A stretch of DNA of 64,000 bases from Verrucomicrobiota bacterium (lineage in GTDB: Bacteria; Verrucomicrobiota; Verrucomicrobiia; Limisphaerales; UBA11358). Location of the stretch: NCBI GenBank assembly GCA_049522015.1, contig JBEKOG010000028.1:323-64322 (forward strand). Direction: 5' to 3'. Below are positions 1 through 64,000 of this stretch, piece by piece. Each line of letters begins with the position of its first letter. Within the stretch, counting starts at the first letter, position 1. The position numbers and the translations under genes are program-made. Below the pieces are notes generated by a model. That model was not told the origin of the DNA, made no database searches, and saw only the letters and a program-made list of their open reading frames with translations.

Positions 1-85
1 GCCACTTTTGAATCGACAAACCGCAGTGGTTCCACTTCTACTATTGGTTTTACGCCGTTCACGAAACCAAACGACTGACTTCAAA

Positions 86-3000
86 ATGGAAAAGCAAAAA
101 CTGAAGAACGCCAAGGGCCAGGCTGTGAAGCCGTCGCCTGCCGCCAAGACGCCTCCACCAGCATCCATACGAGTGCCTCCGCTCTTCCGTAAAATAGACT
201 GGCTGGCACTGGTCATCACCTTTGCGGTGCTTTGGATCGTTTATTTTCTAACGCTGGCGCCGGAGCAAACTCTGGAGGACTCCGGCGAATTGTGCACCGG
301 CTCATTCTACGCGGGCATTCCCCATCCGCCAGGTTATCCTTTTTGGGCGATCTATTCCTGGCTTTGGACGAAACTGTTGGTGGTTGGGAATGTCGCGTGG
401 CGCGTGGAAGTGGGCGAAGCCACCGCCGCCGCCCTGGCCTGCGGCTTGGTGGCCTTCCTGGTTTCACGAGGCAGCAGCATGCTCATGGAAGGAATCGAAG
501 AGTTGCGGAACATGACGGGAAAATGGGAAAACGTCATTTGTATGGTTTCAGGAATTGTCGCGGGCCTGCTGCTTGGCCTCGGGGGCGTCATGTGGAGCGA
601 GTCGGTCGTCATCAATCGAATTTCTCCCTTCGGTGTGCCTTGGATGATGATCGTTCTGCTTTGTCTCCTGAGGTGGATTTACGCTCCGCACCAGCGGGGC
701 TACCTCTATTGCGCCATGTTCTTTTTTGGAATCTGCCTGACCATTCACCAGACCCTGCTCTGCGCGGCAGTGGGCATTGAGGTCGCTGTCGCTGCCACCC
801 AACCCCGGCTGGGTCGCGACCTCTTTCTTGGCAACAGCATCGTTTATGTGCTGGGGTTGATTGCAAATAGCACACACTTCACCAACATGCTCGACACGGC
901 CCCGATGGTGCTGATCCTTTACCACACTGTTGGGCTTGCCTCGATCGCCGCCTGGATTTGGCTGGGTTTTAAGACCAAGGGTCTCGGCACCGAATGGAAG
1001 GCGGTTCTTTTGATGGGGCTATTGTGGCTGGCGGGCGCATCATTCTTCTTCTACGAGCCGATTGCGGGCATGACCGATCCGCCGATGCAATGGGGTTATC
1101 CGCGTACGGTTGAAGGATTCTTCCACGCGTTAAGCCGCGGCCAGTACGAGAAAGCCAGTCCATCGGACTTTATCCATGATCCAGGTCGTTTCATCGTGCA
1201 GCTCGGCATTCTGGTCAGCGATATTGCCACCGAGTTCAATTGGGTTTTGGTGTTCGTTGCGCTGGTGCCGCTGTTGTTTTTCTTCAAAATGCAAAAGCGC
1301 GAACGCTCCTGGATCACCGGTCTGGTCGCGATCTATCTTTGCATCGGCGTGCTGCTGATGGTTCTCATGAACACGTCGCCCGACCGCCAGTCGGCGGAGT
1401 TGAACAAGGTGTTCTTTATTAGCTCCCACAGCATAATCGCAATCATGATCGGTTACGGCTTGGCGCTTACCGCCGCTTACATGGCAACTCATTTCGTGCG
1501 GATACGCGTCGTCGGGATCCTGCTGGGAGTGGTGACCATCGTGCCGGCGCTTATTACACTTTACGATGGCGTGTGCCACACGTTCTACGGCGACGCCGGC
1601 TTGTTGTCATACATACTCATCCTGCTCCTGTATTTCTGCCTGGCCGCCGCCTTCGTTCTTGCCGCCCTGGCGGGACAGTGCCTGGTCAAAATCCGTGACA
1701 CCTCCGTTCTCCCTCAGGAAAGCGACCGGTCGTATTTTCTGGTATTAATCATCGCGGCGGCGGTTTTCCTTGGCACGGCCATCATTATGGTTTTCTTCCG
1801 AAACGACAGCTTGAGTTTCGCGCAATTTTGTGCGGCCTTGGGCCGGGTCTTTGCTCCGAATCAATACAGCCTCCCGGCCATGGCGGGATTGCTGATCGTG
1901 GGCATCGCCGTGACCTTCCTTGGCAGTCTGTTGATTTACCGGCAGCGCGCCCCGCTGGCGATCACCTTGGGACTTTTCGCCCTCATCCCGCTGGCCTCTG
2001 GTTTGTCCCACTGGGCGCACAGCGAACAACGGAATCACTGGTTTGGTTACTGGTTTGGACACGACATGTTCACCCCACCGTTCGTTGCGCCGGATGGCCA
2101 GTTCAGCTACGACGCCAAATTGCGCGAACAGGCGATGAAAGGTCCCAACGGTGATCTGGTTTATCCTGAGATGACCAAGGACACGATCCTTTTTGGCGGC
2201 ACCGACCCCGGCCGTTTTTGTCCCACTTACGCGATCTATTGTGACAGTTTCATTCCGCACGATTGCCAGCCTGCCCAAGACCAGAACTTTGACCGCCGGG
2301 ACGTTTATCTTATCACGCAAAATGCCCTGGCCGACGGCACTTATCTCGATTACCTCCGCGCGCAGTATTTTCGCAGCCAGCAGATAGACCCGCCCTTTTT
2401 CAGCGAACTCGCTCGCACCCTGCTCAAGGATCAGCCATACGTAACAAATCTGCTGGCCCGCATCGTTTCACCGCTGGATTGGATTTTTGAAGCTCGCGGT
2501 GCCCACATAGAAAAACGCTGGCGCGTCTCCACCTCGTGGTTCACCGGCAAGGATTTCACCAACCTGCCAGCCTTGGTGGCTAAATTGCGCCCCAGTGACA
2601 AACAAGACCCGCTCTCCCAGTGGCTCTTTCAGAGCCTCGGCAAACCGGCTCAAGACTTGATCACCGGCAAGGGCAATGAAAGCCAGTTGCGCATGGCGCT
2701 GACTGCTGACTTGAACCATTTGCTCGAAACTGACACGATTTACGACACCAGCCGGTTTGCCCGGGTGAAGCTTTCGGATTACCTTCAACAGTTCCTGGCG
2801 CAAAATCCCCAGAGCGACACTCGCATTCGCTTGAATCGGCTGCTGCTCGAAGCTGCTTATCCGGACGAAATTGCCAAAAGCTCCGGAGGGGTTTATCCGG
2901 ACCGCGAGATTTACATTCCGAGTCCTGAGGATTCGCAACGATGCTTCCAGGATTATATGGAAGACGTGCAACACCGGATGCAGCTTGGCCAGATGATCCC

Positions 3001-4207
3001 CGGCGAGGATGTGCATGTTGATCCCAGTGGAAGAATGCAGGTTAGCGGCCAGGTTGCCGTGATGATGATCAACGGTTTGTTGTGCAAAGTCATTTTCGAT
3101 CATAATCCGAAAAACGAATTTTTCATCGAGGAAAGTTTCCCGTTGCCATGGATGTATCCGTATGAAATGCCCTTCAGCATCATCATGAAAATCAACCGCA
3201 AACCTCTGCCGGAACTCCCCGATGAGGTCTTTAAGCGGGATCACGCTTTTTGGAGCAAGTATTCCGACCGGCTCATCGGCAACTGGATCACTTATGACAC
3301 CTCGGTTTCCAACATCGTGGATTTCATTGAAAGGGTCTATTTGCGCCACAATTATGCCGGCTTCCAGGGCGACCTCAAATTTGTGCGCGACGACCAGGCG
3401 CAAAAGGCGTTTTCCAAACTGCGCAGCTCCCAAGCCGGTGTTTATTCTTGGCGTTTGGGTCCGCAATGCCCGGATGAGTATCGCCAAAAAACCGCCGTCG
3501 GAACGCAAGCGCTGGTCCGCGAGACCGATTTCGCATGCAAACAAGCGTTTGCCTTTTGCCCCTACAGTCCGGAAGCCGTCATTCGTTACGTCAATTTTTT
3601 GCTTCAGTATGGTCGTATAGACGACGCGCTTCTCGTCGCCCAAACCTGTCACAAACTTGACCCGTACAATGATCAGGGGAAGGTGCTCGTGAAACAGTTG
3701 GAGGATATCAAAAACCAATCCGCAAACCGCGCCCAGATCGAAACCCAGGTGCAGCACATGGAAAATGAAGCGCGGACGAACCCGGGCAATCTTCCAAACG
3801 TCCTGTCCCTCGCCGGCATCTACATTCAAATGCAACAAACCAATCGGGCCATTGAACTTTTTGATCGTGCGTTGGCCAACCCGCATATTACTTCCAACGA
3901 AGCCGGTTTCATTGCCCAGAAATATGTTGAATTGGGCAACCTGACCAAACTGGAAGAAGTCCTCCAAAAAATCGTCACCCTCGTCCCCGACCAGCCCGAA
4001 CCCTGGTATGATATCGCCGCGCTCGATGTCGTGATGGGCAAGCCAGACCAAAGCTTCCCGAACCTGCGCAAATCACTTGACCTCAGCGCCCAGCGGCTCA
4101 AGGGCAACCCCACCGCGCGCGACCTGCTGGCCGAGGTGCGGAAAGACCCACGCTTTGATTCGGTGCGGAACACACCCGAGTATCAAAAAATAGTTCCGCC
4201 CTATTGA
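86..4207 (+). CDS. Large polytopic membrane protein: DUF2723 / GT-C-fold glycosyltransferase-like N-terminal half, C-terminal TPR repeats
   Basis: ORF 8..4207 is open to the window edge. The first ATG at 86 (MEKQKLKNAKG) precedes the first hydrophobic helix. DSGELCTGSFYAGIPHPPGYPFW matches my recollection of the DUF2723 signature. Many TM helices in the first ~650 aa; TPR-like repeats in the last ~250 aa. Confidence 0.8.
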   Translation: MEKQKLKNAKGQAVKPSPAAKTPPPASIRVPPLFRKIDWLALVITFAVLWIVYFLTLAPEQTLEDSGELCTGSFYAGIPHPPGYPFWAIYSWLWTKLLVVGNVAWRVEVGEATAAALACGLVAFLVSRGSSMLMEGIEELRNMTGKWENVICMVSGIVAGLLLGLGGVMWSESVVINRISPFGVPWMMIVLLCLLRWIYAPHQRGYLYCAMFFFGICLTIHQTLLCAAVGIEVAVAATQPRLGRDLFLGNSIVYVLGLIANSTHFTNMLDTAPMVLILYHTVGLASIAAWIWLGFKTKGLGTEWKAVLLMGLLWLAGASFFFYEPIAGMTDPPMQWGYPRTVEGFFHALSRGQYEKASPSDFIHDPGRFIVQLGILVSDIATEFNWVLVFVALVPLLFFFKMQKRERSWITGLVAIYLCIGVLLMVLMNTSPDRQSAELNKVFFISSHSIIAIMIGYGLALTAAYMATHFVRIRVVGILLGVVTIVPALITLYDGVCHTFYGDAGLLSYILILLLYFCLAAAFVLAALAGQCLVKIRDTSVLPQESDRSYFLVLIIAAAVFLGTAIIMVFFRNDSLSFAQFCAALGRVFAPNQYSLPAMAGLLIVGIAVTFLGSLLIYRQRAPLAITLGLFALIPLASGLSHWAHSEQRNHWFGYWFGHDMFTPPFVAPDGQFSYDAKLREQAMKGPNGDLVYPEMTKDTILFGGTDPGRFCPTYAIYCDSFIPHDCQPAQDQNFDRRDVYLITQNALADGTYLDYLRAQYFRSQQIDPPFFSELARTLLKDQPYVTNLLARIVSPLDWIFEARGAHIEKRWRVSTSWFTGKDFTNLPALVAKLRPSDKQDPLSQWLFQSLGKPAQDLITGKGNESQLRMALTADLNHLLETDTIYDTSRFARVKLSDYLQQFLAQNPQSDTRIRLNRLLLEAAYPDEIAKSSGGVYPDREIYIPSPEDSQRCFQDYMEDVQHRMQLGQMIPGEDVHVDPSGRMQVSGQVAVMMINGLLCKVIFDHNPKNEFFIEESFPLPWMYPYEMPFSIIMKINRKPLPELPDEVFKRDHAFWSKYSDRLIGNWITYDTSVSNIVDFIERVYLRHNYAGFQGDLKFVRDDQAQKAFSKLRSSQAGVYSWRLGPQCPDEYRQKTAVGTQALVRETDFACKQAFAFCPYSPEAVIRYVNFLLQYGRIDDALLVAQTCHKLDPYNDQGKVLVKQLEDIKNQSANRAQIETQVQHMENEARTNPGNLPNVLSLAGIYIQMQQTNRAIELFDRALANPHITSNEAGFIAQKYVELGNLTKLEEVLQKIVTLVPDQPEPWYDIAALDVVMGKPDQSFPNLRKSLDLSAQRLKGNPTARDLLAEVRKDPRFDSVRNTPEYQKIVPPY

Positions 4208-4209
4208 CC

Positions 4210-4234
4210 AATTTCAAATCTCAAGTTTGAAATT
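4210..4234. repeat. Perfect A/T-rich inverted repeat AATTTCAAA-N7-TTTGAAATT between the gene 1 stop and grpE
   Basis: Read directly: 9-bp arms at 4210-4218 and 4226-4234. It could be a weak terminator or an operator; it is not a CIRCE element. Confidence 0.3.
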
Positions 4235-4327
4235 CCCAACGCCGGGTTGCCGGCCACGTCTCAGTTGCCGAAGGACAGCCAATCCGCTAACTTGACACCC
4301 CGGCAACATTTATGTCGGGATCATTGT

Positions 4328-4918
4328 ATGAAGAAATCGGAGTCAGACAAAAAAAACTGGGAGGCCAGGGCCGCCGCGACTCAGCCGCCGCCGGCCAATG
4401 TTCCCGTCGTGGCCGAACTCACGCCGGAGCAACTCGAAGAACTAAAAACTCGCGCCGCCAAGGCGGACGAGCATTGGGACCGCCTCCTGCGCATTGCCGC
4501 CGATCTCGAAAATTTCAAAAAACGCGCCGCGCGCGAGCGCATCGAGGCTGCTCAATCTGCCAACGTCGCGCTTCTGCTAAAACTGCTGCCCGTGCTCGAC
4601 CATTTTGAAATGGCGCAGGCCACCACGCAAACCGCGGAAGCCCCGCAAAGCGGAATTGCATCCTTGCAGGCCGGCATCACCATGATTCAGCAGCAACTCA
4701 AAGGCGTTCTCGCTGAGACTGGTCTTGAAGAAATTGATGCCAATGGCAAACCGTTCGATCCGATGCTGCACGAGGCCGTTTCGCAATTGGAAACCGACGA
4801 CGCGCCCGAAGGGCAGGTCGTCCAACAAATTCGCAAAGGTTACAAATTGCGTGACCGCCTGCTGCGACCGGCGGCGGTCGTTGTCGCCAAAAAACCTTCT
4901 GCGCCCCCCGCAGCCTGA
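4328..4918 (+). CDS. grpE: Nucleotide exchange factor GrpE
   Basis: LRIAADLENFKKRAARE and the C-terminal GYKLRDRLLRPAAVVV are typical of GrpE. ATG at 4328 (MKKSESDKK) is preferred over the upstream TTG at 4247. dnaJ follows directly. Confidence 0.9.
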   Translation: MKKSESDKKNWEARAAATQPPPANVPVVAELTPEQLEELKTRAAKADEHWDRLLRIAADLENFKKRAARERIEAAQSANVALLLKLLPVLDHFEMAQATTQTAEAPQSGIASLQAGITMIQQQLKGVLAETGLEEIDANGKPFDPMLHEAVSQLETDDAPEGQVVQQIRKGYKLRDRLLRPAAVVVAKKPSAPPAA

Positions 4919-4921
4919 GCC

Positions 4922-6055
4922 ATGCCCAAGCGCGATTATTACGAAGTGCTCGGCGTCAGTCGCAACGCCGGCGATGAAGAAATCAAAAAGGCTTATCGCC
5001 GGCTGGCCGTCAAATTTCATCCGGACAAAAATTCGGGCGACAAAACCGCCGAGGAAAAATTCAAGGAAATCGGCGAGGCCTACGAGGCGTTGAGTGATCC
5101 GCAAAGGCGCGCCGCCTACGATCAATACGGCCACGCGGCATTCGATCCGCGGGCGCGGGCCGGCCGCGGATTCGGCGGCGCCGGCGGCTTTCATGATCCG
5201 TTCGAAATCTTCCGCGAAGTTTTCGGCAGCGGAAGCATCTTCGAAAGTTTTTTTGGCGGCGGCCGGGACCCGTCGCAACCGCAGCGTGGCGGCGACCTGC
5301 GTTATGATTTGGAAATCACACTGGAAGAGGCTGCGCTCGGCTGCGAGAAGGAAATTTCCGTGTCGAAACTCGACCGTTGTGATGCGTGCAATGGCTCCGG
5401 CATGGAGCACGGCTCAAAAATCCGGACGTGCTCAACCTGCGGCGGACGCGGGCAGGTGCTCACGTCCCGCGGCATCTTTAGCATCGCGCAAACATGCCCG
5501 CATTGCAAAGGCGCGGGACGCATTTTGGAAAAACCGTGCAAATCCTGCCACGGCGAGGGAAAGCGCGAACACGGTTCCAAAATCAAACTCCGCATTCCGC
5601 CGGGTGTGGACGCGGGTGCGCGCCTGCGTTCCCCCGGCAACGGCGAAGCCGGCTTTCGCGGCGGGCCGCCGGGCGATCTTTACGTCGTGTTGCATGTCAA
5701 GGCGCATGAAATATTCCAGCGCGACGGCGACGACCTGCTATGCGAAGTGCCGGTCAGTTTTGTTCAGGCGACTCTCGGCGCGGAAATTGAAGTGCCCACG
5801 CTCGATGGCCGGGCCACCATTAAGATTCCTGTCGGCACGCAACCGGGTACGACCTTTCGTATCAAAGGCAAAGGCGTGAAAAATCTGCAGGGCTATGGCC
5901 ACGGCGATTTGCACGTCCGCGTTCAGGTCGAAGTTCCGACGCGCTTGAACCACGAACAAGAAGCCAAATTGCAGGAATTCGCTGAATTGTGCGGCGAAGA
6001 CGCCAACCCCATCAGCAAAAGTTTTTTTGAAAAAGCAAAAAAATTGTTCCAATGA
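4922..6055 (+). CDS. dnaJ: Molecular chaperone DnaJ
   Basis: J domain (DYYEVLGV...HPDKN), G/F-rich linker, and four CxxCxGxG zinc-finger motifs ([32 protein letters not shown]). Confidence 0.97.
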
Positions 6056-6062
6056 ATTCTGT

Positions 6063-6130
6063 AGGAGACGAGGTAACGAGTCTCTGACTGAACTCACGGA
6101 AAAAGAGTGAGACTCCTCACGTCGTCTCCT
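6063..6130. repeat. 68-nt palindromic intergenic element (22-nt imperfect arms)
   Basis: aggagacgaggtaacgagtctc at 6063-6084 pairs with gagactcctcacgtcgtctcct at 6109-6130. Lies between dnaJ and rsmE. Confidence 0.7.
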
Positions 6131-6142
6131 CCAATTCAACAA

Positions 6143-6985
6143 ATGCATCGTTTCTACCTGCCGCCCGAACGTTGCGCCGGCGCCGCCCTCCGTCTCGACG
6201 GACGCGAGGCGCATCACGCGCTGCATGTTTTGCGTTTGAAGCGCGGCGAACTCATCACCGTTTTGGACGGCGTCGGAAATGAATTTCTTTGTGCGGTCGA
6301 AACCAGTTCGCGCAATGCCGTCACGCTTTCCGTGTCGCTGAAAAATTTCACGCCACCCCTGCCCTGCTCCATCACGCTGCTGCAAGCCGTGCCCAAGGGG
6401 AAAATCATCGAAAGCATTATTCAAAAGGCCGTTGAACTTGGCGCGCGGCGCATCGTGCCGCTGCTGACCGAACGCGTGGTGACGCAACTCGACGAAGAAG
6501 ACGCCGCAGACAAGCGTAAGAAGTGGCAGCAAGTGGCGATTGAAGCCATCAAGCAGTGCGGCGCGGCGTGGCTGCCGCAAATTGAAGCGCCAACGACTAT
6601 CGAAAATTTTCTGGCATCTTATCGTAGCGGCGGTCGGCAGACCGCCGGACTTGTCGGGGAAAACGAAAAGTGCGGCTCTCTTCCGAAAGCCGCTACGCCG
6701 ACGCATTTTGAACTGGCATTGGTAGGTTCCCTCCAAAAGGAACGCCATCATCCACGTGAATGCTTGAGCGGGTTTCAGGCGAAGCACGGACGGTTACCGC
6801 AAAGTGTCGGCGTTTGGATTGGGCCGGAAGGCGATTTTACGCCTGAGGAACTGGAAGCGATCCAAGCGTCGGGCGCGCTGCCGATTTCACTTGGCCGTCT
6901 GGTTTTGCGCGTCGAGACCGCGGCGATTTACTGCCTCTCGATTTTGAATTACGAATTGAATTCCGTGGTGGAGTCCAAGCTCTAA
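6143..6985 (+). CDS. rsmE: 16S rRNA (uracil1498-N3)-methyltransferase RsmE, carrying an internal REP-doublet insertion
   Basis: MHRFYLPPE start, PKGxKxExIIQKAVELG, and the C-terminal GPEGDFTPEE...LG..VLRVETA motif. ATG at 6143. Confidence 0.9.
   Translation: MHRFYLPPERCAGAALRLDGREAHHALHVLRLKRGELITVLDGVGNEFLCAVETSSRNAVTLSVSLKNFTPPLPCSITLLQAVPKGKIIESIIQKAVELGARRIVPLLTERVVTQLDEEDAADKRKKWQQVAIEAIKQCGAAWLPQIEAPTTIENFLASYRSGGRQTAGLVGENEKCGSLPKAATPTHFELALVGSLQKERHHPRECLSGFQAKHGRLPQSVGVWIGPEGDFTPEELEAIQASGALPISLGRLVLRVETAAIYCLSILNYELNSVVESKL
6624..6696. repeat. Inverted pair of GTAGC-hairpin REP-like units inside the rsmE reading frame
   Basis: Plus-strand unit gtagcggcggtcggcagaccgcc (6624-6646). 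Minus-strand unit gtagcggctttcggaagagagccgc (reverse complement of ~6671-6696). The same unit type recurs at 53020-53087 and 55698-55727. Confidence 0.7.
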
Positions 6986-7066
6986 CTTGCCATCACAAAC
7001 CAGCTGAAGCCCGAACTTCAACTCCCACGCGTTAAACCAAGACCAGCGTTCCACCGATGGCGCGCC

Positions 7067-8317
7067 TTACCTTGATTGCACCAACACCCGGAAGGCGCGG
7101 CCCAGATGTTCCGGATGCGTGAGGGTTTGAAACTGGCGCGCCCGGGCGGGAGTCCATCCGTCTTCGCTTCCGCCTCCGTCAGACTTCGGCGAAACAAGTT
7201 CGCTAAAAGATTTTTCCCGCAAAGTCTTTTCCAAAATCCGCGTCAGGAATTGCGATTGCGTCGAAAAAATCTCCGTTCTCAATCCCACGGATTCGCCGGC
7301 GGACTGGATGACGGAAAAATTGACATGCGCGGTGAGGTCCTGTCCCCCGACGTTCGCCAAAAGGTCGTCGCTGACATGATGACGAAAATAAGCGCGCAGC
7401 GTCCCGCGCGGACGACTGGGTGAAAACAGTTCGTCGGCAGTTAAACCGTAATCAATCGTCATCAGTTTTCCACGTTCCAAAATGCCGGCAGCCTCACGCC
7501 ACCAGCTTTCGGCGGCAGGACAGGTTTCGATGGTGTAGCCGTCAGGCAAAACGGCCAAAAGCGAAGATGGAAGATGGAAGATGGAAGATGGGGAATTTTC
7601 AAACGTGCCCCTCGCCCCGGCCCCGTAAAGGGGCGTGGCCCCACGGGGCTTTACGCCCTCTCCCCCGCTCCGCGGGGCGAGGGTGTCAGGAATCCGTGCC
7701 CATACGAATTTTTCGCCGTCAACCGCCACGCCCCATTCGAACCACTTTTTGTTTTGAGCGTCCCACCCAAGCCGGTGGACTGGCATGGCGTCAAGGAGTT
7801 CGTTGCTGAAAATGACGCCGCGCAGCGGCGGGTGACAAGTGGCAGGTGACGAGTGGCACATTCGCTCCTGAAGCAGCGATTGAAAGCCGGCAAACCAGCG
7901 AACACGCGGTACGAACTCACGCAAAGTTTCACCCTGCCATTCCTGCCGGCGGGCTGAAGGCTCGATGATCCAGTATTCGATCTGGTCGAGCAGTTCCGGT
8001 CGGTTGGATTGCAACCAAGTCAGGATGTCCCTGGCCAGTTGGCCATCATGGGCGCCGGCCTCGACAATTTGGACTGTGGACCATGGACTATGGACTTGGT
8101 CCTCCAGCCATTCGGCGAATTGAAACGCGAGCAACTGGCCGAACAATTCACCGACGCCGACGCTGGTGTAAAAATCACCGTGCCGGCCGGGATTGTCTTT
8201 TTTCGTTTCATAATATCCATGAACAGGACAGTAGAGGGCGAGTTCCATGAAACGCGCAAATGACAAAACCCCGCGCTGGGCGGCTTCGCGGCGGATGATT
8301 TCAAACAGGTTGTTCAC
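7067..8317 (-). CDS. SAM-dependent methyltransferase, MidA/NDUFAF7 (DUF185) family, with internal repeat insertions
   Basis: N-terminal FMELALYCPVHGYY..., VEAGAHDGQLARDIL (SAM-binding region) and C-terminal DLTAHVNFS fit the DUF185 family. GTG start at 8317. Confidence 0.8.
   Translation of the reverse strand: MNNLFEIIRREAAQRGVLSFARFMELALYCPVHGYYETKKDNPGRHGDFYTSVGVGELFGQLLAFQFAEWLEDQVHSPWSTVQIVEAGAHDGQLARDILTWLQSNRPELLDQIEYWIIEPSARRQEWQGETLREFVPRVRWFAGFQSLLQERMCHSSPATCHPPLRGVIFSNELLDAMPVHRLGWDAQNKKWFEWGVAVDGEKFVWARIPDTLAPRSGGEGVKPRGATPLYGAGARGTFENSPSSIFHLPSSLLAVLPDGYTIETCPAAESWWREAAGILERGKLMTIDYGLTADELFSPSRPRGTLRAYFRHHVSDDLLANVGGQDLTAHVNFSVIQSAGESVGLRTEIFSTQSQFLTRILEKTLREKSFSELVSPKSDGGGSEDGWTPARARQFQTLTHPEHLGRAFRVLVQSR
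7563..7686. repeat. Composite repeat inside the midA-like gene: (GAAGATG)x4 plus a G/C-rich nested palindrome
   Basis: gaagatg x4 at 7563-7590. It is followed by cccctcgcccc...ggggcgaggg, which is related to the intergenic palindrome at 31546-31601. The GAAGATG/CCATCTTC motif recurs at 37940-37970. Confidence 0.7.
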
Positions 8318-8366
8318 GGCTTGCGTTTGGCGCGGCGCTAGCTACATTTTTTGCAAACAAGAACTT

Positions 8367-9464
8367 ATGGCCAAAATAGATGCGTTTTTCAACCTGATGT
8401 TTGAACAAAAGGCGTCCGACTTGCACATGACCTCCGGCAATCCGCCCATGTTGCGCATCAACGGCGAGCTTCAGCGCGTGGATTATCCGCCGCTGGAAAA
8501 TGACTCGCTCAAGACCATGCTCTACGAAACCGCGCCGGATTACAAAATCAAACAATTTGAAGAGACGGGCGACGTGGATTTTGGCTACGAAATTCCGAAC
8601 ATCTCACGTTTCCGTGTTAATTTTTATAATCATAGAAACGGAATTGCCGCGGCGTTCCGGCAAATTCCCAGCCGCGTGCTTTCGTTTGAAGATTTTGAAA
8701 AACTGGAGGCGCCGCTGCCGCCGGTGCTCAAAAAATTCACCATGCTTCATCAGGGCCTAGTCCTGGTCACCGGGCCGACCGGCTCCGGCAAATCCACGAC
8801 CCTGGCGGCGATGATAGATTATGCGAACAGAAATCGCAAAGACCACATCATCACCCTGGAAGACCCGATTGAATTCGTCCACGAAAGCAAAAGTTGCCTG
8901 GTAAACCATCGGGAAGTCGGAGTCCACACCAAATCATTTTCCGCGGGCCTTCGCGGCGCGTTGCGTGAAGACCCGGACGTCATCCTCGTCGGTGAAATGC
9001 GCGACCTTGAGACCATCGAGCTGGCCATCACCGCCGCCGCCACCGGCCACCTGGTCTTTGGCACATTGCACACGCAAAGCGCCTCCAAAACGGTTGACCG
9101 CATCATTGACGTCTTTCCGGCGGACCAGCAAAACAAAATCCGCCAGACGCTTTCCGAGGCATTGAAAGGCATTGTGGCGCAGACCTTGTTCAAGCGCACG
9201 GACAAGAAAGGGCGCATCGCGGCGTTTGAAATTTTGGTCTTCAACACCGCCGTCGCCAACCTCGTGCGGGAAGGCAAAACGCACCAGCTTCCCGGCATGA
9301 TTCAAGTCGGCAAGAAAATCGGCAATCAACCGATGGATGATCATATCATGGAGCACGTGCGCATGAAACGCATTTCGCCGGAAGACGCTTATGACAAGGC
9401 GCTGGACCGGAAAAAATTCCGCTCCTTCCTCACCCATCCACCGGAAGACGACGATGCCTCTTGA
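8367..9464 (+). CDS. pilT: Type IV pilus twitching-motility ATPase PilT
   Basis: MAKIDAFFNLMFEQKASDLH, Walker A GPTGSGKST, and the GHLVFGTLHT motif. ATG at 8367 fits PilT length (365 aa). Confidence 0.9.
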   Translation: MAKIDAFFNLMFEQKASDLHMTSGNPPMLRINGELQRVDYPPLENDSLKTMLYETAPDYKIKQFEETGDVDFGYEIPNISRFRVNFYNHRNGIAAAFRQIPSRVLSFEDFEKLEAPLPPVLKKFTMLHQGLVLVTGPTGSGKSTTLAAMIDYANRNRKDHIITLEDPIEFVHESKSCLVNHREVGVHTKSFSAGLRGALREDPDVILVGEMRDLETIELAITAAATGHLVFGTLHTQSASKTVDRIIDVFPADQQNKIRQTLSEALKGIVAQTLFKRTDKKGRIAAFEILVFNTAVANLVREGKTHQLPGMIQVGKKIGNQPMDDHIMEHVRMKRISPEDAYDKALDRKKFRSFLTHPPEDDDAS

Positions 9465-9467
9465 TTT

Positions 9468-10655
9468 ATGCGACGCCCTGAATTGGATCAAGTTCTGACG
9501 ACGATGCTGGCTTCACAGCGTGAGATTTCCGATCTTTTGTTCACGGTGGATCGCCCGCTGCAAGTCGAGGCTTACGGTGAACTCAAACCGGTGACGCTCG
9601 ACCCGCCCATCGAAAAGCTTACTCCGTTTCAAACCGAAACCATCGCGCTGAACATCATTGGCGACAATCTTTGGCAGATTGAAGACCTGTTGCGCCACGG
9701 GTCGTGCGATGCTTCCTACGCGCTTTCAGACAAGACCCGCTTCCGTGTCAACGTATTCGCGCAACGCGGAAATTATTCCATCGTCTGCCGCCAGCTTAAT
9801 GCGACCATCCCCACTTTGGATCAATTGAAGTTTCCGGAGATTTTCAAGGAAATTCCAAAGGAAAAAACCGGCCTGGTGCTGGTCACCGGGGCCACCGGTT
9901 CCGGCAAATCCACCACGCTGGCCGCCATTCTAAACGAAATCAACGGATCCAAACCCGTCCACATCGTCACTTTGGAAGACCCGGTTGAATATGTCCATAC
10001 GCACAAAGAGGCGACTTTCAACCAGCGTGAATTGGGCATTGATTTTGATTCTTACGTCAACGGTTTGCGCGCCGCGTTGCGCCAGGCGCCGAAGGTCATT
10101 CTCGTCGGCGAAATGCGCGATCAGGAAACGGTGAAGATCGCCTTGAGCGCGGCGGAAACCGGCCACCTGGTCCTCAGCACGCTGCACACAATCAATGCGG
10201 GCGAAACGATCAACCGCATTCTGGGCATGTTTGAGCCGGATGAGCAGGAACAAATCCGCGTGCGCCTGGCTGACTCGTTGCGCTGGGTGGTCAGCCAGCG
10301 GTTGGTGCCCAAAGTCGGCGGCGCGGCGCGATTTGCGCTGCTCGAACTCATGGGCTCGAATCTCCGCACCCAGGAAGCCATCCGGCTGGGTGAAAGCGAA
10401 GGTAAAACCTTTTATGAAATTATCGAGGCCAGTTATCCCTTCGGCTGGCGGACGTTCGACCATGCCTGCATGGAAGCTTTTGAACAAGGCACCATCTCGG
10501 AGGAAACCGCCCTGCTCTACTGCACCAAACGCAGCGTGATTTCCCGTGCCATTGACAACATCAAAAAATCGCGCGGCGAAATGACCACCACCGGTGGCTC
10601 CTTGCGCATGAAAACGGCTCCGGACGCCGCGCCGCCCGTCCTCAAAATCAAGTAA
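9468..10655 (+). CDS. Second PilT/PilU-family secretion ATPase
   Basis: Walker A GATGSGKST, GEMRD, GHLVLSTLHT. Starts 3 nt after the pilT stop. Confidence 0.88.
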   Translation: MRRPELDQVLTTMLASQREISDLLFTVDRPLQVEAYGELKPVTLDPPIEKLTPFQTETIALNIIGDNLWQIEDLLRHGSCDASYALSDKTRFRVNVFAQRGNYSIVCRQLNATIPTLDQLKFPEIFKEIPKEKTGLVLVTGATGSGKSTTLAAILNEINGSKPVHIVTLEDPVEYVHTHKEATFNQRELGIDFDSYVNGLRAALRQAPKVILVGEMRDQETVKIALSAAETGHLVLSTLHTINAGETINRILGMFEPDEQEQIRVRLADSLRWVVSQRLVPKVGGAARFALLELMGSNLRTQEAIRLGESEGKTFYEIIEASYPFGWRTFDHACMEAFEQGTISEETALLYCTKRSVISRAIDNIKKSRGEMTTTGGSLRMKTAPDAAPPVLKIK

Positions 10656-10657
10656 CC

Positions 10658-11131
10658 ATGAACGGCTCATTCGATTTCGTCAGTACTGAGGACAAACCGG
10701 CCTTGATCGCCTTTTCCACGCCCGAATGGCTGGAGACCGCGAAGACCGCGTTGCAGGAGCTTGGCTACAAAGTCCACACCGCCGCCACGCACAGCGATTT
10801 TCTCGTGCGCTTCGGCCAGGCGCATTATCAAGTTGTCGTCGTCGAGGAACTTTTTGGCGCGAACACCATTGACGAAAATCTCACGCTCAAGGCGCTGCAA
10901 ACCATGCCCGTCAACCAGCGCCGTCATGCCACGATCATTTTGTTCGGCGGCTCGTTCCAAACCTTCACGCCCATGGAAGCCTTCAAGTACAGCGTTCATG
11001 CCGTCATCAACAGTTCGGAAATGTTTTTGCTCAAGCAACTGGTTGAAAAGGCCGTGGCCGACAACGAACTGTTCCTGCACAGCTTTCGCGAAGTCCAAAC
11101 CCGCGTCTTTACCAGCGGCAATCGCTTGTAA
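10658..11131 (+). CDS. Hypothetical protein with a degenerate receiver-like (CheY-fold) pattern
   Basis: Alternating beta/alpha pattern (ALIAFS, YQVVVVEELF, TIILFGG, VHAVINS). The usual phospho-acceptor Asp position appears to be Glu. Starts 2 nt after the second ATPase gene. Confidence 0.55.
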   Translation: MNGSFDFVSTEDKPALIAFSTPEWLETAKTALQELGYKVHTAATHSDFLVRFGQAHYQVVVVEELFGANTIDENLTLKALQTMPVNQRRHATIILFGGSFQTFTPMEAFKYSVHAVINSSEMFLLKQLVEKAVADNELFLHSFREVQTRVFTSGNRL

Positions 11132-11270
11132 TGCTCCGTATTGACTCACGGATAAAGGTTGCCCGGAGCTGGAGCCAGTGACGGTTAACTTTTCTGAAAT
11201 TTTCTTTGTCTTACACGAAATGAAGGTTTAAAGTCGCTCCTGAATTTAGGAGAAACCGGGCTAAAATCTT

Positions 11271-14200
11271 ATGAAAAAGACGCAGGCGGTTTCAGCGGGG
11301 ATTGCGTTTGTTCTCGCAGTTGGTTTCATTTTACACGCCCAAACAACGACCATATCCATTCAATCATTACGGTCGGCGTCAGCCGGTGATTTGGGGGTGA
11401 TGTTGCAGGCGATGGAAGCCACGACCCCGTTGTCGGCGGAATCAGTTCCACAGGGCGCCACGTTCTGGTCCGCCCAAAATATCAATTTTTCTCCGCTACC
11501 ATCAAACATCAATAATCTGCCGGCATGGAATTTAGGTGGTGGTAACTGGCTTCTGGCGGACCAGGATTTCGACTATGCTGCCTTGGAACAGCAAAATACG
11601 ACCATGCACCTGCTGTCCAAGGCGGCGGACTTGGAAGTGGAAGGCGATGAAGAGGCCAGTTCCAGCAGTTATACGATTGACACTAATGGGCTGTATCTGG
11701 AGGTCGCGGGTGTCAGCAACGGTTCGGCTTGGTTCAATCTGCACAACGCCAGCAATCAGGTTTATGCCATCTGGAGCACGACCAATCTGCTGGCAAACTG
11801 GAATGTGGAAACGGAAATGTGGCCGACGAATCCGGCGATGCTGCCCTTCACGGTGCCGACGCTGGAGCGGCAGAATCTGTTTGTGCGGGCGGAGGACTGG
11901 ACGGACGTTGACAGCAATGGTGATGGCATCCCCGATTGGTGGATATGGATGTATTTCGGGACGCTGGATTTATCGGCCACCAATCTGGACAGTCAGGGCA
12001 ACACGCTCCTGCATGATTACCAGAATGGGCTTGACCCGAACATCATTCAATTTTCGTTGCAGTTCACGAACAATTATTTCAACACGAGCATGGCAAACGG
12101 CGCGATTACCCTTTTAGGCGGCGTGCCTTCTTATATTGCCGTACTGGTCAATGACCCGAATCTGGCCAACGCGAACTGGCAGTCTTACAGTTCAAATGTC
12201 GTTGTCTCGTTGAACGCCGGCGATGGCGCTTATGAAGTTTGGGTTGGTTTGAAAGGGCTGCCGCAGGATGCCTACCAAACATGGCACGGATTTCACCTGA
12301 TACTGGACACGGTGCCGCCAACCATCATTATCACCAATCCTGCTGCCGGGGTTGTTTCCCAGCCGATGATTCAAGTGCAGGGTTATGCCAATGAAGCATT
12401 AAGCAGCCTGACCTTCGATGTCAGCAACGCCGCGGGCCTTTGGACGAACCAAACCGGTTACATCACCAGCCGCTATTACGACCTCAACCTGCTGGAGTTC
12501 ACCACCAACTGGTTTCAGTGCTATGACATTGTTCTGACCAACGGATTAAACACCGTCACACTCCACACCACCGACTTGGCGGGCAATGTGACCAAGACCA
12601 ACGTCAACTTCACGCTGGATTATTCCAGCGACACAACGCCGCCAGTTTTGACGATGATCTGGCCGCAGGATGGGACGGCTATTGGCGGGAGCAGTTTCAC
12701 CTTGCAGGCGCAAGTGGATGACAATACAGCCACCGTCACGGCCCAGATCGTGGATGCCAACGGCGACACGAACATGGTTCAAGGCTTGGTGGAACGGAGC
12801 GGGCTGGTTTGGATTCAAAATCTGCCACTGGCAACCGGCACGAATACGCTGACCGTCACCGCCACGGATGCGGCGGGCAACACGTCCGTGACCAACCTCG
12901 CTTTGGTTCAAAGCACTGTGACCGTCAGCATGAACCTGCTTTCCAGTGACCAGCAAAATCAATGGCCCGTAACGGTGACTGGAATGGTGAGTGATCCGAG
13001 TTGCGCCGTCACGGTCAACGGCGTGCCGGCGCAAGTCAACTCCGATGGCACATGGGAGGCGGATGATGTGCTGGTGAGTCCCACTGGTGTGGCAAGTTTT
13101 GACGTGGAGGTTTATTCGGGCAACGCTTCCAGCCTGGCTGCTTCCCGAAAGTCAAATTCGTTGGTTCATGCCAACGATGCGGGAACTGATAATTCCATTG
13201 CCTCACAAATGCTGAACCAATTGCAACAGGCCACGGTGGTTGCGTCGGATTACAGCGGGGTTGGATATTACGTATGGACGACTAATGCGAATGACATGGG
13301 GCAGTCCAACGGTTATTTTCAGGATGAGACCTTGATTTGGGATTACGTGTCGGGCGGGACTTGGAACTATTCGGATAGTTTTGGTCCTGCGTCAGGGGTC
13401 ATGCCTTCGGTTGAAGATGGGATTCATAGCTATGGCTGGTTGTTCAGTCCAACCTTCGAATACGCCGCTTTGGATGACGCCAACTATCGGCGGATCGTTC
13501 AGACCAAAGTCATGATTGCTCGGCAAGGCATGGTGCCATTGGCAACGACGCAGACAACGCAGACATATCTTGTCTGCGCCTGCGCGGCGGGCTTTTCCCA
13601 GCCGATCCTGCCTGGCAGCAGGGAGGATTTTGTCAATCAAGATTATTTCTTTAACTTCATTAACGTAGGCATTTGGAATCAGCAATGGTATGCCGGTGAT
13701 GTGCCGTTGCCGCCGGAATGGTTCCAAATCAATGGCCAGACTTTGGTCAACACCGGCCAAACCAATGCCGACGGTTCGGTTTGGGGAATGACGTCGGTGC
13801 AAGGTCCGGCCGGTGCGGCTGTGGATGTGACACCCACCCTCATTTCCAGTATTTCATCGACGGGCATGGATTACACCTTTCTGGTGAAAGCGAGTAAACT
13901 TTATCCGCCGGCGGTGGACGCCAATCGAGATGGCAACATCACCTTTGATACTGCTGGCCAAGCAAACCCCGACCAGACCAGCGCCGCCAAGCCGTATCGG
14001 TTCTGGGTCAACAATGACCATGATGGTTATGACGGTTCCATTGACGATTACGACGATTTGGACCCGTCCAGGCAAACGGATGCGCAAAGTTTCTCAATTA
14101 CCTGCACCAGGGATTTGGAGGATTACACGCGGCTTTGGATCAATACGCAGGGACTCACCGAAGACTTGCAAAATGGCAATCTGCTGCTGGCGCTGGAATG

Positions 14201-15542
14201 GAAGAGCGCGCTGGAATGGAAGAGCGCGCTGGACGACCCGCAAATGCAATTATTTCAAGCAGCGGAAACCGATGGCGGTTCGCTTTACCTGACTGACGCG
14301 AATGCAGCCGCGCAACAGGTGGCTTCACCTTACGGGACGCGCATCATTGAGTGGCGGCACTTGAATACGCTGACCAAATACAATCCGTTCATTTTCCCGG
14401 CGAGTTTTTGGTCGAACATCTCCACCAACCAGCCGGTGGCGTATCTGCTGTTCGATGCCGTGAGCCGGGGCAGCGGGAAGCTGGTGGTTTCGATTTACAA
14501 GAACGACGGGGAAACCAAACTTGCGGAAAGCCAGCCACTTTATTTGAAATTGCAGGACGTAAAGGAAATGTATGAACGCTGGACGGTGGATAACAATGGT
14601 GCCGTAGCCACAACAGCCAGTCTTGCGCCGGGATATTCCTACGACTCGACGATTAAAGCGGAGAATAACTACATTCTGTTTGTGCATGGCTGGAATCTGG
14701 CACCGTGGGAGCGCGATGCGTTTGCGGAAACCGCATTCAAGCACCTCTACTGGCAGGGCTACAAAGGGCACTTCGGCGCGTTCCAATGGCCGACAGAATA
14801 TGGATTCTCAGGAATCATCAGTGTCATTACCGATGCGCACAACTACGACAACAGCGAGTCCAACGCGTGGGCGTCTGCAGCGGGACTGCTTGGCAAATTG
14901 AACGATTTGAACGCCGCATTTCCCAATCACATCTATCTAATGGCCCACAGCATGGGCAACGTGGTTGCCGGTGAAGCATTAAAGCAGGCAGGTACAAACC
15001 TTCCAATAGTGAATACTTACGTCGCGATGCAAGCAGCAGTGCCGGCGCATTGTTACGACCCAGCAACTCCCAATCGTGTGGCCCCTATTTTACCGAATTG
15101 TTACGCGAATTATTGGACGAACGGCGCGCCCGGTTATTTCAACGGCACAGCAGGGGCGAGAAATTACATCAATTTTTACAACCAGCAGGATTGGGCATTG
15201 GGCTGGTGGAACACCGACCAAAATTATAAGCCGGATACTGGTTATGGATATGACGAGCCGACAGACACGTTTCTGCGCGGAACACTTTGGTTAAGGCCGC
15301 TTTATTTCCCGACCAACAGGTATGAAATTTTTGCCTATGCTGATCCCGCGCCATGTTTCGCGCTCGGGGCGCAGGCAAATGTGGACGGAGCGTTTCAAGG
15401 TCAACAGATAGATTTACATGCAATATTCAGCTTCGGCGACCAGCACAAAGATCATAGTGGCGAATTTAATTCGGATAACATGAATAGATGGTCTTTCTGG
15501 CAACAATTTCTCTTATCAACAAAACTGACAGGACCCAAATGA
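11271..15542 (+). CDS. Giant secreted multidomain protein: signal peptide, Ig-like repeats, acidic D-rich module, C-terminal alpha/beta-hydrolase (lipase/esterase-like, DUF900-like)
   Basis: Signal peptide MKKTQAVSAGIAFVLAVGFILHAQ. Repeated DTVPPTI/DTTPPVL Ig-like domain starts. DSNGDGIPDWW and DANRDGNITFD...NNDHDGYDGSIDDYDDLD acidic motifs. Hydrolase core FVHGWN...YLMAHSMGNVVAGE (GxSxG) with later D (NQQDWAL) and H (HKDHSGEF) candidates. Confidence 0.85.
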   Translation: MKKTQAVSAGIAFVLAVGFILHAQTTTISIQSLRSASAGDLGVMLQAMEATTPLSAESVPQGATFWSAQNINFSPLPSNINNLPAWNLGGGNWLLADQDFDYAALEQQNTTMHLLSKAADLEVEGDEEASSSSYTIDTNGLYLEVAGVSNGSAWFNLHNASNQVYAIWSTTNLLANWNVETEMWPTNPAMLPFTVPTLERQNLFVRAEDWTDVDSNGDGIPDWWIWMYFGTLDLSATNLDSQGNTLLHDYQNGLDPNIIQFSLQFTNNYFNTSMANGAITLLGGVPSYIAVLVNDPNLANANWQSYSSNVVVSLNAGDGAYEVWVGLKGLPQDAYQTWHGFHLILDTVPPTIIITNPAAGVVSQPMIQVQGYANEALSSLTFDVSNAAGLWTNQTGYITSRYYDLNLLEFTTNWFQCYDIVLTNGLNTVTLHTTDLAGNVTKTNVNFTLDYSSDTTPPVLTMIWPQDGTAIGGSSFTLQAQVDDNTATVTAQIVDANGDTNMVQGLVERSGLVWIQNLPLATGTNTLTVTATDAAGNTSVTNLALVQSTVTVSMNLLSSDQQNQWPVTVTGMVSDPSCAVTVNGVPAQVNSDGTWEADDVLVSPTGVASFDVEVYSGNASSLAASRKSNSLVHANDAGTDNSIASQMLNQLQQATVVASDYSGVGYYVWTTNANDMGQSNGYFQDETLIWDYVSGGTWNYSDSFGPASGVMPSVEDGIHSYGWLFSPTFEYAALDDANYRRIVQTKVMIARQGMVPLATTQTTQTYLVCACAAGFSQPILPGSREDFVNQDYFFNFINVGIWNQQWYAGDVPLPPEWFQINGQTLVNTGQTNADGSVWGMTSVQGPAGAAVDVTPTLISSISSTGMDYTFLVKASKLYPPAVDANRDGNITFDTAGQANPDQTSAAKPYRFWVNNDHDGYDGSIDDYDDLDPSRQTDAQSFSITCTRDLEDYTRLWINTQGLTEDLQNGNLLLALEWKSALEWKSALDDPQMQLFQAAETDGGSLYLTDANAAAQQVASPYGTRIIEWRHLNTLTKYNPFIFPASFWSNISTNQPVAYLLFDAVSRGSGKLVVSIYKNDGETKLAESQPLYLKLQDVKEMYERWTVDNNGAVATTASLAPGYSYDSTIKAENNYILFVHGWNLAPWERDAFAETAFKHLYWQGYKGHFGAFQWPTEYGFSGIISVITDAHNYDNSESNAWASAAGLLGKLNDLNAAFPNHIYLMAHSMGNVVAGEALKQAGTNLPIVNTYVAMQAAVPAHCYDPATPNRVAPILPNCYANYWTNGAPGYFNGTAGARNYINFYNQQDWALGWWNTDQNYKPDTGYGYDEPTDTFLRGTLWLRPLYFPTNRYEIFAYADPAPCFALGAQANVDGAFQGQQIDLHAIFSFGDQHKDHSGEFNSDNMNRWSFWQQFLLSTKLTGPK
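14190..14233 (+). repeat. Perfect 18-bp tandem duplication (2.4 units) inside the giant gene
   Basis: gcgctggaatggaagagc at 14190-14207 is repeated at 14208-14225, then partially to 14233. This gives LALEWKSALEWKSALDD. Confidence 0.95.
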
Positions 15543-16594
15543 AAAAGAATTTGGTTTGGCTAATTTTATTATTCATGGTGGTAGTAATTGTGGTGCTTGT
15601 GTTCTACAAATCCAGCAAGCTCCCTCTCCCCGCATCAGAAGCAAGATTGCCTTTTCAAGAAAAACCTGTTTCGACAAATTACTCGTTACCAAACCAGCAG
15701 ACACAACCCCGGCCATTTACGTCTAATCAAGTAGTCCAACAAGCCAATCAGACTGCGGCTTCAAGAACTGAATTTCTTAAACGTGAATTGGAATCAAAAA
15801 ATGTTCCCGTTAGTTTTTATGGCCGGGTGGTAGATCAAGAAGGGAATGGGATAGCTGGCGTCAAAATTTTAATGCACGTTCGGCAGTGGCATCTTGATAC
15901 CACGGTAGACCGTTGGGGAAACAAATTCCCGAAATTTGAACGTGTCACTGATTTAAGCGGGAACTTTTCCCTTGAGGATACGACCGGGGATAGTTTGAGT
16001 ATAGAATCAGTATCTAAAGAAGGCTATCGTCTTTCACCAAAAGCCCCGAATATATTTGGCTACGGTTCTGGGAATGTGCCCGCCCCATTTCATCCCGACC
16101 CACAAAATCCGGTCATCATTCAGATGTGGAAACTCGGTGAACCGGCGAATTTGATTTCTCACAGGACTCTCTTTGGCTTTGAACCAGACGGTCGCATTTA
16201 TACGCTCGATTTGATAGCCGACCAGAAGATTGCGAGCGGGAATGTCAACGGCGACTTGCGCGTCCAATTTCAACGTCAATCTATACTCAAGCCAAAGGAA
16301 AAATATCCTTGGGCATTAGAAATTTCTGCCGTTGATGGCGGGCTAGCGGAAACAACTGATGAATTTGAATACGTTGCGCCGGAAAACGGCTATCAGCCGA
16401 AAATTTCGTTTCAAACGAATTCCATTTCCCCCAAAGCCATGCCTGACATAACAAGAGACTACTATTTCACTTCAAGGAACGGCCAGGTTTATGGCGTGGT
16501 ATCCATGCAATTTTTTTCGGACTATAATGGTCAAAGCGCGATCCTTGTTAATTCTCGTGTAAATCCAAATGGCTCACGAAATTTACAACCTTGA
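15539..16594 (+). CDS. N-terminally membrane-anchored protein with a carboxypeptidase-regulatory-like beta-sandwich segment; translationally coupled to the hydrolase gene
   Basis: ATG at 15539 overlaps the upstream TGA (ATGA). MKKNLVWLILLFMVVVIVVLVFY is a TM anchor. FYGRVVDQEGNGIAGVKILMHV resembles CarboxypepD_reg-type domains. Visibly A/T-richer codon usage. Confidence 0.75.
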   Translation: MKKNLVWLILLFMVVVIVVLVFYKSSKLPLPASEARLPFQEKPVSTNYSLPNQQTQPRPFTSNQVVQQANQTAASRTEFLKRELESKNVPVSFYGRVVDQEGNGIAGVKILMHVRQWHLDTTVDRWGNKFPKFERVTDLSGNFSLEDTTGDSLSIESVSKEGYRLSPKAPNIFGYGSGNVPAPFHPDPQNPVIIQMWKLGEPANLISHRTLFGFEPDGRIYTLDLIADQKIASGNVNGDLRVQFQRQSILKPKEKYPWALEISAVDGGLAETTDEFEYVAPENGYQPKISFQTNSISPKAMPDITRDYYFTSRNGQVYGVVSMQFFSDYNGQSAILVNSRVNPNGSRNLQP

Positions 16595-16889
16595 ACCAAC
16601 CGGCTTGTTTTCACACGGAACCCTTATTTTAACGCTGCTCTATTTTTCGACCAACACGTACGAGATTTTTGCCTATGCTGATCCCGCGCCATGTTTCGCG
16701 CTCGGCGCACAGGCGAATGTGGGCGGAGCGTTTTTAAAAGCTGGAGTTTCTCAACAAACCGATTTGCATGCCGCGTTCGGATTCGGCAACCAGCACAAAG
16801 ACCACAGCGGTGAATTCAACTCTGACAACATGAGTCGCTGGCAATTTTGGGATTCGCTATTATTCACGGATTTCGGATTTACGAGATAA
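16569..16889 (+). pseudogene. Orphan duplicate of the C-terminal ~95 aa of the 11271..15542 hydrolase (includes the candidate catalytic His region)
   Basis: Homology to 15252-15542 begins about 16590, just at the stop of the preceding gene. A 41-nt block is identical (15327-15367 = 16665-16705). The peptide YEIFAYADPAPCFALGAQANV...HKDHSGEFNSDNM is shared and the last ~12 aa diverge. Confidence 0.75.
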
Positions 16890-16894
16890 ACACA

Positions 16895-17068
16895 ATGAAA
16901 ACAAAATTCTGGATATTAATTTCGGTTTTGGCATTAGCGATAATAGCAGCCGCGCTTTGGCGGCGACCCAGACACACGATTGTTCCAACACCGTCACAAA
17001 CAACAATCCGATTCAGCAATGCGTCTGATAATGTCTCACACGTGAAAGGGTCAGTCCTAGAAAAATGA
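16895..17068 (+). CDS. Small single-pass membrane protein (57 aa) following the orphan fragment
   Basis: MKTKFWILISVLALAIIAAALWRRP is a TM anchor. It sits in the same position relative to the orphan C-terminus as 15539..16594 does relative to the full gene. The ATG lies 5 nt after the orphan stop. Confidence 0.5.
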   Translation: MKTKFWILISVLALAIIAAALWRRPRHTIVPTPSQTTIRFSNASDNVSHVKGSVLEK

Positions 17069-17522
17069 CAAAATGTGGCAACCAATAGCAGGGCAAATGC
17101 CACCTATTTAAAAACGGTACCGAAGCAGCTTCACGTTACCTCACGGCCTGCAACTATAAGGGCAGGACAGCTTTCACTTATCATTCCGAACGCTTCAACA
17201 CACGGGCCACCCACATCCAGCGCTGTCCCGGCCAACCACAAGGCAGCTTCGACGAGCATCGCTCAAAGCAACTCTGCGAAACACAGGCTCGCCCATACCG
17301 AAATGCGATGGATGCAGGTTAGACCACGATTCGCGACAGCGAAGAATTCAATTTGGGGCACCCATCTTGTGGCGGGCTTGGGAAGCCAAACGCGACCGCA
17401 TCCGGCTCTGTGGATTTTAGGATTGGCAGGCTTTGAATTTTCTGTCAATCAATCCGCCGTCGCCTTGCTTTGCCGGATTGCCGGCCAATGCGTGTACAAA
17501 GAGAGATTGAATTCATTTCGAC

Positions 17523-18266
17523 ATGACTCGCCTCGACCAGGCACTGGTTGAACGCGGCCTTTGCGAAAGCCGCGAACGCGCCAAACGCGCCATTCTTGCC
17601 GGCCAGGTCCGCATCAATGCCCAGTCCGCGCACAAGCCCAGTGACTCCGTCAAACCCGATGACCGGCTCACTCTGGATGCGGAAGAGAAATTCGTCAGCC
17701 GCGGCGGCCACAAACTGGAACACGCCCTGCGCCATTTTCAACTGGATGTCGCCGGACTCGTGGCGCTCGACCTGGGCGCGTCCACCGGCGGATTCACCGA
17801 TTGTTTGTTGCAACACGGCGCGGCGAAAGTTTTTGCCGTGGACGTTGGCCGGGGGCAATTCGCCTGGAAGCTCCGGCACGACCCCCGCGTCGTCGTCATG
17901 GAGAAGACCAACGCGCGCCATCTGACCGCGGCGCAATTCCCACCGCCATTCACCCCGGCCGATCTGGCCGTGATTGACTGCTCGTTTATTTCGTTGCGAA
18001 ATATTCTGCCCGCCGCCATTGCATTATTGCGGCCCAATGGCAAAATTGTCGCGCTCATCAAACCGCAGTTTGAAGCCGGCAAAGCCGAAGCCGACAAGGG
18101 TCGCGGCGTCATCAGCGACCCGTCGGTGCATGAGCGCGTGCTCAATGAGCTGCGGGAATTCGTCCGCGCGCAACCCGGGTTGCGCTGGCAGGGCGTGGTG
18201 GAATCACCGTTGCTCGGACCGGCGGGCAACAAGGAATTTTTGGCGCTGATTGAAAAAACAAGCTGA
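17523..18266 (+). CDS. tlyA: TlyA-family rRNA (cytidine-2'-O)-methyltransferase
   Basis: S4-like N-terminus (RLDQALVERGL..SRERAKRAI), FVSRGGHKL, and the SAM motif LDLGASTGGFTDCLLQHGA. Confidence 0.92.
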   Translation: MTRLDQALVERGLCESRERAKRAILAGQVRINAQSAHKPSDSVKPDDRLTLDAEEKFVSRGGHKLEHALRHFQLDVAGLVALDLGASTGGFTDCLLQHGAAKVFAVDVGRGQFAWKLRHDPRVVVMEKTNARHLTAAQFPPPFTPADLAVIDCSFISLRNILPAAIALLRPNGKIVALIKPQFEAGKAEADKGRGVISDPSVHERVLNELREFVRAQPGLRWQGVVESPLLGPAGNKEFLALIEKTS

Positions 18267-19134
18267 CAAAATCAAACGCGTCGGTCTCATCGGCAATTTC
18301 GATAAAGCCGCCTGTGCCGACAGCGTTCGCAAGGCCGCGCGACTTATTCAACGTGCCGGACGAAAGGTGTTGTGCGACGCCGGGACCGCCCGGCTGGCCG
18401 GATTGAAAAATTCCGTGTGCGGCGACGCCGCTGCGCTGGCGCGCGAAGTGGACCTGCTGCTGGTGTTTGGCGGCGACGGTACGATGCTGCACGTCGCCCG
18501 CGAAATCGCTGGCTCGTCCACGCCGATGCTCGGGGTCAATATCGGCGGCCTTGGCTTTCTCACCGCCGTGCCGTCGGATGAAATGACCCGCGCTCTGGCG
18601 CGCGTCTGGCGCGGTGAATTCAAATACGAATCCCGCGTTTTGATCGAAGTCGGCGGCCGCTGCCAGGGACGGCGGATTCATGAAACCGCGCTCAATGACA
18701 TTGTGGTCAGCCGCGGCGGGATTTCACGACTCATCAAACTTGACGTAAGCGTGGATGGCGAACTGGTCGCACGCTACCACGGTGATGGATTAATCATCAG
18801 TTCGCCCACGGGTTCAACGGCGTATTCGCTGGCGGCGGGCGGCGCCATTGTTTTGCCCACCGCCGAAGTGTTTGCCCTCACACCGGTTTGTCCGCACACG
18901 CTGTCAAATCGTCCGCTCATTTTACCGCTGGCTTCCACCATTCGCGTCAAGGCCATCAGTTCGCCACCAGCAACGATTTTGAGCGCGGACGGACAGTTCG
19001 TCGCCGAGCTTGGCGCAGGCGATGAGGTGACGATTCGACGCAGCCGGGGCACGGTCCGGCTGATGCATCTGGCGGACAGTTCGTTTTGGGAGGCGTTGCG
19101 CCGCAAACTGCAGTGGCGCGGAGCCTATTTGTGA
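18250..19134 (+). CDS. nadK: NAD(+) kinase
   Basis: GGDGT motif (LLLVFGGDGTMLH), NDIVV, GDGLIISSPTGSTAYSLAAGG. TTG start at 18250 overlaps the tlyA end. Confidence 0.9.
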   Translation: MKKQADKIKRVGLIGNFDKAACADSVRKAARLIQRAGRKVLCDAGTARLAGLKNSVCGDAAALAREVDLLLVFGGDGTMLHVAREIAGSSTPMLGVNIGGLGFLTAVPSDEMTRALARVWRGEFKYESRVLIEVGGRCQGRRIHETALNDIVVSRGGISRLIKLDVSVDGELVARYHGDGLIISSPTGSTAYSLAAGGAIVLPTAEVFALTPVCPHTLSNRPLILPLASTIRVKAISSPPATILSADGQFVAELGAGDEVTIRRSRGTVRLMHLADSSFWEALRRKLQWRGAYL

Positions 19135-19251
19135 AATGAAAAAACAAGTCGAGAGCCGAAAGTCGAGAGTCGAGGGCGCAAAATCACGCCTGCATCCCTA
19201 CTTTCGTCACCCGCCACTCGCCACCCGCCACCCGCCACCCGCCACCTGACC

Positions 19252-20280
19252 ATGGTTCGACTTAAAGACATAGCCCGGTATGCGGGCGTCTCGGTGATGA
19301 CGGTCTCGAAGGCGTTGCGCGACGAGCCGGATGTGTCGGCGGCCACGAAGGCGCGCATCAAGTTGCTGGCGCAACAAATGGGTTACGTACCCGACTCTTC
19401 GGCGCAAGGGCTGCGCAACCGGACGACCAAATTATTCGGCCTCGTCATTCCGTCGAGCACGAATCCGATTTTTGCGCGCGTCATTTTCGCCATCGAGGAA
19501 CGCGCGCACGAACTGGGTTACGACATTTTGCTCACGCATACGTACAACCTGCCGGACCGCGAAGAGGTTTGCATCCGGCGGCTGTTGTCGCGGCGCGTGG
19601 ACGGGCTGTTCATTTCGCCGGTGTATCGTTTTGAGGCCGAGGCGCGAATTTATCAGGAGGTGCTCGCACGCCAAATCCCGACGGTTTTAATCGGGCCGCC
19701 CGCGCCATTTTGCAAATCGTTCGTCAGCGTGGAAATTGATGAACAGGGTGCCAGCTACACCGCGACGCAACATTTGCTGAAGCTCGGCCACAAACGCATT
19801 GCCTATCTCACCGGCTCACCCACGGCGCCGTGGGTGCATGAGCGGTTTGAAGGCTACCGCCGCGCGTTGCGCGAAGCCGGATTGGACGTGGACGACAAGC
19901 TGGTTTTTCAGGCCGGCAGCACCATTGAAGATGGCACCAAAGCCGCGCTGCAAATGCTGAATGAATCGTGTGGTGCAACCGCCATTCAAACCGTCAACGA
20001 CCTCGTCGCCATTGGATGCGCGGACGCCTTGTTCTCAAAAGGTTTGCGGATTCCGGAGGACATTTCGCTCGTGGGTTTCGGCAACATCCTGACGGCGGAA
20101 TATTTTCGCGTGCCGCTGACGACCATCCGCCAGCCAAAGTACCGGCTCGGCATGGCCGCCGTGGAAGCGATGATGAATTTGCTGAAGGGCCAGCACCTTG
20201 AAACGAAACGCCTGCCCGCCGAACTTATCGAGCGCAAGAGCACTGCGCCGCCGCGAACGGTTTCCCATCAAACGGGTTGA
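19252..20280 (+). CDS. LacI-family transcriptional regulator
   Basis: N-terminal HTH (LKDIARYAGVSVMTVSKALR) and a periplasmic-binding-protein-like effector domain. Confidence 0.92.
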   Translation: MVRLKDIARYAGVSVMTVSKALRDEPDVSAATKARIKLLAQQMGYVPDSSAQGLRNRTTKLFGLVIPSSTNPIFARVIFAIEERAHELGYDILLTHTYNLPDREEVCIRRLLSRRVDGLFISPVYRFEAEARIYQEVLARQIPTVLIGPPAPFCKSFVSVEIDEQGASYTATQHLLKLGHKRIAYLTGSPTAPWVHERFEGYRRALREAGLDVDDKLVFQAGSTIEDGTKAALQMLNESCGATAIQTVNDLVAIGCADALFSKGLRIPEDISLVGFGNILTAEYFRVPLTTIRQPKYRLGMAAVEAMMNLLKGQHLETKRLPAELIERKSTAPPRTVSHQTG

Positions 20281-20359
20281 AGCGGCTTTGGCATGCTCTG
20301 ACAGACGCACGCCTCAACTCCGAATTTGTTGGTAATGGTGGGGCGGACGAAATCATGCC

Positions 20360-20465
20360 GGGGTGCGCCCGTCCTCGGGCGCAGCAACCAGCTTCATTCG
20401 AGCCACGGAATATTTACCAACCACCTGTCCATCCCACGTTGCTGCGGCCGGGACGGCCGCACTCC
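20360..20465. repeat. 106-nt palindromic element between convergent lacI-family and thpR genes
   Basis: Arm ggggtgcgcccgtcctcgggcgcagcaac (20360-20388) versus gttgctgcggccgggacggccgcactcc (20438-20465). The arms are imperfect reverse complements. Confidence 0.7.
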
Positions 20466-20497
20466 GTTAACACAGAAATTCAACTCAGAGTTCGGGT

Positions 20498-21100
20498 TCA
20501 AACCGCTCCCAGCCGGAACGCCGCGAGCGAAGTGTAACGCGCCCCGACCGGGAACAATTCGCTTCGGATTATTTCAATTTCATCCGCCGTCCATTCGCCG
20601 AACAGCCGCTTTTCGAGCGACTGCGCTCGGGCGGCCAGGTCCCGGGTATCGGCTGGCCTCGGATTTTTCAGGCGGCCCAACGTGACATGGCCCGTGAAAT
20701 TCTTCTCGCCCGGTTCGGGACTGAACTGGCCGACAGCGGTTTCAATCTGCTGCTGCAAACTCACCAGCCGTCCTTCACGATCGTTGATTCCCACCCAGAT
20801 GACCCGGGGCGAGCGGGAATTCGGGAAAAAACCGACGCCCTCGGCGCGCAAGGACAAGGGCCGGGCATTCCGGCAAACGGCACCGGCCGATTTCTTCAAA
20901 TCTTCGACGCCATCCGCTGGAACATCGCCCAGGAACCGGAGCGTGAGATGAAATTGATCCGACCGGGCCCAGCGGGCCACATCGCGCGACACGAGCGGCT
21001 GCAATTCCTGCTGGACGCGGATGATTTCATCCCGGACCGGCTCCGGAATCGGAATCGCAACGAACAATCGGAGCTTTTCCGTTGAACTGTCGCTAGCCAT
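20498..21100 (-). CDS. thpR: RNA 2',3'-cyclic phosphodiesterase (2H phosphoesterase, LigT/ThpR)
   Basis: Two HxTx motifs (HLTLRFLG and HVTLGRL) at the correct spacing. Confidence 0.9.
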   Translation of the reverse strand: MASDSSTEKLRLFVAIPIPEPVRDEIIRVQQELQPLVSRDVARWARSDQFHLTLRFLGDVPADGVEDLKKSAGAVCRNARPLSLRAEGVGFFPNSRSPRVIWVGINDREGRLVSLQQQIETAVGQFSPEPGEKNFTGHVTLGRLKNPRPADTRDLAARAQSLEKRLFGEWTADEIEIIRSELFPVGARYTSLAAFRLGAV

Positions 21101-21153
21101 GGTTCAGCCAATCTGTTGCCCGCATCGCCGGAATTCAAGACCGGATTGTGGCC

Positions 21154-21267
21154 CCTGGGAGCGCCGGCGTCCACCCCCCGCAGTGCTGCTACGGAGGACG
21201 GGTCTCGCCGGCAAATGGACAAGTCCGCCGCAGTGGTACGAGCCGGCGGGACGCCGGCGCTCCCAGG
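21154..21267. repeat. 114-nt palindromic element with perfect 19-bp terminal arms
   Basis: cctgggagcgccggcgtcc (21154-21172) is the exact reverse complement of ggacgccggcgctcccagg (21249-21267). A related 123-nt copy lies inside acnA (61431-61553). Confidence 0.85.
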
Positions 21268-21372
21268 ACACTGCGCTCCCAGCAAGAAACAAGCTGAAGC
21301 TGAAACTCCAACGCCAAACTGACGCCCCGTTTTTTATTCAACACTCAACCCTCAACTTTCAACACTCACCCC
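21241..21372 (+). repeat. Composite direct repeat, copy A (upstream of the ECF sigma gene)
   Basis: Shares agccggcgggacgccggcgctcccagga...caagctgaagctgaaactccaacgcc...ccccgttttttattcaacactcaaccctcaactttcaacactca with copy B at 23831-23937. Confidence 0.85.
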
Positions 21373-21473
21373 ATGTCATTGCCCGCTGAAGAAAATTCTT
21401 TTTCTTTTGTCGCAAAACCGCCACGGACGTCACTATAGAATAACGGTATGAGTTTGCTGGGACTGGGCATTGC

Positions 21474-22028
21474 ATGGATCTAACCGACAAAGAATACGTC
21501 GAGCGTTGCCGCGATGGACATCAGGAGGATTTCCGCGTGCTGGTGGATCGTTATCAGAAACCGCTGTTCGCTTATCTGGCGGGCCGGCTTCGGGATGGAC
21601 TGCAGGTGGAAGAAGCGGCGCAGGAATCGTTTGTCCGGGCCTTCCTGTCCCTAAAGAAGCTTCGGAAGCCGGAGTCGTTTTACTCCTGGCTTCTGGGCAT
21701 CGCTGGACGGGTCGCCAAAGAACAACTGCGCTCGATGAAACATCGCCAGCAGGATTGTGAAGTAACGGAATCCATCATGGCCAACGCCGCCGACCGCCGG
21801 GAAGATTATCCGTTGGAAGAAGCCATCGCTGCCCTGCCCGAATCCTATCGTCAGGTGATATTGCTGCGGTATTACGAGGGGCACTCCTGTCAGGAGATCG
21901 CCACCCGCCTCGACCTGCCGCTGGGCACGGTCACCAAAACGCTTTCGCGCGCCTACGCCCTGCTCCGTCAGGAGCTGGCCGCCCGTGAAAGCGCGGAACC
22001 AACAGTCAACCAAACCGAACTGCCATGA
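21474..22028 (+). CDS. ECF (group IV) RNA polymerase sigma factor
   Basis: Region 2 (FRVLVDRYQKPLFAYL) and region 4 HTH (SCQEIATRLDLPLGTVKT-like). Confidence 0.92.
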   Translation: MDLTDKEYVERCRDGHQEDFRVLVDRYQKPLFAYLAGRLRDGLQVEEAAQESFVRAFLSLKKLRKPESFYSWLLGIAGRVAKEQLRSMKHRQQDCEVTESIMANAADRREDYPLEEAIAALPESYRQVILLRYYEGHSCQEIATRLDLPLGTVTKTLSRAYALLRQELAARESAEPTVNQTELP

Positions 22029-23746
22029 ACTGCGCTGAATGCCGGGAAAACCTGGTCGCCTGCGTGGAGGGATTGCTCGACCGTGAGGAATCGCTCCAGT
22101 GTCAGGCACACCTTGAAACCTGCGCGGCCTGCCGGGCCGAGCACGCGGCCATCACCCGCCTGCAACGGCAACTGGTGGCCCGCGGTCAAACGACCGCTGA
22201 GGTGTCACTGGTCGAGCCGGTGATGCGGCGAGTTCTCCAAGAACAGAAAAAAACGGAAAGAGAAACAATTATGAGCACAATATTGAAACATCGTTGGGGA
22301 TTCGGGTTGGGCACCGCCGCAGGCGCGGCGGCAATCATTTTAATCGCTCTCCTGACTTTGCCAAAAACACAAGCCACCGCTGCAGAAGCCATCGCGGCGA
22401 TGACCAAAGGCGCCCAAGCGGTGGCCCAACTCACCAGCATCCATCTGCGCGGCCAGTTGCGCACTGCGCCGCAGGACAATTTCAGCTACATCAATGCCGA
22501 TTGTCCGTTTTATACCATCGAACTTTGGAAACAGTTCGAGCCGGAACTCAAGTGGCGGGTCGAGAAACCCAAGCGCGTCGTCGTCATGGATGGCAAGTCA
22601 ACCGTGATGCTGATAAAAACTGACGACACCGGAGTGAAGTTTCCGCAACGCACCACCAGCGCTTTTGACACCGAGTGGCTGCATCGGATTGCCAACTTGA
22701 GCAATACCATCAGCAACGAACTCGACAACGCCCGTGCCAAAGGCTGGAAACTTAGTCTCACCGAAGAAACCCGTGCGGATGGCAAGTTAAAATCCGTCGT
22801 CACCGTTCTGGCCAAATCCGGCGTGCCGGACAATGACTATTGCAAAAACACATTCATGGAAAATGCCGACACCCGCCGGGTCTATCGCTTCGACGCGCAG
22901 AGCAAATTGCTGGAGTCGGTGCAGATTTATCTGACCCGCCCGTCGGGCGAGGTGCAAATTTTTGACCTCAGCCAGATTGACTACAACCAGCCGATAGATT
23001 CAGGCGTATGGAAACTGGAGTTGCCGGCGGACGTGAGTTGGGCGCAATTGCCGGAACAGTTGTCCAAATTGCCCGACAACGAAAAATACGCTTCCATGAC
23101 TGCGCAACAGGCGGCTCGCGCTTTCTTCGAGGCTTGCGGCCGCGAGGATTGGAATGAAGCCGGAAAATTCATGTCGCCCATCAATGACCGCTTGAAAGAA
23201 TATCTTGGCGGTGTGAAAATCATCAACCTGGGCGAGCCCTTTACTTCCAAGGATTATCCCGGCCAGTTTGTGCCTTACGAAATCAAACTTCAACCGCAGG
23301 AGTTTAATGTGCGGGTGTCCAACGCCAACGCGGCGAAACGGTGCGTGGTAATGGGAATGTATGACAACAAACTGCGGCTGCAGCAGGATTTTAAATGGTC
23401 CACCGAGCCGGAAGTCCTGACCAACAACGATGCCTATGCCCGGCTGACGCCCACGGAAGTGGTGCAGGCCTACTTCGACGCCCAGTCAAAATTGGACTGG
23501 GTCGAAATGCACAAGTTCACCTCGGAATCCGACGTCAAGGAAACCAAAAACCAAGTTGAGGCGGCAGAGAAGCAGGGCATGGACGTGCATAAATTGATGC
23601 CGGTCATGGAGGCAGGTGAAGCCACTTGGTCGGCGGAACAATCTGCTTGGTTTGTGAAGTGCCACGCTGTGCAAGTTAAGAAATGGAACATAGCCGTGAG
23701 AAAGGATAATCCGGCTGGCCGCTGGCAGGTGGATGGCGGACTCTGA
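22025..23746 (+). CDS. Anti-sigma factor: zf-HC2 N-terminus, one TM helix, large extracytoplasmic domain
   Basis: MNCAECRENLVACVEGLLD...HLETCAACRAE is a zf-HC2 motif. TM helix GLGTAAGAAAIILIALLTL. ATGA overlap with the sigma gene. Confidence 0.85.
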   Translation: MNCAECRENLVACVEGLLDREESLQCQAHLETCAACRAEHAAITRLQRQLVARGQTTAEVSLVEPVMRRVLQEQKKTERETIMSTILKHRWGFGLGTAAGAAAIILIALLTLPKTQATAAEAIAAMTKGAQAVAQLTSIHLRGQLRTAPQDNFSYINADCPFYTIELWKQFEPELKWRVEKPKRVVVMDGKSTVMLIKTDDTGVKFPQRTTSAFDTEWLHRIANLSNTISNELDNARAKGWKLSLTEETRADGKLKSVVTVLAKSGVPDNDYCKNTFMENADTRRVYRFDAQSKLLESVQIYLTRPSGEVQIFDLSQIDYNQPIDSGVWKLELPADVSWAQLPEQLSKLPDNEKYASMTAQQAARAFFEACGREDWNEAGKFMSPINDRLKEYLGGVKIINLGEPFTSKDYPGQFVPYEIKLQPQEFNVRVSNANAAKRCVVMGMYDNKLRLQQDFKWSTEPEVLTNNDAYARLTPTEVVQAYFDAQSKLDWVEMHKFTSESDVKETKNQVEAAEKQGMDVHKLMPVMEAGEATWSAEQSAWFVKCHAVQVKKWNIAVRKDNPAGRWQVDGGL

Positions 23747-23787
23747 CCTGCCAGATTCACCAGCAGTTCAAGTTTGCAGCATCAGGG

Positions 23788-23815
23788 CGGAACTCGTGAG
23801 GGTTCCGCTTTTTTG
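23788..23815 (+). terminator. Rho-independent terminator after the anti-sigma gene
   Basis: gcggaac-tcgtgagg-gttccgc followed by tttttt. Confidence 0.7.
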
Positions 23816-23830
23816 TACACTTAGACCAAG

Positions 23831-23937
23831 AGCCGGCGGGACGCCCGGCGCTCCCAGGAAAAATCAAGCTGAAGCTTGAACTCCAACGCCCCGTTTTTTA
23901 TTCGACACTCAACGCTCAACTCTCAACACTCAACGCC
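23831..23937 (+). repeat. Composite direct repeat, copy B (abuts the start codon of the PHP phosphatase gene)
   Basis: Same blocks as copy A at 21241-21372, with two short deletions. It ends at ...ctcaacactcaacgcc immediately before the ATG at 23938. Confidence 0.85.
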
Positions 23938-24738
23938 ATGCAATGGCCTGCCGATTACCACATGCACACGCCGCTTTGCCGGCACGCGACCGGCGAGCCG
24001 GGCGAATATGCCAAACACGCGCTGGCCGCCGGCTTCACGGAAATCGGTTTCTCCGACCACTCGCCGATGCCGCGCGACGATTTCGACGACTGGCGGATGC
24101 GCGCCGATCAACTGGACGAATACATCGCCAAAGTCTGCCAGGCGCAAAAGGATTTTCCGAACCTGACCATCCGCCTCGCGCTGGAAGTGGATTATCTGCC
24201 CGGGTACGAGGACTGGATTCGCGGACTCACGGCGCGCCAACCGTGGGATTATCTCATCGGTTCGGTCCACTACGTTTCCGACGATTGGGTCGTGGATAAT
24301 CCGCGCGAACTTTCCAAATGGAAAAATCACGACCCGTTCGAGGTTTGGTCAACTTACTTCGAGCGGCTTACCCGGGCCGCGGAAACCGGCTTCTTTGAAA
24401 TCATCGGCCACGCGGACTTGCCGAAAAAATTCGGCCACCGGCCGGATCGTGACTGCGCGCCGCTTTACGAAAAATTTCTGGACGCGGCCAAAAAGAACAA
24501 TTGCGCCATCGAACTCAACACCGCCGGGTTGCGAAAGGACTGCAAAGAAATTTATCCGAACCGCGAAATCCTCCAGCTCGCGTTTCAAAAAGGTGTGCCC
24601 ATCACGTTTGGCTCGGACGCCCACGCGCCGGAGGAAGTGGGGATGAATTTTGCCGAAGCCATCCAGCTCGCACGCTCTGTCGGCTACAGGGAAAGCTGCC
24701 GGTTCATACAGCGAAAACGTCAAGTGGTTAAATTTTGA
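23938..24738 (+). CDS. PHP-domain histidinol-phosphatase (HisJ family)
   Basis: DYHMHTPLCRHA, GFSDHSP, EVDY, IGSVHY, GHADL and the C-terminal GSDAH metal-ligand pattern of HisJ-type PHP phosphatases. Confidence 0.85.
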   Translation: MQWPADYHMHTPLCRHATGEPGEYAKHALAAGFTEIGFSDHSPMPRDDFDDWRMRADQLDEYIAKVCQAQKDFPNLTIRLALEVDYLPGYEDWIRGLTARQPWDYLIGSVHYVSDDWVVDNPRELSKWKNHDPFEVWSTYFERLTRAAETGFFEIIGHADLPKKFGHRPDRDCAPLYEKFLDAAKKNNCAIELNTAGLRKDCKEIYPNREILQLAFQKGVPITFGSDAHAPEEVGMNFAEAIQLARSVGYRESCRFIQRKRQVVKF

Positions 24739-24756
24739 TTTCAGACCTTTCGGGTT

Positions 24757-26889
24757 ATGCTCACGGCCAAACTGACAAAAAACCAGCTCACCGCCCTCAT
24801 CTGCCTGGCGCTTGCCCTGGTTACAACCGCGCTCTACTGGCCGATTACTCATCACGATTTTGTCAACTTCGATGACGACGATTACATTACCAACAATTCC
24901 CACGTTCAGGCCGGGCTGACCTGGGCCGGGGTGATCTGGGCTTTCCAAACCGGAGCCGCCGCCAACTGGCATCCGTTGACGTGGCTTTCGCACATGCTGG
25001 ATTGCCAGTTGTATGGTTTGAATCCCGGCGGCCATCACTCGACCAATCTGCTTTTTCACGCCGCCAACACTTTGCTGCTGTTCCTTTGGTTGAGGCAAAT
25101 CACCGGAGCCTTGTGGCGGAGCGCTTTCGTGGCGGCCTTGTTCGCCTGGCATCCCTTGCACGTCGAATCAGTGGCGTGGGCGGCTGAACGCAAGGATGTG
25201 TTGAGCGCGTTCTTCTGGATGTTGACATTGATGGCCTACACACGATATGTGACAAGTGACCAGCCTTCGCCACGCTTCGGCACGGCAGGCAAGTGGCGAG
25301 TGACACGAACCGCTTCCTTCTTGTCACGTGTCACATGTCACGTGTCACCTTATTACTGCCTCGCGCTTTTTTTCTTTGCCTGCGGACTGATGTCCAAGCC
25401 GATGGTGGTGACGCTGCCGTTTGTGCTGTTGCTGATTGATTTCTGGCCGCTGAACCGTTTCTCCAGTTTCCAGTTCCAAGTTTCCAGTTCTGAAAAACTC
25501 TCAACTCCGATAAATCGCGAGCAGGCCCTCGACCCTCAACTGCACCCCGAATGCCTTCGGGGCTCAACCAAATCAGCCTTCGGGCTGATTTGTGAGAAAC
25601 TGCCTTTCTTCGCGCTCACAGTGGCAGCCAGCGTTGTGACATATCTTGTGCAAACTTCGGGCCGGGCGCTTTGGTCGTCGGCTGAATTGCCCTTTTCTTC
25701 CCGTGTAGCAAACGCTTTGTGGGCCTACGAGCGTTACATCTCCAAAACATTTTGGCCGGCTGATCTCTCAATTTTTTATCCGCATCCGTATCATTGGCCG
25801 GCCGGTTTGGCGATTGGCGCGGCATTATTGCTGGCCCTGTGGTCGGGGTTGTCCATCTGGCGCGCGCGCCAAAATCCGTATTTGCTCGTTGGCTGGTTCT
25901 GGTTTTTGGGAACGCTCATCCCCACCATCGGCCTGGTGCAGGTCGGCTCGCAATCCATGGCCGACCGTTACATGTATATTCCCAGCGTCGGCCTGTTCAT
26001 TCTGGTGGTGTGGGGCTTAAACGATTTTTTGAACTGGCGTCCCCACTGGCGGCGAATTACGACGTTGGCCGGGGGCGTGGCGCTGGCGGGTTGTTTGGTG
26101 GGCACTGAAATTCAACTGAGTTACTGGCAGAACAGCATAAAACTCTTCCGACATGCCATTGAAGTGACAACCGATAATTTCGTCGCCTACACCTGCCTGG
26201 GCGAAACCCTCAGTGATTTGGGCCTGAAAAAGGAGGCCATGATGCTTTGTGCTGAAGCGGTGAAAATTTCGCCGAACAGCCCGGTGACACAATATAATTT
26301 CGGCATGGCTTTGTTGCAAAACGACAGGCGGGACGAAGCTCTGGCACATCTTGACGCTGCCGGGCGGCTGGCCCCTCACAATTCCGAGATTCAATACAAT
26401 CTTGGCCTGTTTTTGGTGCTGCACAACAAACCGGATGAAGCCACGGGTCATTTCACCGCCGCTCTCGTTGAAAGGCCGGAGTTCGCGGAGGCGCATTACC
26501 ACCTGGCGCAGGCTTTGTCCCAACAACACAAATCAAAGGAAACCATTTTTCATTACCGCGAGGCGTTGCGTCTCAAGCCGGACTTTGCTGACGCGCTCAA
26601 CGAACTTGCATGGATTCTCTCCACCGCTCCCGACTCCGGACTCCGCTCCGGCACGGAAGCCGTTCAACTGGCCAAACGCGCCTGTGAACTGACCCAAAAT
26701 CGGCAGGCGGCTTTTCTCACCACGCTCTCCGCCGCCTATGCGGAAACCGGCCGGTTCCCAGACGCCATTGCCACCGCGCAAATAGCCGGCAAACTTGCCC
26801 AAACCGCCGGGCAGAAGAAAATCGCCGCCCAAGACGGGGAATTGCTGAACCTGTATCAGGCGGGACATCCTTTTCGGGAAACGCATTGA
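24757..26889 (+). CDS. TMTC/PMT-like membrane glycosyltransferase fused to C-terminal TPR repeats (paralog 1)
   Basis: N-terminal FVNFDDDDYITNN, multiple TM helices, and a C-terminal TPR array (AHYHLAQAL..., FADALNELAWIL). Very similar to 26918..29110. Confidence 0.85.
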   Translation: MLTAKLTKNQLTALICLALALVTTALYWPITHHDFVNFDDDDYITNNSHVQAGLTWAGVIWAFQTGAAANWHPLTWLSHMLDCQLYGLNPGGHHSTNLLFHAANTLLLFLWLRQITGALWRSAFVAALFAWHPLHVESVAWAAERKDVLSAFFWMLTLMAYTRYVTSDQPSPRFGTAGKWRVTRTASFLSRVTCHVSPYYCLALFFFACGLMSKPMVVTLPFVLLLIDFWPLNRFSSFQFQVSSSEKLSTPINREQALDPQLHPECLRGSTKSAFGLICEKLPFFALTVAASVVTYLVQTSGRALWSSAELPFSSRVANALWAYERYISKTFWPADLSIFYPHPYHWPAGLAIGAALLLALWSGLSIWRARQNPYLLVGWFWFLGTLIPTIGLVQVGSQSMADRYMYIPSVGLFILVVWGLNDFLNWRPHWRRITTLAGGVALAGCLVGTEIQLSYWQNSIKLFRHAIEVTTDNFVAYTCLGETLSDLGLKKEAMMLCAEAVKISPNSPVTQYNFGMALLQNDRRDEALAHLDAAGRLAPHNSEIQYNLGLFLVLHNKPDEATGHFTAALVERPEFAEAHYHLAQALSQQHKSKETIFHYREALRLKPDFADALNELAWILSTAPDSGLRSGTEAVQLAKRACELTQNRQAAFLTTLSAAYAETGRFPDAIATAQIAGKLAQTAGQKKIAAQDGELLNLYQAGHPFRETH

Positions 26890-26917
26890 TTTTTAAAAGA
26901 CTGCTCACCTGTTAATC

Positions 26918-29110
26918 ATGTCCACAGCCAGACCAACAAGGAACCAGCTTTTTGCGGTTATCTGTCTCATGCTCGCCCTTGTGACATTGGTCGTATATTG
27001 GCCGATTACCCGCCACAACTTCACCAATTTCGATGACGACGGCTACATCACGGGAAATCCGCACGTCAATTCAGGGTTGAGTTGGCCGAACATCCTGTGG
27101 AGTTTCGAACACATTAACGCCGGTTATTGGATTCCGTTGACGTGGATCTCGCACATGGTGGACTGCCAACTGTATGGCTTGAACCCCGGCGGCCATCATT
27201 TGACGAATCTGCTCTTTCACCTCACCAATACTTTGCTGCTGTTCCTGCTGTTGAATGAACTGACCGGCGCCTTGTGGCGCAGCGCTTTCGTGGCGGCGTT
27301 GTTTGCCTGGCATCCGCTGCACGTCGAGTCGGTCGCTTGGGCCTGCGAGCGCAAGGATGTGTTGAGCGCATTTTTCTGGATGCTGACGTTGCTGGCGTAC
27401 GCGCGCTACGTGCGGTGCGTGACCAGTGGCACGTGTCAAGTGACACGAACGGACTCTGCTTCGTCACCCGTCACTCGCCACCCGTCACTTTACTACTTCC
27501 TCGCGCTGTTATTCTTCGCGTGCGGTTTGATGTCCAAGCCGATGGTGGTGACATTGCCATTCGTTTTGTTGCTGCTGGATTTCTGGCCGTTGGAGCGGTT
27601 CAGCGTTCAGCGTTCAGAGGTCAGCGTTCAAAATATGGCACGGTTAATTTTAGAAAAAATTCCGTTCTTCACTTTGGCGGCGGCAGGAAGCGGCGTCGCC
27701 TTTTTTACTCAAAAGGTGGGCGGCGCGGTTTCAGCCGACACATTTTCGCTTCGGCTGGCGAACGTGCTTTGGGCGTATGTGCGTTACATTTCCAAAATTT
27801 TTTGGCCGGTGGATTTGGCCGTCATTTATCCATTTCCGAGCCAGGGGCTTGTCGCTCTGGCCATTGTCGCGGCGCTGTTGCTGGCAATGTGTTCGGGCGC
27901 GTTTATTTTTATAGCGCGCCGCCGGCCTTATTTGTTGGCCGGCTGGTTTTGGTTTTTGGGAACGCTGGTGCCGGCCATCGGCATTGTCCAGGTGGGGTCG
28001 CAATCCATGGCCGACCGTTTTACTTATGTTCCAAGCATCGGGCTTTTTATCCTTGTCGTTTGGAGTGTGAATGACATTTTGATTTCGACTCCGCACAAAC
28101 AAAAAATCGCGGCGCTGCTTGGAACAGCCGCGCTGGTGGGTTGTCTCGCCATAACGTCAATTCAAATAAAATACTGGCGCAGCAGCATCACGCTTTTCCG
28201 CCACGCGCTCGCGGTGACAAGGGATAATTACATCGCCTGCGCCTGTCTCGGCCAGGCGTTGGATGCCATTGGCCAGGAGGATGAAGCTTTGACTCTTTGC
28301 ACCAACGCGGTGCGGATTAAGCCAAACTATCCACCCGGACAATTTTTTCTCGGCATGGTTTTGTTGAAGAAAGGCAAATCCGAGGAAGCGCTCAGTCACC
28401 TGAGCGCCGCGGCCCGGCTCGCGCCGTTTGACACAACGATGCACTATAATTTCGGCAAGGTTTTACTGGATTTCGACCGGCCGCAGGAAGCCGCCGCCTG
28501 TTTTATTACCACTCTCGACAACAACCCGGATTTTCCAGCGGCGCACAACGGTTTGGGGAAGGCTTATTGGAAGCAAGGCAAATTGGACCAGGCCACCAAC
28601 CAGCTTTCCCAGGCCGTGACGCTTGAACCTGACAATCCGCAATTTCATTATGATTTCGGGACCGTTTTGCTCGCAAACTCAAACGTGGACGAAGCCATCG
28701 CTCAATTTTCCGAAGCCTTGCGGCTGAAACCGGATTTTGCGGATGCGCACGGCAATCTGGCTGTAGCTTTCATCAGACAGGGCAGAGCCAGGGAGGCTCT
28801 CATCCATTTTTCCGAAGCGGTTCGACTGCAACCAAACGATCCAGATAGGCGCTTTAACCTTGGCCTCGCCCGGCTCGACAACCATCAGCCAGCCGAGGCC
28901 GCCTTCCAATTTTCCGAAGAACTCCGGCTCACGCCAAACGAAACCAAGGCGCACTACCGTCTCGCGCAGGCGCTGCAACAGCAAAACAAACTGGCCGGCG
29001 CCGTCGAGCATTACCGCGAAGCGCTGCGGCTCACACCGGAATTCCCCGAAGCAAAAGCCGCGCTCGACCAAATCCTTTCCACCAATCCGAATCTGAAAGC
29101 CGAACCTTGA
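26918..29110 (+). CDS. TMTC/PMT-like membrane glycosyltransferase fused to C-terminal TPR repeats (paralog 2)
   Basis: Collinear with paralog 1 (FTNFDDDGYITGN; LYGLNPGGHHLTNLLFH; LFAWHPLHVESVAW; GTLVPAIGIVQVGSQSMADRF). Longer TPR array. Confidence 0.85.
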   Translation: MSTARPTRNQLFAVICLMLALVTLVVYWPITRHNFTNFDDDGYITGNPHVNSGLSWPNILWSFEHINAGYWIPLTWISHMVDCQLYGLNPGGHHLTNLLFHLTNTLLLFLLLNELTGALWRSAFVAALFAWHPLHVESVAWACERKDVLSAFFWMLTLLAYARYVRCVTSGTCQVTRTDSASSPVTRHPSLYYFLALLFFACGLMSKPMVVTLPFVLLLLDFWPLERFSVQRSEVSVQNMARLILEKIPFFTLAAAGSGVAFFTQKVGGAVSADTFSLRLANVLWAYVRYISKIFWPVDLAVIYPFPSQGLVALAIVAALLLAMCSGAFIFIARRRPYLLAGWFWFLGTLVPAIGIVQVGSQSMADRFTYVPSIGLFILVVWSVNDILISTPHKQKIAALLGTAALVGCLAITSIQIKYWRSSITLFRHALAVTRDNYIACACLGQALDAIGQEDEALTLCTNAVRIKPNYPPGQFFLGMVLLKKGKSEEALSHLSAAARLAPFDTTMHYNFGKVLLDFDRPQEAAACFITTLDNNPDFPAAHNGLGKAYWKQGKLDQATNQLSQAVTLEPDNPQFHYDFGTVLLANSNVDEAIAQFSEALRLKPDFADAHGNLAVAFIRQGRAREALIHFSEAVRLQPNDPDRRFNLGLARLDNHQPAEAAFQFSEELRLTPNETKAHYRLAQALQQQNKLAGAVEHYREALRLTPEFPEAKAALDQILSTNPNLKAEP

Positions 29111-29151
29111 ACCGCTCGACACCGTGGGTTGTTTTTGGAAGACTCCCGCCG

Positions 29152-29757
29152 ATGAAACAATCAATCGTCACTTTGGACATGGAAGGCGTGCTGACGCCGG
29201 AAATCTGGATTGCGGTCGCCGAAAAGACCGGCATCCCGGAATTGCGCCGCACCACCCGCGACGAGCCGGATTATGACAAGCTCATGCTGGGGCGGCTTGC
29301 CATTCTCAACCAGCACGGCCTGAAACTTTCCGACATCCAGCAGGTCATCGGCATGCTGCGGCCGCTGCCCGGCAGCAGGAAATTTCTGGATGAACTGCGT
29401 TCGTTCGTGCAGGTCATCGTTCTCTCCGACACGTTCGAACAATTCGCCTTTCCCCTGCTCCGCCAACTCGGCTGGCCGGTGCTCCTGTGTCACCGGCTCG
29501 TCGTCGAAAACGACCGCATCGTGGATTACCAGTTACGCATCCGGGAGCAGAAGCGCGAGGCCGTGGCCGCCTTCAAACGGATGAATTATCACGTCATCTC
29601 CGGCGGCGATTCGTTCAACGACACCGCCATGCTCGTCGAGGCGCACGTGGGAATACTCTTCCGCGCGCCGGACGCGGTGAAACAGCAATTCCCGCAGTTT
29701 GAGGCCGTCGAGACTTATGCCGATTTGATGAAGCTGATCAAGGCGGCGATGGCGTAG
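29152..29757 (+). CDS. thrH: Phosphoserine phosphatase / homoserine phosphotransferase ThrH (HAD family)
   Basis: Collinear with the Pseudomonas ThrH sequence as I recall it (LDMEGVLTPEIWIAVAEKTGI...TTRDEPDYDKLM...VVLSDTF.EF..PL.RQLG.P.LLCH...GDS.NDT.ML). Confidence 0.8.
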   Translation: MKQSIVTLDMEGVLTPEIWIAVAEKTGIPELRRTTRDEPDYDKLMLGRLAILNQHGLKLSDIQQVIGMLRPLPGSRKFLDELRSFVQVIVLSDTFEQFAFPLLRQLGWPVLLCHRLVVENDRIVDYQLRIREQKREAVAAFKRMNYHVISGGDSFNDTAMLVEAHVGILFRAPDAVKQQFPQFEAVETYADLMKLIKAAMA

Positions 29758-29837
29758 CGGTTCCCCATCGTCCTCGAATTTTAGGTTGGAAGATTTTGAT
29801 TGCGAGGACGAGGACGAGAACGAGGAGGATAAAAAAA

Positions 29838-30815
29838 TCAGTCCTCCGCCTTGAACGCGCGGGAAATCAAATCCTGCACCGCTTGTTTGGGTTTTTTGCC
29901 TTCGTAGAGCAGCGCATAAACCTCGTCAATGATCGGCGTGAGCACCTTCTTCCCGCGCGCCAGCCGGTGTGCGGATCGTGCCGTCGGATATCCCTCGGCC
30001 AGTTTCGGATGCGACGCCTGGATTGCCGCCATCGTTTCACCGTGCCCAAGGCGTTCGCCGAGGTCGCGATTGCGGCTTTGTTTCGAGAAACACGTCAGCA
30101 TGAGGTCGCCCAGACCGCTCAAACCGGCGAACGTTTCCGGCTGCGCGCCGCACGCCACCCCCAGCCGGCGTATTTCAGACAACGCCCGCGTGACCAGTCC
30201 GGCCTTGGTGTTGTCGCCGTAGCCCAGCCCGTCGCTCACGCCGGCGGCGATGGCGATGATGTTTTTCAGCGCGCCGCCGTATTCCACGCCGAGGATGTCC
30301 GTGCTGCGGTAAATGCGAAACTTGGGACGGTGGAAAAGTCCCTGCACCGTTTGCGCCGTGCCGTCGCTTTCGCTGGCGCAAACCACCGTGGTCGGAATGC
30401 CCAGCGCCACTTCGCGGGCAAAGCTCGGCCCGGAAAGCACGGCCACGCGATCCGCCGGGGCCTGCTCGCGCAGTATCCGGCTCATCGTTTCGCCGGTCTC
30501 AAATTCAATGCCCTTGGTCACGCTCACCATGATGGCCGGATGCCCTTTCAATTTTACGGCGACCTGACGGAAGGCCTGCGACGGGATGGCCATGGCCAGG
30601 CACTCGGCACCCGCCACCGCCCTGGCAAAATCCACCTCCACTTTCCAGTCGGACGGCAACGCCATGCCGGGCAGGTAACGCTCATTCCGCCCGTGGCGGA
30701 GTTCGTCGAGCGTCCGGACGTCAATGTCCCAAAGTGTCACGGCATTGCCGTTTTCGTGGAGCACCTTGGCCAGGGCGGTTCCCCACGCACCCGCGCCGAG
30801 CACGGTAATTTTCAT
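29838..30815 (-). CDS. gpsA: NAD(P)H-dependent glycerol-3-phosphate dehydrogenase
   Basis: MKITVLGAGAWGTALA Rossmann start at 30815. The upstream part of ORF 29838..31043 overlaps plsY and is rejected. 4-nt overlap with plsY. Confidence 0.92.
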   Translation of the reverse strand: MKITVLGAGAWGTALAKVLHENGNAVTLWDIDVRTLDELRHGRNERYLPGMALPSDWKVEVDFARAVAGAECLAMAIPSQAFRQVAVKLKGHPAIMVSVTKGIEFETGETMSRILREQAPADRVAVLSGPSFAREVALGIPTTVVCASESDGTAQTVQGLFHRPKFRIYRSTDILGVEYGGALKNIIAIAAGVSDGLGYGDNTKAGLVTRALSEIRRLGVACGAQPETFAGLSGLGDLMLTCFSKQSRNRDLGERLGHGETMAAIQASHPKLAEGYPTARSAHRLARGKKVLTPIIDEVYALLYEGKKPKQAVQDLISRAFKAED

Positions 30816-31450
30816 TTCGTTGCCTCCGGGGTTGCGGATTTCTGACCAAAACGTTGCTCGGTGCCATTGAGCAGACGCTGGATGTTGCCCCGGTGTTTGA
30901 AGATGGCGAGTAGTCCCAGCACGGTGGTGACAATTCCCAAAAACCGGCTGTCCTTTGTCAACCAGACCGCCGTTGGCAACGCCGCCGCCGCCGCGATGGA
31001 AGCCACCGACACGTAGCGGCTCAACACGAACACAACCATCCACGTGCCCAACGAAATGCCCGCGGCCAGCGGCGCCAGCGCAAAATAAACCCCCGCACTG
31101 GTGGCGATGCCCTTGCCGCCCTTGAACTTCAGCCAGCAGGTAAAATTATGACCGAGCACCGCCGAAATGCCCGCAACGATTCTCAGATTTTCAATTTGAT
31201 CTGGCGCGACCGCAAACAACTGGATGACGAAATCCGCAAGCCAGGCACACGCGGCGAAACCTTTGAGTCCGTCCGCCACGAGCACGAAGATGCCCGCCGG
31301 TTTGCCGAGAATGCGAAAGGCATTGGCCGCGCCGATGTTGCCGCTGCCAACGGTGCGAATGTCAATCCCCTTGGCGCGGGCGACCAGATAGCCGGTTGGG
31401 ATTGAACCCAGCAAATACGCCGCCACGGCGATGACAATAAAAACGAGCAC
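30812..31450 (-). CDS. plsY: Glycerol-3-phosphate acyltransferase PlsY
   Basis: YLLGSIPTGYLVAR..GIDIRTVGSGNIGAANAFR is the canonical PlsY N-terminus. Polytopic membrane protein. Confidence 0.93.
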   Translation of the reverse strand: MLVFIVIAVAAYLLGSIPTGYLVARAKGIDIRTVGSGNIGAANAFRILGKPAGIFVLVADGLKGFAACAWLADFVIQLFAVAPDQIENLRIVAGISAVLGHNFTCWLKFKGGKGIATSAGVYFALAPLAAGISLGTWMVVFVLSRYVSVASIAAAAALPTAVWLTKDSRFLGIVTTVLGLLAIFKHRGNIQRLLNGTEQRFGQKSATPEATK

Positions 31451-31545
31451 GGCGGGAGTTTATGAACCCGAAGTCCAAAGTTCAAAGTCCAAAGTTTTTC
31501 AAAAACGCCGCCCTGTCCATCAAAATGGCAAAAACTCCCCTCTCC

Positions 31546-31601
31546 CGTCGCTTCGCGCCACCCTCTCCCCGCCCAAGCGGGGAGAGGGACGGGGCGAGGG
31601 G
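31546..31601. repeat. Nested G/C-rich palindrome, with a short-period repeat at 31470-31500 just upstream
   Basis: ccctctcccc-gcccaagc-ggggagaggg is a perfect 10-bp stem at 31561-31588, with outer partial arms. gaagtccaaagttcaaagtccaaag lies nearby. Confidence 0.75.
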
Positions 31602-31689
31602 TGCGTCATTTTCAGTCACTCAATACTGTTCCCTTGCGTGAGACTCATTTCGACTTTCGGTGACTCGGTAAAAATGGCACACTGCCCGC

Positions 31690-32727
31690 ATGGCATCAAA
31701 GGTCAAAGTCGCCGTTCTCGGCACCGGCTCGCTGGGTCAGAACCATGTCCGCATCTACTCGGAACTCGCCGCCACCGGCCTAGTGGAATTCACCGGCATC
31801 TTCGACACGTCTGCCGACACCGCCCGCAAAATTGCCGCCAAACATGGCACTCGGATTTTCTCTTCGATTGCCGAATTGGCTACCGCGAGTGATGCCGTCA
31901 ACATTGTCACGCCCACCACTACGCATTTTGAACTCGCCAAATTGCTGTTGCAGCAGGGCAAACACGTCCTCGTGGAAAAGCCGATGACCGACAGCTCCGA
32001 GCAGGCCGCCGAGCTGTGCGAACTCGCGCAGCAGAAGAATTGCGTCCTGCAAGTCGGCCACGTCGAGCGGTTCAATCCGGTTTTCAATTTTCTCCAGACC
32101 GTCGCCACCGAGCCGGTGTTCATCGAGTGCAGTCGCCACTCGCCGTTTCCCGCGCGCAGCACCGACATTGGCGTGGTGCTGGATTTGATGATTCACGACC
32201 TGGACGTGGTGCTCGCGTTTGTAAAATCGCCGGTGACGAGCGTGGATGCCGTGGGCATTCCCGTTTTGAGCAAATCTGAGGACATCGCCAACGCGCGGCT
32301 GCGTTTCGCCAACGGCTGCGTCGCCAACCTCACCGCCAGCCGCGTCAGCCCGGCCTGGATGCGGAAGATCCGCGTGTTCAGCGGCCCGACCAATCCCTGC
32401 TACATCTCGCTCGATTACCGCGCGCAGGAAGGATTCATCTATCGCGTCGCCCGAGACGGTGAGGAAGAAAGTTCGCTGCTGAAAAAAGTGCTGGCCGCCA
32501 AACTCGGCATCGGGAAGGACTCAACCATCGTCAGCGAATTCGGCGGCAAACGCATCGTGCGCGAGCCGGTGCCGATTGCCAAAGACGAACCGCTCAAGCT
32601 GGAACTGCAAAGCTTCGTCAATTGCGTCCGCGAAAAACAGACGCCCGTCGTCAGCGGTGAATCCGCCAAACGCGCTTTGGATCTGGCCTTTGAAATCACA
32701 CGGCAAATCCAAAGTCAAAAAAATTAA
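31690..32727 (+). CDS. Gfo/Idh/MocA-family NAD(P)-dependent oxidoreductase
   Basis: VKVAVLGTGSLGQNHVRIY Rossmann N-terminus and the EKP motif (VLVEKPM). Confidence 0.85.
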   Translation: MASKVKVAVLGTGSLGQNHVRIYSELAATGLVEFTGIFDTSADTARKIAAKHGTRIFSSIAELATASDAVNIVTPTTTHFELAKLLLQQGKHVLVEKPMTDSSEQAAELCELAQQKNCVLQVGHVERFNPVFNFLQTVATEPVFIECSRHSPFPARSTDIGVVLDLMIHDLDVVLAFVKSPVTSVDAVGIPVLSKSEDIANARLRFANGCVANLTASRVSPAWMRKIRVFSGPTNPCYISLDYRAQEGFIYRVARDGEEESSLLKKVLAAKLGIGKDSTIVSEFGGKRIVREPVPIAKDEPLKLELQSFVNCVREKQTPVVSGESAKRALDLAFEITRQIQSQKN

Positions 32728-32986
32728 CGCAAAGGCGCAAAGACGCGGAGAAACAAAAAAACATCGGGGACAATCTATGTTTAAATCGAAACTGACAACA
32801 CAAATCCAAGTTGAAACTCGTCGCGCACAAAAACACATTTCTGCGTGGGTGTTGCACGTCCTTTTCGCCAACGGATGAAAGGTCCAACTGATGTGAAATA
32901 TTCCATCAAAAAAAATCCGTTGGCAAGCATTGGGCCGAATGCCATCGTTTTGGTTGCGCCTCTGCGCCTTTGCGTCTTTGCGTTAA
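32724..32986. mobile_element. MITE-like 263-bp element with ~25-bp terminal inverted repeats built from GCAAAG units
   Basis: Left arm aacgcaaaggcgcaaagacgcggag (32726-32750). Right arm ctctgcgcctttgcgtctttgcgtt (32960-32984). The outer TT/AA complete a TTAA at each end. An internal hairpin gccaacggat...atccgttggc is present. No ORF. Confidence 0.5.
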
Positions 32987-32995
32987 AACAGGTTT

Positions 32996-34171
32996 GTGAA
33001 ACCAAAAACGTTCATGCTCATCGCCGGTGAGGCGAGCGGGGATTTGCTCGCGGCGGAATTGGTTTCCGCGCTGCTTGCCGCGTTGAAGCGAAGCGAAGAC
33101 GGGCGCGTCCCGCAATTCTTCGGCGCGGGCGGTTCACGCATGGCAACGGCGGGAGTCGAGCTGGCCTTCGACCTGACGCAGCACTCGGTTATCGGCATTT
33201 CCGATGTGCTGATAAATTATTTCAAGTTCCGCCGGCTGTTCCATCAATTGCTGAAACTGGCGATTGAACGCAAACCGGACGCCATCATCGGCGTGGATTA
33301 CGGCGGGTTTAATCTGCGCTTCGGCCACGCCATCAAACAATACGTCCGCAAAAATCGATCGGCGTCCACGCCGTGGAATCCGAAAATCATTCAGTTCGTG
33401 TCGCCGCAGGTCTGGGCGTCGCGACCGGGCCGGGCGAATTTGCTCGCGGCGGATTACGATCTGCTCCTGAGCATTTTCCCGTTTGAAAAGGATTGGTATG
33501 CCAAGCGCGTGCCGAAGTTGCGCGTGGAATTTGTCGGGCATCCCATGGTGGATAGAAGTTCAAAGTCCAGAGTCCAGAGTCCAAAGTCTGAAAACGCAGC
33601 GCCAACAGTTTTGCTTTTGCCTGGCAGCCGCAAAAGCGAGTTGCAACGGCACCTGCCGCCAATGCTCGGCGCATTGAAACTGATTCAGGAAAAGTTGCCG
33701 TCGGTGAAAGCGAAAATGGTTTTGCCGGATGAAGCTTTAAAACAACTCGCGGACAAGCTGTTCACGCTCCCGTCAGATACGGAAATCCAAATTGGCAATC
33801 TGCCGCAGGCGCTCGCACAGGCGGACGTTGCCATCGCCTCAACCGGCACGGTGACGGTGGAATGCGCGTTCTTCGGCGTGCCGACGGTGACGCTCTACAA
33901 AACGTCGTGGCTTACCTACCAGATTGCCAAACGCATCGTCACGGTGAAATCGCTGACGATGCCGAACTTGCTGGCGAACGAGGAGGTTTTTCCCGAATTC
34001 ATCCAGGGTGCCGCCACGCCTGACCATATTGCCAGAGCCGCGCTGGAGCTTTTGCAAAACGAACCGCGCCGGATTCAAATTAAAAAGCGGCTGGCGGAAA
34101 TCATTTCTTCCCTGGGCGGACCCGGCGCGACCACGCGAGCGGCAACGGCGATTTTGAGTTTGTTTCAATAA
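32996..34171 (+). CDS. lpxB: Lipid-A-disaccharide synthase
   Basis: IAGEASGDLLAAELV, DYGGFNLR, LLPGSR.SEL. GTG at 32996 (alternative ATG at 33014). Confidence 0.9.
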   Translation: MKPKTFMLIAGEASGDLLAAELVSALLAALKRSEDGRVPQFFGAGGSRMATAGVELAFDLTQHSVIGISDVLINYFKFRRLFHQLLKLAIERKPDAIIGVDYGGFNLRFGHAIKQYVRKNRSASTPWNPKIIQFVSPQVWASRPGRANLLAADYDLLLSIFPFEKDWYAKRVPKLRVEFVGHPMVDRSSKSRVQSPKSENAAPTVLLLPGSRKSELQRHLPPMLGALKLIQEKLPSVKAKMVLPDEALKQLADKLFTLPSDTEIQIGNLPQALAQADVAIASTGTVTVECAFFGVPTVTLYKTSWLTYQIAKRIVTVKSLTMPNLLANEEVFPEFIQGAATPDHIARAALELLQNEPRRIQIKKRLAEIISSLGGPGATTRAATAILSLFQ

Positions 34172-34350
34172 ATAGACGATCCTCATTTTAGTGATACAAT
34201 TATTGAAATAGCTATTACATAAATTGTGCTGGCGGTTTTGGGGAGCGCTTGTCCCCTTTGCGGCAAAACAGCCGGGCCACAGATCGGATGACGCGTTATC
34301 GGCAGTTACACAGTTTTGACTTTTCATGTCTTCATCGCTACTCTGGGTGC

Positions 34351-34836
34351 ATGGAATCGCTGCACGCGCCGTGGCGCATCGAATACATCCTGTCGCCGAA
34401 ACCACAACTCGATGCCAGCCTGTTCACCCGCATCGCGCAGTCCAATGACGACGAAGCGAACCGGGTGATTGTGCGCGACCGCACCTGCTTCGCGTTGCTC
34501 AACACCTATCCCTACAACGGCGGCCATTTGCTGGTCGTGCCCTACAAACAGGTCCCCGACCTGAACGGCCTGACCGAAGAGGAACTGGCCGATTTGTGGA
34601 AGCTCACCCGCCGCTGCATCAACGCCCTGACGCAGGTGATGAAGCCGGATGGCTTCAATATCGGCATCAATCTGGGCAAGGTTGCCGGCGCGGGCATCGC
34701 TGAACATTTGCACATCCACATCGTGCCGCGCTGGAACGGCGACACAAACTTCATGCCGGTTCTGGCCAACACAACCGTTTTACCAACGGCGCTGGACGAG
34801 GTCGCCGCGAAACTGCGCGCGGTGCTGGCACAATAA
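34351..34836 (+). CDS. HIT-family nucleotide hydrolase/phosphorylase
   Basis: Histidine triad HLHIHIVPRW. ATG at 34351 (MESLHAPWRIEYI). Confidence 0.88.
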   Translation: MESLHAPWRIEYILSPKPQLDASLFTRIAQSNDDEANRVIVRDRTCFALLNTYPYNGGHLLVVPYKQVPDLNGLTEEELADLWKLTRRCINALTQVMKPDGFNIGINLGKVAGAGIAEHLHIHIVPRWNGDTNFMPVLANTTVLPTALDEVAAKLRAVLAQ

Positions 34837-34952
34837 AATTCTCCGCTTCCGAAAATGCCGACTGAAACCTTGCACTTCGAAAAGTGCCTGTTCCGCATCC
34901 TGTTTTTTGCGGACTTGCCAAAAATAATTTTCCGCCGGATGATGAACCTGTA

Positions 34953-35156
34953 ATGACAACGACCGTAGAAGCCATTTACGAGCACGGCAAACTTCTTTTG
35001 TCGGAGCCGTTGTCGTTGCCGGAAAAATCGCACGTTCGCGTGACCATCGAATCCGACACGGAGCGCGAGACGTGGTTGAAACTTTCCGAGGAAGCTTTGA
35101 TGAAAACCTGGGACAATGACGCCGACGACGTCTTCAATGAACTGCTCAAGAAATGA
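34953..35156 (+). CDS. DUF104 / AF2212-like antitoxin-family protein (no cognate toxin adjacent)
   Basis: MTTTVEAIYEHGKLLLSEPLSLPEKSHVRVTIE matches the DUF104 pattern (AIYENGVLKPLEPLDLPEG..V.V.I) as I recall it. Confidence 0.6.
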   Translation: MTTTVEAIYEHGKLLLSEPLSLPEKSHVRVTIESDTERETWLKLSEEALMKTWDNDADDVFNELLKK

Positions 35157-35221
35157 TGTCGTTCTTCTGCCGATTCCCTTCACCCGCTTGACTTGCCGTG
35201 GTTCTGGCGTGAAACTAAGTT

Positions 35222-35428
35222 ATGAGTGTGACAGAAATCATTGAGCAGTTCAAAGGTTTGCCCGCCAACGAACGGGCGCAAGTGGCGAAGTATGTCGTGG
35301 AACATGACGATTCGTGGGTGCCGGAATCTTTCAAGCAAGGCATGGCTGATGCCGAGGCCGGACGCTTCGTGGACATGGAAACGGTTTTGAGCGGTGCTCC
35401 GCCTCCGTCCCGCAAACGGCGGAAATGA
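35222..35428 (+). CDS. Putative type II antitoxin (small acidic protein upstream of the RelE/ParE-like toxin)
   Basis: 68 aa, with a 4-nt overlap (ATGA) with the downstream toxin-like gene, as is typical of type II TA operons. Confidence 0.55.
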   Translation: MSVTEIIEQFKGLPANERAQVAKYVVEHDDSWVPESFKQGMADAEAGRFVDMETVLSGAPPPSRKRRK

Positions 35429-35700
35429 AATATCGTTTCAAGCCAACCGAGAATTTTTGGGAGAGCTTTTACGATTTAAGCTCCAGCCAGAAAGATTCAA
35501 CCCGCCGGGCGTGGAAAATATTCCGGGAAAATCCTTTTGACCCACGCTTGCGCACGCACAAAATTCACAAGCTTTCCGCCCTTTATGGCCGCACGATTTA
35601 CGCGGTGGACATTGAAGGTGACTTGCGCGCCATATTTTTCATCAAGGGCGATTGCATTGTGACTGTGGACATCGGCACGCACGACATTTACAAAGGTTAA
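35425..35700 (+). CDS. RelE/ParE-superfamily toxin-like protein
   Basis: 91 aa. The pattern ...NPFDPRLRTHKIHKL....GRTIYAVDIEGDLRAIFFIKGDCIVTVDIGTHDIY resembles RelE/HigB/YafQ-type mRNA interferases. Confidence 0.6.
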   Translation: MKYRFKPTENFWESFYDLSSSQKDSTRRAWKIFRENPFDPRLRTHKIHKLSALYGRTIYAVDIEGDLRAIFFIKGDCIVTVDIGTHDIYKG

Positions 35701-35702
35701 TC

Positions 35703-36686
35703 GTGGCAACTGAAACTCTTCATTTCGAAAATGCGCGCGTCGCGCAGCAGCTTTTCAATCACGAGCCGCGCAACCTTAAATCGCTCGAAGAACAGCTCGG
35801 CGTCAAGGCCACCGCCCGCGAAGGCTGGATCAAACTCGAAGGCGCCGCTGATGCCGTCGAGAGCGCCAAGCAGCTTTTTGTGTCGCTGGAGAGTTTGCTC
35901 AAGGCCGGCTCGCCGGTGCGCAACCGCGAGTTTGCCCATGCGCTGAACATCATCAAGCACGAGGGCGTTTCGACGCTCAAGGATTTGATGAGCGACCGCG
36001 TCATGACGCACGACCGCAAGCCCGGCGTCACTGCCAAAACTGTCGGCCAGAAAAAATATCTCGACGCGATTCGCAGGCACGACATCACGTTCGGCGTTGG
36101 GCCGGCGGGCACAGGCAAAACCTATCTGGCTGTGGCGATGGCGCTGGCGGCATTGCGCGAGGGGAAGGTTTCGCGAATCATCCTCACCCGCCCGGCCGTT
36201 GAAGCCGGCGAAGCGCTTGGTTTTTTGCCCGGCGACCTTTACGAAAAAATCACCCCGTATCTCCGCCCGCTGCACGATGCGCTGCACGACATGCTGCCCG
36301 CCGAGGAAATCCAGAAGCACACCGAACGCGGCACAATTGAAATCGCGCCGCTGGCCTACATGCGGGGGCGCACGTTGAACAACGCCTTCATCATCCTCGA
36401 CGAGGCGCAAAACTCAACGACTGAGCAAATGCTGATGTTCCTCACGCGCCTTGGGCACGGCTCGAAGGTCGTCATCAACGGCGATGAAACGCAGATTGAT
36501 TTGCCGCCGCACAAAAATTCGGGATTGCTCGAAGCCCATCGCGCGCTGAAAAACACCGAAGGAATCTCGATTGTGGAACTGGGCAAGCGCGACGTCGTCC
36601 GTCACCCGCTCGTGCAGCGTATCATCTCAGCTTACGAGGAGCATCGCAGCCAAAAATCCGGAGGGGCGAGCGCTGCGAGCCCCTAA
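35703..36686 (+). CDS. phoH: PhoH-like ATPase (PhoH/YbeZ)
   Basis: Walker A GPAGTGKTYLAVA, ILDEAQN, GDETQIDLP. GTG at 35703 directly after the toxin stop. Confidence 0.92.
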   Translation: MATETLHFENARVAQQLFNHEPRNLKSLEEQLGVKATAREGWIKLEGAADAVESAKQLFVSLESLLKAGSPVRNREFAHALNIIKHEGVSTLKDLMSDRVMTHDRKPGVTAKTVGQKKYLDAIRRHDITFGVGPAGTGKTYLAVAMALAALREGKVSRIILTRPAVEAGEALGFLPGDLYEKITPYLRPLHDALHDMLPAEEIQKHTERGTIEIAPLAYMRGRTLNNAFIILDEAQNSTTEQMLMFLTRLGHGSKVVINGDETQIDLPPHKNSGLLEAHRALKNTEGISIVELGKRDVVRHPLVQRIISAYEEHRSQKSGGASAASP

Positions 36687-36724
36687 TTGAAGCAAGGCGT
36701 CGTGGAACTCCGCCCTCCGGCAAA

Positions 36725-37216
36725 ATGAACATTACCGTCGCCAACCGTCAGCACGTGCGAAAAATCAACCTGCGGCTGCTGAAAAAAATTGCGAACGCGC
36801 TACTGGCGGAACTGGAGATTGAAAAGGCCGAAATTGGAATCTGCCTCGTCGGCGCGCCGGAAATGACGCGACTCAACGAGACTTTTCTCCGGCATGCCGG
36901 TTCAACGGACGTGATTACGTTTGATTACCGTGACAGCGTGTTGCCGGCATCTTGCCGGCAAATCAAATCAGAACTTCCGGCAGGATGCCGGAAGCACGTT
37001 CACGGCGAGATTTTCATCTGCGTGGACGAGGCGGTTTTGCAGGCGCGGAAGTTTGACACGAGCTGGCAGTCGGAAATCGTCTGCTACATCATCCACGGAG
37101 TTTTGCATTTGGTCGGCTTTGATGATTCGAGTGCGGGTGCCCGGCGCAAAATGAAACGGGAGGAAAACCGCCGGTTGCGTGAAATCACCCGCCGCTTTCC
37201 CTTGAGCAAACTTTGA
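36725..37216 (+). CDS. ybeY: rRNA maturation endoribonuclease YbeY, with an in-frame 66-nt palindromic insertion
   Basis: Zinc motif HGVLHLVGFDD. phoH-ybeY synteny. Confidence 0.92.
   Translation: MNITVANRQHVRKINLRLLKKIANALLAELEIEKAEIGICLVGAPEMTRLNETFLRHAGSTDVITFDYRDSVLPASCRQIKSELPAGCRKHVHGEIFICVDEAVLQARKFDTSWQSEIVCYIIHGVLHLVGFDDSSAGARRKMKREENRRLREITRRFPLSKL
36935..37000. repeat. 66-nt palindromic element (26+14+26), copy inside ybeY
   Basis: agcgtgttgccggcatcttgccggca / aatcaaatcagaac / ttccggcaggatgccggaagcacgtt. A second copy lies at 52123-52188 in proS. Confidence 0.85.
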
Positions 37217-37236
37217 TGCGGCCTTAGACTTGGCGC

Positions 37237-37899
37237 ATGGAACAGAAAAGCTTTTTTGCCCGTTGGCGGGCGAATTTTGTGACCGGTTTGGTTATTGTCC
37301 TGCCTGGAGTGATTTCAATTGCGGTTCTGGTCTGGCTGTTCGGCACCATCTCCAACATCACCGACACGCTGCTGATTTTCATTCCCAAAACCATCACGCA
37401 TCGAAACCACGGCGAAGGCCCGATGTATTGGTATTGGAGTTTCGTTGCCTTGATGCTGGCGGTTTTGCTCATCAGCGTGGCGGGCCGGCTGGCGCGGAAT
37501 TATTTCGGCATAAAAATGATCGAATGGGTGGACCGCGTGATGAGGCACGTGCCCTTTCTGAACAAAATTTACGCCGCCACCAAACAGGTCAACGAGGCGT
37601 TTGCCGGGAACAAAAATTCGTTTAAGACCGTCGTGCTGGTGGAATTTCCAGGGCCGGGAAGCTACGCCGTCGGTTTCATCACGAACGAACAACAAGGCGA
37701 AGTCCAGAAAATGGCCGGCAAAAATCTGGTCAGCGTCTTTATCCCAACGACGCCGAATCCCACGTCCGGCTTTTTGATTCTGGTCCCGGAAGAAAAGGTT
37801 GTGAAATTGAAAATGTCCGTCGCCGATGCCATCAAATACATCGTCAGCCTCGGCGCAATCTCCCAGGAATCCATGCCGCCGACGGAAAAACGAGGATAG
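37237..37899 (+). CDS. DUF502-domain membrane protein
   Basis: Two N-terminal TM helices (GLVIVLPGVISIAVLVWLF) and the C-terminal PTTPNPTSGFL motif typical of DUF502. Confidence 0.8.
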   Translation: MEQKSFFARWRANFVTGLVIVLPGVISIAVLVWLFGTISNITDTLLIFIPKTITHRNHGEGPMYWYWSFVALMLAVLLISVAGRLARNYFGIKMIEWVDRVMRHVPFLNKIYAATKQVNEAFAGNKNSFKTVVLVEFPGPGSYAVGFITNEQQGEVQKMAGKNLVSVFIPTTPNPTSGFLILVPEEKVVKLKMSVADAIKYIVSLGAISQESMPPTEKRG

Positions 37900-37976
37900 A
37901 AGATTGAGGATGGAGAATCGCCCAGCGCGCCAAACGGTATGCCATCTTCCATCTTCCATTCTCCATCTTTGTGTTT

Positions 37977-38816
37977 ATGATTCAAAGCGCCACCGGCCTC
38001 ATCCTGCGCACGCGACCGCTCACGGAGACCAGCCTTATTGTCCATTGGCTCACTCCGGATTTCGGGCGCATCGCCACCGTCGCCAAAGGCGCGCGCCGCC
38101 TCAAATCACCGTTTCTCGGCAAATTGGATTTGTTTTACCTGGCGGATTTATCGTTCAGCCGCAGCCGCCGTTCCGATTTGCACACGCTCCGTGAAATCAG
38201 CTTGCGCGAGACACACAGCGCGCTGCGTCAGGACATCCGCCGGTTGCGCCAGGCCGCTTACGCCGCGGCGTTCGTCGAGCAGGTCACAGAAACCGGCACG
38301 CCCCTGCCCGCCGTTTATGAACTGATGCGCGAATTTCTTGTCTGTCTGTGCCGGCAAAAACTCGCGGCGCAAACTGTTTTTGCCTTTGAACTCAAAATGC
38401 TGCGCGAAATCGGGCTGCAGCCGAAATGGGAGCAAACCGGCCTCGCCGCCGGAACAAAAAAAATTGCCGCGGCATTGACGCAAAGCGACTGGCTCGCATG
38501 TTTGCGATTGAAGCCCGCGGCCGCCCAAACCGCCGAGTTGCGCCGGTTTTTGCACGGCTTTTTGATTTTCCATCTGGGGCGTCTGCCGCGCGGCCGCGCC
38601 GCGGCGCTGGCGGACGAAGTTTTCGCAGATCAACCAAGCCAGTTGATTAAAACCCGGAAGCCTGTTAAGAATATTCCCGCCCAACCGGGGGAACAGGAAG
38701 CGACTGAGAACCAATACATGAGCAAGCTTGACACGAAGAGGCATGACCGGTGCGCTGAAAGCAGCCCGTCCAAAGTTCGGCGATTTCGCCGTGAAATGAT
38801 TTTAACAATCAGATAA
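37977..38816 (+). CDS. recO: DNA repair protein RecO
   Basis: MIQSATGLILRTRPLTETSLIVHWLTPDFGRIATVAKGARR is an OB-fold N-terminus typical of RecO. The C-terminal ~50 aa may be a non-conserved extension. Confidence 0.85.
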   Translation: MIQSATGLILRTRPLTETSLIVHWLTPDFGRIATVAKGARRLKSPFLGKLDLFYLADLSFSRSRRSDLHTLREISLRETHSALRQDIRRLRQAAYAAAFVEQVTETGTPLPAVYELMREFLVCLCRQKLAAQTVFAFELKMLREIGLQPKWEQTGLAAGTKKIAAALTQSDWLACLRLKPAAAQTAELRRFLHGFLIFHLGRLPRGRAAALADEVFADQPSQLIKTRKPVKNIPAQPGEQEATENQYMSKLDTKRHDRCAESSPSKVRRFRREMILTIR

Positions 38817-38830
38817 ACGGAGAAGCCACC

Positions 38831-39505
38831 ATGCAGGACTTCAAACCACTACACGATGCGATCCTTAAAGGAGATGCGAAGACCGCGAAAGCCACCGCCG
38901 AAGCCGCCCTGGCCGCCGGGACCGACCCGATGAAGCTGGTGCAGGAATACATGATGCCCGCGATGGCCGAGGTGGGCCGGCGATTTGAGTGCAACGAGTA
39001 TTTTGTGCCCGAGTTGCTGCTCGCCGCCCGCGCCATGAAAGCCGCGCTCGAACTCATCCGGCCGCTGCTCGCCGCCGGTGGCGTAAAACCCACGGCACGG
39101 GTCGTCCTCGGCACCGTCAAGGGTGACTTGCACGACATCGGCAAAAATCTGGTAGGCGCCATGCTCGAAGGTGGCGGTTATGAAGTCATTGACCTGGGCG
39201 TCAACGTACCGCCGGAACAGTTCGTGGCGGCGGTAAAGGGAAAAGGTGCCGACATCGTGGCCATGTCCGCGTTGTTGACCACCACCATGCCGGCGATGAA
39301 GACAACGCTTGATGCGCTTCAGCAGGCCGGCGTGCGCCAGCAGGTGAAAGTGCTGGTAGGCGGCGCGCCCATCACGCAAAAATACGCGGACGAAATCGGC
39401 GCCGACGGTTACAGCGAAAGCGCGGCGGGCGCGGTCAACGCCGCCGAAAGGGCCATGGGCCGAGTTTCAAAACAGGCGCCACCCCAAGGCAACAAAACCG
39501 TTTGA
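38831..39505 (+). CDS. Stand-alone cobalamin-binding corrinoid protein (B12-binding cap plus Rossmann domain)
   Basis: DxHxxG motif (GDLHDIGKNLV), SALLTTTM and VLVGGAP motifs of MetH-type B12-binding domains. Confidence 0.88.
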   Translation: MQDFKPLHDAILKGDAKTAKATAEAALAAGTDPMKLVQEYMMPAMAEVGRRFECNEYFVPELLLAARAMKAALELIRPLLAAGGVKPTARVVLGTVKGDLHDIGKNLVGAMLEGGGYEVIDLGVNVPPEQFVAAVKGKGADIVAMSALLTTTMPAMKTTLDALQQAGVRQQVKVLVGGAPITQKYADEIGADGYSESAAGAVNAAERAMGRVSKQAPPQGNKTV

Positions 39506-39750
39506 GCAATCCCCTGGGCGCCTCACATGTTTTGCCAGGGAAAACCCCGGCTGCGATCACGCGTCGCGCCCCGCGAGCGTGAACAAAGGTAATTTCCTGA
39601 TCCGGTTGTAGCGTCGGCGCTGTGCGCCGATTGGGTCAAACCGCCCGCCTACACCATGTCCCGATGCAACAGGCAGGCTCGACGCCACACGAAATCGGGA
39701 CGCAACCCGGATAAAATCCCAATTGTCACGTCGAGCTTTCTAAGGTATTC

Positions 39751-41403
39751 ATGTCACGAGTTATGTCGCATCAAACCGCTGCCCCCAATGGCCTGCCTCC
39801 GCGTCGAATCTCCGAAGTCGCCCGCGAACTGGGCCTTAACACCGAGATCATTCTGCCCCACGGCCATTACATCGCCAAAATCCCACTTGCCGAACTGGAG
39901 GCGAGACGAAATCAGCCCAACGGCCGGCTTGTCCTCGTGACGGCCATGACCCCCACCCCGCAGGGTGAAGGCAAGACCACCGCCACCATCGGCCTCGCTG
40001 ACGCACTCCGCCGACTCGGCAAACGCAGCATGTTCTGCCTGCGCGAACCATCGCTCGGGCCCTACTTCGGTATCAAAGGCGGCGGCACCGGCGGCGGCCA
40101 TGCGCAAGTTGTGCCCGCCGAGGATATCAATCTTCATTTTGTCGGCGACATGTACGCCGTGGAGAAGGCCAACAACCTCCTCTGCGCCATGGTGGACAAC
40201 CATCTCCAGCACGGCAACGAACTCGGACTCGACCCGCGCCGCATCGTCCTGCGCCGGGTCATTGACCTGAACGAACGCTCGCTGCGCGACATCGTCATCG
40301 GCCTGGGCGGCCCCAAAAACGGGGTGCCGCGGCGCGACGGCTTCAACATCACGCCCGCCTCCGAAGTCATGGCCATCTTGTGCCTCGCTACGGATTTTAG
40401 CGATCTCGGCGAGCGCATGACCAGAATGGTTGTCGGTTTCACCTACAAGGGCGAACCAGTCCGCGCCGAGGCCATGCAGGCCGTGGGCGCGATGCAGGTG
40501 TTGCTGCGCGACGCCATTCATCCGAACCTCGTGCAGTCCTTGGAAGGCACGCCAGCCTTCGTCCATGGCGGCCCGTTCGCCAATATCGCTCAGGGCACGA
40601 ACACCTGCGTGGCCACGCGCCTCGCGTTGAAACTGGCCGATTATGTCGTCACCGAGGCCGGGTTCGCCACCGACTTGGGGGCGGAAAAATTCTTTCACAT
40701 CAAATGCCGCATTGCCGGGCTGAATCCGGCCGCGGCGGTCATCGTGGTCACCACCAAGGCCATCGCCTACCACGGCGGCTTTACGGACAGCGGCGGGCTT
40801 GGCAACCTCGCCAAGCACATCGAGAACATCCGCCTCTTCGGTTTGGATCCCGTGGTGTGCATTAGCAACTTTCCAGATGACAAGCCGGCGGACTACGCAC
40901 GGATCATCAAATTCTGCACCAAACTAGGCGTGGAAGCGGTCGTGTCCGAACACTTCGACAAAGGCGGCGCCGGCGCGACAGAACTGGCCGCCGCCGTGCT
41001 GCGCACCGTCCACCGGAGCCGGCGAAAGAAACTCCGTTTTCTCTACCCGCTCGCCGCGCCGATCGAGAAGAAGATCGAAACGCTGGCGACCCAGATCTAC
41101 GGCGCGGATGGCGTGGATTATGACCGGGGTGTACAAAGCAGTATTGGGGTGTTCAACAAACATGGGTTCGGCAATCTGCCGATTTGCGTGGCCAAAACCG
41201 CCATGTCACTCTCAGACGATCCCGAACGGCGCGGCCGGCCGAGAGGCTTCCGGATCAAGGTGAACGAACTGCGCCTTTCCGCAGGGGCGGGTTTCATCGT
41301 GGCGGTTTGCGGCAATATCGTGACCATGCCCGGATTGCCGAAGGTGCCCGCCGCAGCGCACATGAAGATGATCTCCGGCAAACGGGCAACGGGTCGCACC
41401 TGA
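39751..41403 (+). CDS. fhs: Formate--tetrahydrofolate ligase
   Basis: TPTPQGEGKTT P-loop, LHFVGDMYAV..., FANIAQG. Full length, ~550 aa. Confidence 0.95.
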   Translation: MSRVMSHQTAAPNGLPPRRISEVARELGLNTEIILPHGHYIAKIPLAELEARRNQPNGRLVLVTAMTPTPQGEGKTTATIGLADALRRLGKRSMFCLREPSLGPYFGIKGGGTGGGHAQVVPAEDINLHFVGDMYAVEKANNLLCAMVDNHLQHGNELGLDPRRIVLRRVIDLNERSLRDIVIGLGGPKNGVPRRDGFNITPASEVMAILCLATDFSDLGERMTRMVVGFTYKGEPVRAEAMQAVGAMQVLLRDAIHPNLVQSLEGTPAFVHGGPFANIAQGTNTCVATRLALKLADYVVTEAGFATDLGAEKFFHIKCRIAGLNPAAAVIVVTTKAIAYHGGFTDSGGLGNLAKHIENIRLFGLDPVVCISNFPDDKPADYARIIKFCTKLGVEAVVSEHFDKGGAGATELAAAVLRTVHRSRRKKLRFLYPLAAPIEKKIETLATQIYGADGVDYDRGVQSSIGVFNKHGFGNLPICVAKTAMSLSDDPERRGRPRGFRIKVNELRLSAGAGFIVAVCGNIVTMPGLPKVPAAAHMKMISGKRATGRT

Positions 41404-41500
41404 TCACCGCCGGCGGCGAAACCAATTTCTGATCGGCAGCCGGCAACGCCCGTCACCGGCGGCGGGTCCGCACCGGGTTTTGACCCGGGACTTGCCTCAA

Positions 41501-42379
41501 TTACGAATAAAATTCCTTCACCCTCATGATGGTGTCAAAGCCATCCAGTTCCAGCACATCCTTCAAGCATTGCATGGCCGGATGGTCCTCCGGCAAGAGC
41601 GAATAATTCCGCTTCACCGAGCCAATGATGGTGTTAAATCCCATCGGCACGGCCAGGGTCAGAAAAGCGCTCTCCAGCGGCCCTTTTACCGGCGAACCAT
41701 CCGCCCGTTTCGACGGCAGCATCACGGTAAAATTGCTCAGCCCCACGGACATGTTTACACCTTTGAGATCGGCATCCTGATGAATCAGTTTGATCGCATT
41801 GATCAATCGCTTGAAATCGCCTTCCGCATCGCTTCCAATCGGAATGATGCCCGGGTCGAGAATGATCTGATCGTTCGTTGCATTGTTGATGCGTTCCCGC
41901 GCGATATTGACCATGACCTTCGCGGTGGCATGCGTTTCCCCGGCGGTCTTGTTCATTTTCAAGACGCCATTTTGGTCCACTCCTTCGGTAATCAGCAGCA
42001 CGGGAACAAAGGGCTGCTTTGCCTGGATGTCAAACATTTCCAATCGCGCCTGGGAAATTGAATTCAATATGGGCTTGCGTCCCCCGGCACGCCCTGGATC
42101 GTACGCTTCCAGCCCGGCGGCGGCGATTTCCGGGTCAGGAGTGTCAATCGAAAGGGGCAGCGAAATGTGTTGTTGGATTTTTCGCACAACGTCCGCCATA
42201 AATCCAGGGGAACGCAGGCCGACATTCACGTCGATGTAGGCAGCACCGTTTTCCCCTTGGGATTTCGCCAGCTCGATGATGCCGGCCATGTCGTTTTTTT
42301 CGAATAACACATGGGTGGAAGGGACGGAATCATTTATTGATTCGCCGATGATCGTAAGGCCCGGGATGGTCATTGCCAT
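41501..42379 (-). CDS. Methyltetrahydrofolate:corrinoid methyltransferase (pterin-binding domain protein, MetH/AcsE-like)
   Basis: TIIGESINDS and AAYIDVNVG motifs of the pterin-binding TIM barrel. ATG at 42379 (MAMTIPGL) is preferred over 42427. Confidence 0.8.
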   Translation of the reverse strand: MAMTIPGLTIIGESINDSVPSTHVLFEKNDMAGIIELAKSQGENGAAYIDVNVGLRSPGFMADVVRKIQQHISLPLSIDTPDPEIAAAGLEAYDPGRAGGRKPILNSISQARLEMFDIQAKQPFVPVLLITEGVDQNGVLKMNKTAGETHATAKVMVNIARERINNATNDQIILDPGIIPIGSDAEGDFKRLINAIKLIHQDADLKGVNMSVGLSNFTVMLPSKRADGSPVKGPLESAFLTLAVPMGFNTIIGSVKRNYSLLPEDHPAMQCLKDVLELDGFDTIMRVKEFYS

Positions 42380-42618
42380 GAATGCTTGTTGCTGACAAAT
42401 GGTTGGCAGGGACAAACAGAAAAACAATCAAATTCAATCTTGGACAGGCACTTTCCCGCACCGTCGATCCCCAAATCCAGAATCTGCGCGACTTCGCGCT
42501 TGATCCCGGCCCAGCGGATGACATCATGGCCGTGATAATGTTGAAAACGTACCCGACCAAAAGGGGTTCTCTCTTGACCGTGCAGGCATTAAAATCAATT
42601 TCTCATCAGTGTAAATAG

Positions 42619-44202
42619 ATGCAAACATTGCAGGAAAAACTGTCCCAGACTTCCCAGTTTCTCGTCGGGACCGAAGTGGTTTCCGTGCGCGGTTCGATGG
42701 CTGAACAGAGCGCGGTAAAGGCAGGCGCTTTTGCCAAACAACTCGTCAAGTGTCCGGCCATTGATTGGATTTCGATTACCGACAACGCCGGCGGCAATCC
42801 GCAGTTGGCACCCCAGGCCTTGGGCAAACCCATCCTGGATGCCGGCAAGGAAGTCGTCATTCATCTCACCTGCAAGGACCTCAATCGCAACGGCCTGGAG
42901 AGTGAAGCCTGGCTCCTGAACAGCGAAGGGTTTCACAGTATTCTGGCCATGACCGGTGATCATCCATCCTCGGGCATCGAAGGTCTTGCGAAGCCGGTGT
43001 TCGACATTGATTCCGTCGGCCTGATTTCGATGTTGAACAAAATGAACCAGGGTTTCGATCCGAAGGACGGCGATGGCAACAGCAAGGGGCAGCGGCTGGA
43101 AAAAACCCGGTTCTGCATCGGAGCCGTCACGACGAATTACAAACTGCGCGAGGGCGAAGTAATGCCGCAATACTTCAAACTTCGGAAGAAAATCGAGGCC
43201 GGCGCGCAGTTCATCATCAACCAGATCGGCTTCGACTCCCGCAAGGACAGCGAACTGCGGCTTTACATGGATCAGCACGGGATGAAGCCTGTCCCGCTGA
43301 TCGGCAATGTCTATCTGTTAAACCCCCGGGTGGCCCAACTCTTTCACGAGGGCCGGATTCCCGGCATCGTCCTGACGCAACCGCTGCTGGACTTGTGCCT
43401 GAAGCACGGGCAGTCGGCCGATGGCGGCCGGTCGTTCTTCTGCGAATTCGCCGCCAAGCGAATCGCCATCTATCGTGGTCTGGGCTATCGCGGCGTGTAC
43501 CTGGCCGGCATGCACAATTTTGCCGTTATTGAAAGAATCCTGGAAATCGAACGCACGTTCGCTCCTGACGACTGGAAACAATTCGCGCGGGAAATCAGGT
43601 TCTCCCGGCCCGGCGAATATTTCCACTACGCCGAAAATCCGGCGACGGGACTGGCCGATGTCGCCGCCCCAAATCCGGGCGCCAAAATAAAATCAAAACA
43701 CGTCGGCCCCGTTTATCATCTGTCCAAGTGGACCCATGACCTCATGTTCAGCCCGGGCCACGCGCTGACGAACTGTGGCGCGTATCTTTGCCGGCATTCG
43801 GCAGACCCCAGTCAAGGTCCCAAACCGATGCGGGTTTTGGAGCATCTCAGCAAGGCCGTCCTGTTCCAGTGCAAGGACTGCGGCGATTGTTCGCTCCCGG
43901 AAATCGCGTTTCTGTGTCCTGAATCCCAATGCGCGAAGAACCAGCGCAATGGTCCGTGCGGCGGCACGCGCGAAGGCCGCTGCGAAGTGGACCGCTATGG
44001 CGATTGCATCTGGCTGCGCGCCTACGAACGTCTGAAACACGAAGGCAGAGAACAAGACTTGTTGCAGCATGTGCTCGTAGTACAAAACCAGGGACTACGC
44101 GGCACGTCTTCCTGGGCCAACTTCTGGCTCGGCCGCGATCACACGGCAAAAAAGGACCATCCCACCCCGCCCGCTGAAGCGGATTCCACCGCCAAACATT
44201 AA
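42619..44202 (+). CDS. Methylenetetrahydrofolate reductase fused to a Cys-rich MetV-like C-terminal domain
   Basis: The N-terminal ~300 aa is MTHFR-like (ISITDNAGGNP, HLTCKD, LAMTGD). The C-terminus has CKDCGDCSLPEIAFLCPESQCAKNQRNGPCGG, which I recognise as the MTHFR_C/MetV-type motif. Confidence 0.8.
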   Translation: MQTLQEKLSQTSQFLVGTEVVSVRGSMAEQSAVKAGAFAKQLVKCPAIDWISITDNAGGNPQLAPQALGKPILDAGKEVVIHLTCKDLNRNGLESEAWLLNSEGFHSILAMTGDHPSSGIEGLAKPVFDIDSVGLISMLNKMNQGFDPKDGDGNSKGQRLEKTRFCIGAVTTNYKLREGEVMPQYFKLRKKIEAGAQFIINQIGFDSRKDSELRLYMDQHGMKPVPLIGNVYLLNPRVAQLFHEGRIPGIVLTQPLLDLCLKHGQSADGGRSFFCEFAAKRIAIYRGLGYRGVYLAGMHNFAVIERILEIERTFAPDDWKQFAREIRFSRPGEYFHYAENPATGLADVAAPNPGAKIKSKHVGPVYHLSKWTHDLMFSPGHALTNCGAYLCRHSADPSQGPKPMRVLEHLSKAVLFQCKDCGDCSLPEIAFLCPESQCAKNQRNGPCGGTREGRCEVDRYGDCIWLRAYERLKHEGREQDLLQHVLVVQNQGLRGTSSWANFWLGRDHTAKKDHPTPPAEADSTAKH

Positions 44203-44296
44203 AACCGAACCGCCCGATCCGGCCTGACTTTCGCTGGAAAGTAGCCGGAAAGCATCGCACCGGTGACGCTGGAGACGGGGTGGTTCAAACACAGGC

Positions 44297-45829
44297 TCAA
44301 GCCGGGAAACGCATTTCCTCCGCGTAGGTGTCTTGAAAATCCTTGTCCTCATTGAGCGCCACGTGTTCGGTGCGGCGCGCGACGGCGTCCCAGCCGGCCG
44401 GGTCTTCGAACAACGCCCGTTTCGCCCCCAGCAGCGCGGTGTTGCCGGCGGGAACGACGCGATGAATGGGAACGCGCAGCAGACCAATCCGTTGGGCGCT
44501 GGTCCGGTTGACATAATTGCCGAACGCACCGGCCAGGTGAAGCTGGTGGATGTCATCGAGTGAAGCGCCGAATCGCGCTGCCAGCATCCGCAGTCCGGTG
44601 GCGATGGCCCCTTTGGCCATCTGCAATTCGCGCACGTCCGCCGCCGAAAGGGTCACGGCGCCGGCCAGCGGCATTCCGCGATCGGACGTCAGCCGGCCAT
44701 CGGGCCGGATCCAGCCGAGTTCCAAGCCCGCCGCCACCGCGTCCACCAGTCCGCTGCCGCACAATCCGCGTGGCGCGCCACCGCCAATCACGCGGCACGC
44801 CACCGAGCCATTTTGCGCGCGTACCTCGCTGATGGCGCCCGTGGCCGCGCGCATGCCCATCGAGATGCGCGCCCCCTCGAACGCCGGCCCCGCCGCCGTG
44901 GAGGTGCACAACATCCGCTGGTGGTTGCCGACCACCACCTCGCCGTTGGTGCCGAGGTCCATCAGCGCCGTCAATTCGCGGCTTTCGTGCAAACCGGTGG
45001 CCACGATGCCGGCCAGAATGTCCGAACCAACAAAGCCGCCGATGCACGGCAGGAATTCCACCACCGTCTTCTCCGGCAGATTCCAACCCAACTCACGCGC
45101 CGAAAACCGGAACCGTCCCGGCTGTTGTGGCTCGAAGGGATGCCCGGCCAGCGGTGCGACGCTGATGCCGCAGAACAGGTGGTGCATGACGGTGTTGCCG
45201 ACAATAATTATCTTATTCAAATCATTACCGGCATCCGAACTTTTGTCCCACGTGGGACAAAGTTTTGCACGGCGCGAAACCAGTTGGCTTGCCATTCCGC
45301 CGAGCTGTTCGCGCACCTGCCGCTGCAAATCCGGCTGGCCGCCACATAATGCAAATTCGACGCGGCTCATGATGTCGCCGCCGTGACGGGCCTGCGCGTT
45401 CAACGCCGTGACCACCGACAGCACGCCGCCGGTCTTCAAATCGAGGAGTTGCGCGGCAATGGTGGTGGTGCCCAGGTCAATGGCCACGCCGAGGCCCTCG
45501 CGCGGCGCAAACTTGAAAGTGGACTGATCACTCAGGATGGGCATCTCCCATTGCGCAAGCTCGAGTTTGAGATCACCCGTGATGGAATGCCGGCACGCCA
45601 GACGCCAGCCACCGGCAAGCTCCGCGCCCGTCAGCATTTTTTTTTCCTCCTCGCCGACAGGCAGAATGCCTTTCAAGGCTTTGACGCGGCAGCCTTTGCA
45701 ACGCCCGCGTCCACCGCAGGGGAACTCGACTCCCTGCGCGAAAAGAACGTCCTGCAACTGTGTGCCGGAAGCGACCTCCAGTTTGAGATCGGCGGGCGAA
45801 AGTTCGAGGGTATGCGTTGATGGGGTCAT
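44297..45829 (-). CDS. Corrinoid reductive activase (RACo/RamA-like: 2Fe-2S ferredoxin domain plus ASKHA/DUF4445 ATPase)
   Basis: N-terminal plant-type ferredoxin cysteines (CGGRGRCKGCRV) and ASKHA phosphate motifs (DLGTTTIAAQL, DLGTNGEVV). Confidence 0.8.
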   Translation of the reverse strand: MTPSTHTLELSPADLKLEVASGTQLQDVLFAQGVEFPCGGRGRCKGCRVKALKGILPVGEEEKKMLTGAELAGGWRLACRHSITGDLKLELAQWEMPILSDQSTFKFAPREGLGVAIDLGTTTIAAQLLDLKTGGVLSVVTALNAQARHGGDIMSRVEFALCGGQPDLQRQVREQLGGMASQLVSRRAKLCPTWDKSSDAGNDLNKIIIVGNTVMHHLFCGISVAPLAGHPFEPQQPGRFRFSARELGWNLPEKTVVEFLPCIGGFVGSDILAGIVATGLHESRELTALMDLGTNGEVVVGNHQRMLCTSTAAGPAFEGARISMGMRAATGAISEVRAQNGSVACRVIGGGAPRGLCGSGLVDAVAAGLELGWIRPDGRLTSDRGMPLAGAVTLSAADVRELQMAKGAIATGLRMLAARFGASLDDIHQLHLAGAFGNYVNRTSAQRIGLLRVPIHRVVPAGNTALLGAKRALFEDPAGWDAVARRTEHVALNEDKDFQDTYAEEMRFPA

Positions 45830-46578
45830 GCTGGTTCCACACCGATGAGTTGCGCGTTATGACGCAGGCCAACTCGCTCGCCCGGCTTCAACTTGAGAAA
45901 TTCGCGGTCATTCCAATCCGCGTTCAACAATCGCCGCAGCCAGCCCAGGTCGCCGGGGAGCTTTTCAAATTTCCAGCCGTGTGCCCGGGCGTTTTTCCGC
46001 GCAGCTTTCTCCCATTTTGCCGCTTCAGGCACCGGCGGGGCGATGAAGGCAAGCCGTTCATAGTGCCGGGTGAGGTTGTTCAATTGTTCGAGCAGATAAC
46101 CGGCATTTTCATCGCCGTATTTTTCAGCCAGTTGTTCGCGTGTGACGGTGGAGCCGGGTCCGAAGGGAAAATTCTGCTGGCGGACATCGCCATTGGCCGG
46201 TGAATTCTCCAGCCAGCCCGCGCTCTGAAAGTAGGTGCCCGGTTGTGTTTCCAGTTGCGCGAGATAACACCGGCTGCTGCCGAGAAGCATCCCGATGCAG
46301 TCGTGCGCGCGCGGGATGGCAACGGGCAGCGCCCGCGCCTCCAGCCCCACAATGCCGCGATTGCAAAGCCCGTAACCAATGGCAATGGCATCACATTGAC
46401 CGGTGGTCACTCCATCAATCGCGCCTTGAAGCGCGGCGCGTAGATTTTCAGCGGACCCTTCGTGGAGTCCCATTTCCAGGTGCTGGAAAGTGACCTCGGT
46501 TTTCGCCCCGGCGGCAAGCATTTCCAGTTCCCGTTGGAAGACAGGACAGGCGATGACATGCAACCGCAGGCGGTTCAT
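45826..46578 (-). CDS. DUF1638-domain protein
   Basis: LHVIACPVFQRELE start and ~250 aa size fit DUF1638. 4-nt overlaps with both neighbours. Confidence 0.65.
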   Translation of the reverse strand: MNRLRLHVIACPVFQRELEMLAAGAKTEVTFQHLEMGLHEGSAENLRAALQGAIDGVTTGQCDAIAIGYGLCNRGIVGLEARALPVAIPRAHDCIGMLLGSSRCYLAQLETQPGTYFQSAGWLENSPANGDVRQQNFPFGPGSTVTREQLAEKYGDENAGYLLEQLNNLTRHYERLAFIAPPVPEAAKWEKAARKNARAHGWKFEKLPGDLGWLRRLLNADWNDREFLKLKPGERVGLRHNAQLIGVEPA

Positions 46579-47474
46579 AAATTATGCTTTTCGCGGAGCA
46601 GTTTGTGCAGTTCGCTGATAAATTCCGGCGACGTTCCGCAGCAACCACCGATGAAATTCGCGCCGGCTTCGAGAACCGCCGGAACGTGACCGGCAAATTC
46701 CACCGCCGTCGTCGTATAAACAGATTTGCCGTCCCTGATTTGCGGCAGCCCGGCGTTGGCCTTGATCCAGACCGGGTGTCCGCCCGCCGCGGCTTTCAAC
46801 CGCGCACAAATTTTCACGAACCCCGCGATGCCCTGGCCGCAATTCGCGCCGACGACATCGGCTCCGGCTTCCAGAAGACCTGCCACCGCCTGTTCCGGTG
46901 TGGCGCCCATCATCGTGCGGTCTTTGTCCTTGCCGGAATCGAACACCATGCAGGCGACCACCGGCAAACCGGCGGCTTTCGCCGCCGTTGTGGCAATTCT
47001 GGCTTCCTCCAAATCCAGCATGGTTTCCACGACCAGCCCGTCGGCCCCGCCGCGCGCCAAAGCTTGCGCCTGTTCGGCGAACGCGGCGCGCAATTCATCT
47101 TCGGTCACGTCACCGTTCATGAGCATTTTGCCGCCTGGCCCAATCGAGCCAAAAACCAGTGCGCATTTGTTCGCCGCTTCGCGCGAGATGCGGGTGCCCG
47201 CTTCGTTGATTTCTTTGACGCGATCCGCGCCGCCACCCCCGGCCAGGCGCAGGCGGTTGGCGCCGAACGTGTTCGTCAAAATAATTTGCGAACCGGCTTC
47301 GACGTAGGCACGCGCGACGGCGGTGACTTTTTCAGGACGGGTCAGGTTCCAGAGGTCCGGCACTTCACCCGGCGCGAGTCCGCGCGCCTGGAGTTGCGTG
47401 CCCCAAGCGCCATCTGTGAGCACCGGGCCTTGGGCGATCAATTGTTGAATGAGTGGATTAAGCGTCATAACCAA
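46575..47474 (-). CDS. Homocysteine S-methyltransferase domain protein (MetH N-terminal module, stand-alone)
   Basis: LTDGAWGTQL, ILTNTFGAN, GANCG, and GGCCGTSPEFI (zinc-binding cysteines) of the Hcy-binding TIM barrel. Confidence 0.85.
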   Translation of the reverse strand: MVMTLNPLIQQLIAQGPVLTDGAWGTQLQARGLAPGEVPDLWNLTRPEKVTAVARAYVEAGSQIILTNTFGANRLRLAGGGGADRVKEINEAGTRISREAANKCALVFGSIGPGGKMLMNGDVTEDELRAAFAEQAQALARGGADGLVVETMLDLEEARIATTAAKAAGLPVVACMVFDSGKDKDRTMMGATPEQAVAGLLEAGADVVGANCGQGIAGFVKICARLKAAAGGHPVWIKANAGLPQIRDGKSVYTTTAVEFAGHVPAVLEAGANFIGGCCGTSPEFISELHKLLREKHNL

Positions 47475-47656
47475 GGGCTTTCACCGGTTGTGTTACCAGG
47501 CTGGTTTCAGTTCATCCAAATATTTTCGGTTCTTCCAGCAAAATTCGCCGCGCCCGTTCACGTGCCCGGCCTTTTGGCGGTGCCAGCCGGAACAAAGGGC
47601 TTTCCGAAACAATGTCCTAATGGCATGATTATTGCGCAATTTTGGAATCGGTTGAA

Positions 47657-50002
47657 ATGAAAAAAAAGATTTTCAGATTCTCCACATTGCGAATGCAGTT
47701 GGTTGGCAGCGTGTTTTTGCTCATCACTCCGGCCTGGTTGCTGATGTATATTTTTGACCTGCCAATGAGCGGGTTTGTGGTGGGGGTATTGGCGCTGGCA
47801 GCCTCGTGGTTCGGCGGGGAACACTTCATTTTACGCGAGGTGCGCGCCTTGTCCAGTGTGGCCCAGCGGATTGCAGATGGAGATTTGAGCGCCCGCACCG
47901 GACTGAAACCCTCGGAAAACGAACTCGGTCAACTCACAAAGGGTTTTGACCTGATGGCCGAATCGCTGGAGCGGCATGCCAAGAATCTCGAAAGCGCGGA
48001 AAAAAACCTGTTGAATCGCACGTTCCAGCAAACCGTTGTCGCCGCGCTCGGACAATTTGCGCTGACCAACAGTGACCTCGATGCGCTGCTGAATCAAACC
48101 GTCATGCTTGTGGCGCAAACACTGGGCGTGGAATACTCCGCCGTGTTCGAGCAATTGCTGGCCGGTTCACTGCGGCTGCAAGCCGGCGTTGGCTGGAAAC
48201 CGGAGTACAACCGGCAGACTTCCCTGCCCGGAAATGAGGATTCCCCGATTGTCTCTGCTTTGAAATCCGGCGACCCCGTTGTCATCGCCGATCTGAAGGC
48301 CGAAACGCGAATTTCCGCGTCGCCGTTTCTGGCCGAGCACGGTGTTGTCAGCGGTATCACCGTCGCCATTCCCACTCACGACCGGCCCTATGGAATGCTG
48401 GGCATTTACAGCACGCACGGGCGGAAATTCAATTCGGACGAAGTGCAATTTCTCATGGCCGCCGCCACCGCCGTCGGCCTGGCCGTCGAGCGCAAACGGG
48501 CCGATGCCGAACTGCAAAAACTCGCCGCGTTCGTCCAGTTGAATCCGGACGCAGCGATGGAACTGAACGAAAACGGGACCATCACCTATTTCAACGAAGC
48601 CGCGCAACAACTCGCCGCCTCCGTGCAAAGAAATCAGCCTGGTGAAATATTGCCACCGGACATTGACCGCATCATCCGCGAATGCCTCGCCAGCGGACAA
48701 AGCAAGGTGCGCCAGGAAATCAAAATGGAAGGGCGCACATTTTCGTGGTCGGTCCATCCCGTCTTGCCGAGCAACGTGGTGCATTGCTACATCGAAGACA
48801 TCACCGAACGGCTGAGTTTGGAGGCGCAGTTGCGTCAGGCGCAAAAGATGGAATCCATCGGCCAGCTCGCCGCCGGTGTTGCGCATGACTTCAATAACAT
48901 GCTCACGATCATTCAGGGGCATTCCAGTTCGCTGCTCGCCAGGCCGACATTGCCGCCGGAGGTGGTTGACTCGGTTCAAGCCGTCTATTTTGCCGCCGAA
49001 CGCGCCGCGGGTCTCACGCGCCAATTGCTCATGTTCAGCCGCAAGAATGTCATGCAGCCCGAGCTGCTCGATTTGCAGAAAGTTGTCGGTAACATGAGCA
49101 AGATGTTGGAGCGTCTCCTCGGGGAAACCATCACGCTTGAATTTCAGCCGGCGGTGGAAAATCCATTTGTTCAGGGCGACTGCGGCATGATCGAGCAGGT
49201 CGTGATGAACCTTTCCCTCAACGCCCGCGACGCCATGCCGCGCGGCGGCAGGCTGACCATCGGCGTCGAGACCATGATCATTGATGCCGCTTTCATCGAA
49301 ACCCATCCCCAGGCGCATGCGGGACGCTTTGTTCGTTTGCGCGTCACGGACACAGGTATCGGCATGGATTCTGCCACGCTGGGCCGCATCTTCGAACCGT
49401 TTTTTACCACGAAAGACATCGGCAAGGGCACCGGCCTCGGCCTCGCGACTGTTTATGGCATTATCAAACAGCACGAAGGCTGGCTCGAAGTGAACAGCGA
49501 ACCCGGCAAAGGCAGCACGTTCGACGTGTTTCTTCCCGCCAGCGACAAAGTGCCCGCCTTCGCAGAAGAAGCGGCCCCCGCTGCCCCTGTCGCCGGCGGC
49601 TCGGAAACCATTCTCATCGTTGAAGACGAACCGATCCTGCGGAGCATGGCCCGCGACATCCTCGAAGAGTGCGGCTATCGGATTCTGGAAGCGTCATCCG
49701 GCAAGGAAGCGCTTGACGTATGGAATCAGCGCGCGAATGAAATTGATTTGCTCCTGACCGACATGGTGATGCCCGATGGCATTTCCGGCGCGGACCTCGT
49801 CGAAAAATTGCAGACCAGCCAGCCCCGCCTGAAGGTTGTCTTTACCAGCGGCTATACCGCCAATGAAGTGAACCAGAAAATGCTGGCCCGGACCCGCGCG
49901 AGCTTTCTCGCAAAACCCTACACCCACGCCGAACTCGCCAAAACCGTCCGCGATTGCCTCGACCAAAACAACAGCAGTGATGCGGCGGCTGTGGATAATT
50001 GA
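47657..50002 (+). CDS. Hybrid sensor histidine kinase/response regulator (TM-HAMP-GAF-PAS-HisKA-HATPase-REC)
   Basis: H-box AAGVAHDFNNMLT, the G-boxes DTGIGM and GTGLGLA, and a C-terminal receiver (ILIVEDEP...LLLTDMVMP...K). Confidence 0.92.
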   Translation: MKKKIFRFSTLRMQLVGSVFLLITPAWLLMYIFDLPMSGFVVGVLALAASWFGGEHFILREVRALSSVAQRIADGDLSARTGLKPSENELGQLTKGFDLMAESLERHAKNLESAEKNLLNRTFQQTVVAALGQFALTNSDLDALLNQTVMLVAQTLGVEYSAVFEQLLAGSLRLQAGVGWKPEYNRQTSLPGNEDSPIVSALKSGDPVVIADLKAETRISASPFLAEHGVVSGITVAIPTHDRPYGMLGIYSTHGRKFNSDEVQFLMAAATAVGLAVERKRADAELQKLAAFVQLNPDAAMELNENGTITYFNEAAQQLAASVQRNQPGEILPPDIDRIIRECLASGQSKVRQEIKMEGRTFSWSVHPVLPSNVVHCYIEDITERLSLEAQLRQAQKMESIGQLAAGVAHDFNNMLTIIQGHSSSLLARPTLPPEVVDSVQAVYFAAERAAGLTRQLLMFSRKNVMQPELLDLQKVVGNMSKMLERLLGETITLEFQPAVENPFVQGDCGMIEQVVMNLSLNARDAMPRGGRLTIGVETMIIDAAFIETHPQAHAGRFVRLRVTDTGIGMDSATLGRIFEPFFTTKDIGKGTGLGLATVYGIIKQHEGWLEVNSEPGKGSTFDVFLPASDKVPAFAEEAAPAAPVAGGSETILIVEDEPILRSMARDILEECGYRILEASSGKEALDVWNQRANEIDLLLTDMVMPDGISGADLVEKLQTSQPRLKVVFTSGYTANEVNQKMLARTRASFLAKPYTHAELAKTVRDCLDQNNSSDAAAVDN

Positions 50003-50008
50003 CGCCGC

Positions 50009-50998
50009 ATGGAAACCCGCGCGCAGGGAGATGTCACGATCGCCATTTTGAGCGACATCCATTACGCTGGTCCCGCCGAGCGGGCCCGCGGCGAAGATTA
50101 TGAATTTCGCACCATCGTCAATCCCCTGCTCCGCGCGGTCGCGCGCGCCTACCGGCATTTGATCTGGATGCGTCATCCGCTCGACCAGGGACGGCAACTC
50201 GACCGTTTTCTGGCCGAAATCGGGCCGTTGGATTATCTCGTGGCCAATGGGGATTATCCGTGTGACACCGGGTTTGTGGGCGTAAGCGACACCGGCTCGT
50301 TTCAAAGCGCGCAGGACTGTCTCGGCAAGCTCCGCGCGAAATTCGGCGACCGCGCGCGGTTCACCATTGGCGACCATGAACTTGGGAAACTGACCCTGTT
50401 TGGCGGGAAGGGAGGAATGCGGCTCGCCAGTTGGCATTGCGCCACGCAGCAGCTTGGCCTGCAACCGTTCTGGAAACTGGCCATCGGCCGTTACCTGCTC
50501 ATGGGCGTGGCCTCGCCCCTCATCGCCCTGCCCGCAAACAAGGCGGACATGCCGCCGGAGGAGTGGCCGGAATGGCAGCCATTGCGCGAGGCGCACCTCG
50601 CCGAAATCCGCGCTGCCTTTGATGCGCTCCAACCGGAGCAACGCGTGTTATTGTTCTGTCACGACCCCACGGCCCTGCCGTTTCTGTGGCGCGAGGAACC
50701 AGTGCGCCGCCGGTTGCCGCAGGTGGAACAGACCATCATCGGGCATCTGCACACGCGGCTGATTTTATGGAAAAGCCGGGTGCTGTCGGGGATTCCGCCC
50801 ATCCGGTTTCTGGGCCGGAATGTCAACCGTTTCAGTTCAGCGCTGCACGAGGCGCATCTTTGGTGGCCATTTCGGGTGCGGCTCTGCCCGGCCTTGTCCG
50901 GCACCGAACTGCTGAACGACGGCGGTTATTACACCGTGCAAATTGATCCCACAGCGAACCACCCGGCGCGATTCATCTTTCATCCGTTGCCACGGTAA
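50009..50998 (+). CDS. Calcineurin-like metallophosphoesterase
   Basis: IAILSDIHYAG, NGDY, CHDP and IIGHLH motifs. Confidence 0.75.
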   Translation: METRAQGDVTIAILSDIHYAGPAERARGEDYEFRTIVNPLLRAVARAYRHLIWMRHPLDQGRQLDRFLAEIGPLDYLVANGDYPCDTGFVGVSDTGSFQSAQDCLGKLRAKFGDRARFTIGDHELGKLTLFGGKGGMRLASWHCATQQLGLQPFWKLAIGRYLLMGVASPLIALPANKADMPPEEWPEWQPLREAHLAEIRAAFDALQPEQRVLLFCHDPTALPFLWREEPVRRRLPQVEQTIIGHLHTRLILWKSRVLSGIPPIRFLGRNVNRFSSALHEAHLWWPFRVRLCPALSGTELLNDGGYYTVQIDPTANHPARFIFHPLPR

Positions 50999-51012
50999 AC
51001 CTCAAACGCGAA

Positions 51013-51075
51013 GTAGCCGCCGACGTCAGTCGGCGCAAAATAATGAAGACAGCGCAGACCAACGTCAGTGGCTAC
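51013..51075. repeat. 63-nt GTAGCC-type palindromic REP-like element between convergent genes
   Basis: gtagccgccgacgtcagtcggcg (51013-51035) pairs with the reverse complement of cagaccaacgtcagtggctac (51055-51075). Confidence 0.7.
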
Positions 51076-51082
51076 AATTGGC

Positions 51083-52912
51083 TCAGCGCAAACTTGCCTG
51101 GCCTTCTTCCAGCAGTTTCACCACCGCTTCTACTGCCACATCGGCCTTGACGGGTTGCAGCGCGCCGCCGCGCGGTTTGAGTTCCACTTCGCCCTTCGCT
51201 AATGATTTTTCACCAATGCCGATGCGAATTGGAAAGCCGACCAGTTCGGAATCCTTGAATTTCACGCCGGGACGTTCGTCGCGGTCGTCCAGAATCACTT
51301 CCACGCCGCGCGCCGTGAGTTCCGCGTAAATTTTCTCCGCCAGTTTCATCACCGCGCCGTCCGGCGCGACTCCCAGCGGCGTGATGCAAACCTGATACGG
51401 CGCGACACTTAACGGCCAGATGATGCCGTCCTTGTCGTTGCACTGCTCGATGACGGCCTGCAACGTGCGGGTGACGCCGATGCCGTAGCAGCCCATGACG
51501 GCGGGTTTGCGGGTGCCAGCCTCGTCGAGGAAGGTCGCGCCGAGCTTCTCGCTGTATTTCGTGCCGAGCTTGAAAACGTGGCCGACTTCAATCGCCCGCC
51601 GGATTTTTAACGGTTTGTTGCATTTCGCGCAGGGTTCACCGGCGGTCACAGTCCGCAAATCGAACCACTGTGTTACCTTGATGTCGCGTTCGATGGAGAC
51701 GTTGCGGAAATGGAAACCGTCTTCGTTCGCGCCGGTGGTCATGCCGTTCGCGCCGTGCAGACGTTCATCGGCGAAAATCCTCGGAGCGCCGGCCTCCGGC
51801 ACGGCGCGTTGCAGCGGTTCACCTTCAAGCCGTGCCGGAGGCCGGCGCTCCAATGTGCTTGCCACCGCGCCCAAGCTTCCCGGATGCGCGCCGAGCGTGG
51901 CCACACATTCTTCCGGCGTGGCCGGACGGAACACCGTGGTGCCGATGATGCCCGCGAGCTTGGCTTCGTTCAACTGGTCGTCGCCGCGTATCAAGATGAT
52001 GACCGGTTTGCTGTCAGCCATGTAAACCAGCGTCTTGATCTGACGATTGGCCGGAACGTTGTAGGGCGCTTTGCTCAGCGCTTCGATGGTGACAACGCCG
52101 GGCGTGGCGAACTTTTCAATGGAACGTGCTGCCGGCGTCCCGCCGGCAGTTCCAGTTTGTTCTTCCGGCAAGATGCCGGAAGCACGTTGAGAAACCGCGC
52201 TTGTCGCCTTCTCGATGTTCGCGGCGTAACCGCAGGCTTCGCAATATACCACCTCGTTCTCGCCGGTTTCCGCCGGGACCATGAACTCGTGCGAAAATTT
52301 CCCGCCGATGACGCCGGTGTCGGCCTCAACCGGAAACGCCTTCAGCCCGCACCGGGCAAAGATGCGCCCATAGGCGTCGTACATTTTCTGGTAGCACGCC
52401 TGCGCCGCCTCGTCGCTCACGTCAAAACTGTAGGCGTCCTTCATGATGAACTCGCGGGCGCGCATCAGCCCGAAGCGCGGACGGATTTCGTCCCGGAACT
52501 TCACGCTGATCTGGTAAAAGTTCTTCGGCAACTGCCGGTAGGAATTGATCTCGGCGGCGGCGGTGGTGGTGATGACTTCCTCGGCCGTCGGGCTGAGAAT
52601 CCATTCGCGGTTTCCACTGTCCTTCAATTTGAACAACACGTTACCGGCGGTTTCGTAACGGCCGCTCTGCTGCCAGATTTCCGGCGGCTGAAGCGCGGGC
52701 ATGAGCAGTTCGAGCGCACCGGCGCGGTCCATTTCCTCGCGGACGATTTGCTCGACCTTGCGCAGCGCGCGCAAACCGAGCGGTAGAAAGGTATAGACGC
52801 CCCCGGCGAGCTTGCGGATGAGGCCGGCACGGAGCAGGAGTTTATGGGAAAGAATTTCCGCGTCAGCCGGAGCTTCGCGGAGTGTAGGAATAAATGCGTT
52901 GGTCCACTTCAT
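51083..52912 (-). CDS. proS: Proline--tRNA ligase (bacterial type with editing domain), carrying two in-frame palindromic insertions
   Basis: MKWTNAFIPTLREAPADAEILSHKLLLRAGLIRKL, class II motifs (FRDEIRPRFGLMRAREF, GCYGIGVTR), and a C-terminal anticodon-binding domain. Confidence 0.95.
   Translation of the reverse strand: MKWTNAFIPTLREAPADAEILSHKLLLRAGLIRKLAGGVYTFLPLGLRALRKVEQIVREEMDRAGALELLMPALQPPEIWQQSGRYETAGNVLFKLKDSGNREWILSPTAEEVITTTAAAEINSYRQLPKNFYQISVKFRDEIRPRFGLMRAREFIMKDAYSFDVSDEAAQACYQKMYDAYGRIFARCGLKAFPVEADTGVIGGKFSHEFMVPAETGENEVVYCEACGYAANIEKATSAVSQRASGILPEEQTGTAGGTPAARSIEKFATPGVVTIEALSKAPYNVPANRQIKTLVYMADSKPVIILIRGDDQLNEAKLAGIIGTTVFRPATPEECVATLGAHPGSLGAVASTLERRPPARLEGEPLQRAVPEAGAPRIFADERLHGANGMTTGANEDGFHFRNVSIERDIKVTQWFDLRTVTAGEPCAKCNKPLKIRRAIEVGHVFKLGTKYSEKLGATFLDEAGTRKPAVMGCYGIGVTRTLQAVIEQCNDKDGIIWPLSVAPYQVCITPLGVAPDGAVMKLAEKIYAELTARGVEVILDDRDERPGVKFKDSELVGFPIRIGIGEKSLAKGEVELKPRGGALQPVKADVAVEAVVKLLEEGQASLR
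51783..51851. repeat. 69-nt palindromic element (23+23+23), copy inside proS
   Basis: ggagcgccggcctccggcacggc / gcgttgcagcggttcaccttcaa / gccgtgccggaggccggcgctcc. The arms are perfect reverse complements. Confidence 0.9.
52123..52188. repeat. 66-nt palindromic element, copy inside proS
   Basis: aacgtgctgccggcgtcccgccggca / gttccagtttgttc / ttccggcaagatgccggaagcacgtt. Same family as 36935-37000. Confidence 0.85.
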
Positions 52913-52974
52913 GTGGCGGGGAATTTAACAACACAGTGGCAAAGGAACGAGGAATTTTATTTTGCGGCGGAGCG

Positions 52975-53087
52975 GCTCCTCGGCAGAGCGCCGCAAACTT
53001 TGGTTCAAGATGGCGGCTTTCTGCCGAAAGCCGCTACGGTCTCAATTCACCGGGAACGGCGTTCTGCCGAGACGTCGCTACGTTCTC
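52975..53087. repeat. Cluster of three REP-like units (GTAGC-hairpin type) upstream of proS
   Basis: cggcagagcgccgc; ggcggctttctgccgaaagccgctacggtctc; ggcgttctgccgagacgtcgctacgttctc. The last unit recurs at 55698-55727. Confidence 0.75.
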
Positions 53088-53566
53088 GCTTCGCGCGCGA
53101 TGATTTCCCGCATGGCCTGCACGTCCAACTTGTCCTTGTCGCGCCAGGAACCCTGTTTGAGAAAAATCAAATCTTCGGGTGCCAGATACGGAATGCGGAC
53201 GCTGCCGGTTTCCAGATGCCGCAGGCGCGGGCGAAAATCTTCGAGCGACTTGCCGCTCATCCGCGTAAATATATCGAGGTCGAATTCCTCCATCACACGG
53301 ATCGCGCCTTGATCGTAAATGAAATCTTCCGGCTTGAGTTCGCGCGCCCAGCCTTCGCCCCAGCCCGCAAGACTATCCAGCAGTTTGCGGAGATTTTCCG
53401 GCGCGGCGTGAACGAGGATGTCCACATCCAAGGTCAGGCGCGGATAACCATTGAATATGACCGCCAATCCGCCGACGACCGCGAAATCAATTCCGTCAGT
53501 GGCGAGGGCGACCAACAGTTTTTCGAACCGGGAAATAATCTCCCTCGGCTTTGGCGAGTGATCCAT
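53078..53566 (-). CDS. Small nucleotidyltransferase-fold protein (putative)
   Basis: IDFAVVGGLAVIFNGYPRLTLDVDILV resembles the GG...R.T.D.D catalytic strand pair of minimal NTases. ATG at 53566 (MDHSPKP). Confidence 0.45.
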   Translation of the reverse strand: MDHSPKPREIISRFEKLLVALATDGIDFAVVGGLAVIFNGYPRLTLDVDILVHAAPENLRKLLDSLAGWGEGWARELKPEDFIYDQGAIRVMEEFDLDIFTRMSGKSLEDFRPRLRHLETGSVRIPYLAPEDLIFLKQGSWRDKDKLDVQAMREIIAREART

Positions 53567-53747
53567 GCGCGTGTTTTTTGAGAAAGCCGGCCAGGTCTTC
53601 CAGGTGGGCGAGCCGGCGGGACATGGTGAGCGGACGGCCGACCACTTTGTGGACCGGCTGCTGCATCGGCTCAATCTCCGCTTTCATCATGGCAAACTTA
53701 ATCCTGTCAGAGGCGGATGGTCAACTCCAAGACGCGAAGAATTTCAC

Positions 53748-55385
53748 TCACGGCGAGCGAAAGCGGTAGAAGCGGCTGGAATAATTCGTCCACTTGGGAT
53801 CGCTGAAATACGAAGTTCCGCCGGTGAGGGTGTTGGTTGCCACCGGTGACCATACGGGATTGGCCAGGTTTGTGCAGGCTTCCACCACGACGACCAGATT
53901 GCTGCTGCCGGCGATGTTGAATCCGAACTGATTATTTTGCACGCCGAAGCTTCCGTCGTTGGTCTGCGCGTGCGGGTTCCACAGCATGGTCGGAAGACCG
54001 TCAAAAGTCGGGCCCCAACCCGTGGTGGCCAGCAGGTAATAGACAATTCCATTGTTGTCGCCGGAGAAAACGGATGAATCATTGGTTGGTGTCGGAGCAT
54101 TCCCCTGAAAATAGACTCCCGTCAAACCGGAACAGTTTGCAAACGCAATGAACCCAATGTTGGTAACGCTGTTGGGGATCGTGACACTGGTCAGGCTGAC
54201 GCAGTAGCGGAACGCCCCGCCCCCGATGCTGATGACGCTGTTGGGGATGGTGACATTTAGCAGGTTCATGCAGTCAGCAAACGCATTGACCCCGATGTTG
54301 GTGACGCTGTTGGGGATCGCGTAGCTTCCGGTTTTGGCTTCCGGATATGCGATGAGCGTGGTCTGGTTCTGGTTGAACAAAACCCCAGCCACACTGCTAT
54401 AGGCGGGATTGTTTGAACTCACCTTGATTGCCATCAGGCTGGGACAAACATAGAATGCATTGACCCCGATGCTGGTGACGTTGGCGCCGATCATCACGTT
54501 GGTCAGGCTGGTGCAGCTAGAGAACGCCGAGAACCCGATGTTGGTGACGCTGTTGCCAATCGTGACACTGACCAGGTTGGGGCAGGCTGTGAACGCATCG
54601 GCCCCGATGCTGGTGACACTGTTGGGGACCGTGTAACTTCCCGCTTCACCCCCCGGACACTGGATCAGCGTGGTCTGACTCTTGTTGAACAAGACTCCAT
54701 CCACACTGCTGTAGGCGGGATTGTTTGAATTCACCGTGATTGCATTCAAATCAGTGCATGAAGCGAACGCGTTGCTGCCGATACTGTTGACATTGGTGCC
54801 GATTGTAACATTGGTCAGGCTGGTGCAGTTAGCAAACGCAAGGCCCCCAATGCTGGCGACGCTGTTGCCTATGGTGACGCTCGCCAGCCCACCGCAGAAA
54901 AAGAACGCATCACTTCCGATGTTGGTAACGGTGTTGGGAACCGCATAGTTTCCGGTTTCGCCCCCCGGACATTGGATGAGCGTGGTCTGGCTCTTATCAA
55001 ACAAGACCCCGGCCACACTGCCATAGGCGGGATTGTTTGCATTCACCGTGATTGCCGTCAGGTTGGGGCAATCATAGAAAACATTGACCCCCATGCTGGT
55101 GACATTGGTGCCGATCATGACGTTGGTCAAACTAGTGCAGTTATCGAACGCCGCGTCCGCGATGCTGGTGACCGTCAGGCCGTCAATATTGGTGGGGATG
55201 GTCACCGACCCGCCAGAACCGGTGTATCCCGTGATGTTGATGGTGATGCCGTCGGCATTTGTCGTGTAGCCCCAGATGCCGTAATTGTTCGTGTAAGTTT
55301 GGGCTTGCACCACGGCGGGCAGCACCAAAAGCAGCAACAGCGGCAGCAGTCTCGTGGCGCAGGAGGTTCTTAAACGCGTAGTCAT
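53748..55385 (-). CDS. Secreted BspA-type leucine-rich-repeat protein with a C-terminal beta-sandwich tail
   Basis: Signal peptide MTTRLRTSCATRLLPLLLLLVLPAVVQAQ. More than 12 repeats of IPNSVTxIGxxAFxxCxxLTxVTIGxxV. Tail ...FYRFRSP. Confidence 0.85.
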   Translation of the reverse strand: MTTRLRTSCATRLLPLLLLLVLPAVVQAQTYTNNYGIWGYTTNADGITINITGYTGSGGSVTIPTNIDGLTVTSIADAAFDNCTSLTNVMIGTNVTSMGVNVFYDCPNLTAITVNANNPAYGSVAGVLFDKSQTTLIQCPGGETGNYAVPNTVTNIGSDAFFFCGGLASVTIGNSVASIGGLAFANCTSLTNVTIGTNVNSIGSNAFASCTDLNAITVNSNNPAYSSVDGVLFNKSQTTLIQCPGGEAGSYTVPNSVTSIGADAFTACPNLVSVTIGNSVTNIGFSAFSSCTSLTNVMIGANVTSIGVNAFYVCPSLMAIKVSSNNPAYSSVAGVLFNQNQTTLIAYPEAKTGSYAIPNSVTNIGVNAFADCMNLLNVTIPNSVISIGGGAFRYCVSLTSVTIPNSVTNIGFIAFANCSGLTGVYFQGNAPTPTNDSSVFSGDNNGIVYYLLATTGWGPTFDGLPTMLWNPHAQTNDGSFGVQNNQFGFNIAGSSNLVVVVEACTNLANPVWSPVATNTLTGGTSYFSDPKWTNYSSRFYRFRSP

Positions 55386-55724
55386 CGTGTTCGTGCAGCT
55401 TGTGGTCGCAAAGAAAACCTGAGTTTTCATATTTTTGCCTGCGATTTGATTGCCACCAGCTTTGATCACAATCTGTCAGGTATCGTCTCAATCCCGACAT
55501 TGGCTACTCTTGCAAAATTGCAGGCTTGAATCAAGATTTTATGATGGAAAACATGGATTATCCGCCTGATGTGGCGTAGCGGCGCGGGATCCTAAATCCG
55601 CAGATTACGCCGATTGCACAGATTCGTTATCTGCGTCATCCGCGAAATCTGCGGATGAACTCGCCGAGGCAGTGCCTGGCACTCCCATTGTTCTGCGGCG
55701 CTCTGCCGAGACGCTGCTACGTTC

Positions 55725-56480
55725 TCACTTAACCACGTTCACCAGTGGCGCCAGCCCTTGAATCCGCACCTCAAGCCGGTCGCCGCTTTGAATGGGGCCG
55801 ATGCCGCCGGGTGTGCCGGTGAGAATCACATCGCCGGGCAGCAGCGTCATGTTCGTGGAAATGAAACTGACCAGTTCGGCGGGTTTGAAGATGAGCTGCT
55901 TCGTGTTCGAGTTCTGGCGCAACTGGCCGTTCTGGAAAAGCTGGATGTTCAGTTCGCCCGGATCAATTTTCGTTTCCACGTAAGGGCCGAGCGGGGTGAA
56001 CGTGTCGAACGATTTACACCGCGCCCACTGGCTTTCGGAATTCTGAATGGTGCGGTCGCTGATGTCCTGCGCGGTGGTGTAACCGAAAATGTAGCGCGAT
56101 GCCTGCGTAGGCGAGACGTTGCGGATTTTGCGTCCGATGACGATGGCCAGCTCGGCCTCGAAATCCGTGCGATGTTCCCGGAAAGGAATTTCTATTTTCC
56201 CGCCGTCGGGGATCAGCGACGTGGTGGCTTTGAGCCAGAACAACGGCTCTTTTGGCGGCGATTGGCCGATTTCCCGCGCGTGGTCGGCATAATTGAGGCC
56301 GACGGCGATGATTTTGGATGGCACAACGGGAATCAGCGTGCGGATGCCTTTGCGCGGAGTGGGCTTGCGGTCGAAGGACGGCGAACCGAAAACTTCGCCG
56401 CACAGCCGGAACAATTCGCCGTCCACGACTTTGGCGTAGAAGATTTCCTCGCCCTTTTGAAATCGGCCAATGGCTGCCAT
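55725..56480 (-). CDS. Fumarylacetoacetate hydrolase (FAH)-family protein
   Basis: VGLNYADHARE, DFEAELAIVIGRK, ILTGTPGGIG. ATG at 56480 (MAAIGRF). Confidence 0.88.
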   Translation of the reverse strand: MAAIGRFQKGEEIFYAKVVDGELFRLCGEVFGSPSFDRKPTPRKGIRTLIPVVPSKIIAVGLNYADHAREIGQSPPKEPLFWLKATTSLIPDGGKIEIPFREHRTDFEAELAIVIGRKIRNVSPTQASRYIFGYTTAQDISDRTIQNSESQWARCKSFDTFTPLGPYVETKIDPGELNIQLFQNGQLRQNSNTKQLIFKPAELVSFISTNMTLLPGDVILTGTPGGIGPIQSGDRLEVRIQGLAPLVNVVK

Positions 56481-56562
56481 AAAGCGGGTGCAAATTAACA
56501 AACACCGCAAAGCCGTCGCAAGATTAAAGCCAATTCCACCGTACAAACATAGGTCGTTAGCA

Positions 56563-56706
56563 CTGTGGGTGCGACATCGTTGTAGTTTCATCGCCCATTC
56601 GATATCAAGCTCTGTAGGTGCGACATCAATCATATGGACATATGCCGCTCCGACGGAGCTGAAACATTTAACGGCGGAATTCTACAAATATGTCGCGCCT
56701 ACGGCG
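56563..56706. repeat. Cluster of four GTAGG(Y)GCGACAT-type REP-like motifs (two direct, two inverted)
   Basis: ctgtgggtgcgacatc (56563) and ctgtaggtgcgacatc (56611) on the plus strand. On the minus strand: gtcggagcggcatatg (reverse complement of 56638-56658) and gtaggcgcgacatatttgtag (reverse complement of 56682-56702). Confidence 0.7.
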
Positions 56707-56786
56707 CTGGTTTGCCATTCTGCGTTACGGAATCAAGGCCATTAGTACGACTTGCCGAAACTGCCTTATTCCGTTAGATTATTGCC

Positions 56787-56957
56787 ATGAATCGCCTGAC
56801 GAAACAGGAACAAATGGTTCTCTGTATTGTCCTGGGTTTGCTGCTGACCGGCTGGGCCGTTAAAACATATCGCACCGCCCATCCCAATGCGGGAACGAAT
56901 CCCGCAAAGGCGGGAGAAGCCCCTGGCAAGGCAGTGAGCCGGGTGGCGGCGCCTTAA
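56787..56957 (+). CDS. Small membrane protein (56 aa)
   Basis: MNRLTKQEQMVLCIVLGLLLTGWAVKTY has one TM helix. The stop lies 1 nt before the next gene's start. Too short to appear in the supplied ORF track; read by hand. Confidence 0.45.
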   Translation: MNRLTKQEQMVLCIVLGLLLTGWAVKTYRTAHPNAGTNPAKAGEAPGKAVSRVAAP

Positions 56958-56958
56958 A

Positions 56959-57378
56959 ATGCAAGAAATCAATTTTGACGAAGCGGTGGAGCAAATCCTG
57001 GCCAGGGATTCGCGCTACACACGCGAAGCCTACCTGTTCGTCCGCGAGGCGCTCGACTACACGCAGCGGCTCGTCGGCAAGGAAACCCGCGGCGCCATCC
57101 GCCATGTCAGCGGCCAGGAATTGCTCGACGGCATCCGGCAGTTTGCGCTGAATCAATTTGGACCGATGGCGGTGACCGTGTTTGAAGAATGGGGCGTGCA
57201 TAATTGCCGCGACTTCGGCGAAATCGTTTTCAACATGGTGGAAACCAGCCTGCTCGCCAAAACCGAAAAAGACACGCGCGACGATTTTCAAAACGGCTAT
57301 GATTTCACCGAAGTCTTCCGCAAACCGTTCTGGCCGCAGAGCAAATCCAATTCCGAAAACAAACCGATGGTTGGTTGA
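56959..57378 (+). CDS. Conserved hypothetical protein (resembles the ~140-aa PVC-group Minf_1886-like family as I recall it)
   Basis: 139-aa ORF with coding-like composition (FDEAVEQILARDSRYTREAYLFVREALDYT...). Family assignment is from memory only. Confidence 0.6.
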   Translation: MQEINFDEAVEQILARDSRYTREAYLFVREALDYTQRLVGKETRGAIRHVSGQELLDGIRQFALNQFGPMAVTVFEEWGVHNCRDFGEIVFNMVETSLLAKTEKDTRDDFQNGYDFTEVFRKPFWPQSKSNSENKPMVG

Positions 57379-58096
57379 AAAATATAAAAGCGATAATCCG
57401 CATGGGCAACGGGCAATTTGTCGCACCGAAATCAGATGAAGGCGGAAGGCAACCGATTTCCTGAAATCATTTTGGGATGGACGACCGCCGGAATGAATTT
57501 TGTTTTGACGCTCGCCCTCACCTGTATCCTCTCCCCCGGGAGAGGATTTTACCCATCACGGTTTCTGGTTATTCGTTCGCCCATCCGGCCAATCCAGTCG
57601 CGCGAATTTCCAAGCAGACGGAGAACGATTCTCCTTCTCCTTCCGTCTTCGCTTCGCTTCGATGCGACTATAAATTTGAACCGCGCCGTAGCTCGGCGTA
57701 GGCGGGTGGGGAGAAGGCCGGGATGAGGGAGGTCGTGAACCAAAGGCGGACTGGTCGCGTCCCACAAGGCGTGACGGACGGGAACCGATTTCTTGGAATC
57801 ATTTTGAGATGGTCGAGGAAACCGATTCCGAAATGGCGGTCGTCACCCTTTACATAACGTCCAAGTTCGGCAAGTGTGAGAAAGGACCGGGCGCATGAAG
57901 ATTGAATACGACAATTCGACACCTCACCTTTAATTCCTCTCCCCGTTCGAGACGGAGCGGAAATCCCCAAGCCAAATTGGATTGCCCAAAGCGCATTTCC
58001 CCATATCCTTCCCGTCCGATATCAATTGGCCATGACAAAACGATTTCAACCTTTAAATTCGTGCGCCCCGGTTTCGGGCGAATTTGATTTCATCCA

Positions 58097-60664
58097 ATGA
58101 GTGACACCACTTTTTCAACCAGAATTTCGGCGATGAAAATTCCGTCGCTGCCGCCCGGGGTCACGCTCACCACGCTCGAAAACGGGCTGGTCATCATCGT
58201 GCGCGAAGATCACAGCGCGCCGGTCGTGTCAGCGCAGGCGTGGTGCATGGCGGGCAGCATTCACGAAGGCAAATGGCTCGGCGCCGGCCTGTCGCACGTG
58301 CTCGAACACATGCTGTTCAAGGGCACAATCACCCGTCCCGGCAGCCGCATTGACCAGGAAGTGCAGGAAGCCGGCGGCTACATGAACGCCTACACAAGCT
58401 TCGACCGCACGGTGTATCACATTGACGTGCCGGCCACCGGCACGCGCACGGCGATTGATGTCCTGTGCGACATCATGCAGCACGCCACCCTGCCCGACGA
58501 TGAACTGGCCAGGGAACTCGACGTCATCCGCCGCGAAATGGACATGGGCCAGGACGATCCCGGGCGCCGCGCCAGCCGCCGCCTGTTTGAAACCGCCTAC
58601 ACGCGCAGTCCGTATCGCTTCACCGTCATCGGGTACCCCGACATTTTCGGCGAGTTGAAACCCGACGACATCCGCGGTTACTACGCCGAAAAATACGCGC
58701 CGAACAATGTGTTTTACGTCGTCGCCGGCGACGTCAAGAAAGACGAAGTCATCGCGCAAATCCGCACCGCCTACGAAAAAACCAAAGCCCGGGCGCTCCC
58801 ATCAGTCGTGTTGCCAGAAGAACCGAAACAGACCGCGGCGCGTGAAATCGTCGAGGAAGCGCCCATTGAACTTGGTCATTTTCATTTTGCCTGGCACATT
58901 CCCGAAGTGCGGCATCCCGACATGCCGGCGCTCGACGTGCTCGCCGTTTTGCTGGGGTGCGGCCGCAGTTCGCGCCTCTACCAGCAGGTCCGCGAGAAGA
59001 AGGGCGTTGTGCACCACGTTGACGCGTGGACTTACAGCCCCGGCAATCCGGGTTTGTTCGGCATGAGCGCCATCGTGGACGCGGACAAATTTACCGTTGC
59101 GCGTGATGCGATGCTGGCCGAGGTTGAAAAAATGAAGACGTCGCCGGTTACCGCCGGTGAACTTGGCAAAGCGGTGAAACAATTCATTGCCGCCACGCTT
59201 GCCGCGCGCAAGACGATGGAAGGCCAGGCGCAAAACCTCGGCGGAAACTGGCTGGCGGCAAATGATTTGAATTTTTCCGAACGTTACCTCGCCGCCGTCA
59301 AGCGCGTCAGGCCCGATGACATCCTGCGCGTCGCGCGTGAATATCTCACGGCGGAAAACCGCACCCTTTACACGTTGTTGCCCAATGGCACCGCGCCCAA
59401 AGTGTCCGTGGCCGTCGAAGAAAAAACCGAGCACGCGATCCAGAAATTTGAATTGCCGAACGGCCTCCGCCTGCTCGTGAAGGAAGATCATCGCCTGCCC
59501 TTTGTTGAATATCGCGCCATGTTCCAGGGCGGCGTGCTCGCCGAAACCAGGGAAAACAACGGCATCAGCCAGTTGACCAGCCGGATGCTGCTCAAAGGCA
59601 CGTCGCAGCGCAGCGCCCGGGACATTGCGACAGAAATCGAGACCGTCGGCGGCAGCATAGACAGCTACGGCGGCAATAACAGCTTCGGCGTTAATCTGGA
59701 AACCATGAGCAGCGATTTTGCGACCGGCCTCGATTTGCTCGCCGACGTTTTGCTGAACCCGGTTTTTCCCGCCGACGCGCTCGAACGCGAGCGCGAGGTG
59801 CAGATTGCCGACATTTGTGCAGACAAGGACAATCTGCTTAAAAGCGCCAGCCTGGCCATGCGACGCACGCTTTTTGGCAACATCGGCTACGGCTTGGATT
59901 CAACCGGCATGGAAGAAACCGTTGCCAAACTTAAGGTTGCCAGTTTGAAATCGTTTCACAAAAAGCTGGCCACGCCGAACAATTGCGTTCTCGCCATTTA
60001 CGGCGACGTGGATGCGGCGGAGGTTAAATCCGCCGTCGAAACAGTTTTTGGCGGATGGAAATCCAGCGGAAAATTTGAACATCCAACATCCAACATCCAA
60101 CATCCAACATCCAATCGAGTAACGGAGATCCGCGACAAAAAGCAGGCGGTGGTCGTCATCGGTTTTCCCGGCACGACGATGCACGACGAAGACCGTTACG
60201 CGCTCGAGATGATTCAAGAATCGTGCAGCGACCTCGGTTCGCGGCTGTTTCTGCGGATTCGCGAGCAACTCGGCCTCGCCTACTACGTCGGCGCGCAACA
60301 TTTCGCCGGACTGGTGCCCGGCTACTTCGCCTTTTATGCCGGCACCGAGCCGTCGAAGGCCGCGCAGGTCGAACAGGAAATTCTCAAGGAAGCCGGACTC
60401 CTGCGCACCGAAGGCCTGACCGCCGAGGAACTCAAACGCGCCAAGGCCAAACTCATCGGCCAGAAAAAGATCGCGCGGCAGGACCTGGGTCATCTGGCCT
60501 CCACGACCACGCTCGATGAACTTTACGGCCTCGGCTACCGGCGTGCGGAACTCGACGACGCGAAATACGAGGCCGTGACGCTGGAACAAATCAAAGCCGC
60601 CGCGCAAAAATATCTCAAGCCGGATAAACTGGTCGTCGCGGTGGTGAAGCCGGAGAAAATTTAA
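58097..60664 (+). CDS. Two-module M16 (pitrilysin/insulinase) family zinc peptidase
   Basis: HxxEH motif (HVLEHMLFKGT) in the first module. The second, inactive-type M16 module starts around residue 440. Confidence 0.92.
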   Translation: MSDTTFSTRISAMKIPSLPPGVTLTTLENGLVIIVREDHSAPVVSAQAWCMAGSIHEGKWLGAGLSHVLEHMLFKGTITRPGSRIDQEVQEAGGYMNAYTSFDRTVYHIDVPATGTRTAIDVLCDIMQHATLPDDELARELDVIRREMDMGQDDPGRRASRRLFETAYTRSPYRFTVIGYPDIFGELKPDDIRGYYAEKYAPNNVFYVVAGDVKKDEVIAQIRTAYEKTKARALPSVVLPEEPKQTAAREIVEEAPIELGHFHFAWHIPEVRHPDMPALDVLAVLLGCGRSSRLYQQVREKKGVVHHVDAWTYSPGNPGLFGMSAIVDADKFTVARDAMLAEVEKMKTSPVTAGELGKAVKQFIAATLAARKTMEGQAQNLGGNWLAANDLNFSERYLAAVKRVRPDDILRVAREYLTAENRTLYTLLPNGTAPKVSVAVEEKTEHAIQKFELPNGLRLLVKEDHRLPFVEYRAMFQGGVLAETRENNGISQLTSRMLLKGTSQRSARDIATEIETVGGSIDSYGGNNSFGVNLETMSSDFATGLDLLADVLLNPVFPADALEREREVQIADICADKDNLLKSASLAMRRTLFGNIGYGLDSTGMEETVAKLKVASLKSFHKKLATPNNCVLAIYGDVDAAEVKSAVETVFGGWKSSGKFEHPTSNIQHPTSNRVTEIRDKKQAVVVIGFPGTTMHDEDRYALEMIQESCSDLGSRLFLRIREQLGLAYYVGAQHFAGLVPGYFAFYAGTEPSKAAQVEQEILKEAGLLRTEGLTAEELKRAKAKLIGQKKIARQDLGHLASTTTLDELYGLGYRRAELDDAKYEAVTLEQIKAAAQKYLKPDKLVVAVVKPEKI
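60078..60114 (+). repeat. Heptanucleotide tandem repeat (ACATCCA)x5 inside the M16 peptidase gene
   Basis: gaacatccaacatccaacatccaacatccaacatccaat, translated as EHPTSNIQHPTSN. Confidence 0.9.
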
Positions 60665-60666
60665 TT

Positions 60667-60735
60667 GGAGCGCCGGCCTCCGGCACGGCTCTTCCTGTTG
60701 TTTCATTGTCGCGCTGTGCTGGAAGCCGGCGTTCC
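60667..60735. repeat. 69-nt palindromic element, intergenic copy 1
   Basis: ggagcgccggcctccggcacggc / 23-nt loop / gctgtgctggaagccggcgttcc. The arm differences are transitions. Confidence 0.85.
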
Positions 60736-60909
60736 AGCTGGAATCAAATAACCGCTGGAACTCATCTCGAAATCTTGCGCTGCTGAATGACCACACCTCC
60801 GATATTCGGCTGAGTTTTGCTTTGATCGGGTTGTTTTCAATATAACGAACCGCCTTCCTTTCCTGCTCTTCGTCCCGCATGAATGTATCCCAGTATTCCC
60901 GCTGCCATT
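60736..60909 (-). pseudogene. C-terminal remnant of an IS200/IS605-type Y1 transposase (RAYT-like)
   Basis: The minus-strand frame reads LQWQREYWDTFMRDEEQERKAVRYIENNPIKAKLSRISEVWSFSSARF. This matches the conserved C-terminal pattern of REP-associated tyrosine transposases (WQ.RYYDH.IRDE...YI..NPVKAGL....WPWSS). No N-terminal HUH/Tyr core is present, and an in-frame stop lies just upstream inside the adjacent repeat. Confidence 0.65.
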
Positions 60910-60976
60910 GGAGCGCCGGCCTCCGGCACGGCTTGTTTCAGCTATAACATCGGGCCGTGCCGGAGGCCGGCGTTCC
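60910..60976. repeat. 67-nt copy of the 69-nt palindromic family, intergenic copy 2
   Basis: ggagcgccggcctccggcacggc / ttgtttcagctataacatcgg / gccgtgccggaggccggcgttcc. Confidence 0.85.
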
Positions 60977-60979
60977 GAT

Positions 60980-63979
60980 TTATGCCTTTGCCACCAACTG
61001 CCGCAGGACGTACGGCAAAATGCCGCCGTGCTGGTAGTAATCGATTTCAATCGGCGTATCAATCCGGCAACGCACTGGCACATCTTCCACGCCGCCGTCT
61101 TTGCGCGTGATCTTCAGCGTGAGGTCCTGCTGCGGCTTGAGGTTCGCATCGAGGCCGACGATGTCGTAGGTCTCCGTGCCATCGAGCTGGAGGCTCTGCG
61201 CCGTCGTGCCTTCCTTGAATTGCAGCGGCAGCACGCCCATGCCGACAAGGTTGCTGCGGTGGATGCGTTCGAAGCTCTGCGCCACGACGGCTTTCACGCC
61301 GAGCAGGTTCGTGCCTTTCGCGGCCCAGTCACGGGATGACCCGGTGCCGTATTCCTGGCCGGCAATCACCACCAGCGGAACGCCGGCCGCCCGATATTTC
61401 ATGGCGGCGTCGTAAATGGACATTTGTTCTCCTGGGAGCGCGGGCGTCCCGCCTGCGGCAGTCGGCGTCGCGCCGGCTGCACTCGTTGAACTGACTGACG
61501 AAGCGGAAGGCGAGACGCCTTCCGCAGCACGCGAGGACGCGTGCGCTCCCAAAAACCTGGTCACTCCGCCTTCGACACCAGGCACCATGAGATTTTTGAT
61601 GCGGACGTTGGCGAACGTGCCGCGGGTCATCACGCGGTCATTGCCTCGCCGCGAGCCGTAGCTGTTGAAGTCGGCGGGCTGAACGCCGTTCTCAATGAGA
61701 TATTTTCCGGCCAGCGAGGTCTTCTGGATGGATCCGGCGGGTGAAATGTGGTCGGTCGTCACGCTGTCACCAAAAATGGCCAGCGTCCGCGCACCCTTGA
61801 TTTCGGCGATGCCGCCGGGTTGCATGGAGAAGTTCGCGAAGAACGGCGGTTCCTGTATGTAAGTGGACCTGCGTTCCCATACGAAAACATTGCCGGTGAA
61901 CGAGGGGATTTCGTTCCACTTGGGATTCTGCGCCGCAAAATCCTTGAACAGCCTGCGATAAACTTCCGGCTGCAACGCGGTTTGCATGAGGTCGCGGATT
62001 TCCTGCAGGCTGGGCCAGAGTTCGCGCAAATAAACCGGCCGGCCATGCTTGCCCATGCCAATCGGATCGCGGCTGAGGTCAATGTCCACGCGGCCCGCGA
62101 GCGCGAAGGCGACGACGAGTGGTGGCGACATGAGGAAGTTCGCCTTGATGCTCTGATGCACGCGCGCCTCGAAGTTGCGGTTGCCCGAAAGGACGGAGGC
62201 CGCGACCAGGTCGTATTTGCTGATCGCGTCTTCGACCGTGGCCGGCAGGGGGCCGGAGTTGCCGATGCATGTCGTGCAGCCGTAACCCACGAGGTTGAAG
62301 CCAAGCTGGTCGAGATACAATTGCAGGCCGGTCCGGTCCAGGTAATCGCTCACCACGCGCGAGCCGGGCGCGAGCGACGTCTTGACGACGGGATTCACGC
62401 TGAGTCCGTGTTCCACGGCCTTCTTCGCCAGCAAACCGGCGGCGAGCATGACGCTGGGATTCGATGTGTTCGTGCAACTGGTGATGGCCGCGATGAGCAC
62501 GCTGCCGTGGCGAATTTCGGACTGCACCCCGCGAAACGTCGTGGGAGGCACCTGCTCCGAGGTGTGGGGCGCGGGGTGCTGGTCGCGCATCTCGGATTCG
62601 CTGGGTTCCACGCCCAGCTTGCGATGGCCATAGCTGTGATTGATGGGCGGATGGGCCTCGCGCGCCGTGTTGACCCGCGCGGTTACATACAACTCCTCGT
62701 AACGCTTGCCGAAGCCATTGTCCATGACCGAACGCGTCATCGCCTTCATGAACGCGTCTCTCAACTTCGGCAGTTCGATGCGGTCCTGCGGGCGCTTTGG
62801 GCCGGCCACACTCGGCACCACCGTGCCAAGGTTGAGTTCCAATTCCTGCGAGTAGGCGATGTCGCCCTTCTTCGGAATGCCGAACAAGCCCTGCGCGCGG
62901 TAATAATTTTCGTAGGTCAGGCAAAGCTCCTCGCTGCGGCCCGTGGCGCGGAGATAATTCACGCACTCGGCATCAATCGGGAAGAAACCCATCGTCGCGC
63001 CGTATTCGGGCGCCATGTTCGCTATCGTCGCGCGGTCCACGACCGGCAACGCCGCCGCGCCGGGGCCGAAAAATTCGACGAACTTGCCGACGACCTTTGC
63101 CTTGCGGAGCATTTCCGTGACGGTGAGCGCGAGGTCGGTGGCGGTGACGCCGTCGCGCAACACGCCGGTGAGATGCACGCCGACGACGTCCGGCGTGAGG
63201 AAATAAACCGGCTGGCCCAGCATGCCGGCTTCAGCCTCGATACCGCCGACACCCCACCCCACGATGCCGAGACCATTGATCATTGTCGTGTGCGAATCCG
63301 TGCCGACCAGCGTGTCGGGATAGTAAAGTGGAACGCCGGCCTCCGGCACGGCGCGTTGAGCGTCTTCACCATCTTGCCGTGCTGGAAGCCGGCGCTCCGA
63401 AAGCACGCCTTGGGCAAGATATTCCAGGTTGACCTGATGGACGATGCCGATGCCGGGCGGCACGACCTTGAACGTGTCGAACGCCTGCATGCCCCACTTG
63501 AGAAACTGGTAGCGCTCGCGATTGCGCCGGAATTCCATCTCCAGATTTTTCTGCAACGCATCCGCGCTGCCGGCAAAATCCACCTGCACCGAATGGTCCA
63601 CCACGAGGTCCACCGGCACGAGCGGTTCGATGATTTTCGGATTTTTGCCCAGTCGCTGAACCGCGGAGCGCATCGCCGCCAGGTCCACCAGCAGCGGCAC
63701 GCCGGTAAAATCCTGCAATACGATGCGCGCAACGATAAATGGAATTTCCTCCGTGCGGGTTTCGGTTGGCTTCCAATTCGCCAGCGCGCGCACGCTTTGT
63801 TCGCCGACCTTTTTGCCGTCGCAATTGCGGAGCACGGATTCGAGCACGAGCCGGATGGAGACGGGCAATTGGGAAACCGGCCCGACCCCGGCCTCTTCCA
63901 GCGCCGGCAGGGAATAAAACGATCCCTGCCGGCCGTCGCCGAGGTCAAATTTCTGGAGCGTGTTGAATAAGTTGTGCAT
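60980..63979 (-). CDS. acnA: Aconitate hydratase A (AcnA/IRP type), carrying two in-frame palindromic insertions
   Basis: 999 aa. [31 protein letters not shown] (Fe-S ligands), and the C-terminal swivel domain [14 protein letters not shown]...[10 protein letters not shown]. Confidence 0.96.
61431..61553. repeat. 123-nt palindromic element inside acnA (same family as 21154-21267)
   Basis: cctgggagcgcgggcgtcc (61431-61449) versus ggacgcgtgcgctcccaaa (61535-61553). Encodes [41 protein letters not shown] between VTRFL and QMSIYDAAM. Confidence 0.8.
63330..63398. repeat. 69-nt palindromic element, copy inside acnA
   Basis: ggaacgccggcctccggcacggc / gcgttgagcgtcttcaccatctt / gccgtgctggaagccggcgctcc. 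Encodes [23 protein letters not shown]. Confidence 0.9.
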
Positions 63980-64000
63980 TCCGCTTATAAAAAATCACTT

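Follow-up and report, generated by a model that had tools for sequence, protein, structure and literature searches.

We identified, in a bacterium of the Limisphaerales (Verrucomicrobiota), a gene cluster that probably encodes a cobalamin-dependent methionine synthase in modular form, of the split-MetH (MtgC/MtgD/MtgE) type. Domains, motifs and operon structure support a model in which a RACo/RamA-type ATP-dependent activase, together with a DUF1638 protein, would replace the SAM-dependent reactivation domain of MetH. The cluster is real and neatly organized, and represents a system that was already known from marine bacteria. In Phaeobacter inhibens, methionine prototrophy requires three MetH pieces (PGA1_c13370, c16040 and c13350), a RamA-like protein (c15200) and a DUF1638 protein (c13340), as revealed by transposon fitness data (Price et al. 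2018, PMC5764234); the first-pass annotation had correctly referred to such genetics. The parts were named MtgC, MtgD and MtgE in Ruegeria pomeroyi, with genetic proof for MtgC and MtgD (Mausz et al. 2025, PMC12478193).

Gene content and organization of the cluster

Seven genes were identified by Pfam and NCBIfam profile searches at positions 38831-47474 of the window, i.e. the whole 64 kb stretch of DNA analyzed (Table 1). The coordinates and domains of the first-pass annotation, which had claimed five separate genes of a B12-dependent methionine synthase system with Fhs and a fused MetF-MetV reductase interleaved, held for all seven. Two starts may be shifted: Fhs possibly begins at 39763 (546 aa in public gene calls), and for HcyMT the ATG at 47468 is likelier than the TTG at 47474 (297 aa in public gene calls).

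Table 1. Genes of the cluster, with the profile matches that define them.
Gene product	Position	Strand	Profile matches
Corrinoid protein (CP), B12 cap + Rossmann B12-binding domain, 224 aa	38831..39505	+	B12-binding_2 84 bits, B12-binding 105 bits
Formate-THF ligase (Fhs)	39751..41403	+	FTHFS PF01268 743 bits
Pterin-binding methyl-THF:corrinoid methyltransferase (MeTr, MtgD-like), stand-alone, 292 aa	41501..42379	-	Pterin_bind PF00809 54 bits
Fused MetF-MetV methylene-THF reductase, 527 aa	42619..44202	+	MTHFR 48 bits, DUF5981 (MetV) 91 bits
RACo/RamA-type reductive activase, 510 aa	44297..45829	-	Fer2 PF00111, RACo_middle PF17651, RACo_C_ter PF14574
DUF1638 protein, 250 aa	45826..46578	-	PF07796 114 bits
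Hcy-binding zinc methyltransferase (HcyMT, MtgE-like), stand-alone	46575..47474	-	S-methyl_trans PF02574 226 bits

CP, MeTr and HcyMT are thus separate polypeptides, encoded on different strands. HcyMT, DUF1638 and the activase form the tightly overlapping operon that had been claimed: 4-nt ATGA overlaps, read directly in the sequence, couple HcyMT to DUF1638 (46575-46578) and place the activase start over the DUF1638 stop (45826-45829), so that the DUF1638 gene is translationally coupled on both sides. Housekeeping genes (recO, ybeY, proS) surround the cluster, with recO 14 nt upstream of the CP gene, and the other large ORFs of the window are all housekeeping by Pfam scans. At least six independent metagenome contigs show the same arrangement, which rules out an assembly artefact. 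Six-frame HMM and phmmer searches, tblastn and Pfam analysis of the other large ORFs revealed neither Met_synt_B12, URO-D or FolD nor a second copy of any part of the system in the 64 kb; the absence of FolD had been noted before.

Catalytic modules and predicted corrinoid reactivation

The MetH model TIGR02082 is tiled by three of the proteins, HcyMT covering positions 7-311, MeTr 344-583 and CP 649-848. The reactivation domain (positions 850-1182) is covered by nothing in the window, either in profile searches or in a six-frame scan of the 64 kb, which bears out the earlier claim that the cluster lacks it. The diagnostic motifs, i.e. zinc cysteine triad, DxHxxG, four [2Fe-2S] cysteines and folate motifs, are all present. 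The zinc cysteines had been set beforehand as one point at which the reading could fail, and were found as C212 and C278-C279 (in GGCCGT), aligned with the zinc-site motifs of T. maritima MetH. MeTr aligns to the folate domain of the same enzyme and retains IGExIN, DVN, PLSID, DPG and GLSN, although its pterin-binding match is weak; its homologues are annotated as 'cobalamin-dependent methionine synthase I'. Among solved structures, T. maritima MetH is the closest to the Hcy and folate modules alike. CP combines PF02607 and PF02310 and carries D99-x-H101-x-x-G104, S146-x-L148 and G177-G178; in the PDB it is matched best by 1Y80, a corrinoid protein from Moorella (197 bits, versus approximately 105 bits for MetH B12 domains). 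Given that CP scores 213 bits on the curated MtgC model (cut-off 370) and HcyMT 238 bits on the alphaproteobacterial 'BHMT'/MtgE model (cut-off 338), orthology to the characterized Rhodobacterales proteins is unproven.

The activase consists of a [2Fe-2S] ferredoxin domain (C38, C44, C47, C79), a middle region and an ASKHA ATPase, and all three regions were matched by RACo 3ZYY (202 bits). DUF1638 has no fold match and no profile match in the PDB. Its AlphaFold model has a pLDDT of 91, and C11, H39, C72, D93 and C94 show little or no variation among 150 family representatives. We predict that it is an accessory of corrinoid reactivation. It occupies the slot after HcyMT that in other split systems holds a free-standing SAM-dependent Met_synt_B12 reactivation domain, and the two occurred together in none of 160 loci.

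From these features a reaction cycle can be proposed. MeTr would transfer the methyl group of 5-methyl-THF to Co(I) of the free-standing corrinoid protein; the methyl-Co(III) protein would dock on the Hcy-binding protein, where a zinc-activated homocysteine thiolate would take the methyl group, yielding methionine and regenerating Co(I). Upon accidental oxidation of Co(I) to Co(II), the RACo-type activase would re-reduce cobalt with ATP and an electron from its own [2Fe-2S] domain, substituting for the flavodoxin- and SAM-dependent reaction of the MetH reactivation domain. DUF1638, coupled between HcyMT and the activase, may act in this repair step, most likely as a Cys/His-ligated metal or Fe-S module feeding or gating electrons to the activase. 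MetF-MetV and Fhs next door could provide methyl-THF from the formyl/methylene-THF pool, FolD presumably being encoded elsewhere.

Comparison with known systems places the cluster close to those of Phaeobacter and Ruegeria, with which it shares a five-part inventory (PF02574, PF00809, B12 cap plus B12 domain, ferredoxin-ASKHA activase, DUF1638), the absence of PF02965, and a CP nearer to methylotrophic corrinoid proteins than to the MetH B12 domain, as those authors report. However, those hosts are marine Alphaproteobacteria whereas the present one is a soil or peat Verrucomicrobiota; their genes lie at several positions, judging from the published locus tags, and not in a cluster; an MtgB (glycine betaine) methyltransferase is absent from the vicinity of our cluster; and Fhs and an Fe-S MetF-MetV reductase are joined here, as opposed to a plain MetF paralogue. 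Canonical MetH (E. coli, T. thermophilus) and the T. maritima-type core MetH with its separate reactivation protein have the same three catalytic modules and motifs, but differ from the window in that its modules are separate polypeptides, PF02965 is missing, and reactivation would proceed via ATP and RACo instead of SAM and flavodoxin. The [2Fe-2S] domain with four cysteines, RACo middle region and ASKHA domain are shared with Carboxydothermus hydrogenoformans RACo, Methanosarcina RamA and bacterial O-demethylase activating enzymes. Compared with RACo (631 aa), the activase lacks a counterpart of approximately 115 residues (roughly 90-203), and it would act on a small His-on corrinoid protein instead of CFeSP; unlike all these activators, it is encoded with DUF1638. 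Three-component corrinoid systems (O-demethylation, glycine betaine, methylamine) likewise use a shuttling CP, a pterin-binding MT II (D. hafniense 4O0Q matches MeTr with 37 bits) and an ATP-dependent activase, but an MT I of the URO-D, MttB or MtaB type is missing from the window, and the Hcy-binding module takes the place of the second methyltransferase.

Related loci and the methyl-branch module

We compared 80 DUF1638-centred loci from different species. DUF1638 co-occurs with a stand-alone Hcy-binding protein, HcyMT being the adjacent same-strand gene in 30 of the 80 loci and RACo in 21; 46 contain a corrinoid protein. The commonest neighbours are URO-D family methyltransferases (present in 51/80, adjacent in 35/80). 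Similar loci occur widely across Acidobacteriota, Planctomycetota and Verrucomicrobiota, and the gene order CP, HcyMT, DUF1638, RACo recurs across phyla.

Fhs matches NF010030 with 744 bits (cut-off 652). The MetF-MetV protein has an N-terminal MTHFR barrel (PF02219, residues 48-232) and a C-terminal Cys-rich MetV module (PF12225, residues 407-485) with eight cysteines from C418 to C463; a fusion of the same kind is found in a close relative (86% identity). Acetogen MetVF reductases (PMC8760232, PMC8515935) share barrel and MetV module, but here the order is MetF-then-MetV in a single protein, the MetF part is divergent, and the context would be methionine synthesis instead of acetogenesis. 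MeTr adjoins an MTHFR gene in all loci retrieved via its close homologues. Fhs, MeTr and MetFV together make up a conserved module in its own right, which in this cluster stands beside the synthase genes. It adjoins HcyMT-DUF1638 in four independent loci (L016, L022, L041, L043), and Fhs-MetFV does so in two more (L015, L072), in which the same scan did not find MeTr. L043 carries on a single strand FolD, a MetF-MetV-MeTr triple fusion, a formate channel, Fhs, CP, RACo, DUF1638 and HcyMT. In one close relative, the module lies apart from the synthase genes, between gatB and murC, so that in the window the two sets of genes may be neighbours partly by chance.

Alternative functions and significance

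Formate could be converted to the methyl group of methionine by way of Fhs, MetFV and MeTr, or carbon could move in the opposite sense, methyl groups ending up as formate; no SAM, B12 or THF riboswitch backs a biosynthetic role. We considered whether the cluster is a bidirectional, mainly catabolic methyl-transfer hub with methionine formation via HcyMT as a side branch, which we regard as unlikely. URO-D or MtgB-type enzymes encoded elsewhere would load CP from methoxylated or other methylated substrates, MeTr would pass the methyl group to THF, and MetFV, FolD and Fhs would oxidize it to formate with a gain of ATP. The reactions of Fhs and MetVF-type reductases are reversible, Ruegeria MtgC and MtgD run both ways and a MetF paralogue beside mtgD is induced when methyl groups are to be oxidized (PMC12478193), and the formate channel of L043 could export formate. 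Consistent with this scheme are the prevalence of URO-D near DUF1638 and the URO-D family methyltransferase that flanks CP in the closest relatives (L007-L009). MeTr, MetFV and Fhs were not found within the DNA retrieved for those loci; CP may thus serve more than one methyltransferase. However, no substrate-specific methyltransferase of the kinds searched, URO-D included, was detected in the 64 kb, the Hcy-binding enzyme is the cluster's only non-folate methyltransferase, and the housekeeping surroundings, as well as the gatB-murC location in the close relative, argue against a catabolic role.

HcyMT is very unlikely to be a corrinoid-independent homocysteine S-methyltransferase (using SAM, S-methylmethionine or betaine) that merely neighbours an unrelated corrinoid activation system. 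Stand-alone PF02574 proteins of approximately 300 aa do include SAM- and SMM-dependent enzymes, and HcyMT scores on a model named betaine-homocysteine methyltransferase, but that alphaproteobacterial family is actually MtgE according to Mausz et al. (PMC12478193). Moreover, its best PDB match is the Hcy domain of T. maritima MetH (157 bits, versus approximately 70 for BHMT and 48 for the stand-alone homocysteine S-methyltransferase 5DML), and both the 4-nt overlaps and the gene order recurring across phyla tie it to the corrinoid system. An assignment of CP, MeTr and RACo to an acetyl-CoA pathway of the Wood-Ljungdahl type, as weak matches of MeTr to AcsE-type and CdhD models, the match of RACo to AcsV, and the methyl-branch enzymes Fhs and MetVF might suggest, is hardly credible, since the window lacks CODH/ACS and both the large and small CFeSP subunits, CP is not a CFeSP but a small protein of the MetH/MtxC type whose DxHxxG motif is His-on, and no AcsE or AcsV score comes near its cut-off.

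The split-MetH reading of the first-pass annotation is therefore supported, while its novelty is lower than implied because the idea is already in print. What is new is the Limisphaerales host and the gene neighbourhood rather than the system itself: Fhs-MeTr-MetFV beside the synthase genes, related loci in three phyla, the Cys/His/Cys/Asp-Cys signature of DUF1638, and its location in the slot of the free-standing SAM-dependent reactivation domain, none of 160 loci carrying both.

Gene content and setting of the locus

Pfam and NCBIfam searches confirmed the domain content that the first-pass annotation had described for the seven genes at 38831-47474. They encode a stand-alone corrinoid protein (CP), a formate-THF ligase (Fhs), a pterin-binding methyl-THF:corrinoid methyltransferase (MeTr), a fused MetF-MetV methylene-THF reductase (MetFV), a ferredoxin-ASKHA reductive activase (RACo, RamA-like), a DUF1638 protein and a homocysteine (Hcy)-binding zinc methyltransferase (HcyMT). 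The tight overlap reported for the HcyMT-DUF1638-RACo genes was also seen: both junctions share 4 nt (ATGA), and the three genes are co-operonic. At least six independent metagenome contigs show this gene arrangement. For HcyMT, the ATG at 47468 is the more likely start and matches the 297 aa in public gene calls.

Positions and domain matches of the seven locus genes and of two adjoining genes
Gene	Position	Strand	Size	Domains and scores
CP	38831-39505	+	224 aa	B12-binding_2 (PF02607) and B12-binding (PF02310), Pfam
Fhs	39751-41403	+		formate-THF ligase model, 743 bits
MeTr	41501-42379	-	292 aa	PF00809, 54 bits (cut-off 25.5)
MetFV	42619-44202	+	527 aa	MTHFR barrel (PF02219), residues 48-232; MetV (PF12225), residues 407-485
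RACo	44297-45829	-	510 aa	Fer2 (PF00111), RACo_middle (PF17651), RACo_C_ter (PF14574)
DUF1638	45826-46578	-	250 aa	PF07796
HcyMT	46575-47474	-		PF02574, 226 bits
Hybrid histidine kinase	47642-50002			HAMP-GAF-PAS-HisKA-HATPase-REC
Metallophosphatase-like gene	50009-50998			weak match

HcyMT aligned from end to end with the T. maritima MetH Hcy domain (157 bits), and the cysteines expected of a zinc enzyme are present, with C212 in GANCG and C278-C279 in GGCCGT aligned to the T. maritima motifs. The corrinoid protein carries D99-x-H101-x-x-G104, S146-x-L148 and G177-G178, while the alignment of MeTr with the MetH folate domain revealed shared IGExIN, DVN, PLSID, DPG and GLSN motifs. Cysteines C38, C44, C47 and C79 of the activase correspond in the alignment to the [2Fe-2S] cysteines of RACo, and the protein aligned to RACo (3ZYY) in three segments, namely the [2Fe-2S], middle and C-terminal ASKHA regions. 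With a four-cysteine [2Fe-2S] domain, a RACo middle domain and a C-terminal ASKHA ATPase, the activase can be classed as a RACo protein by its sequence, and its dependence on ATP is predicted. Eight cysteines lie within residues 418-463 in the MetV part of MetFV; with MetF and a cysteine-rich MetV joined in one protein, MetFV can be classed by its sequence as a MetVF-type reductase.

Three separate proteins of the locus cover positions 7-311, 344-583 and 649-848 of the methionine synthase model TIGR02082, scoring 145, 44 and 149 bits where the cut-off is 1011, and no locus protein matched positions 850-1182, the reactivation domain. In canonical MetH (TIGR02082/PRK09490), a single polypeptide comprises the Hcy, folate, cap-B12 and activation modules, which is not the case here. 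The locus corresponds instead to the split methionine synthase, with stand-alone PF02574, PF00809 and B12 cap plus B12 proteins, a RamA-like/RACo protein (ferredoxin plus ASKHA, former DUF4445) and DUF1638, and with no PF02965 in the window. For Phaeobacter inhibens, a three-part MetH was proposed from fitness data, and the ferredoxin-DUF4445 (RamA-like) and DUF1638 proteins displayed the same methionine-rescued phenotype (Price et al. 2018, PMC5764234). The parts were named MtgC, MtgD and MtgE by Mausz et al. [quoted passage not shown] These two studies bear out the genetics that the first-pass annotation had mentioned for split, reactivation-domain-less MetH systems with RamA-like and DUF1638 proteins; its interpretation was thus correct, yet the system is of an already described kind. 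The NCBIfam proxies for orthology with the Rhodobacterales proteins stayed below threshold (MtgC_2, 213 bits, cut-off 370; PRK07534 'BHMT', 238 bits, cut-off 338). In contrast to the marine split systems, which carry extra substrate methyltransferases, the locus in the window has none.

The whole 64 kb window was searched in six frames with a DUF1638 HMM, an HMM made here for the SAM-dependent MetH reactivation domain (Met_synt_B12, PF02965), and seeds for URO-D, FolD, formate channel and hydantoinase proteins. This search returned neither Met_synt_B12 nor URO-D, nor any duplicate of a locus component, and PF02965 was likewise absent from all Pfam scans of window ORFs, so the reported lack of a reactivation domain in the cluster holds for the window as a whole. 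At least eight URO-D seeds from related loci gave no match in the window by tblastn or phmmer. O-demethylase and methylotrophic systems of the MT I-CP-MT II-AE type need a substrate-specific methyltransferase (MT I), and no scanned window ORF had a Pfam match to URO-D, MttB/PF06253 or MtaB. The other large ORFs have housekeeping functions (grpE-dnaJ, secretion ATPases, NAD kinase, lpxB, gpsA, phoH-ybeY-recO, proS, M16 peptidase and aconitase). Divergent from the HcyMT operon and adjoining it lie the hybrid histidine kinase and, after it, the weak metallophosphatase-like gene. Since this adjacency is kept within the same species but not in relatives, no functional link was drawn and the kinase was rejected as a member of the system.

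In the 100 nt adjoining the MeTr start, the divergent MeTr/MetFV spacer (42380-42618, 239 nt) matches its counterpart in a close relative at approximately 94% identity. The spacer contains a 73-nt insertion relative to that genome and is not conserved in more distant relatives. A 78-aa ORF placed at 42382-42618 by one annotation pipeline was set aside as probably spurious, as it has no cysteines, is not kept in the close relative and spans the 73-nt indel. Rfam gave nothing at gathering thresholds in the window and nothing at E<=1 in 38-48 kb. Together with upstream regions of MeTr-MetFV and fhs whose conservation extends to the close relative L092 but no further into more distant MeTr loci, this provides no evidence for a riboswitch or leader RNA. 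Promoter and terminator counts equalled the shuffle expectation.

Two conserved modules side by side

The nearest named homologues of the locus proteins come from metagenome-assembled genomes of Limisphaerales and Verrucomicrobiia, MeTr being 94% identical to one of them and DUF1638 74% and 67% identical to others. The best match for DUF1638 among species-representative genomes was a Verrucomicrobiia genome of the SPRUCE series (67%).

MeTr has more than 3000 homologues, the top 120 of which are all at least 75% identical. All loci retrieved with close MeTr homologues have a methylene-THF reductase (MTHFR) adjoining MeTr, as separate MetV and MetF (L090, L174, L180), as MetF with a Fer4/CCG subunit (L177), or as fused MetFV (the window and L092). 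In L092, the MetFV/MeTr/Fhs trio sits between gatB and murC and is 85-87% identical to the window for all three proteins, with no CP, HcyMT, DUF1638 or RACo within 10 kb of the trio. Two modules that are conserved separately thus lie side by side in the window.

The HcyMT-DUF1638 pair is joined by Fhs, MetFV and MeTr in four further loci (L016, L022, L041 and L043). Two others (L015, L072) have Fhs and MetFV beside the pair, MeTr not being found there by the same scan. In the Verrucomicrobiota locus L043 (1222-11643), eight genes share a strand and encode FolD, a MetF-MetV-MeTr triple fusion of 811 aa, a channel of the formate/nitrite family, Fhs, CP, RACo, DUF1638 and HcyMT. It is a complete gene set from formate to the methyl group of methionine and a fuller version of the path read from the window.

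The window MeTr is also 82% identical to a protein of L090 (10001-10873), a contig attributed to Bacteroidota, where the corresponding identities are 49% for Fhs, 27% for MetF, 42% for HcyMT and 50% for CP. An identity so far above that of its neighbours points to horizontal transfer or very strong constraint of MeTr alone. The split-MetH/URO-D locus of L090 has GH43, GH115, GH88 and esterase genes on its flanks (6796-8076, 17270-20873). GH115 enzymes free 4-O-methylglucuronic acid from xylan, and these neighbours raise the speculative idea that the L090 URO-D methyltransferase demethylates methyl-ether sugars.

Genomic company and signature of DUF1638

Scanning a single genome for each species with a 12-sequence DUF1638 alignment yielded 538 confirmed relatives, of which 80 loci were kept, mostly from Acidobacteriota, Planctomycetota, Verrucomicrobiota, Ignavibacteriota, Armatimonadota and Kiritimatiellia. 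The commonest neighbour was a Pfam-confirmed methyltransferase of the URO-D family (MtaA/MT I-like), present in 51 of the 80 loci and adjacent on the same strand in 35, followed by a corrinoid protein (46; adjacent in 10), RACo (40; 21) and an Hcy methyltransferase (35; 30); these counts are lower bounds because many loci end at contig ends. A repeated gene order was [URO-D]-CP-HcyMT-DUF1638-[URO-D]-RACo. In Acidobacteriota, Planctomycetota and Verrucomicrobiota, URO-D often shares one operon with CP, HcyMT and RACo, which suggests that methyl donors besides methyl-THF can feed these corrinoid proteins. Examples of URO-D genes are found in L022 (10842-15075 and 17289-20047), L007 (5263-6531) and L008 (7888-8916). 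The closest relatives in the scan, L007-L009, have a URO-D gene adjoining the corrinoid protein, and no MeTr, MetFV or Fhs was present in the DNA fetched for them. No DUF1638 match was obtained by tblastn on plasmids of cultured bacteria.

A second scan, of metagenome contigs and centred on the Hcy protein, comprised 80 loci, with DUF1638 in 7, the MetH activation domain in 15 and both in none. The activation domain was either free-standing, beside a stand-alone HcyMT and corrinoid protein or beside an 800-aa core MetH, or part of a full-length MetH. None of the 80 DUF1638-centred loci contained a Met_synt_B12 gene either, giving co-occurrence in 0 of 160 loci overall. In L090 (14713-17083) and L121 (4275-6648), a free-standing Met_synt_B12 gene lies directly downstream of HcyMT, and the same slot is held by DUF1638 in the window, L107 and L108. 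Free-standing Met_synt_B12 proteins of split loci measure approximately 250 aa and were also found in L111, L113, L129, L140, L158 and L169. Remote homology of DUF1638 to the activation domain was rejected (hhalign probability 0.1%). Judged from gene order, the exchange would be an in-situ non-orthologous displacement. Displacement in one slot supports a role of DUF1638 in cofactor reactivation, and the strong tie to URO-D methyltransferases indicates that this role is not specific to methionine synthase. RACo was seen together with a Met_synt_B12 protein in L113 (1256-7915) and directly upstream of an 830-aa core MetH in L164 (376-4340); RACo-type activation thus appears to serve several MetH architectures, not always with DUF1638.

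Conservation was evaluated over 150 DUF1638 representatives, with each 50%-identity cluster contributing a single sequence. No substitution occurs at C11, C72 or C94; H39 and D93 are replaced in one or two cases, and approximately 90% of the set carries H92. The AlphaFold model is confident (pLDDT 91.3) and places the conserved residues just after strands 1-4 of an N-terminal alpha/beta domain, where the Cys, His and Asp residues would together make up one site. Foldseek against the PDB returned no match at E<=0.001 (best TM-scores 0.25-0.37), a profile search of PDB sequences gave nothing, and the literature searched assigned no function to DUF1638.

In approximately 25 of the 150, DUF1638 forms the N-terminal domain of a longer protein of about 900-960 aa (e.g. 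P0144, P0150 and P0158). DUF1638 preceded hydantoinase-type ASKHA ATPase domains in all eight fusions scanned (two full-length, six shorter forms), which contain Hydant_A_N and, in the longer ones, Hydantoinase_A as well. The single genomic context looked at for such a fusion (L087, 6001-8847) had no corrinoid genes nearby and was uninformative. One protein, P0220, combines GGDEF, HD and DUF1638. Another, P0125 (L089, 371-2053), is a 560-aa HcyMT-DUF1638 fusion seen on one 2.3 kb contig only. It may be an artefact produced by a frameshift where 4 nt are usually shared by the two genes, and we therefore did not count it as strong evidence.

Proposed function and significance

From homology and gene context, on which the functional statements rest, the best-supported reading of the locus is a modular cobalamin-dependent methionine synthase. 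MeTr would transfer the methyl group of methyl-THF to Co(I) on the corrinoid protein, and the zinc-dependent Hcy protein would pass it on to homocysteine. RACo, with DUF1638, would return Co(II) to Co(I) at the expense of ATP, and MetFV and Fhs would supply the methyl-THF pool.

The main rival reading treats the corrinoid protein as common to several paths, with MeTr, MetFV and Fhs mainly oxidising methyl groups delivered by methyltransferases encoded elsewhere. Ruegeria provides a precedent for such an arrangement, but no such methyltransferase is encoded in the 64 kb window. It is unlikely that the Hcy protein, co-operonic with DUF1638 and RACo, is a corrinoid-independent homocysteine S-methyltransferase, or that the corrinoid genes of the locus belong to the Wood-Ljungdahl pathway.

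It is possible, if somewhat doubtful, that DUF1638 is a Cys/His-ligated metal or Fe-S module which, with a RACo-type ATPase, acts as a non-homologous replacement for MetH reactivation and as a general accessory of free-standing corrinoid proteins. The metal-module and replacement reading draws on the near-invariance of C11/H39/C72/D93-C94, their strand-end positions, the lack of a solved structural relative, the mutual exclusion with Met_synt_B12, the ASKHA fusions of about 900-960 aa and the published genetics showing that it is needed to make methionine. A general accessory role is proposed because DUF1638 is linked more often to URO-D-type than to homocysteine methyltransferases.

The feature is real and was correctly interpreted; new are the phylum and the gene neighbourhood. 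As the basic concept is already published, the finding serves as confirmation. Among B12-dependent enzymes methionine synthase is central, and the locus bears on cofactor repair in bacteria without the SAM-dependent reactivation domain, a process that is so far only partly understood. It offers a compact set, from an uncultured member of an abundant soil and peat lineage, of three catalytic modules, an activase and DUF1638, and its lack of extra substrate methyltransferases makes it a convenient starting point for reconstitution in vitro. The comparative data narrow the question of DUF1638 function to a sharper, testable hypothesis. The same data suggest that Acidobacteriota, Planctomycetota and Verrucomicrobiota commonly encode modular methionine synthases linked to URO-D methyltransferases, a point of relevance to the demand for B12 and the cycling of methyl groups in soils and peat.

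Follow-up and report, generated by a model that had tools for sequence, protein, structure and literature searches.

Two in-frame palindromes in a verrucomicrobial prolyl-tRNA synthetase gene are probably REP doublets of two families

REPINs are extragenic by definition, and to our knowledge the movement of REP doublets or REPINs by RAYTs has never been directly demonstrated; here, as in the literature, we infer it from association. In Pseudomonas and Enterobacteria, REPIN-RAYT systems pair every REPIN population with a single cognate RAYT, flanked by REPs of that population, and REPIN copies are mostly inherited vertically (Bertels and Rainey 2011, PMC3116915; PMC3337134). Dimers of GTAG REPs that lie within genes and encode 20-30 aa reach their highest numbers in the verrucomicrobium Opitutus terrae; they are also found in tRNA synthetase genes of other species and often in DNA-repair helicases (Di Nocera, De Gregorio and Rocco 2013, PMC3733652). 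According to the same study, GTAG REPs are associated with RAYT genes and have the tag variants GYAG, GYRG, GTRG, GTMG and GTGG. A third comparison is offered by the Rickettsia RPE (Ogata et al. 2000, as summarised in PMC3733652 and PMC10969869), which are palindromic selfish repeats that lie in a preferred frame within functional housekeeping genes of many unrelated kinds, whose function they leave intact. As far as these summaries describe it, RPE-1 is about 100-150 bp long, contributes about 30-50 residues, belongs to an obligate intracellular alphaproteobacterium and has no transposase assigned to it.

We analysed a 64-kb stretch of Limisphaerales DNA (the window), in which the gene proS carries two palindromic elements (Table 1). 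Both are probably REP doublets (REPIN-like and non-autonomous) that belong to two REP families and would have been copied by RAYT into tolerant loops of the protein.

Table 1. Positions of proS, REP elements and the RAYT remnant in the 64-kb window
Feature	Position	Strand	Description
Family-2 doublet	36937..36998		in frame in ybeY (36725-37216, plus)
GTAGC-tagged REP doublet	51013..51075		directly 3' of the proS stop; GTAGCCGCCGACgtcaGTCGGCGC ... GCGCAGACCAACGTCAGTGGCTAC; from sequence; hairpin 51018-51035
proS	51083..52912	minus	bacterial-type prolyl-tRNA synthetase, intact ORF of 609 aa with INS editing domain; hosts both elements
Family-1 REP doublet (REPIN-like), palindrome 1	51783..51851		69 nt, 23 codons; arm 51783-51805, spacer 51806-51828, inverted arm 51829-51851; translation in the minus-strand frame
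Family-2 REP doublet, palindrome 2	52125..52186		62 nt; units 52125-52149 and 52162-52186 (inverted); minus-strand reading QRASGILPEEQTGTAGGTPAAR
Two GTAGC-tagged REP hairpins	53013..53081 (53013-53037, 53058-81)	minus	proS 5' region; from sequence; hairpin 53013-53034
Family-1 doublet	60667..60735		intergenic, 3' flank of the RAYT remnant; from arm search
3' remnant of family-1 RAYT (Y1/HUH transposase)	60736..60909	minus	WQREYWDTF...FDSS; HUH-containing half absent
Family-1 doublet	60910..60976		67 nt; counterpart of the in-frame copy inside intact RAYT genes of related genomes
Family-1 doublet	63330..63398		inside the aconitase gene (60980-63979, minus), in the reading frame used in proS

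A Pfam scan of the proS product identifies the domains tRNA-synt_2b, tRNA_edit and HGTP_anticodon, and comparison with sequences of known structure matches it to the ProRS entries 8w8j and 5ucm (best E 1.7e-154). The protein has the composition of a bacterial-type ProRS, namely a class II core, a tRNA_edit domain between motifs 2 and 3, and an HGTP anticodon domain. The tRNA_edit (INS) domain occupies residues 270-405. Site 1 (residues ~355-377) lies within this domain, starting five residues past the GSLGA loop, and site 2 (residues ~242-264) is the linker directly preceding it. The Pfam boundaries and the alignment to ProRS structures place both elements between the class II catalytic motifs, in agreement with the initial annotation, which had them between the catalytic motifs and about 270 nt apart; the measured gap is 271 nt, and the peptides it gave for the two elements are those obtained by translating the proS ORF. 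An AlphaFold2 model of the 609-aa protein, built with only 55 close homologues as input, had a mean pLDDT of 43.5 and a pTM of 0.30, values too low for locating the two loops. An intein, an intron and a programmed frameshift are ruled out: no such domains are found, the lengths are multiples of 3, stop codons are absent and there is no upstream slippery site.

Palindrome 1 is confirmed, with a length of 69 nt: the arms, of 23 nt each, are 100% complementary and are separated by a 23-nt spacer. Each arm consists of the tag GGAGC followed by a hairpin of its own, GCCGGCC-tcc-GGC(a)CGGC. With up to 3 mismatches allowed, the arm has seven matches in the window and none in 100 shuffles. Palindrome 2 had been described as a 66-nt palindrome of another family; the element exists and its family is indeed different, but instead of one palindrome it is a REP pair whose two hairpins differ. 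The limits given for it, 52123-52188, correspond to the doublet plus two complementary bases at each end. Its two perfect 9-bp hairpins are CTGCCGGCG-tcc-CGCCGGCAG (52129-52149) and CTTCCGGCA-aga-TGCCGGAAG (52162-52182). The first unit reads CGTGC followed by TGCCGGCG-tcc-CGCCGGCA, and the second, inverted, reads CTTCCGGCA-aga-TGCCGGAAG followed by GCACG. The outer ends (AACGTGC/GCACGTT) are complementary, the 27-nt arms match each other at 22 of 27 positions, and the predicted minimum-energy fold is a pair of local hairpins with no single long stem. At site 2, 78 nt stand in place of a conserved 39-nt linker, SGIPKTAAREVGAA, so this is not a clean insertion.

The REP doublets of families 1 and 2 are built of a 5-nt tag and a 7-9 bp GC-rich hairpin, in two inverted units separated by a spacer of 12-26 nt. 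In both families, every unit forms an imperfect palindrome of its own, short and GC-rich (the arms of a family-1 subfamily, GCCGAGC-acca-GCTCGGC, retain the stem, and family 2 has 9-bp stems). The intergenic GTAGC REPs of the window share this layout of tag, 7-9 bp stem and 3-4 nt loop with the proS elements. The one that follows the proS stop codon is in the classical extragenic REP position. The proS elements depart from the classical REP description in two respects: the terminal tag is not GTAG or CGTC but GGAGC in family 1 and CGTGC in family 2, at the position that GTAGC occupies in the classical REPs of the window, and many of the doublets lie in coding sequence rather than being extragenic. 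The resemblance to the dimers of O. terrae (PMC3733652) is close, as that organism is of the same phylum and its genes contain inverted dimers of coexisting families with a tag, a 6-9 bp stem and a short loop, but the tags GGAGC and CGTGC are outside the variants described there.

Both families are dispersed. Among the matches listed, the exact family-1 arm occurs in more than 109 stretches of metagenome-assembled genomes (MAGs) from Limisphaerales/Verrucomicrobiota, and family 2 in more than 105, in each case with many scattered copies and several per MAG; the window alone contains four family-1 and two family-2 copies. Target-site duplications of 2-5 nt occur at chance level in 71 copies, and there is a base preference, A-T-Y, immediately ahead of the tag. 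A MITE of the DDE type was considered and rejected, given the chance level of target-site duplications and linked transposases that are Y1_Tnp. The elements resemble those of the REPIN-RAYT systems (PMC3116915; PMC3337134) in that an inverted REP pair makes up one dispersed hairpin unit that leaves no target duplication.

Candidate transposases are linked to both families. The window encodes no intact RAYT, but a 3' remnant of one sits between two family-1 doublets, and is recognised by tblastn with E. coli RayT (E 0.006) and with the RAYT of the related genome L090 (E 8e-22, 71% identity). In L090 and three other related genomes (L084, L035 and L056), RAYT-like ORFs are bounded by family-1 doublets and contain the HUH motif NHVHVLV and the tyrosine motif YIxxNP. 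Pfam Y1_Tnp scores 24-29 bits on the RAYTs of L035 and L090 (cut-off 23), and those of L084 and L056 are assigned by tblastn similarity. Between its HUH and Tyr motifs, the family-1 RAYT has an in-frame doublet of its own family. A second RAYT, which shares 38% identity with the family-1 enzyme, has family-2 REPs on both sides in genome L240 and on one side only in L256, and constitutes a conserved insertion domain set in frame in PriA, the replication-restart helicase; priA is absent from the window. The association of each family with a cognate RAYT is seen in related genomes, and the window has a trace of it in the family-1 remnant.

Residence within genes is a habit of both families. In-frame doublets in coding sequence account for 31 of 71 sampled family-1 copies and 32 of 72 sampled family-2 copies (~44%). 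Coding status was called by codon-usage log-odds of both flanks and checked by Pfam on 10 hosts; this test replaced a rule based on the longest ORF across the copy (200 codons or more), which was too lenient and called the intergenic copy at 60667 coding. All 10 host ORFs checked hold genuine Pfam domains (UvrD/AddA-like, Mfd, HrpB, GH20, CstA, MetH, MnmE, RecQ, radical SAM and Aldedh). The reading frame is biased: the family-1 right arm is mostly read as AVPEAGAP, and family 2 mostly as QRA[SA]GILP. The intragenic share is far higher than in the GTAG dimers of PMC3733652, which also differ in that here the RAYT genes themselves carry an in-frame doublet or sit in frame in priA, and in that one codon is re-used by different families. 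Unlike the extragenic REPINs of Pseudomonas and Enterobacteria, with which they share neither tags nor family, nearly half of these elements are in coding sequence and are open in frame. By description, the Rickettsia RPE is an analogy for a palindromic repeat in frame in functional protein genes; as far as it is described in the summaries cited above, the present elements differ in that they are REP pairs of 62-75 bp, have candidate RAYTs and belong to another host phylum, the Verrucomicrobiota, in free-living members from peat and soil.

Comparison of orthologues shows that neither proS segment is conserved ProRS sequence, as had been supposed from the sequence alone. Both are missing from P. 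aeruginosa ProRS (alignments to 8w8j and 5ucm) and from Limisphaerales orthologues at 73-80% identity; in distant orthologues, site 1 is a short loop, VVNVPADVKVY, and site 2 is the linker SGIPKTAAREIGAA. Among close relatives, the two sites are taken up by other REP families, by 7-nt repeats or by short sequence. ProRS proteins that are >94% identical elsewhere can lack the hairpins, with KSRDIS or NMAATKGEIK, the ancestral linker or 7-nt repeats in their place. The short site-1 allele VAATVKSRDIS itself has REP architecture (GTAGC TGCGACT atga AGTCGCA) in genome L125, with just loosely similar hairpins elsewhere in ~2 Mb. Residues encoded by the spacer vary freely among orthologues (LEGEPLQR, QEGQTPQH, HENQPLQQ, PEGQTTPP), and the arms of orthologous copies range from perfect to 3-5 mismatches. 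In proS as in aconitase, the same codon position is held by different REP families; the aconitase comparison covers three close orthologues, the rest of that search having returned mostly distant genomes.

The perfect arms had been taken to suggest either recent insertion or selection on the structure. Recent insertion or copying fits better, and structural selection agrees less well with the mismatched orthologues, the subfamily swaps and the hairpin-free sister lineages. The family-specific RAYT would likely copy the doublet in trans, acting as an IS200-type HUH/Y1 single-strand DNA transposase that reads the tag and hairpin on ssDNA and leaves no target duplication. Copies that are in frame and stop-free in a tolerant surface loop would spare gene function and so persist; in proS, such places would be the linker ahead of INS and the loop after the GSLGA motif within INS. 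Presumably the inserts are translated, as loops of ~22-26 residues rich in Pro, Gly, Ala, Arg and Glu, and they are probably neutral for ProRS function. The perfect arms of the 69-nt copy would reflect a recent copying event, or conversion by another copy in the genome, and not mRNA hairpin selection, and the mRNA hairpin would be a by-product for the ribosome to melt.

Among the alternatives, selection at the RNA level deserves the most attention, even though we consider it improbable. Under this explanation, stem-loops at the boundary of the catalytic core and INS, and within INS, pause the ribosome for folding of the editing domain, or tune the stability of the proS mRNA. It is consistent with the stable predicted folds (-73.2 kcal/mol, z = -6.96 for 109 nt around palindrome 1; -49.3 kcal/mol, z = -4.56 for palindrome 2), with the location of one element at a domain boundary, and with a slightly lower number of arm mismatches in in-frame copies (1.48 vs 2.31 in non-coding ones), the last being weakly compatible with some hairpin selection. 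The initial annotation had suggested covariation between the arms as a check. In 12 orthologous copies, 93% of inter-arm positions are paired and six pairs have changed on both sides, a score reached by 0 of 500 shuffles. Compensatory changes are thus present, but they amount to a swap among 3-4 REP subfamilies, each dispersed at unrelated loci, rather than to stepwise compensation. Within the arms, 84.5% of positions are paired in the same copies and two pairs show double changes, with shuffle and slide controls poorly separated; as this intra-arm covariation is weak, we make no claim that the small hairpins are under selection. The same elements also occur within numerous unrelated genes as well as between genes, several orthologous proS copies have 3-5 arm mismatches, and nearly identical ProRS genes do without either hairpin. 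Given this orthologue pattern at both sites, recent copying and subfamily swapping are favoured over mRNA hairpin selection.

The remaining explanations are less probable still. That the new loops in or near INS are adaptive protein modules, changing tRNA(Pro) handling, editing specificity or partner binding, would accord with the closeness of site 1 to the GSLGA loop of the editing domain and with the biased frames. We nevertheless rate this a little lower than RNA-level selection: the same peptides appear in helicases, MetH, CstA, aconitase, YbeY and other proteins, the alleles at the site, short ones included, are interchangeable among near-identical ProRS, spacer-encoded residues are unconstrained, and the frame bias is more simply seen as avoidance of Cys/Arg-rich frames. 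A local origin by template switching or hairpin-primed duplication during replication, with no mobile copies involved, is very improbable. Fold-back synthesis can yield perfect palindromes, and for site 1 a clean empty ancestor was not found, the nearest short allele differing by more than the element; yet many genomes have identical arms, at more than 100 unrelated loci, and RAYT genes are linked to both families. Least credible of all is an artefact of chimeric assembly joins, or a dying proS backed by another copy. The source DNA is metagenome-assembled, and the copy search was aimed at bacterial-type ProRS, from which an archaeal/eukaryote-type second enzyme would escape. Against this, both inserts recur in independent JGI, NCBI and ENA assemblies (P0001-P0005, L110, L296), the ORF is unbroken and encodes all three domains, its dN/dS of 0.06-0.13 signifies purifying selection, and each of the best 80 genomes has one proS locus, so the pseudogene with a second copy against which the initial annotation had cautioned is not what is found.

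The re-use of the same codon by different families is not predicted by random insertion and tolerance, so an added targeting or exchange step may exist. We tentatively propose, as a possibility that we do not favour strongly, that the REP doublets and RAYTs of this clade have adopted an intragenic life with site re-use. An occupied tolerant loop would then be a docking place where doublets of different families, and even 7-nt arrays, swap by REP-targeted integration or by conversion between copies, giving short hypervariable cassettes in essential genes such as proS and aconitase. The RAYTs would share the intragenic habit. If this is true, its position embedded in PriA could bring the family-2 RAYT to ssDNA at replication forks.

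Intragenic REP dimers in Verrucomicrobia have been described before, and are unusually frequent here; what is new is the repeated re-use of one site and the presence of RAYT genes in frame within priA. That a pair of unusual palindromes in an essential gene can be explained by selfish REPs residing in tolerant loops is of modest impact in itself, and of greater value as a starting point. It carries a warning for annotation, in that such segments of Verrucomicrobiota proteins are repeat-derived and not conserved protein sequence. A lineage in which about half of the copies are intragenic, in which one codon is held by different families in near-identical genes and in which a RAYT resides within PriA, provides natural experiments on target finding and processing by RAYTs, and maps the insertion-tolerant loops of ProRS, aconitase, helicases and other proteins.

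On sequence anatomy, the two palindromes within proS are REP doublets, REPIN-like in having two inverted tag-plus-hairpin units around a spacer, since this layout is common to both of them and to the classical GTAGC REPs that lie in the intergenic regions on either side of the gene. The initial annotation had described a perfect 69-nt palindrome (palindrome 1), which was confirmed; in each arm, the 5-nt tag GGAGC precedes a separate 7-bp hairpin (GCCGGCC-tcc-GGC(a)CGGC). The arm has seven matches in the window at three or fewer mismatches, against none in 100 shuffles, and the predicted RNA fold of the region has an energy of -73.2 kcal/mol (z -6.96). Palindrome 2, previously given as one 66-nt palindrome, is a real element but not a single palindrome: its arms agree at only 22 of 27 positions and the predicted fold is of two local hairpins (-49.3 kcal/mol, z -4.56). 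It is built like palindrome 1, with the tag CGTGC and stems T[GT]CCGGC/GCCGG[CA]A, and the two do represent different families, each with its own tag and stems (families 1 and 2).

Features of the window and of related loci. L-numbers are loci from related genomes; all other coordinates are those of the window.
Feature	Coordinates	Strand	Description
Third-family element	21154-21267		114 nt, intergenic; perfect 19-nt terminal inverted repeats CCTGGGAGCGCCGGCGTCC...GGACGCCGGCGCTCCCAGG
ybeY ORF	36725-37216	plus	YbeY endoribonuclease
Family-2 doublet	36937-36998		in frame in ybeY
GTAGC-tagged REP doublet	51013-51075		intergenic, directly 3' of proS
proS	51083-52912	minus	intact ORF, 609 aa
Palindrome 1	51783-51851		inverted repeat; 23-nt arms, 100% complementary; 23-nt spacer
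Palindrome 2	52123-52188		two separate perfect 9-bp hairpins, short complementary outer ends
Two GTAGC-tagged REP units	53013-53081		intergenic, 5' of proS
ORF with 7-nt repeat	58097-60664	plus
Tandem 7-nt repeat	60078-60113		ACATCCA x5, read HPTSNIQHPTSN
Truncated REP-RAYT unit	60667-60976
Family-1 doublet	60667-60735
E. coli RayT tblastn match	60734-60907
RAYT remnant	60736-60909	minus	between two family-1 doublets
Family-1 doublet	60910-60976
Aconitase ORF	60980-63979	minus	999 aa (~900 in relatives); two in-frame repeat elements
Aconitase element 2	61435-61555		~120-nt compound, in frame; ends GGGAGCGC...GCGCTCCC; four hairpins
Aconitase element 1	63330-63398		family-1 (GGAGC) doublet, in frame
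Family-1 RAYT, L084	4999-5799	minus
Family-1 RAYT, L035	3358-4248	plus
Family-1 RAYT, L090	6304-7257	minus
Family-1 RAYT, L056	4748-5701	minus
Third RAYT-like gene, L085	4834-5470
priA with in-frame RAYT, L240	502-3165	minus
priA with in-frame RAYT, L256	44-2473	minus

The proS product carries the Pfam domains tRNA-synt_2b, tRNA_edit and HGTP_anticodon, and its closest solved structure is P. aeruginosa ProRS (8w8j/5ucm, E 1.7e-154). With the inserts removed, dN/dS against seven orthologues is 0.06-0.13; a single proS locus was found in each of the 80 best genomes, and both inserts are also present in independent assemblies. It is therefore very unlikely that the palindromes are an assembly artefact, or that this proS is a pseudogene beside a second copy. 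The comparative data are metagenome-assembled genomes (MAGs) throughout, some with wrong taxon labels. Limisphaerales-type genes and repeats occur on many contigs whose records bear such titles as Bifidobacteriaceae, Acidobacteria, Methylomirabilota or Akkermansia muciniphila (loci L025, L029, L042, L059, L062, L070, L122, L133, L136 and others), which are probably mis-binned or mislabelled. The proS DNA is itself a recombination mosaic, with 60-nt blocks at 100% identity beside blocks at 82-88% (window versus L294-L297, L110 and L111), a pattern that indicates frequent homologous recombination among these populations.

Alignment to known ProRS structures bears out the proposed location in the region of the editing (INS) domain: site 1 (residues ~355-377) lies within tRNA_edit (270-405), starting five residues past the GSLGA loop, and site 2 (residues ~242-264) in the preceding linker from the catalytic core. 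Neither segment is present in P. aeruginosa ProRS. Orthologues were compared as 120 close proteins and 80 orthologous loci, and in the close ProRS set internal length variation is limited to these two sites. At 73-80% identity, orthologues show the short site-1 loop VVNVPADVKVY and, in the place of site 2, the conserved linker SGIPKTAAREIGAA. Within the close clade (>85-97% identity outside the two sites), site 1 carries GGAGC doublets of several subfamilies (ERRPPAR..PEAGAP, ERRAPAR..PVLGAP, ERRSPTR..SETGAP), a GTGGC doublet (KGGTGFQPVNPEHRLEACATLA), GTAGC or GTAGG doublets (KSSAGVSPAPDRRDACPTLQ, CRSSEAAQQRGPTFS) or short sequences (KSRDIS, NMAATKGEIK), while site 2 has the family-2 doublet (78 nt in place of a 39-nt linker) or 7-nt tandem repeats read KSEIRNPKSEI, TSNIQHPTSNIQ or QKSEVRSQKSEV; every combination of site-1 and site-2 alleles was found. 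Arrays of AAATCCG, ACATCCA or CAGAAGT stand in for the linker in L111, L112, L187 and L179. Other site-1 inserts, of 25-35 residues (e.g. NFPPKYERFAVVPADFKVKETYLQIRSHNGWDDCK; proteins P0038, P0049, P0086 and P0108, loci L126, L134, L147, L149 and L153), are AT-richer and non-palindromic, and look like a structured helical addition that is not REP-derived.

Both families are dispersed. Among the matches listed, the exact family-1 arm occurs in more than 109 stretches and the family-2 unit in more than 105, and nearly all of these belong to peat, bog and soil MAGs of Limisphaerales/Verrucomicrobiota; the number of copies in each genome is a minimum estimate. A classifier based on codon usage was trained with the long ORFs found in the fetched loci; it recovered the proS frame in every 300-nt window and placed 31 of 71 complete family-1 doublets and 32 of 72 family-2 doublets in frame within coding sequence. 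For all ten family-1 hosts checked, the insert shares its ORF with Pfam domains, which marks them as real genes (UvrD/AddA-like helicase, Mfd, HrpB, GH20, CstA, MetH, MnmE, RecQ, a radical SAM enzyme and an aldehyde dehydrogenase). In family 1, the usual reading of the right arm is AVPEAGAP; that of the left arm is ERRPPAR or GAPASGT and, more rarely, SAGLRHG. QRA[SA]GILP is the usual reading of family 2, with the ybeY copy in a different frame (VLPASCRQIKSELPAGCRKH) from that in proS. This bias fits a filter against Cys/Arg-rich frames.

Each family is linked to a RAYT (Y1/HUH transposase) gene. E. coli RayT has tblastn matches in five loci fetched for the family-1 arm and in the window, there exactly between two family-1 doublets. 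The RAYT ORFs of L084, L035, L090 and L056 contain the HUH motif NHVHVLV and the tyrosine motif YIxxNP, and the two scanned with Pfam (L035 and L090) match Y1_Tnp at 24-29 bits (gathering cut-off 23). Family-1 doublets flank these ORFs, with both flanks clear in L084, L090 and L056, and a further in-frame family-1 doublet separates the HUH motif from the catalytic tyrosine region (e.g. ...FIATLAEVILT-ERRSPTRLEDEIPLRNTPCQRPAL-QWQREYWD). The RAYT remnant of the window, which adjoins the aconitase stop codon with its doublets, is the 3' third only (WQREYWDTF...FDSS, 71% identity to L090); the missing HUH half was probably lost by deletion between doublets. A second RAYT, with 38% identity to the first, has family-2 REPs on both sides in L240; in L256 a REP was found on a single side. 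The RAYT-like gene of L085 (E. coli RayT tblastn E 2e-7; no Pfam match at E 0.01) lies between inverted GGAGGGGCGAGTTCCACGAGCCCC units, which brings the REP-RAYT pairs of the Limisphaerales genomes sampled to three or more. No target-site duplication was found at family-1 copies, which show a preference for A-T-Y directly before the tag; together these are consistent with single-strand transposition of the IS200/RAYT type and not with a DDE-type MITE.

In L240 the second RAYT and its bounding REPs lie in frame within priA, just ahead of the Walker A motif, and the RAYT of L256 is likewise in frame. By Pfam, a single ORF contains Y1_Tnp, DEAD, Zn_ribbon_PriA, Helicase_C and PriA_C, and the architecture PriA 3'BD, Y1_Tnp and helicase is found in ~20 protein clusters of Verrucomicrobiae and Kiritimatiellota (proteins P0121-P0144), with the RAYT at a different PriA position in the latter. 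Nine RAYT-bearing sequences were aligned and show almost no variation in the HUH and YIxxNP motifs. In one PriA, P0142, a family-2 doublet alone occupies the site where others have REP-RAYT-REP. No mention of a RAYT together with the primosome was found in the literature searched, which is absence of evidence only.

The perfect arms of palindrome 1 had been attributed to either recent insertion or selection on the structure. Among 12 orthologous 69-nt copies in proS, pairing between arms is 93%, and six pairs are altered on both sides (24 cells), a score reached by none of 500 shuffles. These double changes sort into three or four arm types, every one of which also occurs at unrelated loci. 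When the window is compared with L295, the differences are confined to the inner arms and the spacer, and the flanks and outer arm ends are identical. We interpret the arm differences as one REP subfamily having been exchanged for another, either through a new insertion or through conversion by a different copy; they do not look like stepwise compensatory evolution. With arm types dispersed and arms decayed in several orthologous copies, recent insertion or conversion is favoured over stepwise structural selection, and the copy with perfect arms is, on this evidence, either young or recently converted. An RNA-level pausing or stability element, for which the predicted folds might speak, is less likely, as is an origin by local fold-back, which would yield complementary arms in place. 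An adaptive peptide module is also less likely; the residues encoded by the spacer vary freely among orthologous copies.

The best-supported account of both palindromes is that each is a selfish REP doublet, copied in trans by the RAYT specific to its family, and that the two landed in frame in two insertion-tolerant loops of proS, where they are tolerated and presumably translated. This simple account does not predict that different families should occupy a single codon position, as they do in proS. The pattern recurs in aconitase: at the position of the GGAGC doublet, one orthologue (L299) has a GTAGC heterodimer, another (L307) a segment like the 7-nt repeats, and distant relatives nothing. 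Either tolerant loops are very scarce, or sites that already hold an element draw further REP integration or conversion. The 7-mers of the tandem repeats, in the window and at proS site 2, also occur elsewhere as inverted pairs (e.g. L014, L018), which look like another type of palindromic element, and the ends of the third-family element are related to those of the aconitase compound element.

In-frame palindromic elements are classically represented by the RPEs of Rickettsia, and REPIN-RAYT systems have been described as extragenic. REPs inside genes were described by Di Nocera et al. 2013 (PMC3733652), who found GTAG REPs, linked to RAYTs, to be most numerous in the verrucomicrobium Opitutus terrae, with intragenic dimers that encode 20-30 residues and are often located in repair helicases; in other species, tRNA synthetases are among the hosts. 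The elements of the window are of the same kind; they are new members of it, with variant tags and an intragenic share that is unusually high compared with known REP systems.

Follow-up and report, generated by a model that had tools for sequence, protein, structure and literature searches.

The segment between the M16 peptidase gene and acnA in the 64,000-nt stretch of Verrucomicrobiota DNA analyzed here (the window) is the pseudogene, of a kind already known, that a recent deletion has left of a domesticated REP-associated tyrosine transposase (RAYT) gene. Probably it is what remains of the RAYT of a resident REPtron that lost ~850 bp by REPIN-REPIN recombination or slippage, with the palindrome found on both sides of it being the cognate REPIN. 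The relevant features of the window are listed below.

51783-51851, no strand assigned: REPIN in frame in proS, with perfect arms (23/23); the proS ORF is 51083-52912, minus strand
58097-60664, plus strand: M16 family peptidase gene, the downstream convergent neighbor, conserved in closer relatives
60667-60735, no strand assigned: REPIN copy 1, the 3' flanking REPIN, 69 nt, beginning 3 nt past the M16 peptidase stop
60749-60907, minus strand: RAYT C-terminal cassette remnant, WQREYWDTFMRDEEQERKAVRYIENNPIKAKLSRISEVWSFSSARFRDEFQRL, identified with NF047646, by tblastn and by nucleotide identity to the L091 copy
60905-60937, minus strand: putative crossover zone, the RAYT-proximal REPIN arm plus CCAATGG, common to the 5' REPIN and the relatives' middle REPIN
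60910-60976, no strand assigned: REPIN copy 2, 67 nt, -35.8 kcal/mol, z -10.3
60980-63979, minus strand: acnA, the upstream neighbor of the RAYT locus, with synteny in ~48 loci
63330-63398, no strand assigned: REPIN in frame in acnA, a 23-aa block recognized by orthologue comparison

The original prediction had placed two 69-nt copies of a palindrome around a transposase remnant and had stated that the same palindrome interrupts proS and acnA. Both sets of coordinates were correct, except that copy 2 is 67 nt long, and the interruptions were borne out: the alignment of ProRS with PDB 8w8j shows ~23 extra residues at aa 351-389, the position of the REPIN, and the 23-aa block (ERRLPARQ...PEAGVP) is absent from some AcnA orthologues. 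The 64-kb window contains four full copies, all listed above, and related GGAGCGC units (9 matches vs 1.6 expected), while the 23-nt arm, GGAGCGCCGGCCTCCGGCACGGC, has 7 matches at ≤3 mismatches against an expectation of 0 from 100 shuffles. The arms are 23 nt and the spacers 21-23 nt long, and as single-stranded DNA the palindromes have folding energies of -22 to -38 kcal/mol (z -4 to -10). The Rfam scan of 60300-61300 found no known RNA family, returning far-sub-threshold generic hairpins only (mir-3130, isrG). Two of the four copies lie in frame within proS and acnA, away from the extragenic location expected of REPs and REPINs; intragenic exceptions to this location are already documented (PMC3733652).

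The palindrome had also been thought to lack a 5' tag, since it has no GTAG, and perhaps to represent a distinct recognition type. The palindrome is not tagless, as each arm begins with an unpaired 4-nt tag, GGAG or GGAA, and continues into an 8-bp bulged hairpin of its own. Two such arms in inverted orientation make up the 67-71-nt element, which is thus classed as a REP doublet (REPIN) whose tag is a variant one; the family label for the REPINs of the locus is GGAGCGCCGG. The REP arm, 23-24 nt long, follows the layout of GTAG-tagged REPs with one base of the tag changed. Compensatory change accounts for REPINs whose arms are mismatched with one another but individually self-complementary: those of copy 1 differ at two positions and each keeps its own hairpin (CTTCCAG vs CCTCCGG), both variants folding as ....((((((((...))).))))). 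The fetched loci, which were chosen around RAYTs, contained 153 REPINs. An uninterrupted within-arm stem of ≥6 bp was present in 63% of 219 distinct arms vs 3.4% of shuffles, with 44 distinct stems. A model of fixed-register arm pairing was discarded since it fitted only about a quarter of the arms, whose loop lengths vary, and was replaced by this register-free stem search with shuffles. Position 4 of the tag was G in 147 cases and A in 56, but the regex used for collection fixed GGA at positions 1-3 and allowed only these two bases at position 4, so that the survey cannot show invariance of the tag.

Other repeats were observed in the window. Members of a palindrome family of 62-68 nt (CGTGCTGCCGGCGTCCCGCCGGCAG...) are found at 36934-37001 and, within proS, at 52122-52189, where ProRS has ~13 extra residues relative to 8w8j. 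A 113-nt palindrome with CCTGGGAGCGCCGGCGTCC arms occupies 21156-21268 and has a half copy at 23833-23858 (region 23833-23890), and each of these is then followed by the same 43-nt direct repeat (GCGCTCCCAG.AA.A.CAAGCTGAAGCT.GAAACTCCAACGCC), which looks like a composite arrangement at two intergenic sites. The acnA gene has a second in-frame insertion of ~40 aa at 61432-61553, a longer palindrome with the ends GGGAGCGCGGGCGTCC and GACGCGTGCGCTCCC, and the length of this site varies strongly among orthologues, the shortest having ~4 residues. The 69-nt (23-codon) repeats nested in 312-nt super-repeats at 54123-55172 (ORF 53748-55469, minus strand) belong to an unrelated repeat protein.

The minus-strand peptide between the two copies, WQREYWDTFMRDEEQERKAVRYIENNPIKAKLSRISEVWSFSSARF, reads as originally quoted, and its assignment to the conserved C-terminal part of RAYTs is supported by a match to NCBIfam NF047646 (REP_Tyr_transpos; E=1.8e-9) over profile positions 105-146 of 146, the last 42. 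The score of 37.6 bits falls short of the cut-off of 80 for full-length proteins, which is no surprise in a fragment, and the Pfam scan of the remnant gave no Y1_Tnp match, only a sub-threshold Hox9_act, because the fragment is too short. By tblastn, the remnant matches the C-terminus of the L001 RAYT at 83%. The homology had been described as starting exactly at the edge of copy 2 and running into copy 1; it starts at a W 2-3 nt from that edge and ends at ~60749, 14 nt short of copy 1, and what continues through copy 1 is the reading frame. This frame has neither a dedicated start nor a stop of its own and runs 326 codons antisense into the M16 gene, reaching 59900. The catalytic N-terminal part had been called missing, which holds for the HUH metal-binding motif: the motif is absent from the window, and tblastn found no N-terminal RAYT match anywhere in the 64 kb. 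The catalytic Tyr, however, sits inside the remnant. The motif RYIENNP has its Y opposite Y115 of 4er8 and its second N opposite N119, and in E. coli TnpA-REP Y115 is the catalytic residue, together with N119 (PMC3479197), so that the remnant keeps the nucleophile helix without the HUH motif. Since the HUH motif is absent, the window copy is a pseudogene fragment rather than a member enzyme, and the remnant cannot be a transposase. An open frame and a low pairwise dN/dS, both of which the remnant shows, do not prove decay and are to be expected after a very recent deletion; with so little time elapsed since that event, and with dS saturated in several pairs, the dN/dS of the remnant carries no information.

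In a protein search, the remnant matched short ORFs only, many of them with a translated palindrome right before WQREYWDTF, and the contigs of these short homologues turned out to be the acnA/M16-peptidase locus of relatives. A conserved mini-gene and a mobile palindrome-fragment-palindrome unit were considered and rejected, as the short homologues proved either to lie at orthologous acnA/M16 loci or to be second cassettes that adjoin intact RAYTs.

At the same locus in many related genomes the gene is intact. From the genome-collection scan (80 loci; best match 87%), we found ~48 intact RAYTs directly downstream of acnA, in Verrucomicrobiota/Limisphaerales-type MAGs with AcnA identities of 67-92%. 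The Y1_Tnp match anticipated for the remnant is found in the intact orthologue (27.5 bits; gathering score 23), which scores 72 bits with NF047646 (below 80) and aligns, HUH motif and catalytic Tyr included, with E. coli TnpA-REP (PDB 4er8; E=2.3e-8); the HUH motif appears as MPNHVH in the orthologues L001, L087 and others. The AF2 model of P0035, the nearest intact protein (from L087), has a confident core, and its best Foldseek match is 4er8_A (E=3.8e-6). Among the intact loci, the C-terminal dN/dS has a median of 0.13. Judged from the conserved synteny, the RAYT appears to be vertically inherited; the phylogeny of the C-terminal cassette is incongruent with the acnA tree. The acnA-linked RAYTs are usually flanked by GGAGCGCC...GGCGCTCC palindromes, and with the strict regex GGA[AG]CGCC...GGCG[CT]TCC, flanking REPINs were detected 5' and/or 3' in 36 of the 48. 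The proposal that the transposase is flanked by its own palindromes thus stands well beyond the window, the same palindrome superfamily being involved in these orthologues. Taken together, these sequence comparisons support the identification of the fragment as a RAYT C-terminus and a link between the enzyme and the palindrome. By analogy with E. coli TnpA-REP and the Pseudomonas REPIN-RAYT systems, the intact enzyme would bind and cleave the REPIN as single-stranded DNA, and it may mobilize the palindrome and have had a role in the in-frame insertions in proS and acnA.

The scan also yielded loci outside this common pattern. A second RAYT lineage, ~53% identical and not linked to acnA (L064, L067, L075, L059, L065, L037 and L048; ~4380-5290 each), occurs in the same MAGs as L014 and L020, is flanked by different REPs (GGAGCGCGGAGCATTGCTCCGCG) and carries an in-frame REP doublet at another site (GEWEHLLAVSTRSDAPRSGARSIASREQR); in related MAGs the second lineage has its own GGAGCGCGG REPs. 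L023 contains at 72-406 a RAYT C-terminus and, after it on the same strand, a fragment matching the final 32 AcnA residues, an odd rearrangement that reverses the order seen elsewhere. The verrucomicrobial acnA-RAYT contigs L011, L021, L028, L031, L033, L037, L044, L046, L050, L061, L078 and L080 are labelled Hyphomicrobium, Bifidobacterium/Bifidobacteriaceae or Akkermansia, which probably reflects mis-binning or mislabelling.

The extent of the deletion is seen from L087, the nearest relative with long context (acnA DNA 97.4% and M16 95.5% identical). In L087 and L091, acnA is followed by the 5' REPIN, an intact RAYT with an in-frame REPIN before WQREYWDTF, the first C-terminus, a REPIN, a duplicated C-terminus, the 3' REPIN and the M16 peptidase gene. 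In blastn, L087 2031-5126 corresponds to window 64000-60905 and L087 5903-8124 to window 60976-58757, leaving the window without ~850 nt. The missing segment extends from the right arm of the 5' REPIN to that of the middle REPIN, and the remnant is therefore the duplicated C-terminal cassette. The alternative that it is the gene's own C-terminus was rejected on comparison with L087 and L091, the remnant being identical at 171/171 nt to the second C-terminal copy of L091 and not to the first.

The flanks of copy 2 locate the junction. Copy 2, which adjoins the C-terminal cassette there, is the orthologue of the relatives' 5' flanking REPIN (3' of the acnA stop); it differs from the L087 5' REPIN at one base and has the same loop, CCGATGTTATAGCTGAAACAA. 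Its left flank is that of the acnA stop and its right flank that of the internal/middle REPIN, the RAYT-side boundary, CCAATGG followed by CAGCG, being that of the REPIN preceding the C-terminal cassette. The window junction reads ...GGCGCTCCAATGG followed by CAGCG. The homology begins at the palindrome edge because a REPIN-REPIN deletion fused the 5' REPIN to the cassette, and copy 2 is not simply a flanking REP. The loop of the window's 3' REPIN (copy 1) is that of the L091 middle REPIN, a match which suggests that REPINs may exchange sequence with each other; deriving the window from an ancestor like L091 takes one such additional exchange or more. L002-L006/L016 and L018 have likewise lost the N-terminal part, at junctions with different offsets and involving different REPIN subfamilies, and the deletion-bearing loci (the window; L002/L003/L016; L018) are interspersed with intact ones on the AcnA NJ tree. 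This interspersion, together with the differing subfamilies and offsets, points to at least three independent deletions.

We envisage the following course of events. The REPtron of this lineage would consist of one single-copy RAYT and its cognate REPINs. In intact relatives the locus contains, after the acnA stop, the 5' REPIN, a 44-nt leader, the HUH domain, the in-frame REPIN and the strand and Tyr helix, then in some genomes a tandem unit of REPIN and C-terminus, and finally the 3' REPIN and the M16 peptidase gene. The simplest derivation of the window starts from two directly repeated REPINs, the 5' REPIN and the one in front of the second cassette, whose right arms are identical over ~27 nt (...CCGTGCCGGAGGCCGGCGCTCCAATGG). 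Recombination between these arms, or replication slippage, would have excised the HUH domain and the first C-terminus together with the leader and the internal REPIN.

The same junction could in principle be produced by the assembly, through a jump between the near-identical right arms of two REPINs, in which case an intact RAYT would remain in the genome and the 5' REPIN would run into GTTGGCTTCC..., with GTTGGCTTCCTTGACC in place of the junction. The crossover does fall inside a ~27-nt repeat, the second cassette of L091 is 100% identical to the remnant while its upstream structure is complete, and two scans of the metagenome collection yielded the window junction on no independent contig. 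(L092, which came from these junction scans, was dismissed as an unrelated intact RAYT.) We nevertheless consider an artefact quite improbable. Deletions of the same N-terminal type are found in five independent JGI assemblies (L002-L006) and in the MAGs L016 and L018, which shows that alleles like this occur; most assemblers finish with k-mers longer than a 27-nt repeat; and the window is set apart from L091 as a distinct lineage by its 3' REPIN loop and several M16 substitutions.

A genuine deletion could still have left something that is maintained, since the C-terminal cassette might serve as a reservoir for swapping the Tyr helix or as a small protein modulating a RAYT elsewhere. Tandem duplications of REPIN and C-terminus span L001, L015 and L087-L091, with the extra cassettes in open frame; the KLSRISEVW-type cassette, the type of the window, is the working C-terminus of the distant L007 and L009, in a pattern incongruent with the acnA tree; and dN/dS is ~0.1. 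Against this, the frame in the window has no dedicated start or stop, the duplicates of L001 are 98% identical, which is consistent with recent unequal crossing-over, and a low pairwise dN/dS is expected if the cassettes spent most of their history inside working genes. A maintained module is, in our judgment, quite improbable, and a dead fragment left by REPIN-REPIN deletion is the reading we retain; the tandem duplications are the reciprocal product expected from unequal exchange. The tandem units lie at 5655-6210 in L001, 5658-6215 in L087 and 5001-5421 in L015, with another in L091. In L087 the two cassette copies are identical over the first ~80 nt and divergent beyond.

REPINs are found not only beside the RAYT genes but also inside them. 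In L001, the layout is REPIN, HUH N-terminus, in-frame REPIN (AERRLPAWRDGKVNHTVPCRRPAFQ), C-terminus, REPIN, second C-terminus, REPIN, and the RAYT is intact. With the strict regex, 29 of the ~48 acnA-linked intact RAYTs have a REPIN inside the ORF, and among the 120 best full-length homologues the REPIN-encoded insert is present in 97 of the ~109 that could be scored (~90%), a few homologues having what look like collapsed inserts (AERRRPALQ; ALALQSF). Loci that lack the internal REPIN show the linker ...ANRILGRSGSF directly followed by WQREYWDTF, which we call ancestral. In the AF2 model of P0035, the insert (residues 167-185) is modelled at low confidence as a loop that joins a helix to the WQREYWDTF strand, and on this basis it appears to be tolerated rather than inactivating. 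Internal REPINs differ from the 5' REPIN of their own genome by 2.4 mismatches per 24 nt and from those of other genomes by 6.0 (0/10000 permutations). The insertion site in acnA behaves similarly, different genomes holding there the subfamily that flanks their own RAYT, with GGAGCGCGG-type or true GTAG-type palindromes at this site in other genomes. This co-variation of internal, flanking and acnA-site REPINs is the strongest computational support for a cognate relation between RAYT and REPIN. Within the literature searched, neither a REPIN inside a RAYT ORF nor this REPIN family in Limisphaerales had been described, and lineage-wide in-frame REPINs in RAYT genes that evolve in concert with the flanking REPINs appear to be new.

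The acnA site itself, which follows GVLS (63330-63398 in the window; also L020, L010, L055, L013, L019, L060 and L053), is an insertion hot spot occupied by different palindrome families depending on the genome. L020, L010 and L055 have a true GTAG-tagged palindrome there (GTAGCGCAGGCGTCTCGCCTGC...), and L002 and L003 differ at this site in spite of their identical RAYT remnant.

The position of the palindromes also suggests a function for the host, as mRNA 3' stabilizers or terminators of the convergent acnA and M16 genes, with the adjacency of the transposase being incidental. Both copies begin 3 nt past the stops of these genes, and effects of REPs on mRNA stability and translation are established (PMC3733652). 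However, the element also lies in frame within proS, acnA and the RAYT ORF, and it flanks the RAYT across the clade and switches subfamily with it, an association that a host role, although there may be one, would not explain; we regard regulatory hairpins as a very improbable account of these elements, compared with cognate REPINs of the RAYT. It is conceivable that the internal REPIN is a functional self-target, either a feedback brake on expression, acting in the gene or mRNA, or a switch that, by REPIN-REPIN deletion or duplication, inactivates the RAYT or swaps its Tyr-helix cassette. We think this unlikely; if it were true, the window would represent one 'off' outcome.

With the RAYT of this locus dead, proS and acnA probably carry fossil in-frame copies, unless the genome has a further RAYT, and the REPINs of the window are presumably orphaned. 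For the window, the significance is modest: the palindrome is a REPIN, its probable enzyme is named, and the copy of that enzyme at the locus is dead. Beyond it, dozens of MAGs in which flanking, internal and intragenic-host REPINs switch subfamily together provide a natural covariation data set for how RAYTs read hairpin and tag (GGAG vs GTAG), and the locus clearly exemplifies REPINs that repeatedly bring about the loss or doubling of parts of the transposase gene to which they belong. Both the covariation set and the recurrent deletions bear on the question of the persistence and restraint of REPIN-RAYT systems.

We compared the system with those described in other bacteria. The E. coli K-12 REPtron (TnpA-REP/RAYT, 4ER8) shares the Y1 HUH fold with the HUH motif and Tyr aligned, a gene flanked by REPs, and REPs built of a 5' tetranucleotide tag and an imperfect bulged hairpin. 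It differs in its tag, GTAG instead of the GGAG/GGAA found here, and in the size of the protein, 165 aa instead of 221-256 aa, the N-terminus being ~100 aa longer here; unlike in E. coli, the REPs here occur as 67-71-nt doublets and REPINs are also inside the ORF. Loss of the REPtron by deletion has been described in E. coli strains (PMC3733652). The REPIN-RAYT systems of Pseudomonas and Enterobacteria (Bertels and Rainey; Group 2/3) have a single-copy RAYT at a fixed locus flanked by REP doublets, an arrangement that the present system appears to share, whereas the present one is from Verrucomicrobiota and shows many intragenic in-frame copies, a REPIN in the RAYT coding sequence and turnover of subfamilies at orthologous sites. 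In PMC3733652 (Di Nocera et al. 2013), the verrucomicrobium Opitutus terrae is described as REP-rich, with GTAG REP monomers and dimers in housekeeping ORFs, and RAYT-like genes with non-GTAG inverted repeats are described as TIRYTs/TIRtrons. That paper describes no REP in a RAYT ORF and no GGAGCGCC family, and the flanking repeats here are not plain TIRs but true doublets of tagged hairpins. The palindromic elements of Rickettsia (cited in PMC3733652) also lie in frame in essential genes, where they are tolerated as an extra surface peptide; no associated transposase is known for them, whereas a cognate RAYT is linked here. Loss of the RAYT is known and is expected to leave decaying REPINs behind (bioRxiv 10.1101/2021.07.10.451892; PMC5581495). 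A parallel to this outcome is Neisseria gonorrhoeae, in which the RAYT is inactivated while REPINs remain as a decaying population (bioRxiv 10.1101/2021.07.10.451892), through a frameshift there and through a REPIN-mediated deletion of the HUH domain here.
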